NCBI GenBank assembly: GCA_934246625.1
Contig: CAKQHZ010000001.1
Coordinates: 480,001-512,000, forward strand
Source of the DNA: an uncultured Alphaproteobacteria bacterium
Lineage (GTDB): Bacteria > Pseudomonadota > Alphaproteobacteria > Rs-D84 > CACZYB01
Length of the DNA stretch: 32,000 bases
Direction of reading: 5' to 3'
In this document: positions 1 to 32,000 of the stretch, piece by piece
Layout of the letters: each line of letters starts with the position of its first letter
How positions within the stretch are numbered: position 1 is the stretch's first letter
Position numbers and translations under genes: made by a program
The notes under the pieces: generated by a model
The model's database searches: none
What the model was told of the DNA's origin: nothing
Seen by the model: the letters and a program-made list of their open reading frames with translations, nothing else

Positions 1-315
1 GCCAGCAACTCCAAGAAGAACAAGTGCAACGATTAACATAAATAATTTTTTCCAGTCAATGTCTCCTTTTTCGATAGCATTCCATGCATATCCTAAAAAT
101 GCAACAGCAGCAACAACGAATAATGCATTTCTTGTATATGCGAATAGTTGGCTTCCACGTTGTAAGAATCTTTCAAAAGGACCAGTTTTTCCGGTTGTTA
201 CAATCTCACTTCCAGTTTGTGCAAGAACATCAACAGGAACCATAAACATAAATGCAACTAAAATACCAAGACATACAAGTGTAGATTTTTTAGTTAAAAA
301 TTTGAATATTGACAT
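1..315 (-). CDS. TrbC/VirB2-like T4SS pilin precursor (partial; C-terminus lies beyond the window edge)
   Basis: Absent from the ORF track because it is open at the window edge. The reverse complement has ATG at 313-315, 8 nt downstream of GGAG. It reads MSIFKFLTKKSTLVCLGILVAFMFMVPVDVLAQTGSEIVTTGKTGPFERFLQRGSQLFAYTRNALFVVAAVAFLGYAWNAIEKGDIDWKKLFMLIVALVLLGVAG. That is a long signal peptide (VLA|Q) followed by two hydrophobic helices joined by a short charged, Trp-containing loop, which is the VirB2 layout. The + ORF 59-337 is its antisense shadow. Confidence 0.6.
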   Translation of the reverse strand, partial: MSIFKFLTKKSTLVCLGILVAFMFMVPVDVLAQTGSEIVTTGKTGPFERFLQRGSQLFAYTRNALFVVAAVAFLGYAWNAIEKGDIDWKKLFMLIVALVLLGVAG

Positions 316-382
316 TATTTTTTCTCCTATCCGTTAATATCTTAGACAATTATATCAAAATTTGTATGGTAAAGCAAGTTTT

Positions 383-997
383 TTATTTTGATGTGATGGT
401 CTTTGGTTTTGCATAATGAGGCTTTATATATAATGCCTCTATCTCACCTTGGATAAAGGTTTTTGGGTCAAATGTTTTATCAAAATATTTTAAAATTTTA
501 GGGGCATTGATTTTTGCAGTTATTATATTATCACCATTTAAAAAGTCAGAAATGATTGTTTGGTTTAAATCTATTTCCTCCTTTTTTATAAGTTTATGTG
601 GAATAGTTTCCAAACCATTTTTATCAAGTTGGGTAAAGTAGCAATCATTCCCGCCTGCATTAAGGGCAATATTGTATTGTGGTAAGTTTTTATCATTAAG
701 GCTGTGATATAATGCTTCGAAATTATTGATACATATCACAGGAGTGTTTGTTGCGATTAAAAAACCCTTTATTACAGAAAGTCCAAGGCGGATTCCAGTA
801 AATGATCCAGGTCCCACATTTACAACAATAAAATCCAAATCAGAAATTTTTGTGCCGTTAAGAGTTGATGAAATTGCATCAATTATTTCTTCGGATTGGC
901 TTTTTTTTCCATCAGAAATAAAATCGACTATTTTATCATTATTTTTAAAACAAATTTCAAGTAATTGATTTGATGTGTTTATGTAAAGGGATTTCAT
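383..997 (-). CDS. tsaB: tRNA threonylcarbamoyladenosine (t6A) biosynthesis protein TsaB (YeaZ family)
   Basis: Has the VNVGPGSFTGIRLGLSVIKG motif typical of TsaB/YeaZ, at about 205 aa. The track ORF begins at a TTG (1015). I prefer the in-frame ATG at 997 (MKSLYINTS...). Confidence 0.8.
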   Translation of the reverse strand: MKSLYINTSNQLLEICFKNNDKIVDFISDGKKSQSEEIIDAISSTLNGTKISDLDFIVVNVGPGSFTGIRLGLSVIKGFLIATNTPVICINNFEALYHSLNDKNLPQYNIALNAGGNDCYFTQLDKNGLETIPHKLIKKEEIDLNQTIISDFLNGDNIITAKINAPKILKYFDKTFDPKTFIQGEIEALYIKPHYAKPKTITSK

Positions 998-1066
998 TAT
1001 TTTAATTGACCTCAATATTTTTTCTTATATAATAACAAAGAGGGAATAAAATTACAAGAGGGAAAG

Positions 1067-2023
1067 ATGTTAGAAAAATTCTTAAAACAAGAAACTTCAA
1101 AAGATATCTATACATTGCCGATTGGCAGTAAGGAAGTTGTTTCCTTTGCCACAACAATTTTTGAATTTGCATCTGATGCGATGTTAATCCTTGATGCAGT
1201 AGGTAAAATTGTATCAGTTAATACAGCCCTTTGTAATTTGATTGGTGATGAAAAGGAAAATATCGTTGGAAAAATTCCAGAATTTTTATTTGGAGGACAA
1301 AGCGATATTTCATCATATAAAAATTTTATTCGTGATTTGGTGATAAATGGTTATTGGTCTGGGCAAGTTTTTGCACGAAATAAATTCGGTGCGGTTGTGC
1401 CAATGGAACTTCATTTTTCAGCAATTTATAATGATGTAGGTGAAGCAAATCATTATGTGGGTATTTGTTCTTCTATTTATTCATATATTTCAAAAATGAA
1501 TGAGTTGCCTTTTGATCCGAATATTGACCCACTTACAAAAACATATAATTCAAATTCTTTTTTACACAGGCTTGAACATAATATACATAAGGTGGAAAAG
1601 GATATGTCCGTTCTTTCATTACTTTATATTGATATTGATAAGTTTAAGGAGCTTGATAAAAATCATAATTATTTGACTGGGGATACTGTGCTTAAAAACC
1701 TTGGTCAATTGCTTATGGATACACTTGAAAAAAGTGATACTGTTGCAAGATTAAAGGCAGATATTTTTTGTGTAATAATCCTTGATATTTATACTCAAGA
1801 AAGTATTGAGGAAATGGCAGAAAAGATTTTCAAAAAGATAACGGCACCTTATGCTTTGCACGAAAATATAGAAAAGGTTTCTATTAGTATGGGGGTTGCG
1901 ACTTTTCCAATAAGTGGTGATAATCCTCAAGATTTGATTGCAGCGGCTGCGGAGGCATCTCAACGTGCCAAAGCCGAAGGGGGTAATCAAATTTGTTATC
2001 ACAAACGTTTGAATGAAGTTTAG
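1067..2023 (+). CDS. PAS-domain protein with a degenerate GGDEF domain (probably not an active diguanylate cyclase)
   Basis: The N-terminal half is PAS-like (FEFASDAMLILDAVGKIVSVNTALCNLIG...). The C-terminal half aligns to the GGDEF fold (DPLTKTYNSNSF, IDIDKFKELD, ISMGVATFP, AAEASQRAKAEGGNQ). The GGDEF signature is replaced by KADIF (1754-1768) and the I-site RxxD by EKSD. Confidence 0.75.
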   Translation: MLEKFLKQETSKDIYTLPIGSKEVVSFATTIFEFASDAMLILDAVGKIVSVNTALCNLIGDEKENIVGKIPEFLFGGQSDISSYKNFIRDLVINGYWSGQVFARNKFGAVVPMELHFSAIYNDVGEANHYVGICSSIYSYISKMNELPFDPNIDPLTKTYNSNSFLHRLEHNIHKVEKDMSVLSLLYIDIDKFKELDKNHNYLTGDTVLKNLGQLLMDTLEKSDTVARLKADIFCVIILDIYTQESIEEMAEKIFKKITAPYALHENIEKVSISMGVATFPISGDNPQDLIAAAAEASQRAKAEGGNQICYHKRLNEV

Positions 2024-2024
2024 T

Positions 2025-2813
2025 TTAAAACGTATAATCTGTATATTTGAATTGACGGCGAGCTTCTTTGTTGGCTTCTAGGATATCGAAAGCCTGTTGT
2101 TTTTTGTTTTCCAATGTAAGTTTTCCGTATTCGGCAGTAAGTCCAGTTGGAAGTTCCTCTTCCACATCTAAAAGCCATTGATTTGGTTCAACATTTGGTT
2201 CCCCATATTTTGATAAAACGAAATACCAAAAGGCTCTTCTTCGTTCGTCCCTTTGATATTGGAAATTTTTTGCATCGCCATATTTTTTATTTACATCATT
2301 TGTATATTCGACCTTGAAAACTTTGTTGTCTGTAATAGGGCTTGTAAAATAAACATTGATGTCTTCGTTTGTATCGTGTTTTTTGAATGAAACTTTATAG
2401 ATGTATTCCATCTTGTCCTTTTTTGCAAGACCCTTGATGCATGCCTTTAGATTTTCAGGGATAAAAATTTCATAAGAGCGACATATTGAGTCATAGTTGA
2501 ATGAAAAATATTCTGGAATTTTGTATTCTATATCAACAAGTTTGTATTTGCGTTCCTTTAATACTTCACGAACCTTTTTATAATCCATACCAAGCATTAC
2601 ACCAGATATGTCAAAAGCCTTTACACGTTCGTTTAGGTTTGAGGTGATGACTTCCTCTTGACCTTCTTCAACGTAATCTTCGTATTCTTCCTCTTCACCA
2701 TTATCACCAATATCTTCTACTGCGTATTCTTCGTCCTCCATATCCATAAATTCTTGGGAATATGAAACCGAGCTTGTGAAAATAAATATCAGTGTTAATA
2801 AAATTTTAAGCAA
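2025..2813 (-). CDS. Secreted hypothetical protein with an acidic N-terminal tract
   Basis: TTG start at 2813 with AAGGAG 6 nt upstream. Signal peptide (M)LKILLTLIFIFTSSVSYSQ, then a D/E/Y-rich segment (EDEEYAVEDIGDNGEEEEYEDYVEEGQEE). No motif recognised. Confidence 0.5.
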   Translation of the reverse strand: MLKILLTLIFIFTSSVSYSQEFMDMEDEEYAVEDIGDNGEEEEYEDYVEEGQEEVITSNLNERVKAFDISGVMLGMDYKKVREVLKERKYKLVDIEYKIPEYFSFNYDSICRSYEIFIPENLKACIKGLAKKDKMEYIYKVSFKKHDTNEDINVYFTSPITDNKVFKVEYTNDVNKKYGDAKNFQYQRDERRRAFWYFVLSKYGEPNVEPNQWLLDVEEELPTGLTAEYGKLTLENKKQQAFDILEANKEARRQFKYTDYTF

Positions 2814-2866
2814 AGTTTTCTCCTTCTTAAAACATTATAATATATACTTTTTGAAAAGTAAATTGA

Positions 2867-3712
2867 TTACTTTGTTTTGAATTCGGTGATGATTTCATTT
2901 ATTTTGTTTGATTTTAAAAGTTCACCTAATTTTATTTCAATAAAGTTTTTAAATGGATAAATTTCCTTATCTGAAGTGATTTTTGCAAATGTCTTTTTCT
3001 TGTTTAATGCCATAAAGTAATTTATTTTGTTTGGGTATTTTATTATTTTAAGGCTTTTGATTTTTGGATTATTTTTATTATCGTTTAGGTAGTTATTTAC
3101 AAATTCCATTGTGGAAATAAGAAAACTTTTGTTATTAAAAATTGTTTCCATAGCGGAGTTTATATTTGCAATTTTTATTGATGATAGTTGTAGGTTTGGA
3201 ATTGTGAAACCTTCTAATTCTATTGCATTATTTGTTTGTGATAGTTTTGATATTGTTTCAAATAAATCCTTTGAAATTGTATTGTTGTTTGGAATAGAAG
3301 ATTTATCAATAACAAGGACAATATTGTCAGTGTAGATTGGTTGAGAAATATAATCTAAATATTCAAGATTGTTTTCGTCAAATGTTATGCCTATGATTAT
3401 ATCAGGTGTGTTATTGGATAGGTAAAGCATAGATGTTTGTAATGCTTCGTTATAATTTGAATATGGTGTGTATTTTGTTTTTACATTTGTGTTTTTGAAT
3501 ATTTCATTAAGGATACTGTGGCTTGCACCATAAGAAGTTGAGTTATAATAGTTTTTATTTGATTTTATGTTAGGATTTAAAGTTTGCATACCAATAGGGG
3601 CTGTGTATTGAATGTATAGAGGTTCATTTGTTTGTGCAAAAGATAAACTACTTATCATTAAAAATATAAGTATTAAAAGATAGTTTAAAATTTGTTTGCC
3701 CCCTCGAACCAT
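2867..3712 (-). CDS. Periplasmic protein, weakly similar to family-3 solute-binding proteins
   Basis: Signal peptide MVRGGKQILNYLLILIFLMISSLSFAQ. The segment PDIIIGITFDENNLEYLDYISQPIYTDNIVLVIDK resembles the 'D.i..gmt.t.eR...vdFs.Py' region of PBPb proteins. Its start lies 2 nt after the upstream permease stop, so co-transcription is likely. Confidence 0.35.
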   Translation of the reverse strand: MVRGGKQILNYLLILIFLMISSLSFAQTNEPLYIQYTAPIGMQTLNPNIKSNKNYYNSTSYGASHSILNEIFKNTNVKTKYTPYSNYNEALQTSMLYLSNNTPDIIIGITFDENNLEYLDYISQPIYTDNIVLVIDKSSIPNNNTISKDLFETISKLSQTNNAIELEGFTIPNLQLSSIKIANINSAMETIFNNKSFLISTMEFVNNYLNDNKNNPKIKSLKIIKYPNKINYFMALNKKKTFAKITSDKEIYPFKNFIEIKLGELLKSNKINEIITEFKTK

Positions 3713-3714
3713 TA

Positions 3715-4827
3715 TTAACCATCCTCTTCATATAATAAAATCGTGATACATAAAAGTATTGTAACAGTTGGGATTGTGATGTTTGCAATTATGATAGGGA
3801 TTCTTCCTGATGTGCCGATTGCACGAACGACTTGGTCCATAAAAAATGCACCAAACCCGATTAAAATACCACCTGTAAGTTTGAATATAAGGTTTGCTTG
3901 GTTTCGCTTTGGTGATATTGAAAATATTGCAGAAATTAAAAGCATTGCACAAAGTGTTAATGGTAAGAATAATAATGTATAAAAATATGATAAATGTTTT
4001 CGTGCAGAGAAGCCTGATTTTTCAAAAAATCTTATGAAACTTGGAAGTTCCCAAAATGAAAAACTTTCTGGTTCAGAAGAATTTTCTTCGATTTTATCGG
4101 TTGTAAGCAATGTTGGATAATCGTATATATCAAATTCATCAATGAAAAGTTGAGGGTCAATCATCTTTACATTATTTAAAATAAGTTTGTGATTTTTAAG
4201 AATTGCAGATTTTGCCTCTATACGTTTTAGGAAATTATTTTTTAAATCAGTTATAAAAATTGTTAAATTTTTTGCGTTAAGTTCTACACCTTCCTTTTTT
4301 ATAAATTCGGCATAAATAAATGATTGGGTAAGGTCGGATTTTTCCTTTAACCATAAACCATTTTGTGAAAATAAAAGTGGGTTAGAATGTGTTATTTCAT
4401 ATTTATAACTTAGTCTTGAAATTCGTTTTTGTAAGGCCGAACCAATAGGGCTTAGGACAGTCATATTAAGTAAGCCGATTGTAATACATACGCCAAGAAT
4501 TGGAGTTAAAAATTGCCATACGGAAATTCCAATGGAACGAATAACGGTTAGTTCTGATGTCCTTGATAATTTCCAAAAGGTTAATATTCCAGCAAGTAAA
4601 ACAGATAATGGAAGTACCGTTGTAAGAGTGTATGATATATCAAGTAAAGCATATTGAATTGTTATGCTGAACGGAATATCCTTTACTTTGTTTGCAAATT
4701 TTTTGGAATTGTCGATTATTGAAAATAGGGCGATTATTCCAGATATGCAAAAAAATACAAGGCTGAATGACTTGATGAAATGGATTGCCAAAAATTTATA
4801 TAAAATATTATATTTCTTTATTTTCAT
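3715..4827 (-). CDS. LPS export ABC transporter permease, LptF/LptG (YjgP/YjgQ) family
   Basis: 370 aa. Three N-terminal TM helices are followed by a soluble beta-rich insert of about 150 aa and three C-terminal TM helices. RSIGISVWQFLTPIL is typical of the family. I cannot separate LptF from LptG by eye. Confidence 0.8.
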   Translation of the reverse strand: MKIKKYNILYKFLAIHFIKSFSLVFFCISGIIALFSIIDNSKKFANKVKDIPFSITIQYALLDISYTLTTVLPLSVLLAGILTFWKLSRTSELTVIRSIGISVWQFLTPILGVCITIGLLNMTVLSPIGSALQKRISRLSYKYEITHSNPLLFSQNGLWLKEKSDLTQSFIYAEFIKKEGVELNAKNLTIFITDLKNNFLKRIEAKSAILKNHKLILNNVKMIDPQLFIDEFDIYDYPTLLTTDKIEENSSEPESFSFWELPSFIRFFEKSGFSARKHLSYFYTLLFLPLTLCAMLLISAIFSISPKRNQANLIFKLTGGILIGFGAFFMDQVVRAIGTSGRIPIIIANITIPTVTILLCITILLYEEDG

Positions 4828-4869
4828 AATTCTATTTATACTATATTATTTAATAAAATAAAGACTTTT

Positions 4870-5751
4870 TTACACAGATTTAAAGGAAACAATTTTATCC
4901 TTGTCAACAATGGATAAAAAATAACCGCCAAGATATCCTGCAGTTCTTATATTTATTCCATTGATTGTTTCGTTAAGGGCAAAGATTTTGTCGTTAAGGT
5001 TGCTTATCGGATATGATATTTCCACAAGATGTAAAACTGTGCCATTGAAAATTGCAGTAGAATCAATTACTTCGTAAAGAGGTATTTGCAATCTGTGTAA
5101 TGCACTTTTAAGCCATGTGTTTGTGATTGTTTCTGATGTAGCAATTACCATTATACTTCGGTCAAAATTCCAATGATTTGAGCTGTTAGCAATAAGGTAT
5201 TCTGGTGTTTTGTCGTAATCTTCGATTAGTGGAATTTTGTTTATGATTTTTACATTTTGTTTTTCAGGAGCAAGCATACCCATCCACCAAACATCTTTTG
5301 GTGATGTTTTTGTTGCGGGAATTACTGCCATTAAGTTGTTAGAGTGGGTTATGTTTGAAATGATTTCGCTGTATTTTGAAAAGTATTTATATTTTATATT
5401 GTCGAAAAGTGGGAAAAGGTTGTTTATATAAGATGATGTTGATGAAAGTTCATCTTTTAACACAAGACCCAATTCAATATTTCGTGATGTTAAGTTTATA
5501 AGTTCAATTAAGCCAGAAGTTGTTGATAAAGTTTGTTTATCGTATTTACGTTGGCTTGTTATCTTTTCAATACTTAAAGAAAGGGATTTTGATAAATCAG
5601 ATATTGATAAATCAGTTTTGGTATTTAATTCAGCCATAAGTTCAGTTCTTTTTTTTATAAGGTCGTATAATGAAATATCAATTATATCTATTGTTGAATT
5701 GATTTCTTGTATTTCCCCTTCGTTTAAAGGTTTTATTTTCCTTATAAGCAT
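4870..5751 (-). CDS. Hypothetical protein with an AroQ chorismate-mutase-like N-terminal helix motif
   Basis: The N-terminus EIQEINSTIDIIDISLYDLIKKRTELMAEL resembles the CM type II helix 1 pattern (R..ID.ID..l..Ll..R..l). The remainder only vaguely resembles a degenerate prephenate dehydratase/ACT region (LMAVIPATKTS, IRTAGYLGGY). Confidence 0.3.
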   Translation of the reverse strand: MLIRKIKPLNEGEIQEINSTIDIIDISLYDLIKKRTELMAELNTKTDLSISDLSKSLSLSIEKITSQRKYDKQTLSTTSGLIELINLTSRNIELGLVLKDELSSTSSYINNLFPLFDNIKYKYFSKYSEIISNITHSNNLMAVIPATKTSPKDVWWMGMLAPEKQNVKIINKIPLIEDYDKTPEYLIANSSNHWNFDRSIMVIATSETITNTWLKSALHRLQIPLYEVIDSTAIFNGTVLHLVEISYPISNLNDKIFALNETINGINIRTAGYLGGYFLSIVDKDKIVSFKSV

Positions 5752-5885
5752 TTTCCTTCCTTAGAAATTTTACTTAAGTATTATATCAAAAAAAGTTAAA
5801 GTTGGAAAGAAGAATTTTTTAAATCGAAAAATTGTATTGTAAAATTTGTTATTTTAAGATAAATTTATGTATAAGGAGAGGGTAA

Positions 5886-6851
5886 ATGTCAAATGAAGTT
5901 TTAAATTCAGCTCTTAAATATCTGGCGAATTGGTATATGCAATCTAATATAGAAGAAGTTGCTGTAAATAGGGCTGGTGAAGTATGGCTTAGACTTCGTG
6001 GAAAGCGTGAAATTCCGTGGGTTATGGAGCCTGATAAACATTTATCAAAACAATATTTGACCGATATAATGAATATTATTGCAAATACTTATGAAGTGCC
6101 TTTTGACCCATCTGTGGGAATACCTGTTGTATATGCAACTTTGCCTGGCGACCATAGATTTTCTGGGATTGCAGGGAAAAATGTTTTATATGATAATGAT
6201 GATATAGAAGGGGGAATTGCCCTTGCAATTAGAACGAAAAAGGATAGTGTCGATTTTAATTTTGCCGATTATGGCCTTGTAAAGGGTGAGGAGCTTAAAA
6301 AACTTTCTTGTGAGGAGGAAGTACTTTCATCTGACCCATATCAAAGATTGATGGATTTTATTAAACGTGGCGACCATATTTTGATAAGTGGTGCAACTGC
6401 CACTGGTAAGACAACTTTTTTGAATAATATTTTGAAGTTGCTAAGTCCAAATCTTCGTGTGATTACGATTGAAGATTCAAGAGAATTGATTGTCCCACAA
6501 AAAAATCATCTTCATTTGTTGTTGTCAAGAACGACTCAAACAAATATGTTTTCATATAAAGATGTGATTGATTTAGTTGTTCGTATGACACCAGATGCAA
6601 TTATGGGTGGTGAAATTTCAACGGAAAATGCTGGTGCAATTTGGGAATTGATGGGAACTGGACATAAGCATTTCTATGCAACTATACATGCAGAATCTGT
6701 TGAAGGAGCGTATGAGGCCTTTATTGATAGAATTTTGCATACCTTTCCAGAATTGGATCAGGAAAAAACATTGGCTGAAATGAAAAAGAAACTTCACGTT
6801 GTGCAAATTGGTCGTGAAGGAAATATCAGAACAATTACAGAAATTGCATAA
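5886..6851 (+). CDS. virB11: T4SS ATPase VirB11
   Basis: AAGGAGAGGG RBS. Walker A ISGATATGKTTFLNNIL, then VITIEDSRELI and the PDAIMGGEI/His-box region (GHKHFYATIHA) typical of VirB11/GspE-type secretion ATPases. About 320 aa. Confidence 0.9.
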   Translation: MSNEVLNSALKYLANWYMQSNIEEVAVNRAGEVWLRLRGKREIPWVMEPDKHLSKQYLTDIMNIIANTYEVPFDPSVGIPVVYATLPGDHRFSGIAGKNVLYDNDDIEGGIALAIRTKKDSVDFNFADYGLVKGEELKKLSCEEEVLSSDPYQRLMDFIKRGDHILISGATATGKTTFLNNILKLLSPNLRVITIEDSRELIVPQKNHLHLLLSRTTQTNMFSYKDVIDLVVRMTPDAIMGGEISTENAGAIWELMGTGHKHFYATIHAESVEGAYEAFIDRILHTFPELDQEKTLAEMKKKLHVVQIGREGNIRTITEIA

Positions 6852-7211
6852 TTATTTACCAAAAGGTTTTAGTGAAAATAACACAACAAGAGGATTTTCA
6901 GATTCAATTGTAAGTGTTAGTGATTCATCTTCGCGTTTAAATGATATTGCATTTGTTTTTTCAGAAATTTTATTCCAACCCAATGATTTTAATGTTTGGG
7001 TATAAAAGTTTAAAAATTCATCTTTTGTTAGGGTTGCACTTGAAACATATTGTTCAATAATTCTTATTTCTTCATTGTCATAGGAGAATGGCTCTTCCTC
7101 GGTTAATGTGTCTTGAAGTGGGATTTCTTCGAATGCAGACATAAAACCTTCAGCCCTTGCACAAAGGGAAAATGTTAAACATAGTAAAATTGTAAATAAA
7201 AATTTTTTCAT
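6852..7211 (-). CDS. Small secreted hypothetical protein, last gene of the virB8-9-10 transcription unit
   Basis: AGGTGA RBS and signal peptide MKKFLFTILLCLTFSLCARA|EG. Starts 10 nt after the virB10 stop. Its stop codon directly abuts the convergent virB11 stop (6851/6852). Confidence 0.5.
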   Translation of the reverse strand: MKKFLFTILLCLTFSLCARAEGFMSAFEEIPLQDTLTEEEPFSYDNEEIRIIEQYVSSATLTKDEFLNFYTQTLKSLGWNKISEKTNAISFKREDESLTLTIESENPLVVLFSLKPFGK

Positions 7212-7221
7212 TTTTCACCTA

Positions 7222-9315
7222 TTATTGTCCATATTTATGGTCAGGATTTGCATCTTCAATCATTTGATCCATTTCATCTTCAATTCTTAACATAACATCG
7301 TTTTGAAGAAATACCATAATTCGTGTTCCCGCAGCAACGGTAAATGGAATGCTTGTTTGTGCACTTTGGTCAATTAACTTTTGCATAGTTGTTTTCCAAT
7401 TTTGCTCGATTTCCAATTTCATTTTATCCTTTGATGACATATTTGCTATTGTTTGTGTATCAGTTGGGGACCAGCCATATTCAGGTTGGTTTTCTGTATT
7501 AATTACGTCAGATACATTTTCTCCATCATCATTTATAAATGTATCTAATGCTTGATATGTTCCATCGGAACGTTTTACACGTGTTACAAATTGAGAAGAA
7601 GTTGGGAATAATGCTTCCATTGCAACAGGAAGAACAGAATAAAGTAATGGTTTTACGAATAAATCACGCATATATTCGGTATCGTTTTTACCTGCTACAC
7701 CCTGACGACCTTGGGCATCTGCAGTATAGTTAACAACTTGAGTTAAATCAAATTCGGCACCATCTGGACGTATAAGTCGGTCCCATTCTATGCTGATTTT
7801 TTCAATTTCTTGAAGACCTGCACCTTTAGGAGCGGTTGCTTTTCCAATAAGTTGTGAGCCAGCAGGGACAATAATTGTGCGTCCATCACCACCATAAACA
7901 TTTCGTTCAACCGTTGCAACGGCAGGTGTTTCGTTTTCAAAATTTGTTCCATCATTTTCAGCATAATCTATATTGCCGAAGTAAATTGGTCTGTTTAACA
8001 CAGCTGGAATTGGTTTTGATTGACGAAGAACGTATCTTTCATCCTTTGGCATAGAAGATACTTGACCAGTGCTTGTTATAGTAAATGGAATAAGTGAGTT
8101 TTTTTGTTTGCCAATTATGTTTAATGGGTCGTCTGCCTTATATAAATCATAGTCAACATCTTTTCCACCATAACCTTCTTGTTTCACAGCAAGGCGGTTG
8201 TTCCAAACATCTTCGAAATTTGGATTAAAGTTTTCGGAATTGATTGTTTGCATTACCTCGTCCAAAACAGGAAGAGTTAGTTCAATTCTTTTTTCTTCGG
8301 ATTTCTTTTTATCAAATACGGCACCCTTTCCAATGATTTTTCCAGTTGCAGTTTCAAGGACCATTCCGTCTTCTTGAAGTGAGCCGATTATTTTTGAACA
8401 ATTTGGTGAAAATACATCATTATTTGATTGAACCCAACCAATAAATGTTCCAGAAAAATCATAGGCTTTACTTGCATATTTCTTGCAATCGCTTGGATAT
8501 ACAGTTCTTTTTTCTTGTGCCTTTGGTGTGATTGCAGGAGCCACTGCATTTGTGAATTCTTCGACTTCTTCCTCGTCTGCTGGTTCTATATCTTCATTAT
8601 CATAGATTTCTTCATCATCATCTTCTTCAAAAAATTCATCTACTTTCTCTTGTTGTTGAGGTTGTGTTTGCACAGGTGCAGGTTTTTCTATTGAAGAGAT
8701 TGATAAATTGACCTTGAAACTTTTTTCGGGTGAATTTTCGTTAGTATTATTTAGTTCATTATATTTTATAAGTATAAATATATTTTTATTTTCAACCTTT
8801 GTAGGGGTCCAAACAACATTTATTATACATCCAGATTCTGGTGTAATTGATGCTCTTTCAGTGCAATCTTGGTCAAAGCCAAGTCCATTTACAGATGTTG
8901 ATAATGAAATATTGTTAATTTTGATTGGATTATTTGCAACAGATAACATAATAGAGTTAAATGTTTCATTTCCAATAATTATATTTTCAAATTTTATATT
9001 TTGTGGGTCTGCAGTTAAAATAGGTGAAATATAAGTGAAATTTTGAGTTGTTTCCTTTTTTGTTTGTGCTGGGGTAGATGGAGTTTGCTCTATGGTTTCA
9101 ATCTTTTTATTTGTTTGGTTTGCTGTGATAATAGCTCCTAATACAAAAATGCCAAGCATTACAAATGCGATAAAAAGCAAAATGATATTTGTCTTTTTTG
9201 TGGCAAGTTCAGATTTGCTTTTTTTATCGTTTGGAAGCATTTCCGCATTTTCTTCTGATGTTGAAGAAGATGGAGTATTTGTTGCTTTACCCTTTTTCTT
9301 AAATAAATCTACCAT
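7222..9315 (-). CDS. virB10: T4SS core protein VirB10 (TrbI family), enlarged form
   Basis: Short cytoplasmic N-terminus and one TM (IILLFIAFVMLGIFVLGAIITA). The C-terminal TrbI/VirB10 domain includes RTIIVPAGSQLIGK...IEWDRLIRPDGAEFDL...GVAGKNDTEY...PFTVAAGTRIMVFL. At 697 aa it exceeds the roughly 380-480 aa typical of the family. Confidence 0.85.
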   Translation of the reverse strand: MVDLFKKKGKATNTPSSSTSEENAEMLPNDKKSKSELATKKTNIILLFIAFVMLGIFVLGAIITANQTNKKIETIEQTPSTPAQTKKETTQNFTYISPILTADPQNIKFENIIIGNETFNSIMLSVANNPIKINNISLSTSVNGLGFDQDCTERASITPESGCIINVVWTPTKVENKNIFILIKYNELNNTNENSPEKSFKVNLSISSIEKPAPVQTQPQQQEKVDEFFEEDDDEEIYDNEDIEPADEEEVEEFTNAVAPAITPKAQEKRTVYPSDCKKYASKAYDFSGTFIGWVQSNNDVFSPNCSKIIGSLQEDGMVLETATGKIIGKGAVFDKKKSEEKRIELTLPVLDEVMQTINSENFNPNFEDVWNNRLAVKQEGYGGKDVDYDLYKADDPLNIIGKQKNSLIPFTITSTGQVSSMPKDERYVLRQSKPIPAVLNRPIYFGNIDYAENDGTNFENETPAVATVERNVYGGDGRTIIVPAGSQLIGKATAPKGAGLQEIEKISIEWDRLIRPDGAEFDLTQVVNYTADAQGRQGVAGKNDTEYMRDLFVKPLLYSVLPVAMEALFPTSSQFVTRVKRSDGTYQALDTFINDDGENVSDVINTENQPEYGWSPTDTQTIANMSSKDKMKLEIEQNWKTTMQKLIDQSAQTSIPFTVAAGTRIMVFLQNDVMLRIEDEMDQMIEDANPDHKYGQ

Positions 9316-9336
9316 AGAAAAAACCTCTATCTTCTT

Positions 9337-10851
9337 TTATTGAGTCCTTACAACACTGCATGGAACACTTTGAAGTGAAAGTTTTTGACATATTTCATCA
9401 GCAACTTCTATCTTTGCAAATGGTCCAATTCTTAGGCGATAAAATTCTCCGCCGTAATATCTTTGTTGTCCGATTTCATCAACACCACTTGTTTCAACAG
9501 AATAGAAAGGTGTGTATTCGTCAAGCCATGGAAGTTTTTCAGTTAATTCAAGCCATTTGTTTTCAAGGTCGACAACTGACTTTCCTTTAAAGACTTCTAC
9601 ACTTACGTTTTGTGAATTTTGTTTTACAAGTGGAACGTAGTGGTTTGGAAGCACAGATGCGTTTGTCTTTGTTTTTGGTAAAAGTGAGTTATATATAATT
9701 TCATTTTCTTGAGATGTATAAGGTTGCATACCTCCCATAGGATAACCACCAACCATATTTGTCATAGGGTATGACAAGTTTTGTGGATACATATATGCAC
9801 CAGTTGTCATATCTCCAGCATAGCCAGTTGTAAGCATCTCTTGTCCAGACATATAATTTCCAGATAATGTTGCGTTTGCATCACCAATGTTTCCAGCAAC
9901 TGCAACCAAATCTTGTGGAGGTGGTGGATTAGAGAGCAAGTATGGTTTTGAACGAAGTTTTATACAAACAATTCTTTGTCCGTTTCGTAAAACCAAATCG
10001 CCGATAGCTTCAACAACAAGAAGACGGCTTTGTGGACCTTCGGTTCGTGAACCTACAGGAGTTTCGCCACCTTCGACCAATAATGAAACTACAGGTCGTT
10101 GATTCATATTTAATGCCTTTTCACCGAAGTCAATGTATGTGAAAATTTGATCACGCCATACACGTTCAGGTGCAATTACGTAATCATCAGGATTTGGAAC
10201 GAATACATCTAAATCAAAACGAAATTCTGTTGGGTCAACATTTATACTTTTTATCCAACCGAAATCTTCGCCTTCCCAATCATTATCACCCACATCTTTG
10301 AAACTTTGTCCGCCCATCATTGATTTTGATGATACAAAGTTGTTTGATGAACCAGATGAAGATGCACCGTTGCTTCCTTTTCTGTATTTATATGGAACAG
10401 AAATATCAATTACAGAAGAGGTAATTTTTTCAGAATTAAGTGGTTCTGATTTTAGGTAAAAGACATATTTATTTCCACTGTTTCCGAAAATGAATAGGTT
10501 TGTATCAGCCATTGCACGACCATCAACAGGAGAAATCATAAATGTATTTTTTTCAACTGGACGACCATCAAAGAAATCCTTGTCCCCGACATAAGCGTCC
10601 TTTATGGTTTCCCATTCTGGGAAGTTAATGATTGTTAACATACCATCACGAAGTTTGATAGGCATAACTGATCCTGGTTCCCATTGTATTTTTTGGAAAC
10701 CTGGTTTTGTTTGGTTTTCTCCCATATTTTGCATTGGGTTATCCCATGCGTTTTGTGTTCCAAAACCAACCCCAGGAACAACTTCTTGAGAATAAACTGG
10801 AGCTGTTAAGAGTGAAAATATTAAAGGTAAAATTTTAAAAATATTTTTCAT
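9337..10851 (-). CDS. virB9: T4SS outer-membrane core protein VirB9 (CagX/TrbG family) fused to a C-terminal SPOR-like domain
   Basis: Signal peptide MKNIFKILPLIFSLLTAPVYSQ. VirB9 N- and C-domains are present (IINFPEWETIKDAYVGD..., RPVVSLLVEGGETPVGSRTEG..LLVVEAIGDLVLRNGQRIVCIK). A G/M/Y/P-rich linker follows, then VSVEVFKGKSVVDLENKWLELTEKLPWL...FYRLRIGPFAKIEVADEICQKLSLQSVPCSVVR. Confidence 0.85.
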   Translation of the reverse strand: MKNIFKILPLIFSLLTAPVYSQEVVPGVGFGTQNAWDNPMQNMGENQTKPGFQKIQWEPGSVMPIKLRDGMLTIINFPEWETIKDAYVGDKDFFDGRPVEKNTFMISPVDGRAMADTNLFIFGNSGNKYVFYLKSEPLNSEKITSSVIDISVPYKYRKGSNGASSSGSSNNFVSSKSMMGGQSFKDVGDNDWEGEDFGWIKSINVDPTEFRFDLDVFVPNPDDYVIAPERVWRDQIFTYIDFGEKALNMNQRPVVSLLVEGGETPVGSRTEGPQSRLLVVEAIGDLVLRNGQRIVCIKLRSKPYLLSNPPPPQDLVAVAGNIGDANATLSGNYMSGQEMLTTGYAGDMTTGAYMYPQNLSYPMTNMVGGYPMGGMQPYTSQENEIIYNSLLPKTKTNASVLPNHYVPLVKQNSQNVSVEVFKGKSVVDLENKWLELTEKLPWLDEYTPFYSVETSGVDEIGQQRYYGGEFYRLRIGPFAKIEVADEICQKLSLQSVPCSVVRTQ

Positions 10852-10922
10852 TTTATGTCTTTCCTGTTCCTCATTTTTATAATTTAGCCTTTTTTTTACT
10901 GATAATACAAGTATTTTTTTTA

Positions 10923-11567
10923 TTATTTTATGTATTTGTATTCTTCAATGACAAAACCAAGAGGATTTTTCCACATTGATTTTGTATCCTTTTTATATGG
11001 AGTTTCAAGAAACTTTGCCTTTATTTGGATTTTTTTAATTTCTGTTCGTTTGTTTAATCCGTATTCGTCTGTTATGTTTAGGGTTGCTAATGCTTCCCAT
11101 AAATTTAGTTTTGAATGATATTGAATGTCATCAGGATTTATTGAAACGGTTATTATTTCCTTATTTGGATTTAAAATACCGTTTTTGAAATCTGAACTTG
11201 TGTAAAAAGATTTGTATGTGTTTTCTGTGCTCATAAAAAATAAATTGCTGTCTATACCCCAAAGTTGTCGCATTTTAACTGGATTTGTGTATAGGCTTTC
11301 ACGTTCAATAATGTATTGAATTATGTATGATTTTGCAATTTGATAGCCCACAGAATTTTGTGAAATGTTTAAATTTGATGCACGTTGGATATATAAAGTT
11401 TCGATATTTTTATCTTGTGCTTCGACAAAAAAAGCCTCCCACTTTGTTTGTGGAGCAATTTTATTTAATGAAAATATAAGGACAATGTTGAGTATTATGC
11501 TTAGGGCAATAAAAATACCAAAAATTCTTAAAAGCCATAAATATCTTTGTTCGTCAATTTTTTTCAA
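10923..11567 (-). CDS. virB8: T4SS inner-membrane protein VirB8
   Basis: TTG start at 11567 with AAGGAGAG 5 nt upstream and no nearby in-frame ATG. N-terminal TM (LWLLRIFGIFIALSIILNIVLIF), a periplasmic domain of about 170 aa, and the canonical C-terminal NPLGFVIEEY (VirB8 NPLGF.V..Y motif). Confidence 0.8.
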   Translation of the reverse strand: MKKIDEQRYLWLLRIFGIFIALSIILNIVLIFSLNKIAPQTKWEAFFVEAQDKNIETLYIQRASNLNISQNSVGYQIAKSYIIQYIIERESLYTNPVKMRQLWGIDSNLFFMSTENTYKSFYTSSDFKNGILNPNKEIITVSINPDDIQYHSKLNLWEALATLNITDEYGLNKRTEIKKIQIKAKFLETPYKKDTKSMWKNPLGFVIEEYKYIK

Positions 11568-11634
11568 TTATTCTCTCCTTATAATTATAGTTCATATAAT
11601 AATCTTATTCTTTGAAAATTTCAAGTAAATATAA

Positions 11635-13188
<1,554 letters not shown>

Positions 13189-13191
13189 GCT

Positions 13192-13572
13192 GTGAAACTT
13201 AAAATTATTGCACCGTTGGAAATGTATGAAGTAGATGATGTTGATGTTGTCTATGCCGAAGGTATGGAAGGCTATTTTACAATACTTCCTTTGCATGCGG
13301 ACTATACAACTTCTTTGGAAACATCGGTGTTTAGATATAAAAAAGGTGGAAAAGAATTTATTTTTGCAGTTGATGGTGGTGTTCTTGTAAAAATGGGTGA
13401 TGAAGTTCGTATTGCAATAAGGCATATTATAAAGGGCGATAGTCTTTTGGATTTGAAAAAACAAATGCAAAAAGAGTTTTTTGAAATTGATGATAATGAA
13501 AGAAAAACACGAACTGCTCTTGCTTCATTAGAGGGAAATATTGCAAAACTTTTGTTGGAATTAAGTGAGTAG
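13192..13572 (+). CDS. atpC: N-type ATPase epsilon subunit
   Basis: GTG start 3 nt after the atpD stop, with GAGGA upstream. About 126 aa. The beta-sandwich region (IIAPLE...VVYAEGMEGYFTILPLHADY) and C-terminal helices fit the F1-epsilon layout. Its position directly after beta is as in N-atp operons. Confidence 0.8.
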   Translation: MKLKIIAPLEMYEVDDVDVVYAEGMEGYFTILPLHADYTTSLETSVFRYKKGGKEFIFAVDGGVLVKMGDEVRIAIRHIIKGDSLLDLKKQMQKEFFEIDDNERKTRTALASLEGNIAKLLLELSE

Positions 13573-13580
13573 AGGTTGAT

Positions 13581-13925
13581 ATGGTAAAAGAGGGAAATAT
13601 TCAAAATAAAAATAGTTCCAAAATTGATAAGGATATGGAAATTACTGTGTCAAAAAAAATTGATAGGAAACTTCTTGCTGGTCCTAAAAAAAATTTTGTG
13701 ATACGTGCATTTTCTTTGTTCGGGCTTGTTGGGTGGAGTATTGTAATACCTGCTGTGCTTTGTGCATATATTGGTATGTGGTTTGATGAAAAGTATAAAT
13801 CTGCATCAATTTCATATACTTTTTATTTTATATTATTTGGACTTTTGGCTGGCTGTTATAATGCTTTTCGTTGGATAAAAAGAGAAAAAGAAAGATTGGA
13901 TAAGGAGGATAGTTATTATGGATAA
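13581..13925 (+). CDS. atpQ: AtpQ (AtpI/AtpZ-like small membrane protein of N-ATPase operons)
   Basis: 114 aa with two TM helices (FSLFGLVGWSIVIPAVLCAYIGMWFD; YTFYFILFGLLAGCYNAFRWI), matching the AtpZ/AtpI-like family pattern. It occupies position 3 of the atpDCQRBEFAG order. Confidence 0.65.
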   Translation: MVKEGNIQNKNSSKIDKDMEITVSKKIDRKLLAGPKKNFVIRAFSLFGLVGWSIVIPAVLCAYIGMWFDEKYKSASISYTFYFILFGLLAGCYNAFRWIKREKERLDKEDSYYG

Positions 13926-14232
13926 AATTCTTCATTATTTAGTAATTATTTTTGCAACTGGTTTGTTTAGTGTTATTTATTTTGCTATGCTTAAATCTGG
14001 TATGACAAAGGTTTTACAAAGAAGTAGGGAGCTTAATTATGTTGAAATGAATTATTTGTATGGTTCGTTTTTGTTAAGGTTTTTCCTTGCTGGTGTTTTT
14101 TTCTTTTTTATATTAAAATATTATAAACGTTTAGATGAAATTATTTTGGTTGTGGCAACCTTTGTTTTTATAAGATATTTGGAAATAAAATTTGAAAAAT
14201 CAAAAATAAAAAAGGGAAATAATAATCAATGA
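13918..14232 (+). CDS. atpR: AtpR (N-ATPase-specific membrane subunit)
   Basis: 104 aa with three hydrophobic helices and Arg residues inside hydrophobic segments (FLLRFFLAG, FVFIRYL), as described for AtpR. It overlaps atpQ by 8 nt and atpB by 4 nt (ATGA). Confidence 0.6.
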   Translation: MDKILHYLVIIFATGLFSVIYFAMLKSGMTKVLQRSRELNYVEMNYLYGSFLLRFFLAGVFFFFILKYYKRLDEIILVVATFVFIRYLEIKFEKSKIKKGNNNQ

Positions 14233-14996
14233 ATATAAGTCCAGATGAAATTGTATTATTTAAAATTCCAATGATGCTTTTTGGAAAGTTCTTTTATATT
14301 GATATAAATATGACTTTGGTTGGCACATGGGGAATTATGATTTTTATGTTATTATTTTTCCGATATTTAACAAGAAATTTTAATAGCTCATTTAAACTTT
14401 CACCTCTTCAAAATGGTATAGAAGTTGTTGTAAAGTTTGTAAGGGACCAAATTGAAGGTATGATGGGAAGAAAGGCCGATAAATTTATTCCAATTATTGG
14501 AAGTTTGTTTATTTTTATTTTGATTTCAAATTGGAGTTCTTTGCTTCCAATACCTTTTTTTGTTAATGGAGAGATTGAGTGGTATATGCCTCCAACAGCA
14601 TCAATTTCAACTACCGCTGGGCTTTCAATTTGTGTGATGAGTTCGGTTGTAGTGTTTGGTATGGCAAAACTTGGCTTTTTTGCTTATTTTAAAAGATTTT
14701 TTGAACCAGTGTTTTTCCTTTTTCCACTTAATGTTTTAAGTGAGATTTCAAATGGTGTTTCATTGGCGATAAGACTTTATGGTAATATTATGAGTGGAGG
14801 ATTGTTAGCAACAATACTTTTTGCTTTGGCTCCGCTTTTTTTACCGGGACTTATAAATATTTATGGGCTTCTTGCTGGAACTATACAACCATATATTTTT
14901 TCTGTGCTTGCTATGGTGTATATAAGTGCTGGTATGGGAGATCCAACGGAATCTGAGGAAGAAGAACTTATGAAATTACAACTTTCAAGGATTTAA
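14229..14996 (+). CDS. atpB: N-type ATPase Fo a subunit
   Basis: Polytopic membrane protein with the stator arginine motif SLAIRLYGNIMSGGLL and the downstream QPYIFSVLAMVYI helix typical of subunit a. Confidence 0.85.
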   Translation: MNISPDEIVLFKIPMMLFGKFFYIDINMTLVGTWGIMIFMLLFFRYLTRNFNSSFKLSPLQNGIEVVVKFVRDQIEGMMGRKADKFIPIIGSLFIFILISNWSSLLPIPFFVNGEIEWYMPPTASISTTAGLSICVMSSVVVFGMAKLGFFAYFKRFFEPVFFLFPLNVLSEISNGVSLAIRLYGNIMSGGLLATILFALAPLFLPGLINIYGLLAGTIQPYIFSVLAMVYISAGMGDPTESEEEELMKLQLSRI

Positions 14997-15034
14997 TTTA
15001 ACTTTATAATAACAAAAAGAAAGGAAGGTATAAT

Positions 15035-15316
15035 ATGGATATGGGTTTAGTTTGGATTGCAGTTGCATCTGTGATTGGCGCTTCTTTTGCTGTGGGTCTT
15101 GGTGGTATTGCTCCATCACTTGCAGAAGGTGGTGCCGTTAAGCAAACTTTGGCATCTATGGCTCAACAACCAGATGAAGCAAGTAATTTAAGAAGCACTT
15201 TGTTTGTTTCTTTGGCTATGCTTGAATCTACTGCTATTTATGCGTTGTTAGTAGCTATGATTTTGATTTTTAGTAATCCATTTTGGAACTATGCAGTTGC
15301 AAATGTTGCAAAATAA
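15035..15316 (+). CDS. atpE: N-type ATPase Fo c subunit (rotor ring)
   Basis: A 93-aa helical hairpin with loop QQPDEA. Helix 2 carries LESTAIY (E64 S65 T66 Y69). Helix 1 carries SLAEGG, with E31 at the position of Gln32 in the Ilyobacter tartaricus c subunit. Confidence 0.9.
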   Translation: MDMGLVWIAVASVIGASFAVGLGGIAPSLAEGGAVKQTLASMAQQPDEASNLRSTLFVSLAMLESTAIYALLVAMILIFSNPFWNYAVANVAK

Positions 15317-15341
15317 AATTTTTAAAATTTAAGGATTTATT

Positions 15342-16133
15342 ATGAATATAAATTGGAGCACTGTTTTTTTTCAGATTGTAAATTTCTTACTGATTATTTG
15401 GATACTTAAAAAATATCTTTTTAAGCCTGTTTTGATGTCTATGGATAAGCGTGAAAAGGCTATTCAATCACGACTTAAAGATGCAGAAGAGGCAAAAATT
15501 TTGACTGAAAAAGAACGAGAGAATCTTAAGGCAAAAATTGCTCAAATTGAAAAAATGAAAAATGATGTGTTGGCAGAAGCATATAAAAAAGCCGATAATG
15601 AACAAGCAATCCTTATTAAAACTTTGAAAGCAGAAATTCAAGGTAAAAGAATTGCTAATGATGAGCAAATGAGGCAAGAACGAGAAGCTCTTAAATCTTC
15701 AATTAAAGATATTGCAGGAGAAACCATTATCAATACGGTTTCTTCTGCTTTGTCAGATTTGGCAAATGTTAATATTCAAAATGTTATATTGGAAAATTTT
15801 ACACAAAGACTTTTTTCTGGGGAAATTGAAAAAATTGATGAATTAAAAAAGTTTTATAGGGAATTTAATCATATTATTATTAACACATCGTTTGATTTAG
15901 ATGTGGAAGAAGAAAACAGAATTAAAGAGGCTCTTACAAAACTTTTGGGTGAAGAGGTTAATGTTGATTTCAGAGTAGATAAATCGATTTTGTGTGGAAT
16001 AGAGGTTGTTTGTGAATCTCTTTTGATTAGTTTTGGTATGAATACTTATATAAAGGCGTTAAAAGTAAATCTTGATAATAAGATTGCAGAGTTGACTAAA
16101 ACAGAAGAACCAGTTGATGCAAATGATGAATAG
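15342..16133 (+). CDS. atpF: N-type ATPase peripheral-stalk b subunit with a delta (OSCP)-like C-terminal extension
   Basis: N-terminal TM (FFQIVNFLLIIWILKKYLFKPV), a long charged helix, and then about 100 extra residues ending VDFRVDKSILCGIEVVCESLLISFGMNTYIKALKVNL. That ending resembles the C-terminal 'vd.sliGG..v..gd...d.S....l..l' of delta. No separate atpH is present in the operon. Confidence 0.7.
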   Translation: MNINWSTVFFQIVNFLLIIWILKKYLFKPVLMSMDKREKAIQSRLKDAEEAKILTEKERENLKAKIAQIEKMKNDVLAEAYKKADNEQAILIKTLKAEIQGKRIANDEQMRQEREALKSSIKDIAGETIINTVSSALSDLANVNIQNVILENFTQRLFSGEIEKIDELKKFYREFNHIIINTSFDLDVEEENRIKEALTKLLGEEVNVDFRVDKSILCGIEVVCESLLISFGMNTYIKALKVNLDNKIAELTKTEEPVDANDE

Positions 16134-16144
16134 GGGAATATGAA

Positions 16145-17659
16145 ATGCTTACAGAAGTTATTAAAGATACTTTGAATGATTTGAATGCCGTTTCAAAAGA
16201 AACAAAGGCAAGTGTTATTTCAGAAGAAATTGGTGAAGTTATTGAAATTGTCGGTAATGTTGTAAGGGCAACTGGACTTTCTTCTGTAAAAATGGACGAG
16301 CTTGTAAAAATAAAGGATTCTATGGGTATTGTTATCAACCTTAATGAAGATAGTGTTGGTATAGTTCTTCTTGATAATGCACAAAATATAGAAGCAGGTG
16401 AAAAGGTTAAACGCACTGGAAGAATTGCTGATGTGCCAGTTGGTAAAGAATTGCTTGGTAGGGTTGTTGACCCTCTTGGTAATCCATTAGATGGTGGAAA
16501 TAAAATTATTACAAAGGACAGATATAATATTGAACGTGAAGCGCATCAAATTATGGAAAGACGCGAAGTTTCAGTTCCTTTGCAAACTGGACTTAAGGCA
16601 GTTGATGCGATTATCCCAATAGGTCGTGGACAACGAGAACTTATCCTTGGGGACAGACAAACAGGTAAAACAGCATTGGCGGTTGATACTATATTGGCAC
16701 AAAAAAATACAGGTGTGATTTGTGTTTATTGTGCTATTGGAAGTAGGGCTGATAGTGTCGCAAAAGTTATTGATGTTTTGAAGCAAAATGATTGTATGAA
16801 AAATACTATTGTTGTTGTTGCAAGTGGTGAAAGTTCTCCTGGGCTTTTGTATATTGCACCGTATGCTGCAACTTCTATGGCAGAATATTTTATGGAACGT
16901 GAGGGAAAAGATGTTCTTATTATCTATGATAATTTGACTTTCCATGCACAGGCATATAGACAGCTTTCTTTGTTCCTTCGTAGGGCTCCTGGTAGAGAGG
17001 CTTATCCAGGTGATATTTTCTATGTTCATTCCAGATTGTTGGAACGTTCAACTCGATTGAGAGAAGAATTTGGCGGTGGTTCTTTGACTGCATTGCCAAT
17101 ATGTGAAACTTTGGCTGAAAATATTTCTGCATATATTCCAACAAACCTTATATCCATTACTGATGGACAAATATTTTTAACAAATACTTTGTTCCAAAAG
17201 GGTATTATTCCAGCAATCAATATAGGTATTTCGGTTTCTCGTGTGGGGTCAAAGGCACAACTTCCTGCTTATAAAGCAGTGGCTGGAGATATGAAAATCT
17301 CATATTCTCAATTTGAGGAGTTAGAGGCGTTTTCAAAATTTGGAACACAGCTTGATGAAGATACAAGAAAAACTTTGCGACGTGGTGAAAGAATTAGAGA
17401 AATTTTAAAACAACCTCAATACAAACCTCTTCGTGCATCAGAACAAATTGTGGTGATTTATGCAACAAATATTGGTGTGTTTGATGATGTGGATTTGGAT
17501 AAACTTGCATTGGTGCAAGATGAACTTATTAAACGTGCCAATATAGAAATTAAAAATGTTTTAGATGATATTGATAATGGTTCAAAACTTCATGACAGCT
17601 TTAAAGAAAAAATTAAAAAATTGGCTGAAGATGTGGCAAAAAAATATATAGAGGAATAA
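16145..17659 (+). CDS. atpA: N-type ATPase alpha subunit
   Basis: P-loop GDRQTGKTALAVDTIL, with LLRRAPGREAYPGDIFYVHSRLLER and LPICETLAENISAYIPTNLISITDGQIFL, all classical F1-alpha motifs. Confidence 0.9.
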   Translation: MLTEVIKDTLNDLNAVSKETKASVISEEIGEVIEIVGNVVRATGLSSVKMDELVKIKDSMGIVINLNEDSVGIVLLDNAQNIEAGEKVKRTGRIADVPVGKELLGRVVDPLGNPLDGGNKIITKDRYNIEREAHQIMERREVSVPLQTGLKAVDAIIPIGRGQRELILGDRQTGKTALAVDTILAQKNTGVICVYCAIGSRADSVAKVIDVLKQNDCMKNTIVVVASGESSPGLLYIAPYAATSMAEYFMEREGKDVLIIYDNLTFHAQAYRQLSLFLRRAPGREAYPGDIFYVHSRLLERSTRLREEFGGGSLTALPICETLAENISAYIPTNLISITDGQIFLTNTLFQKGIIPAINIGISVSRVGSKAQLPAYKAVAGDMKISYSQFEELEAFSKFGTQLDEDTRKTLRRGERIREILKQPQYKPLRASEQIVVIYATNIGVFDDVDLDKLALVQDELIKRANIEIKNVLDDIDNGSKLHDSFKEKIKKLAEDVAKKYIEE

Positions 17660-17660
17660 A

Positions 17661-18578
17661 ATGCAAACTCTTGAAGGACTTAAACGCAGAATTAAAACGA
17701 CTACTTCTCTTAAGGATATTGTAAGTAGTATGAAAACTTTGTCTGCGGTAAGTGTGGGACAATATGAAAAGTCAACAAAGGCATTGGAAAATTATGTCGA
17801 TGTCATTGAACAAGGTTTGCAAGTTGTTTTGAAGGATATTACTTTCCCTAATGTAAAAGAAAAGCCAATTCAAAATCAAAAGGTAATTGCAATTTTGATT
17901 GGTTCGGACCAAGGATTGGTTGGTAAGTTTAATAAGGTTATTTCTGATTATGCCTTTAGATATTTTAGGGATAATAATATTGATAAAAAAGATATAACTC
18001 TTATTGTTGCAGGACGAAGTTTGGCACCAAAGGTTTTAAGTGAAGGTTGGAATATTGATACTTTGTTTTCTATGCCAAGTTCTGTGAAAATGATGGTTGC
18101 AGTTGCAAAAAAGATTATTTTGCGATTAAAGGATATCGCTTTTAAAGATGATAAAGATGCTTTATTAAATTTTGCAAAAAATAACCTTAAAGTTTTGGTT
18201 TTCTTTAATAAAAAAATTGATGCAGTAAGTTTTGGGCAAAATATGTATCAGCTTTTGCCTGTGGATATAAATTATTTGAAAACAGTGAAATTAAGAAAGT
18301 GGAATACTAAGCAAATTCCAATGTATAATGCAAATAGTGCAAAGTTGTTTTCATCATTTTTAAGACAATTATTGTTTGTGAATATTTATCGAATTATTTC
18401 ACAAAGTTTGTCTGCGGAACATTTTACTCGTATGATAACAATGCAAAATGCTGAAAAAAATATTGATGAACATTTGGAAGAAATGAATCTTGAATATCAA
18501 CAAAGACGTCAAACAGAAATTACAAATGAACTTTTAGATGTTGTAATTGGTGCAGAAGTTTTAAAATCCAAAAAGTAA
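17661..18578 (+). CDS. atpG: N-type ATPase gamma subunit
   Basis: Starts 1 nt after the atpA stop. The N-terminal helix LKRRIKTTTSLKDIVSSMKTLSAVS and the C-terminal helix RQTEITNELLDVVIGAEVL match the gamma coiled-coil termini. It is the last gene of the order. Confidence 0.85.
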   Translation: MQTLEGLKRRIKTTTSLKDIVSSMKTLSAVSVGQYEKSTKALENYVDVIEQGLQVVLKDITFPNVKEKPIQNQKVIAILIGSDQGLVGKFNKVISDYAFRYFRDNNIDKKDITLIVAGRSLAPKVLSEGWNIDTLFSMPSSVKMMVAVAKKIILRLKDIAFKDDKDALLNFAKNNLKVLVFFNKKIDAVSFGQNMYQLLPVDINYLKTVKLRKWNTKQIPMYNANSAKLFSSFLRQLLFVNIYRIISQSLSAEHFTRMITMQNAEKNIDEHLEEMNLEYQQRRQTEITNELLDVVIGAEVLKSKK

Positions 18579-18641
18579 GTTGCTAGTTTTTGATTTTTAA
18601 TGTAATATAATTTTATAATATAAATAAAAAAGGAGGCTAAT

Positions 18642-19238
18642 ATGGTTAAAGATAAAAAAGTAAAATCAACTAAGTTTAAAAAAATATCAATGGTAATTTT
18701 TTTCCTTTTATTGATTGTTGCAATAGCATTTGGGGTAAAGTCATTTTTCCCATGTAGCAAAATGAAAAAGGAAACTTATAAAATTACTTCTTTTGATGGT
18801 AGAGTGAAAAAAGCAAAGTTTGATTTGGAAGTTGCCGATAATAACGAAGCAAGATTAAAAGGTTTGATGTATAGAAAAAGTCTTCCTGAAAATACAGGTA
18901 TGATTTTTGATTTTGAAAAACCAGATTATTATGCAATGTGGATGAAAAATACTTATGTTCCTTTGGATATGATTTTCTTTAATGATGCAGGTGTTGTGGT
19001 TGCTCTTGCAAATGACAGAGAACCTTTGTCAGAAGATTATGTCAGTCCTTGTAATTTAGAGTATGAAGTAAAGGCAAGTAATACTCCTATAGATGTTGAA
19101 TGGGATATTGATGGTTTCTTTGATGAATGTGAAGCAAGATACCAAAAGCCAAATAAACTTATTCGTTATGTTATTGAGGTTCCTGCTGGAACAATTAAGG
19201 CAAACAATATTGGTTTGGGTGATAAACTTTCAAAATAA
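18642..19238 (+). CDS. DUF192 (COG1430) family protein with an N-terminal membrane anchor
   Basis: AAGGAGG RBS. GLMYRKSLPENTGMIFDFEKPDYYAMWMKNTYVPLDMIFFNDAGVVV matches the DUF192 core. No terminator separates it from atpG (63-nt gap), so co-transcription is possible. Confidence 0.7.
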   Translation: MVKDKKVKSTKFKKISMVIFFLLLIVAIAFGVKSFFPCSKMKKETYKITSFDGRVKKAKFDLEVADNNEARLKGLMYRKSLPENTGMIFDFEKPDYYAMWMKNTYVPLDMIFFNDAGVVVALANDREPLSEDYVSPCNLEYEVKASNTPIDVEWDIDGFFDECEARYQKPNKLIRYVIEVPAGTIKANNIGLGDKLSK

Positions 19239-19269
19239 TATTGAAGATTTTTAAATGTTTTGATATGAT

Positions 19270-19300
19270 GGCTACTATAATTATTTAGTAGCTTTTTTTT
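19270..19300 (+). terminator. Candidate intrinsic terminator after the DUF192 gene
   Basis: GCTACT (19271-19276) pairs with AGTAGC (19287-19292) around a 10-nt loop, followed by T8 (19293-19300). The stem is short and AT-rich. Confidence 0.45.
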
Positions 19301-19312
19301 AAAGAGGTAAAA

Positions 19313-19684
19313 ATGAAAAAAGAATTTTCAAAAAGACATTATCAAATTGGAGAATCTATAAAAAGAACTTTGTCAAAAATTTTTATGGAAGGTAAGTTTG
19401 AACATAAAATAAAGGATTTGTTTTCTGTGGTGGAAGTTGTTCCTTCTCGTGGGTTTGAAAGTGCAGTCGTTTATATTTCTGCAATAGATGCAAGTAAGAA
19501 TAAAGAGCTTGTTCAAAAACTTAATGAAATAACATCAGAAATTCGTTATGAGCTTGCAAATAATAGTGAGCTTCGTTCTACACCAACATTGATTTTTAAA
19601 CTTGATACAACGCTTGATTATGCACAACGAATTGAAGATATTTTAAATTCAGATGAAGTTAAGAAAGATTTAGAAGATTTGTAA
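19313..19684 (+). CDS. rbfA: Ribosome-binding factor A
   Basis: 123 aa. KRHYQIGESIKRTLSKIF...FSVVEVVPSRGFESAVVYIS...LRSTPTLIFKLD follows the RbfA pattern. It appears monocistronic here, not downstream of infB. Confidence 0.8.
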   Translation: MKKEFSKRHYQIGESIKRTLSKIFMEGKFEHKIKDLFSVVEVVPSRGFESAVVYISAIDASKNKELVQKLNEITSEIRYELANNSELRSTPTLIFKLDTTLDYAQRIEDILNSDEVKKDLEDL

Positions 19685-19687
19685 AAT

Positions 19688-19718
19688 AAAACCCCTTTTG
19701 ATAAGGGGTTATTTTTTA
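19688..19718. terminator. Bidirectional intrinsic terminator shared by rbfA (+) and gapR (-)
   Basis: AACCCCTT (19690-19697) pairs with AAGGGGTT (19703-19710) around a 5-nt loop. T6 follows on the + strand and a TTTTATTTT run follows on the - strand. Confidence 0.7.
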
Positions 19719-19958
19719 AACGTTTAAAGCAACACGATATGTTTCTGTTAATTCATCAAGTTCTGTTCTGTCTGCTTCATCAAGTTTTTGAAGACGGAGA
19801 ATAACTCTCATAATTTTTGGATCATAACCGTAATCTTTTGCTTCTGCGTAAATTTCACGAATATCGCTTCTGATATTAGCCATTTCTTCTTCTAATCTTT
19901 CGATTCTGTCCATAAAGCTTTTTAATTGAGCTGCGTCTATTCCATCTGTTTTTGGCAT
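19716..19958 (-). CDS. gapR: GapR (DUF2312/UPF0335) nucleoid-associated DNA-binding protein
   Basis: 80 aa. QLKSFMDRIERLEEEMANIRSDIREIYAEAKDYGYDPKIMRVILRLQK closely parallels Caulobacter GapR ([48 protein letters not shown]). The family is essentially restricted to Alphaproteobacteria and their phages. Confidence 0.85.
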   Translation of the reverse strand: MPKTDGIDAAQLKSFMDRIERLEEEMANIRSDIREIYAEAKDYGYDPKIMRVILRLQKLDEADRTELDELTETYRVALNV

Positions 19959-20095
19959 TTATTTCTCCTCTTTTGTAAAGTTAATAAAAAATAAGTTGTA
20001 AAACTTAAAATATAATGTATTATATTAGCCATAAAATTACTTAACTACAAGTAAAAAAATAAAAAAATAATAACATAAATGAAAAGGAAGTAAAA

Positions 20096-21547
20096 ATGGA
20101 TTTGAAGAATCTTGATAATAATTACAGATTTACTAAAATCGTTGCTACTATTGGACCAGCAACAGAAGAATATGAAAATTTAAAGGCTGTTATTGAAGCT
20201 GGTGTAAATGTATGTCGTCTTAACTTCTCTCATGGAACACATGAAGACCATAAGAAAAGATTTGATAATATTAAAAGAATCGAAAAAGAATTAGGTAAAA
20301 AAATTGGTATTCTTGCTGATATGCAAGGTCCAAAACTTCGTGTTGGAAAATTCAAAAATGAAAAAGAAATGCTTGTTGATGGACAAGAATTTACATTTGA
20401 TAACAATGAAGAACTTGGCGATAATACAAGAGTTCAACTTCCTAATGTTGCTATTCTTGATGCTTTAAAAGTTGGTGATTATGTTCTTATCAACGATGGT
20501 AAAATTAAAGTTCAAGTTATTGAAAAAACTGCTGGTGCTGTAAAAACAAAAGTTATCGTTGGCGGTATGATTTCTGATAGAAAAGGTTTCAATCTTCCAA
20601 ATACAGTTGTAAATCTTCCTGTTTTCACAGAAAAAGATTTAGGCGATTTGGAATTCGCTCTTGGTTTGGGTGTTGATTGGGTTGCTGCTTCTTTCGTTCA
20701 AACACCAGATGATGTTAGATATGCAAAAAAATTGATAAATGGTCGTGCATCACTTATCTGTAAAATTGAAAAACCAACTGCTGCTATTGATTATTTGGAA
20801 GAAATTGTTGAACTTTCAGATGGTATTATGGTTGCTCGTGGTGATCTTGGCGTTGAAGTAGAACCTCAAATGGTGCCACTTCTTCAAAAGAAAATGATTA
20901 AAATGTGTCGTGAAAAGAGAAAACCAGTTGTTGTTGCAACACATATGTTGGAATCAATGATTGATAATACTTTCCCAACACGTGCAGAAGCATCTGACGT
21001 TGCAAATGCTGTTTATGAATGCACAGATTGTGTTATGTTGTCAGCTGAAACTGCTCAAGGTAAGTATCCAGTAGATGCTGTTAAAATGATGGCTTCTATT
21101 ATTAGACAAGTTGAAGCAGATCCAGAATACAGAAAATATGTTGCAACATTTACAAGTGAAATCAAAGAAAACACTCTTGGTGATGTTATGACTGCTGCTG
21201 CTGCTGATATTACAAGAAAAACAGATGCAAAAGCTGTGCTTGCTTATACAACAAGTGGAACAACAGTTATCAACCTTGCAAAGCATAAACCAAATGCTCC
21301 TATTATCGCTGTTACAACAAATGATAAAGTTGCTGGAAGAACTGCTCTTTGCTGGGGTGTAACTCCAAAGGTTGTTGAATCAACAGATACTGATAAAATT
21401 GATGATTTATCAAGATCTATTGTTAAAGAACTTAACCTTGCAAAAGATGGTGATGAAATCGTTCTTACATTTGGTAAAGGAACAGAAACTTCAAAATCTA
21501 TCTTCAAAGAAGGTGCAACAACTTTGGTTAGTGTTGTTAAAGTATAG
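20096..21547 (+). CDS. pyk: Pyruvate kinase
   Basis: TKIVATIGPAT, NFSHGTHEDH, ILADMQGPKLRVG, MVARGDLGVE and ATHMLESMI are canonical pyruvate kinase motifs. 483 aa. Confidence 0.92.
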   Translation: MDLKNLDNNYRFTKIVATIGPATEEYENLKAVIEAGVNVCRLNFSHGTHEDHKKRFDNIKRIEKELGKKIGILADMQGPKLRVGKFKNEKEMLVDGQEFTFDNNEELGDNTRVQLPNVAILDALKVGDYVLINDGKIKVQVIEKTAGAVKTKVIVGGMISDRKGFNLPNTVVNLPVFTEKDLGDLEFALGLGVDWVAASFVQTPDDVRYAKKLINGRASLICKIEKPTAAIDYLEEIVELSDGIMVARGDLGVEVEPQMVPLLQKKMIKMCREKRKPVVVATHMLESMIDNTFPTRAEASDVANAVYECTDCVMLSAETAQGKYPVDAVKMMASIIRQVEADPEYRKYVATFTSEIKENTLGDVMTAAAADITRKTDAKAVLAYTTSGTTVINLAKHKPNAPIIAVTTNDKVAGRTALCWGVTPKVVESTDTDKIDDLSRSIVKELNLAKDGDEIVLTFGKGTETSKSIFKEGATTLVSVVKV

Positions 21548-21566
21548 TTTCTTTGACGGTATTATT

Positions 21567-21596
21567 AAAAGCCTCCCTTTGGGGAGGTTTTTTTAT
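21567..21596 (+). terminator. Intrinsic terminator after pyk
   Basis: GCCTCCC (21571-21577) pairs with GGGAGGT (21582-21588, one G-U pair) around a 4-nt loop, followed by a T-run through 21595. Confidence 0.7.
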
Positions 21597-21757
21597 TGAT
21601 AAAAGATATTTTATATAAATCTGTTGATTTTGTATAACTTATTGAATTTACAGGTGTTTTACCCCCCCAGAGGAATTTTTCCCTTGTGTTTGCTGGGGTT
21701 TTATGCTATTATTAAATATGTTGAAATTTAATATTAACTTTAAAATAAGGAGGAAAA

Positions 21758-22831
21758 ATGAATAAAAAAATTTTAACGTCTTTGATTGTTCTTTTATCGG
21801 CTTGTTCTATGGTAGAATCGGCAAAAGTAGAAAGCGAATCGGTAAAGGATAAACATTTGGAAGGGTATAAAGTTTATACCTGGGATAGTACAAAAGAATG
21901 TGGTGAGAAAAATAAGCAAAATGATTTTATAAGAAGATGTGAAAAAGAAAGTGGTGCATTTTTAAATGGTGTTATAAAAAGCACTTCTGATAGTAAAAAG
22001 TATGGTGATTCCTATACATATTATAAAGATGGATTTGAAGTAAAGTATATTTCATATTGGAAAAATGGAAATGTTGATTATATTTCAGAAAGTGAAATAG
22101 ATATGAAAAATTTGATACAAAATAGAACTTCTAAAAGTTATTTTAAAACAGGTGAAAAGTCATCAGATAGTGTTAGAAAAATTGATTTAATTTTAGATGA
22201 GGATATTAGTTATGCTGGGACAAATTATTATAAAACTGGTGTAAAAAGTGGTGTAATGAAAGGTGGAAAGAATTTAAAATCTGAAAATTGGACCTATGAT
22301 GTAGATGGAAGTTTTATTTTAAAGGGAGAACGTCCATACAAAAACTATAATGAAAAAGAAAGTTGGTTTGATAGGGATAGATTTGATATTTGGGTAAGAT
22401 ATGATAAAGATGGAAAGTTATATAATGGTGTTGCGACATATCATTTTGATGAATATCCAGATAAAATTGAATCTCATGTAAGTTTGAAAGATGGTAAGAG
22501 AGATGGAACTTCGGAGTATTTTTATGTGAAAGAAGATGGTGGTGATACCGAATATAGCACAAATACATATAAAGATGGTGTTGCAGTTTCATTTATATCA
22601 ACTCCATTTGATAAAGAAAATGATCCAATTAAAGAAACTTATTTCTTTGATAATACAAGATATGGAAGAAATATATATCCAACAGGACAGAATAAGTTAA
22701 GGGTGTTTTGTGATTATAAAGGAATTGATGGAAGTGTTTCCTTTGGTGGAAGTATTGGTGAAAAATTGAATAGTATATTTGAAAAAGATAAAACAAAGAA
22801 TCCTTGTCCTGTTTTGGATTTTATAAAGTAG
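21758..22831 (+). CDS. Lipoprotein with MORN-variant/YwqK-like repeats
   Basis: AAGGAGG RBS and a lipobox LLSAC|S. There are repeated Y/W-x-x-G-x motifs (YYKDGFEVKYISYWKNGNVDY, VRYDKDGKLYNGVATYHF, SLKDGKRDGTSEYFYVKEDG, NTYKDGVAVSF), like the MORN repeat variant family. Confidence 0.5.
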   Translation: MNKKILTSLIVLLSACSMVESAKVESESVKDKHLEGYKVYTWDSTKECGEKNKQNDFIRRCEKESGAFLNGVIKSTSDSKKYGDSYTYYKDGFEVKYISYWKNGNVDYISESEIDMKNLIQNRTSKSYFKTGEKSSDSVRKIDLILDEDISYAGTNYYKTGVKSGVMKGGKNLKSENWTYDVDGSFILKGERPYKNYNEKESWFDRDRFDIWVRYDKDGKLYNGVATYHFDEYPDKIESHVSLKDGKRDGTSEYFYVKEDGGDTEYSTNTYKDGVAVSFISTPFDKENDPIKETYFFDNTRYGRNIYPTGQNKLRVFCDYKGIDGSVSFGGSIGEKLNSIFEKDKTKNPCPVLDFIK

Positions 22832-22851
22832 GAATTTGGTTTTTCTTATGA

Positions 22852-22885
22852 AAGTAGCGTTCTGTTGGACGCTACATTTTTTTTG
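22852..22885 (+). terminator. Intrinsic terminator after the lipoprotein gene
   Basis: GTAGCGT (22854-22860) pairs with ACGCTAC (22869-22875) around an 8-nt loop, followed by ATTTTTTTT. Confidence 0.65.
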
Positions 22886-22898
22886 TTTAATATTTTAC

Positions 22899-22927
22899 TT
22901 GACTTTTGTTTCCTAAAATTGTATTTT
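22899..22927 (+). promoter_or_regulatory. Candidate sigma70-type promoter of the stator-like operon (TTGACT-17 nt-TATTTT)
   Basis: TTGACT at 22899-22904, a 17-nt spacer, and TATTTT at 22922-22927, about 30 nt upstream of the 22957 ATG (RBS TAGGAG). The AT-rich background makes this tentative. Confidence 0.3.
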
Positions 22928-22956
22928 GTCAATAAATAACATTATAGGAGTGTGAA

Positions 22957-24120
22957 ATGTTTAGAAAGAAATTGAAAAGTGATATAAATCCAGAGGCTAT
23001 TTATGTAAGAAAAACAGGGCTTTATATGTCTTTTATCAGAATGTGTCTTTTTATGGTTGCCGTTTTGATATTGGTGTCTTTGGTTGCTCCTACATTAAGG
23101 ACTATTTTTGTATCAAGTAAGGTTTTAAATACTTTTATTTTAACCGTGTTTGTATTTGGTGTTTTATTAAATTTTAGAAATACTATAATGTTGATTGCTG
23201 ATGTCGATTGGATAAATGATTTCTTTGCGGGTCGTGATAGTGGTAAAGTGCCAAGTATTATTAACCCTGTGGCTTTTCTTTTGAAAGAACATAGAAAAAC
23301 ACATAAACCATATATGGAAGCTGGCACAATGAGAACTTTGCTTGGAATTGTGGATTCTCGACTTTCTGATTATAAAGAATCTGCTAATTACTTTTCTGGT
23401 GTGCTTGTGTTTTTGGGACTTTTGGGAACATTTTGGGGACTTCTTTTAACAATAGGTTCAGTTGGTGATATTGTCAGAAATTTGGATATTGTTGGTGGAA
23501 ATGTAAGTGCAATGTTTGAAAGTTTTAAGGCAAATATTTCAAAACCTTTGTCTGGTATGGGGACTGCTTTTTCAACATCATTGTTTGGTTTAGGTTCATC
23601 TTTGGTTTTAAGTTTTTTACAACTTCAAACTAATTTGGCTCAACATTTCTTTTATAATGAATTAGAAGAAAATATGACAAGATATACAAGAATTATTTCT
23701 TCTTCTGATTTAGCAGAAGGTGGTGATGGTTCAATTATTACTTATTTGCAAGCTATGTTGGAACAAACTGGAGATAACATAAATACTTTGCAAAAAACAG
23801 TGATGAAGTCTGTTGAAAATAATGCGGAAGTTTCACGTAAAATGTCAATTATGGCGGAACAAACTTCAAAACTTGCAACACAAATGCAAGAAAAGTTAAA
23901 GGTGATGGAAAAAATTTCTGTGGCACCAGAAAAACTTTATCCTGTCCTTAATGATTTAGTAAAAATTTCAAAATCTGGTTTCGGTATGGACGACAGAACA
24001 AGAGACCATATCAGAAATATGGATTTGGGTTTGAATGATATGACTGAAAAATTGTCTGCGGATATAAGATTGCTTGCAAAGACAATTGCTATGACAGAAA
24101 ATAAAAAAGATAAAAAATAG
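22957..24120 (+). CDS. MotA/TolQ/ExbB-family ion-channel (stator A-type) protein with a helical C-terminal tail of about 150 aa
   Basis: Four TM helices. The last pair carries the family signature (YFSGVLVFLGLLGTFWGLLLTIGSVG ... GMGTAFSTSLFGLGSSLVLSFLQ). The tail from about aa 235 is charged, helix-like and has no TM. Confidence 0.75.
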   Translation: MFRKKLKSDINPEAIYVRKTGLYMSFIRMCLFMVAVLILVSLVAPTLRTIFVSSKVLNTFILTVFVFGVLLNFRNTIMLIADVDWINDFFAGRDSGKVPSIINPVAFLLKEHRKTHKPYMEAGTMRTLLGIVDSRLSDYKESANYFSGVLVFLGLLGTFWGLLLTIGSVGDIVRNLDIVGGNVSAMFESFKANISKPLSGMGTAFSTSLFGLGSSLVLSFLQLQTNLAQHFFYNELEENMTRYTRIISSSDLAEGGDGSIITYLQAMLEQTGDNINTLQKTVMKSVENNAEVSRKMSIMAEQTSKLATQMQEKLKVMEKISVAPEKLYPVLNDLVKISKSGFGMDDRTRDHIRNMDLGLNDMTEKLSADIRLLAKTIAMTENKKDKK

Positions 24121-24128
24121 GGGGCATT

Positions 24129-24491
24129 ATGAATAATGTTAGACGAGTTATTGTTGGTGTTCGTGTTTTAATGTTTGAAACATATAATTTTGCAAAAATT
24201 CATTTAAAACGTTATGCAAATAAAGTTGAAGATAAGTTTTATTTTTTAACTTCTGATATCGAAGGAACATCAGGTGATAATGAAATGACATTTGAAACCT
24301 TTAGAAATATTTTAAGTTCTATGCGTCTTCAAGAATTAAGAAATCTTCAATCAAATATTCGTGGTGATGAACAAAATATTATTAAAAGTATGGTTGATGA
24401 TGAATTAAGGAAAAGACATCGTCCATTAAAGGATAAAAAAACTTTACCTGAATTAGGGTTAATAAAAGCATCTGATTTAGAAAAGAGGTAA
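24129..24491 (+). CDS. Hypothetical soluble protein (120 aa), second gene of the stator-like operon
   Basis: GGGGG RBS 5 nt upstream and an 8-nt gap from the preceding gene. No TM and no motif recognised. The C-terminus is a basic/acidic helix-like segment (DDELRKRHRPLKDKK). Confidence 0.5.
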   Translation: MNNVRRVIVGVRVLMFETYNFAKIHLKRYANKVEDKFYFLTSDIEGTSGDNEMTFETFRNILSSMRLQELRNLQSNIRGDEQNIIKSMVDDELRKRHRPLKDKKTLPELGLIKASDLEKR

Positions 24492-24494
24492 AAA

Positions 24495-25262
24495 ATGAAA
24501 GAAGTTAAAAATTTTGATATTAAAAATAAAACTTTTCAAATGAAGGACGATGTTGAAATAACATCTTATGTTAGTCAAAAGATTACTTCTATAAATGATG
24601 ATAGTTTTACAATGGCTTTTGAAGTTGAAAATCCAGAATGGGAAAAGGCTTTTGATAGAAAAGAGATGGCTTGTATATATGTGCCTGCAACTATTGCTAG
24701 CGAATTGGAAAGTGAAGGTATTAGCCAATATTTTTGGATAGAAGGTAGAAAGAATATTGTTAAAAATGATGTATCAAAACTTATTACTTTGCTTTCATTA
24801 ACAAATAAAGATAATTTGGTGGAGCTTTCATCTTCTCTTAATGATAAACACTTTTTTAAAGTTATTGTTTCGGATTTGATTTTGGCTTACTCAAAAATAA
24901 CTACAGGACATTATTTTGATAGAATTGTTGAAGGTATAGATGAAAAAATAGTGAACTTTTCACAAAAGGAAATCAATCCAGAATGGGATTATAGATTTGA
25001 TAAGTATATTGATACAGGTGTATTGAATCCTTATGAAGCAACAAAAGTTTTAGAAGCAGATGGTGTTTTTGAATATAGGTTATACGATAAACAAGAAACA
25101 CTTGGGGAATATGGTGTAGATAATTTATTAAAAGATATTTATATGTTGGAACCTTATTCTATAAAAGGATTGCTTGGTAAAATAAAAAATGCTCCTGTTA
25201 TGAAAAAAAATGTGGCAAGCATTTATAAATTGAAACAAAAAATAGTTGAAATGACAAAATAA
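24495..25262 (+). CDS. Hypothetical soluble protein (255 aa), third gene of the stator-like operon
   Basis: AGAGG RBS and a 3-nt gap from the preceding gene. No TM, no signal peptide, and no nucleotide-binding or nuclease motif that I can recognise. Confidence 0.55.
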   Translation: MKEVKNFDIKNKTFQMKDDVEITSYVSQKITSINDDSFTMAFEVENPEWEKAFDRKEMACIYVPATIASELESEGISQYFWIEGRKNIVKNDVSKLITLLSLTNKDNLVELSSSLNDKHFFKVIVSDLILAYSKITTGHYFDRIVEGIDEKIVNFSQKEINPEWDYRFDKYIDTGVLNPYEATKVLEADGVFEYRLYDKQETLGEYGVDNLLKDIYMLEPYSIKGLLGKIKNAPVMKKNVASIYKLKQKIVEMTK

Positions 25263-25274
25263 TTTGGTGATAAA

Positions 25275-26348
25275 ATGTCCAGAAAAAATACAGATAATTT
25301 TTTTGATTCTATGTGGCCATCATTTGTTGATGTGATGAGCAACCTTTTTGTATTGATGCTTTTTATGGTAGTTATATTTTTGATGACTAACTTTATTTCA
25401 ACTGCGATAAATCCATCAAGCAAGGAAGAAAAAATTGCTCAGCTTGAAAAAATTATTGAAGATAAGGACAAACTTAATCAACGATTGATTGCAAATATTA
25501 AAACCGTGAAAGGTGATAGTAATAAAATTTTAGAAGAAAATCAAAAAAAAGAAGATGCTTTGCAGGAGCTTTCTAATACTTTGGATTTTACATCTAATAC
25601 CCTTAAGAAAGAGGAAATTAAAAATGAAAATCTTTCTAATAAGGTAGCTGAACTTAATATGTTTATTGTTCAAATGGAAGGTGATATTATCAAAAAAGAT
25701 AATCAAATCAAGGCATTGGAAAACAATGAAAAGAATCTTGAAAACACAGTTTCAAAACTTACAACCGAAATGCAAAAGTTAAATGATGTTTTTGAGGCAA
25801 CAGATAAATATATTGCTTGGCAAAAGGTGCAAATAGTAGAGCTTGGCAAAAAATTGAATAGAGCGTTGGCGAATAAGACAGCTGAACTTTGGAAGGTGCG
25901 TTCTGGCTTTTTTGAAGATTTATCAACAGCTTTGGTTGGTAATGATAACTTTGTTATGCAAGGTGATAGATTTGTTATGCCTTCGGAAGTATTTTTTAAT
26001 AAACAATCTGCTGAAATTGGGGAACAAGGTAAAGTGCAACTTAAAAAAATAGCGAAGGTTTTAAAAGATGCAATGCAAAAATTCCCAGATGATATGGATT
26101 GGATTTTGCGTGTTGATGGGCATACTGATATTACTCCTATTAAACAAGGGACAGGTAAATATAAATCAAATTGGGAATTGTCTGTTGATAGAGCGATTTC
26201 TGTTGTTAACTTCCTTATTTCCGAAGGTATTCCTGAAAATAGGTTGGCAGCAACTGGATTTGGTGAATTCCATCCTTTGGTTATGGGGACCGATGCAAAA
26301 TCATTGCAAAAGAATCGAAGAATTGAGTTTAAGTTAACAGAAAAATAA
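25275..26348 (+). CDS. MotB-type protein: N-terminal TM plug, long coiled-coil, C-terminal OmpA-like peptidoglycan-binding domain
   Basis: The N-terminus WPSFVDVMSNLFVLMLFMVVIF has Asp immediately before the single TM, as in MotB/ZorB/PomB. About 150 aa are K/E/N/L-rich and coiled-coil-like. The OmpA_C domain shows VDGHTDITPI...YKSNWELSVDRAISVVNFL...GFGEFHPL...NRRIEFKL. Confidence 0.8.
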   Translation: MSRKNTDNFFDSMWPSFVDVMSNLFVLMLFMVVIFLMTNFISTAINPSSKEEKIAQLEKIIEDKDKLNQRLIANIKTVKGDSNKILEENQKKEDALQELSNTLDFTSNTLKKEEIKNENLSNKVAELNMFIVQMEGDIIKKDNQIKALENNEKNLENTVSKLTTEMQKLNDVFEATDKYIAWQKVQIVELGKKLNRALANKTAELWKVRSGFFEDLSTALVGNDNFVMQGDRFVMPSEVFFNKQSAEIGEQGKVQLKKIAKVLKDAMQKFPDDMDWILRVDGHTDITPIKQGTGKYKSNWELSVDRAISVVNFLISEGIPENRLAATGFGEFHPLVMGTDAKSLQKNRRIEFKLTEK

Positions 26349-26362
26349 AATTAAAACTTTCA

Positions 26363-26382
26363 TTATATATTATAATATATAA
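26363..26382. repeat. Perfect 20-bp AT-only palindrome (TTATATATTA|TAATATATAA)
   Basis: Read directly: the reverse complement of 26363-26372 equals 26373-26382. It lies 15 nt after the MotB-like stop and about 65 nt upstream of topA, and is followed by AATTTTT. It could be a weak terminator or an operator. Confidence 0.6.
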
Positions 26383-26448
26383 AATTTTTGGTTTGACTTT
26401 GCCTTTAAAATGGAGTTTTATATTATAGTTAATAAATGAGGTATTTTT

Positions 26449-29019
26449 ATGAAACTTTTAATAGTTGAGTCTCCTGCTAAATCAAAAACCATATCAAAAT
26501 ATGTTGGTTCAGATTTTGTTGTGGTTCCATCTGTTGGCCATGTTAGAGATTTGGATCCACATGATGGTGCAGTTGATGTCGATCATGGCTTTGCTATGAA
26601 ATGGGCTATTATGAAGGATAAAGAAAAGCAAATAAAGGAAATTGAAAAATATCTTAAAAAGTCCGAAGGGCTTTATCTTGCAACCGACCCTGATAGAGAA
26701 GGGGAGGCTATATCTTGGCATATAGTGGATATTTTGAAATCTCGTGGTGAACTTAACAAACCAATTCATCGTGTGGCTTTTCATGAAATTACAAAGTCTG
26801 CAGTGAACAAGGCTTTGACTGAACCTCGTGAAATTGATGATAAATTAGTTAATGCTTACCTTGCACGTCGTGCATTGGATTTCTTGGTGGGATTTAAACT
26901 TTCACCAGTGTTGTGGAGAAAGCTCCCTGGTTGTAAATCTGCGGGTCGTGTGCAATCAGTTGCACTAAGACTTATTTGTGATAGGGAAAGCGAAATTGAA
27001 ACTTTTGTAAAAAAAGAATATTGGTCAGTTGAAGGTAAATTTAAAACCAGTGAAGGTAAAACTTTTTCTGCAAAACTTTTTTCATATGACGGAAATAAAC
27101 TTGATAAATTTGATATTCCGAATCAAGAAAAGGCAAATGAAATTGTTGAAAAGTTGCTTTCTCAAGAATATCACGTTGGTAATATAGAACGTAAAAAGCA
27201 ACAAAGAAAACCTGTGGCTCCATTTACAACATCTACTTTGCAACAGGAAGCATCAAGAAAGTTAGGTTTTTCAGCAAAGCAAACTATGCAAATTGCACAA
27301 AAACTTTATGAAGGTGTTGATGTCGGTGGTGAAACAATTGGTTTGATTACCTATATGAGAACCGATTCCGTAAATCTTTCTCAGGAAGCATTGGTTGTTA
27401 TTCGTGATATGATTAAAAATGATTTTGGTGATGATTATTTACCAAAAAGTGCAGTATTTTATGATAACAAAAGTAAAAATGCACAAGAAGCTCACGAAGC
27501 GATTAGACCAACTTATGCAAATAAGACTCCTGCTATGGTAAAACCATATTTGGATCCAAATCAATTTAAACTTTATGAACTTATTTGGAAAAGAACAGTT
27601 GCATGTCAAATGGTGCCTGCTGAACTTAATTTAGTTGCGGCGGATATTGTTAATTCTGATAATACTTCTTTGTTCCGTGCGAATGGTTCAATGATTGCAT
27701 TTGATGGATTTATGAAACTTTATAAAGAAGATGTTGATGACAGTAGTGATGATGATGAAAATAAAATGCTTCCTACTATGTCAGAAGGTGATAATATCGG
27801 TAAAGAAGAAATTAAACCAGAACAACATTTTACTCAACCTCCTCCTCGATTTAGTGAGGCATCTCTTGTTAAAAAAATGGAAGAGCTTGGTATCGGTAGA
27901 CCATCAACTTATGCATCAATTCTTTCTGTTATTCAGGAAAGAAATTATGTTGTTTTGGAAAAGAAAAAGTTTGTTCCACAAGAACGTGGTAGAGTTGTTT
28001 CAGTTTTCCTTGAAAAATATTTTTCAAAATATGTCGAATATGATTTTACTGCATTTATGGAAAATGAACTTGATGAAATTTCAAATGGAAGAAAAAATTA
28101 TAAGGATGTTTTAGCAGAATTCTGGAGTGGCTTTAATTTAGCTATACAGGCTTCTGATGGTCTTTCAATGACAGAAATAACTAATGCGATTGATGAAGAG
28201 TTGGCTCCTCATTTCTTCCCTCCTCGTGCAGATGGAAGTGATCCTCGCAAATGTCCAGATTGTGAAAATGGAAGATTGGGAATTAAGATTGGTAAATTTG
28301 GTGGATTTATTGGTTGTTCAAATTATCCAGAATGTAAATATACAAAACCTTTGATTTTGAATGATGATAATAAAACCGCTGGTGAAACAGGTGAAGTTGT
28401 TAAATCAGATGGTCAAATACTTGGTCAAAATGATAAGGGTGAAAATGTATATCTTAAAAAGGGTCCTTATGGCGATTATTTGCAACTTGGTGAGACAATA
28501 AAGGGTGATGTAAGAGGTCCAATAAGAACTTCTATACCAAAAAATATTTCAATAGATGCTCTTACTTTGGAACGTGCGTTGTTCCTTCTTTCACTTCCTA
28601 AATCTATTGGATTTGATGATGGTGTGGAAGTGCAACTTGGTATTGGAAGATTTGGTCCTTATCTTAAAAAGGGTGATATTTATAAAAATATTCCAGCAAA
28701 TGTTGATTTGTTCACTGTGGATATTATGATGGCTCAAGAGCTTTTGAAAGGTGCCGTTGCAAAACCAAAGGGTAAAGAATTAGGACTTCACCCAAGTGAT
28801 AATAAACCAGTTGTTTATTTTTCAACTGGACGATATGGTCCGTATGTTCAACATAACAGAGTGTTTGCATCTGTGCCTGCAAATGTTGCGACTGAAGATA
28901 CTATTACTTTGGAATTGGCAGTTGAAAAACTTGCTCCAAAGGAACCTAAACCTGCAAAGGCAAAGGCGGATAAAAAACCAAAGGCAGAGGTTAAAGAAAA
29001 GCCTAGCCCCAAAAAGTAA
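26449..29019 (+). CDS. topA: DNA topoisomerase I (type IA)
   Basis: TOPRIM start MKLLIVESPAKSKTI, then ATDPDREGEAISWH, the active-site region GLITYMRTDS, one Cys4 zinc ribbon (CPDCENGRLG...CSNYPEC), cysteine-less C-terminal repeats (GRFGPYL, GRYGPYVQ) and a Lys-rich tail. Confidence 0.95.
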   Translation: MKLLIVESPAKSKTISKYVGSDFVVVPSVGHVRDLDPHDGAVDVDHGFAMKWAIMKDKEKQIKEIEKYLKKSEGLYLATDPDREGEAISWHIVDILKSRGELNKPIHRVAFHEITKSAVNKALTEPREIDDKLVNAYLARRALDFLVGFKLSPVLWRKLPGCKSAGRVQSVALRLICDRESEIETFVKKEYWSVEGKFKTSEGKTFSAKLFSYDGNKLDKFDIPNQEKANEIVEKLLSQEYHVGNIERKKQQRKPVAPFTTSTLQQEASRKLGFSAKQTMQIAQKLYEGVDVGGETIGLITYMRTDSVNLSQEALVVIRDMIKNDFGDDYLPKSAVFYDNKSKNAQEAHEAIRPTYANKTPAMVKPYLDPNQFKLYELIWKRTVACQMVPAELNLVAADIVNSDNTSLFRANGSMIAFDGFMKLYKEDVDDSSDDDENKMLPTMSEGDNIGKEEIKPEQHFTQPPPRFSEASLVKKMEELGIGRPSTYASILSVIQERNYVVLEKKKFVPQERGRVVSVFLEKYFSKYVEYDFTAFMENELDEISNGRKNYKDVLAEFWSGFNLAIQASDGLSMTEITNAIDEELAPHFFPPRADGSDPRKCPDCENGRLGIKIGKFGGFIGCSNYPECKYTKPLILNDDNKTAGETGEVVKSDGQILGQNDKGENVYLKKGPYGDYLQLGETIKGDVRGPIRTSIPKNISIDALTLERALFLLSLPKSIGFDDGVEVQLGIGRFGPYLKKGDIYKNIPANVDLFTVDIMMAQELLKGAVAKPKGKELGLHPSDNKPVVYFSTGRYGPYVQHNRVFASVPANVATEDTITLELAVEKLAPKEPKPAKAKADKKPKAEVKEKPSPKK

Positions 29020-29079
29020 TAGCTATTCTTACTTAAAATAAATCTTAAAAAATATAAACTAATATAAAGGAATTTAAAA

Positions 29080-29799
29080 ATGTCAGGTCATTCAAAATGG
29101 GCTAATATACAACATAGAAAAGGTGCCCAAGATAAAAAAAGAGGAAACTTATTTACTAAACTTGCAAAAGAAATTACTGTTGCAGCAAAACTTGGTGATC
29201 CAAATCCAGATATGAATCCAAGATTAAGATTGGCTGTGTTGGCTGCACGAAAAGAGTCTATGCCTAATGATAATATTAAGCGTGCTATACAAAAGGCTCT
29301 TCCAGGTAGTGGTGAAGGTGATTATTCAGAAATCAGATATGAAGGTTATGCTCCTGGTGGTATTTCTGTTATTGTTGAATGTTTAACAGATAATAAAAAC
29401 AGAAGTGCTTCTGATGTTCGTTCAATATTTTCAAAACATGGTGGAAACCTTGGTGAAACAAATTCTGTTTCATTTAATTTCGAACATATAGGTTTGTTTG
29501 TTTATAAAAAGGAAGTGTCTGATTTCGATACAATGTTTGAAACTGCTTTGGAAGGTGGTGCAAAAGATGTTGAGGAAGAAGATGATAGCTATATGATTAC
29601 TTGTGAAATTCCTGATTTTGCGAATCTTTCAAAAGCGTTGGAAAAATTTGGTGAACCAGAAAAGGCTGAAATCATTTGGCAACCAAAAATTTCTGTGCCA
29701 GTAAGTGGCGAATCTGCTGATAAAGTTGATAGATTTGTTGAAGCATTGGAAGATAATGATGATGTTCAAAAAGTCTATACAAATGCAGATTTTGAGTAA
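29080..29799 (+). CDS. yebC: YebC/PmpR (TACO1) family transcriptional/translational regulator
   Basis: MSGHSKWANIQHRKGAQDKKRGNLFTKLAKEITVAAKLG...NPRLRLAV is the invariant family N-terminus. 239 aa. Confidence 0.9.
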   Translation: MSGHSKWANIQHRKGAQDKKRGNLFTKLAKEITVAAKLGDPNPDMNPRLRLAVLAARKESMPNDNIKRAIQKALPGSGEGDYSEIRYEGYAPGGISVIVECLTDNKNRSASDVRSIFSKHGGNLGETNSVSFNFEHIGLFVYKKEVSDFDTMFETALEGGAKDVEEEDDSYMITCEIPDFANLSKALEKFGEPEKAEIIWQPKISVPVSGESADKVDRFVEALEDNDDVQKVYTNADFE

Positions 29800-29819
29800 T
29801 ATAATTTTATAGTTAAATA

Positions 29820-29853
29820 AAATCTCCGAGAATATCCACGGGGATTTTTTTAT
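29820..29853 (+). terminator. Candidate intrinsic terminator after yebC
   Basis: ATCTCCG pairs with CGGGGAT (7 bp with one G-U) around a 10-nt loop, followed by T7. Confidence 0.45.
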
Positions 29854-29987
29854 TTTTAAACTTTACATTATTTATTCAAGACGAAAATATCTGTAGTTGT
29901 GGTGATAAAGGTAATGAATGGGGTTCTGGAGGTGGAAAAGGTAGAGTTCGTATTTATCAAATTAACTAATACCCTTACCATTAACAC

Positions 29988-30016
29988 AAAAAATATCCCC
30001 TCGGTTGAGGGGTATT
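29988..30016. terminator. Hairpin terminator immediately downstream of the minus-strand VirB8-like gene
   Basis: CCCCTC (29997-30002) pairs with GAGGGG (30007-30012) around loop GGTT. Flanking ATA/TAT pairs carry one bulge. A T-run follows on the - strand (ATTTTTTGTG) and TTTTATTT on the + strand. Confidence 0.6.
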
Positions 30017-30739
30017 TTATTTCCTTATTTTTTCAAATGTGTTTATTTTAAATTCGAAAAGTGATGATGGGTTTATATTTACTATGTTCTTTACACTTGG
30101 AATATTTCGAAACCTTTGTAATGGTTCAATTTCCATATTGATTTCCCAATGTTCCTTTAATGCTTCGGATAATGAATTTGTTGATGGTGTTTTATATATA
30201 AACTCAACTTCTGTTTTCCATTTGTCCTTATATCTGTATGGCTCCTTTGTAATTTTGACTGAGCGTGTAGTATTTTCGTTTAAAAGTTTTATTATTTCGT
30301 TGTATTCGTTATTTTTTGCATTTTTGAATGATTGGTATGCTTGGTTGTTATATTCTCCAGTTAATAAGTTATAACTTGGAAGTTTTAAGATTGAGGCATA
30401 TATTGAATTTTCGTTTTTATCATTTATTCCTAAATCCCTTAACATCATATATTTTGAACCATTTACAGTATAACGAACGGTTATGTATTCCATAATTAGC
30501 TTTTTTGTAAAGTCTTCTATTTGAAGTTTTGAAAAGGCTTTACTTTTTAATGGAGTAATTTCAAATAATTCCTTTGAATTATCAAAATTGGAAATTATTA
30601 TAGGGTTAAGTTTGAAATTTGTGCTTTCAAGTTCTTGGTTTAAAACATTGCTTATGAATACGGATAACAATATGCTTGCAGTTCCGAAAATTGAAAGAAT
30701 AATCAAAGATAGTGCGGAAGTGTTAGAGTTTAATTTCAT
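30017..30739 (-). CDS. VirB8-like T4SS paralog (short cytoplasmic N-terminus)
   Basis: GAGGTG RBS. Single N-terminal TM (ALSLIILSIFGTASILLSVFI), a periplasmic domain of about 200 aa containing FTKKLIMEYITVRYT, and a C-terminal NINPSSLFEFKINTF echoing the VirB8 NP....v..Y/F motif. It overlaps the upstream gene by 17 nt. Confidence 0.5.
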   Translation of the reverse strand: MKLNSNTSALSLIILSIFGTASILLSVFISNVLNQELESTNFKLNPIIISNFDNSKELFEITPLKSKAFSKLQIEDFTKKLIMEYITVRYTVNGSKYMMLRDLGINDKNENSIYASILKLPSYNLLTGEYNNQAYQSFKNAKNNEYNEIIKLLNENTTRSVKITKEPYRYKDKWKTEVEFIYKTPSTNSLSEALKEHWEINMEIEPLQRFRNIPSVKNIVNINPSSLFEFKINTFEKIRK

Positions 30740-31628
30740 TTTGCACCTCTTTTATTTCAGTTTGTTTTTGTGTGTTATAATTTTTTAATATAAGTTCGTA
30801 ATTTGGGTTAAACATATAACTTAAACTTATAATCTTTTTTGTTCGAGGAGATGATTTCATTCCAGTGATTGTTATATATGATGTAATAACATCTTGGTTT
30901 ATGACTTTGTTATTTTGAAAATTTTCAAGTATGAAGTTGACCTTATACTCGTTTGTGATTTGAGTATCGGTTGTTGGTGAAATCCATTCTGATATTGTGC
31001 CGAAAAAAGATGTGTCATTTACTGTTTGTTGTGCTTGGATAAGTTCCATATCTAAAATAGTGATTGTTTGTGTAATACCATTTTGCACCATTATTTCATA
31101 AGTTGGTTTTTGATTTTGTAAAAATGAGCTGTAAATAGCGTTTGTTGAAAAGTTGCATATATAACATTTTTTTGTTATGTTTAAAAAGTCGGTGTTTTTT
31201 AAATTTGCATTTGTTGTGCAATCGCACCAATTTTCTTCGTTATCAACAAAGCGTTGTGATGTTGTGAAAGTTTTTGTTAAATATTCTCGAATCAAAAATT
31301 CAGAAAGGTATGTGTTTTCGGAAAGTTTCCTTATTTGTTGTGTGGGAATACCGTTTGTGCTGTTTAATTTTTTGAAACGAGTTTCATAAGTGTCCCAATA
31401 AATAAAATATGGTTTTATTTGTCGTGAGTATGCCTTTATGATTATGAATAGAGATATTATTATCGCAATTAAAATGAATAAAAAAGTTAATTTTGATAAC
31501 TTGTAAATTCCAAAAAGGTATTTACGTTCAGGAATTGATGCAATATCAACAGAAAATGGATATACGGGAAAATCGTTTTTATTTTCGGTTGATTGCCCAT
31601 TTGTTATATTGTTGCTTCTATTAACCAT
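30723..31628 (-). CDS. VirB8-like T4SS paralog (301 aa, Cys-containing periplasmic domain)
   Basis: A cytoplasmic N-terminus of about 45 aa, one TM (LTFLFILIAIIISLFIIIKAY), a periplasmic domain with EFLIREYLTKTFT, and a C-terminal MFNPNYELILKNY (NP.....l..Y). It overlaps the VirB7-like gene by 25 nt. Confidence 0.5.
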   Translation of the reverse strand: MVNRSNNITNGQSTENKNDFPVYPFSVDIASIPERKYLFGIYKLSKLTFLFILIAIIISLFIIIKAYSRQIKPYFIYWDTYETRFKKLNSTNGIPTQQIRKLSENTYLSEFLIREYLTKTFTTSQRFVDNEENWCDCTTNANLKNTDFLNITKKCYICNFSTNAIYSSFLQNQKPTYEIMVQNGITQTITILDMELIQAQQTVNDTSFFGTISEWISPTTDTQITNEYKVNFILENFQNNKVINQDVITSYITITGMKSSPRTKKIISLSYMFNPNYELILKNYNTQKQTEIKEVQNEIKL

Positions 31629-31786
31629 TCAGGTAAGCCTGGCTTTGTATCTACTTGAAGACAAGCACAAGGTGATATTTTTAATTCGTTTGCATCATAG
31701 CCAACACCAACAGGGTCTGTGTTATAAATTGAACCACTGCAACCTGAAATAAGTATAATTGTTAAAAGAGCTAATAATTTTTTCAT
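31604..31786 (-). CDS. Small lipoprotein, VirB7-like by size and position
   Basis: Strong AGGAGG RBS, lipobox LISGC|S, and a mature peptide of about 43 aa. It is the first gene of a translationally coupled trio with two VirB8-like genes. No sequence-level VirB7 motif could be confirmed. Confidence 0.45.
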   Translation of the reverse strand: MKKLLALLTIILISGCSGSIYNTDPVGVGYDANELKISPCACLQVDTKPGLPEWLIEATI

Positions 31787-31926
31787 ATTTCCTCCTATTT
31801 ATAAATATAAGGATACAAGATGCTTTTTGTTTGTGCAAGTTTTTTTTGATGATGTTTGCAATATTTTCCTTTATTTTCTTAAATTTTATTATAGACTTTT
31901 ATTTGTTAATTAAATGGAGTTTATTT

Positions 31927-32000
31927 ATGAAAAAATTGTTAAGAAAAATTTATGATTATGTTTTGTATTTAAGTGAAACAAAATATGCTATGGCTGTGTT
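31927..32000 (+). CDS. Start of a YqaA/DedA-superfamily membrane protein (partial)
   Basis: GGAG lies 7 nt upstream of the ATG at 31927. MKKLLRKIYDYVLYLSETKYAMAV resembles the conserved N-terminus of COG1238 YqaA proteins (..LRrLYDW.m.la....A.wal). Only 24 codons are visible. Confidence 0.4.
   Translation, partial: MKKLLRKIYDYVLYLSETKYAMAV

Follow-up and report, generated by a model that had tools for sequence, protein, structure and literature searches.

In the window, the 32,000-nucleotide stretch of DNA that was analysed, four + strand ORFs are separated by gaps of 8, 3 and 12 nt, as claimed in the initial annotation. We refer to them as A (ORF1, 22957-24120, 387 aa), X (ORF2, 24129-24491, 120 aa), Y or YY (ORF3, 24495-25262, 255 aa) and B (ORF4, 25275-26348, 357 aa). 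A resembles the channel proteins MotA, ExbB, TolQ and ZorA, X is a small soluble protein specific to its clade, YY is a soluble protein made of two Y units in tandem, and B combines a transmembrane (TM) Asp with a coiled-coil-like region and an OmpA-like domain. A G-rich Shine-Dalgarno-like motif was observed 5-9 nt 5' of every start (AGGAG, GGGGG, AGAGG and GGTGA from ORF1 to ORF4), while the surrounding DNA is AT-rich. At 27% GC, a hand estimate gave a stop frequency of ~0.085 per codon, and the probability that a frame stays open by chance is ~1e-10 for 255 codons and ~2.5e-5 for 120 codons. Frames of this length are therefore not expected by chance.

The upstream hairpin terminator described earlier was found on the + strand at 22854-22885, by a terminator scan and by reading the sequence, as GTAGCGTTC-TGTT-GGACGCTAC with a T-run. 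It closes the upstream lipoprotein gene and forms the 5' boundary of the operon. The proposed promoter TTGACT-17-TATTTT is present at 22899-22927 on the + strand, but as a promoter it is weak evidence: the scan found 22 promoter-like sites compared with 29.6 expected in shuffled sequence, and because such sites are no commoner than in shuffled sequence, this one carries no weight alone. Its only support is its place between the terminator and the ribosome binding site. Between B and topA, reading of the sequence also bore out the perfect 18-nt AT-only palindrome TATATATTATAATATATA (26364-26381, no strand assigned), which was missed by the terminator scan because it contains no G-C pairs; it may be a candidate weak terminator or protein-binding site.

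Motor-like features of A and B

A has four membrane helices. The helix-pair (TM3/TM4) motifs FLGLLGTFWG and GMGTAFSTSLFGL both occur in it and do not vary within the A family (FLGLLGT158FWGL and PLSGMGTAFSTSLFGL in the family alignment). The C-terminal helical tail was also found, as a cytoplasmic stretch of ~140 residues (about residues 245-387) in an AF2 model of moderate confidence (pLDDT 72 overall, 50-77 in the tail). Comparison of the A sequence with solved motors gave no match; when the model was searched with Foldseek, ExbB, ZorA and TolQ came on top with a probability of 1.0 and E-values of ~1e-2. The membrane core of A is structurally closest to ExbB and TolQ and shares with them GLLGT-type and T/S-rich channel helices. 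However, these two proteins have three membrane helices compared with four in A and lack its long tail, B is of the OmpA type rather than the ExbD/TolR type, and no TonB, TolA, TolB or Pal gene is adjacent.

B consists of a short cytoplasmic N-terminus and one TM helix, followed in the periplasm by ~150 residues that resemble a coiled coil and by an OmpA-like domain. The coiled-coil-like region, at residues 45-200, contains 1 Pro and 3 Gly, and the OmpA-like domain occupies residues 240-348 (25992-26318, + strand; Pfam OmpA, PF00691, E=1e-15), both in agreement with the initial annotation. The description of an Asp-TM "plug" held in part: the TM motif WPxFxD19 is invariant, but the Asp (codon 25329-25331, + strand) is the predicted ion-binding residue and not the MotB plug helix. 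In an alignment of eight B proteins from the window clade, a Rickettsiales MAG, S. meliloti and Oceanibaculum, the invariant positions were W14, P15, F17, D19, GHTD285, R306 and NRRIE, of which GHTD and R are the peptidoglycan-binding residues. The NCBIfam model PRK09039.1-2 spans B from end to end at 263.6 bits, below its equivalog cutoff of 305. In sequence and fold, ORF1 and ORF4 bear the marks of an ion-driven MotA/ExbB-type unit whose B subunit is anchored to peptidoglycan, as was proposed.

A conserved alphaproteobacterial gene pair

The pair is not an orphan as it had been called, but belongs to a large alphaproteobacterial family with >5,000 matches and at least 583 metagenome loci, in which A is covered over its full length in Rhodospirillales, Rickettsiales MAGs and others. 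Seven distant loci, from named organisms or MAGs, have A and B directly side by side; the two genes abut or overlap in Oceanibaculum, the Rickettsiales MAG, S. meliloti, Roseospirillum, Magnetospirillum and locus L021. They also adjoin in all 74 metagenome loci with enough sequence (median gap ~9 nt, maximum 235 nt). The proposed four-gene operon failed as a unit when co-occurrence was checked: A and B abut in distant loci, X and Y vary within the clade, and the four genes do not co-occur. The dN/dS of A and B is 0.02-0.1, and the order efp-suhB-...-A-B-...-rpmE is kept in Rhizobiales and Rhodospirillales, with A-B-topA in the window clade. Strong purifying selection acts on A and B, which are core genes with synteny conserved at the order level, and the copy in the window is a vertically inherited member of a conserved two-gene module. 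It shares with the family the length class of A (~350-390 aa) and its four membrane helices, the invariant GLLGTFWG and GMGTAFS[TS]SLFG and the conserved tail motifs of A, the WPxFxD motif, coiled coil, OmpA-like domain and NRRIE[FL]KLTEK C-terminus of B, and a chromosomal, core-like setting with both genes in the same operon. It differs in that A and B are split here by one or two X/Y genes, whereas they abut or overlap at all other loci examined, and in the score of B below the PRK09039.1-2 cutoff.

The locus had been judged not to fit Zorya, Tol-Pal/TonB or flagellar stators, and the PADLOC and NCBIfam scores and the gene context agree. A Zorya-like anti-phage role, with A and B as a ZorAB-type envelope sensor motor and X and Y as new cytoplasmic effectors or adaptors that the tail of A recruits, is very unlikely. 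ZorA1 (4e-14, a partial match) and ZorB3 (2e-26) are the best defence-model profiles in PADLOC for A and B, ZorA chains are among the top Foldseek matches, and X and Y are fast and variably present like arms-race genes. The ExbB-like fold of A with a C-terminal cytoplasmic helical tail and the peptidoglycan-binding domain of B are also found in ZorAB, an anti-phage 5:2 motor (PDB 8QYD, 8VVN). However, A scored 16 and 11 bits against the NCBIfam ZorA models, far under their cutoffs of 100 and 190, its tail is well short of that of ZorA, and B has a long coiled-coil stalk. ORF2 and ORF3 match no PADLOC model, therefore no ZorC/D/E/F/G is present; X and Y were found to contain no enzymatic domain such as a nuclease or helicase, and searches of viral contigs and phages found no relatives. 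The core, syntenic setting of A and B is likewise not that of a defence island. The tail of E. coli ZorA comprises ~500 residues.

That A and B are a genuine flagellar stator (MotAB) is highly improbable, although many homologues are named "flagellar motor protein MotA" in the source databases. A matches MotA in having four membrane helices, B has the TM Asp and OmpA-like C-terminal domain of MotAB/PomAB, and the best PDB sequence matches of B are the C-terminal domains of MotB and PomB, with that of OmpA also matched. This identity was largely refuted by sub-threshold scores, a weak structural match to MotA and the absence of flagellar context. ORF1 scored 19.4 bits with Pfam MotA_ExbB, under the gathering score, and no NCBIfam MotA model matched; the MotB equivalogs gave 62-83 bits against cutoffs of 250-300, and C. 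jejuni MotA ranked only 50 in the Foldseek list (probability 0.41). Flagellar stators have a short plug and linker whereas B has a coiled coil of ~150 residues, and the long C-terminal tail of A sets it apart from them. In agreement with the initial annotation, no flagellar, Tol or Ton genes were found in the whole 32 kb window, and none of the neighbourhoods examined held flagellar genes. Flagellated genera such as Sinorhizobium and Magnetospirillum possess true flagellar stators alongside the A/B pair, which also counts against this identity. In addition, probable homologues belong to a non-flagellate genus, Komagataeibacter (PMC6570709).

Based on primer-derived termini and described features, the A/B family has probably been studied earlier as the Komagataeibacter "MotAB". 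There, a 348-aa "MotA" with four TM segments and a 321-aa OmpA-type "MotB" have a polar location, show overexpression and disruption phenotypes, and influence cell length and cellulose-ribbon texture (PMC6570709; PMC7347698). The termini encoded by the primers (MTRPTTY..., MARRSR... and ...EFRLTDR*) agree with the consensus of the family, M[TS]RPxRY and NRRIE[FL]KLTEK*.

X and Y in the A-B gap

As initially described, ORF2 and ORF3 have no predicted TM segment and matched no Pfam, NCBIfam, PADLOC or PHROG family. They are new soluble proteins and are related to each other; X is basic (pI 9.6) and ORF3 acidic (pI 5.15). A helical C-terminal module of X of ~50 residues (51-101) is common to X and Y, and X scored 19.8 bits against the Y profile. 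With the window sequences left out of its construction, a Y profile matched ORF3 twice, at residues 27-133 (24573-24893, + strand, 57.5 bits) and 145-249 (24927-25241, + strand, 48.9 bits); the single Y units in relatives are 109-128 aa long, and ORF3 is two such units duplicated in tandem and fused.

Both proteins are limited to one low-GC, gut-associated clade; besides the window, roughly twelve related species known from gut MAGs have A and B separated by one or two of these genes. Among 1.84 billion proteins, no more than 6 proved to be real members of the X family, which occurs in 11 relatives, each time between A and B. Within the clade both, one or none of the two genes are present, patchily on the A tree; several losses, partial or complete, took place with A and B conserved throughout, and X and Y are therefore most likely accessory rather than core motor parts. 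Their dN/dS is 0.24-0.8, with a dN 5-10 times that of A and B.

It is possible, though rather unlikely, that X and Y are an unrelated orphan or selfish cassette (toxin-antitoxin-like or young genes) that sits in a permissive A-B slot with no motor role. Their fast evolution and their patchy, repeated loss with A and B unaltered would fit such passengers, as would their being small, adjacent and oppositely charged. The A tail is conserved equally in relatives without X and Y (P0032 and P0039; L015 and L017), so there is no co-evolution signal. At locus L022, the slot holds two genes without detectable X/Y similarity, which an insertion hotspot fits as well as diverged partners do. On the other hand, the X and Y profiles found no match outside the A-B gap in 13 relatives and their flanks or in the 32 kb window, and no toxin, antitoxin, defence or phage family was matched. 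X and Y are paralogous, which is uncommon for toxin-antitoxin pairs, and a lone X (L012) and a lone Y (L014) persist with intact ORFs. The frames were kept open with dN/dS <1 across A divergence of up to ~25-30%, and within the operon the genes are tightly spaced and carry Shine-Dalgarno motifs.

Proposed working of the module

Overall, the best explanation is probably that of a conserved A/B motor module with X and Y as a lineage-specific accessory insertion. By analogy with solved 5:2 motors, A and B would assemble in the inner membrane into an A5B2 rotary unit driven by ions, with B held at the peptidoglycan by its OmpA-like domain on a coiled-coil stalk of variable length. Ions would pass the Thr/Ser-lined helices of A onto Asp19 of B and the A pentamer would turn; its cytoplasmic helical tails would turn with it and are the likely output element.

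X and Y are small cytoplasmic paralogues inserted between A and B in the low-GC gut clade, presumably co-transcribed and closely coupled with the motor genes, fast-evolving and repeatedly lost. From their position we infer that they may be partners of the motor, and, possibly as an X-Y complex, they could bind the cytoplasmic face or the tail of A, or modulate either. They are most likely dispensable lineage-specific accessory proteins rather than core motor components. For the A/B family, the Komagataeibacter data suggest a housekeeping role in the envelope or in polarity. What is unusual here is that one gut lineage has placed two small, fast-evolving, related genes between the genes of its motor.

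Organization of the locus

The initial annotation described four tightly spaced genes at this locus. On the plus strand, the ORFs of the window were read as ORF1 (A, the channel protein, 387 aa) at 22957-24120, ORF2 (X, 120 aa) at 24129-24491, ORF3 (YY, 255 aa) at 24495-25262 and ORF4 (B, the OmpA-type subunit, 357 aa) at 25275-26348, with spacings of 8, 3 and 12 nt and an SD-like G-rich motif 5-9 nt 5' of each. The distance between A and B is 1,154 nt and is filled by two genes. A terminator scan and reading of the sequence placed a G+C-containing hairpin with a T-run at the end of the upstream gene (22854-22885). A promoter-like TTGACT-17-TATTTT site is present at 22899-22927, matches of this kind being no commoner here than in shuffled sequence, and an 18-nt perfect palindrome of only A and T was read 5' of topA (26364-26381). 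At 27% GC, the estimated chance of an open frame per start is ~2.5e-5 for 120 codons and ~1e-10 for 255 codons. Since the ORFs, the gaps and the signals were all found as first described, and frames of this length are very improbable by chance, that description of the layout was accurate.

Directly 5' of the operon, at 21758-22831, lies ORF0, which encodes a 357-aa predicted lipoprotein with a signal peptide ending in LLSAC and without a Pfam family. It is present in the related loci L004, L006, L008 and L010 and absent from L007 and L009. ORF0 was considered as a fifth component and rejected, because the terminator separates it from A and because it is missing from L007 and L009.

The rest of the 32 kb contains TsaB-like, GGDEF and LptF/G genes, VirB9/10/11-type type IV secretion genes and an N-type ATPase operon, as well as genes for DUF192, RbfA, GapR, pyruvate kinase, a lipoprotein, TopA and YebC. 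In line with the initial remark on adjacent genes, no flagellar, chemotaxis, Tol or Ton genes (TonB, TolA, TolB and Pal included) accompany the operon anywhere in the 32-kb window, and no flagellar or chemotaxis genes were found in any related neighbourhood examined.

The ATPase operon (11704-18578) has the N-ATPase order of beta, epsilon, AtpQ (Pfam ATPase_gene1), a small membrane protein, a, c, a b-delta fusion, alpha and gamma, and the sequence ...LAMLESTAIY in its c subunit (15035-15316) is an E-S/T...Y motif of the Na+ type. An operon of this kind is found just 5' of the A-B pair in a Rickettsiales MAG (locus L002). The scattered, Rickettsiales-style type IV secretion genes at 5886-10851 encode a VirB11-like ATPase (plus strand), VirB10/TrbI (697 aa) and VirB9/CagX with a SPOR domain (504 aa); together with a GC content of 31%, they suggest a host- or protist-associated lifestyle. 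On the minus strand at 30017-31628, 3' of yebC, are two genes with overlapping ends (240 and 301 aa) and no Pfam match.

The A-B pair as a conserved module

Protein searches with A returned more than 5,000 significant homologues. The best 120 of these covered 85-100% of its length, at identities of 65-100% for close gut-MAG relatives, 45-50% for Rickettsiales MAGs and 36-41% for Rhodospirillales (Oceanibaculum, Roseospirillum, Magnetospirillum and Inquilinaceae). An alignment of 32 A proteins, 38-87% identical over the full length, has 37 invariant columns. The helices FLGLLGT158FWGL and PLSGMGTAFS-S-LFGL are invariant in it, and the tail motifs YxQALLEQTAD, HIRN and LLA(K/R)T are conserved. 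The window protein has all the features of A in the PRK09039-type A-B family, a large alphaproteobacterial two-gene family: a length of ~350-390 aa, the GLLGTFWG and GMGTAFS[TS]SLFG helices and a conserved helical tail.

The AF2 model of A (pLDDT 72) consists of four long membrane-type helices, a cytoplasmic loop of ~60 residues between helices 2 and 3, and two long C-terminal helices (residues 259-339 and 346-386). Foldseek comparison of this model with the PDB ranked ExbB (5SV0/5SV1), type I ZorA and TolQ (9DDM) at the top with a probability of 1.0 and a target TM-score up to 0.65, but with E of only ~1e-2; MotA of C. jejuni ranked 50th (probability 0.41). Searching the PDB with A, by sequence and by profile, yielded nothing but coiled-coil noise, and the link to ExbB, ZorA and TolQ in the PDB came solely from the fold comparison. 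Pfam MotA_ExbB (PF01618) scored 19.4 bits, just under its gathering score of 22.9, and the NCBIfam MotA models did not match A. The PADLOC ZorA1 profile matched residues 143-321 only (4e-14), while NCBIfam antiphage_ZorA_2 and ZorA_1 reached 16 bits (cutoff 100) and 11.4 bits (cutoff 190).

B was matched end to end by the NCBIfam model PRK09039.1-2 'peptidoglycan-binding protein' (NF006543; E=4e-78, 263.6 bits, under the equivalog cutoff of 305), with residues 3-356 aligned to model positions 7-349/350. Its OmpA domain was found by Pfam at E=1e-15. When B was aligned with the B proteins of S. meliloti, Oceanibaculum, a Rickettsiales MAG and relatives from its own clade, no variation was seen in W14-P15-x-F17-x-D19, where the single transmembrane helix begins, in GHTD285 and R306 of the OmpA-like fold, or in NRRIE[FL]KLTEK at the C-terminus; these motifs are shared with the S. 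meliloti protein that PGAP names 'peptidoglycan-binding protein'. The middle region has 1 Pro and 3 Gly in its 156 residues, resembles a coiled coil and varies greatly in length, with B ranging from 296 to 632 aa across the family. In environmental loci (L023-L102), B is ~330 to 630 aa long and A is steady at ~370-390 aa. What varies is the coiled-coil stalk of B, which may be matched to the geometry of the periplasm or the peptidoglycan. MotB, MotS and MotD equivalogs scored 62-83 bits against cutoffs of 250-300. PADLOC ZorB3 matched only the C-terminal half of B (188-353; 2e-26), a signal that comes mostly from the generic OmpA-like domain. Both subunit assignments of the initial annotation were borne out: ORF1 has a MotA/TolQ/ExbB-type helix pair and a helical tail, as seen in the invariant motifs of the 32 sequences, the AF2 tail helices and the Foldseek matches to ExbB, ZorA and TolQ, and ORF4 combines an invariant Asp (D19) in its transmembrane helix with the Pro- and Gly-poor coiled-coil-like region and the OmpA domain.

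A and B abut or overlap in Oceanibaculum, a Rickettsiales MAG, Roseospirillum, Magnetospirillum and an uncultured 0.55-Mb contig, and the neighbourhood (thiE)-efp-suhB-...-A-B-...-rpmE is common to Rhizobiales and Rhodospirillales. In a scan of JGI metagenomes, at least 583 of the first 600 pattern matches were relatives. Eighty metagenome loci were kept, 77 of them with a complete A gene; two loci without a scored B have less than 200 nt downstream. B lies directly 3' of A in all 74 loci with a scorable downstream B, at a gap of -137 to +235 nt (median ~9), and none of the 74 has room for an extra gene between A and B. The dN/dS of A and B is 0.02-0.1, none was found on viral contigs, and phage and viral searches with A were negative. 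Because of this adjacency, the strong purifying selection and the absence from viral contigs, A-B is a two-gene module of the core genome that is inherited vertically, and no orphan. With more than 5,000 homologues of A and adjacency in 74 of 74 metagenome loci, the term 'orphan' was mistaken, and the order-level synteny answered the question of core or accessory in favour of core for A and B. Nor are the four genes a unit, since A and B are directly adjacent in distant loci and X and Y vary even among close relatives. The window protein A is a member of the PRK09039-type family and B probably is too, but the window lacks the A-B adjacency that defines it.

In some Rhodospirillales an extra OmpA-domain gene (333-410 aa) stands just 5' of A, after efp-suhB (L001, 4851-5852; L021, 2707-3939; Magnetospirillum), and may add a third component to the module there. 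A 3.7-Mb S. meliloti replicon labelled 'plasmid pSymB' in PLSDB (CP090106.1, L019) was also among the matches; judging by its size and by the housekeeping genes on it (purE, rpmE, suhB), this replicon is the chromosome. The further 'plasmid' matches of 3.5-4.6 Mb from Sinorhizobium and Shinella look likewise chromosomal.

The window pair resembles flagellar MotAB in the transmembrane Asp (D19, invariant) and the OmpA-like peptidoglycan-binding domain of B. A flagellar stator was rejected on the missed MotA and MotB thresholds, the MotA fold rank of 50 and the lack of flagellar context. ExbBD/TolQR shares the ExbB/TolQ-like membrane core of A in the Foldseek comparison, but B is of OmpA type rather than ExbD/TolR type and the window has no TonB or TolA partner. 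The misfit to flagellar stators and to Tol-Pal noted at the outset was upheld by the missed MotA/MotB cutoffs and the lack of Tol/Pal genes in the window. ZorAB is closest in working architecture, the window pair likewise having a peptidoglycan-anchored B and a tailed A. In its evolution the pair behaves like housekeeping genes. Zorya was rejected on the missed ZorA cutoffs (16 and 11.4 bits against 100 and 190), the lack of effector genes and the core-genome behaviour, which agrees with the initial view. For ZorC/ZorD, ZorE and ZorF/ZorG effectors, ORF2 and ORF3 matched no PADLOC family and no enzymatic domain in Pfam. The accessory, patchy, defence-island distribution of Zorya is absent for A and B, given their dN/dS, synteny across orders and absence from viral contigs. 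There is no evidence yet for a new mechanism at this locus.

X and Y, two protein families between A and B

The relatives compared were 13 GTDB species representatives whose A is 70-90% identical, each of them a MAG of animal-gut origin (rodent, ruminant or other). Their A-B distance is 13 nt in L015, 44 nt in L017, 411 nt in L014 and 510-790 nt in most others, against 1,154 nt in the window. These gaps yielded two families. The X family (ORF2 in the window; 118-127 aa, 11 relatives) has the consensus ...DKxYFL...(M/I)SFxTF(R/K)NILSSM..(E/D)(L/I)..LK..I....I.(N/D)ELRRRH.PL...(L/I)I(K/R)AS, and the Y family (ORF3; 109-128 aa, 9-10 relatives) has NPxYDxEFDRLDxMG...ISFxxLFYxLxxMxxxDLxxLSxNI. For domain scoring, the window sequences were left out of both profiles. 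ORF2 scored 112 bits with the X profile and is a bona fide X. ORF3 contains two complete tandem Y units, at residues 27-133 (57.5 bits) and 145-249 (48.9 bits). Residues 51-101 of ORF2 matched the C-terminal module of Y (19.8 bits), the X profile reciprocally matched a Y protein (E=0.0035) and HHalign aligned X with Y at E=7e-5. Judged by sequence, all three results make X and Y distant paralogues.

Among the relatives' loci with their flanks and the window, matches to the X and Y profiles were confined to the A-B gap; the flanks of all the loci and the remainder of the window gave none. Word-indexed protein searches with ORF2 and ORF3 returned same-species copies only; relatives at 30-46% identity were missed by them and recovered by analysis of neighbouring genes. 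An exhaustive phmmer search with ORF2 against 1.84 billion representatives found six real relatives, and one match outside the family (P0127, 707 aa) looks spurious. X and Y had no consistent match in Pfam, NCBIfam, PADLOC or PHROG, with 10 X and 9 Y proteins in the Pfam, PADLOC and PHROG tests. Weak Pfam matches to single members (DUF1577 for ORF2; YlxM, SRP_SPB and others for relatives) and sporadic PHROG matches were rejected, and phage and viral searches with X and Y were negative. Neither X nor YY has a hydrophobic segment, and the two proteins are indeed soluble and unrecognised, as first annotated. Single-sequence AF2 of ORF3 gave an unusable model (pLDDT 38). As far as databases and searchable literature show, the X and Y families, their paralogy, the Y-Y fusion and the confinement to the A-B gap are new.

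Two small adjacent genes with a 3-nt gap, one with a basic product (X, pI 9.6) and one with an acidic product (YY, pI 5.15), led us to consider a type II toxin-antitoxin pair. This is countered by the paralogy of X and Y, by the survival of X alone and of Y alone in some genomes, and by the finding that no known toxin or antitoxin family was matched consistently by the 10 X and 9 Y proteins.

On the A-protein tree, genomes with X and Y together are found in each of the two sub-branches of the clade, while the two genes are absent from the sister pair L015/L017 and from the outgroups. L014 has Y only, L012 has X only, and in L007 X is fused to a helical remnant. This pattern fits a single gain at the base of the clade and several later losses; in the species of the window, Y would also have been duplicated and fused. 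Co-occurrence of the four genes, proposed earlier as a check, was not seen, since X and Y are missing from distant loci and both, one or none occur within the clade. The dN/dS of X and Y is 0.24-0.8, and their dN is 5-10 times that of A and B in the same genome pairs.

In a more distant relative of higher GC (L022, A 65% identical), the genes run A-[131 aa]-[214 aa]-B-topA, with the inserted genes at 4444-5494. The inserted proteins gave no HMMER match to the X and Y profiles, hhalign E-values of 0.19-0.54 and no significant Pfam similarity. Going by sequence, they may be X and Y in extremely diverged form, or the slot may have received an insertion independently. L022 and the tail of A, which is unchanged in relatives without X and Y in the A alignment, keep alive the explanation that X and Y are a cassette in a permissive slot of the A-B operon, which we consider only slightly less likely than an accessory role.

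Putative mechanism and implications

MotAB, ExbBD, TolQR, GldLM and ZorAB are A5B2 units in solved structures, and in 5:2 motors protonation of the transmembrane Asp of B makes the A pentamer rotate around the B dimer. The window proteins have the features relevant to this mechanism, namely the ExbB/TolQ-type GLLGT and T/S-rich helices of A, and the invariant transmembrane Asp and intact OmpA-type peptidoglycan-binding residues of B. They would form an A5B2 motor anchored to peptidoglycan via the variable-length coiled-coil stalk of B, and the cytoplasmic tail of A would be the moving output, in a 'mini-ZorAB' architecture. X and Y are tightly coupled paralogues of opposite charge, predicted to be cytoplasmic and co-transcribed. 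In the most economical reading, which we hold tentatively, they are a dispensable accessory pair acting at the cytoplasmic face or tail of A. The proposal of a novel four-gene motor stands in part: the putative A/B motor is real and the X and Y families are new, but the locus is a lineage-specific variant in which X and Y are accessory at most.

A bolder version, which we regard as improbable, is a swappable cytoplasmic 'cargo slot', in which small, fast-diversifying proteins on the rotating tail of A would retarget or gate a housekeeping 5:2 motor. The occupants would be X and Y in the window and, in L022, proteins that are either unrelated or diverged beyond recognition. As one possibility, the system would serve gut or host-associated Alphaproteobacteria as a chromosomally encoded, Zorya-like sensor for phage attack or envelope stress. 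If true, the series of motor only, motor with X, motor with Y and motor with X and Y(Y) would be a natural one for probing the role of the tail.

In the non-flagellate Komagataeibacter hansenii, a 348-aa 'MotA' with 4 TM helices and a 321-aa OmpA-type 'MotB' are located at one or both poles; their overexpression gave elongated cells, faster colony spreading and looser cellulose, and their disruption denser cellulose (PMC6570709; PMC7347698). Since the primer-encoded termini (MTRPTTY..., MARRSR... and ...EFRLTDR*) fit the consensus termini of the A-B family, the two are probably members of it. For the A-B pair under other names, the literature offered nothing beyond the Komagataeibacter papers and general reviews of 5:2 motors.

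The A-B pair, conserved across Alphaproteobacteria and with a ZorA-like cytoplasmic tail, is among the largest MotA/ExbB-type motor families without assigned function, and it probably includes a non-flagellated genus. The annotation 'flagellar motor protein MotA', widespread for the A family, is misleading. In one clade, two paralogous soluble proteins inside the operon come and go among close relatives, which is a natural experiment. If X and Y bind the tail of A, the motor family would gain its first candidate cytoplasmic partners and, with them, a way to get at its output; failing that, the locus would still show clearly how genes are born, duplicated and lost within a tightly coupled operon.
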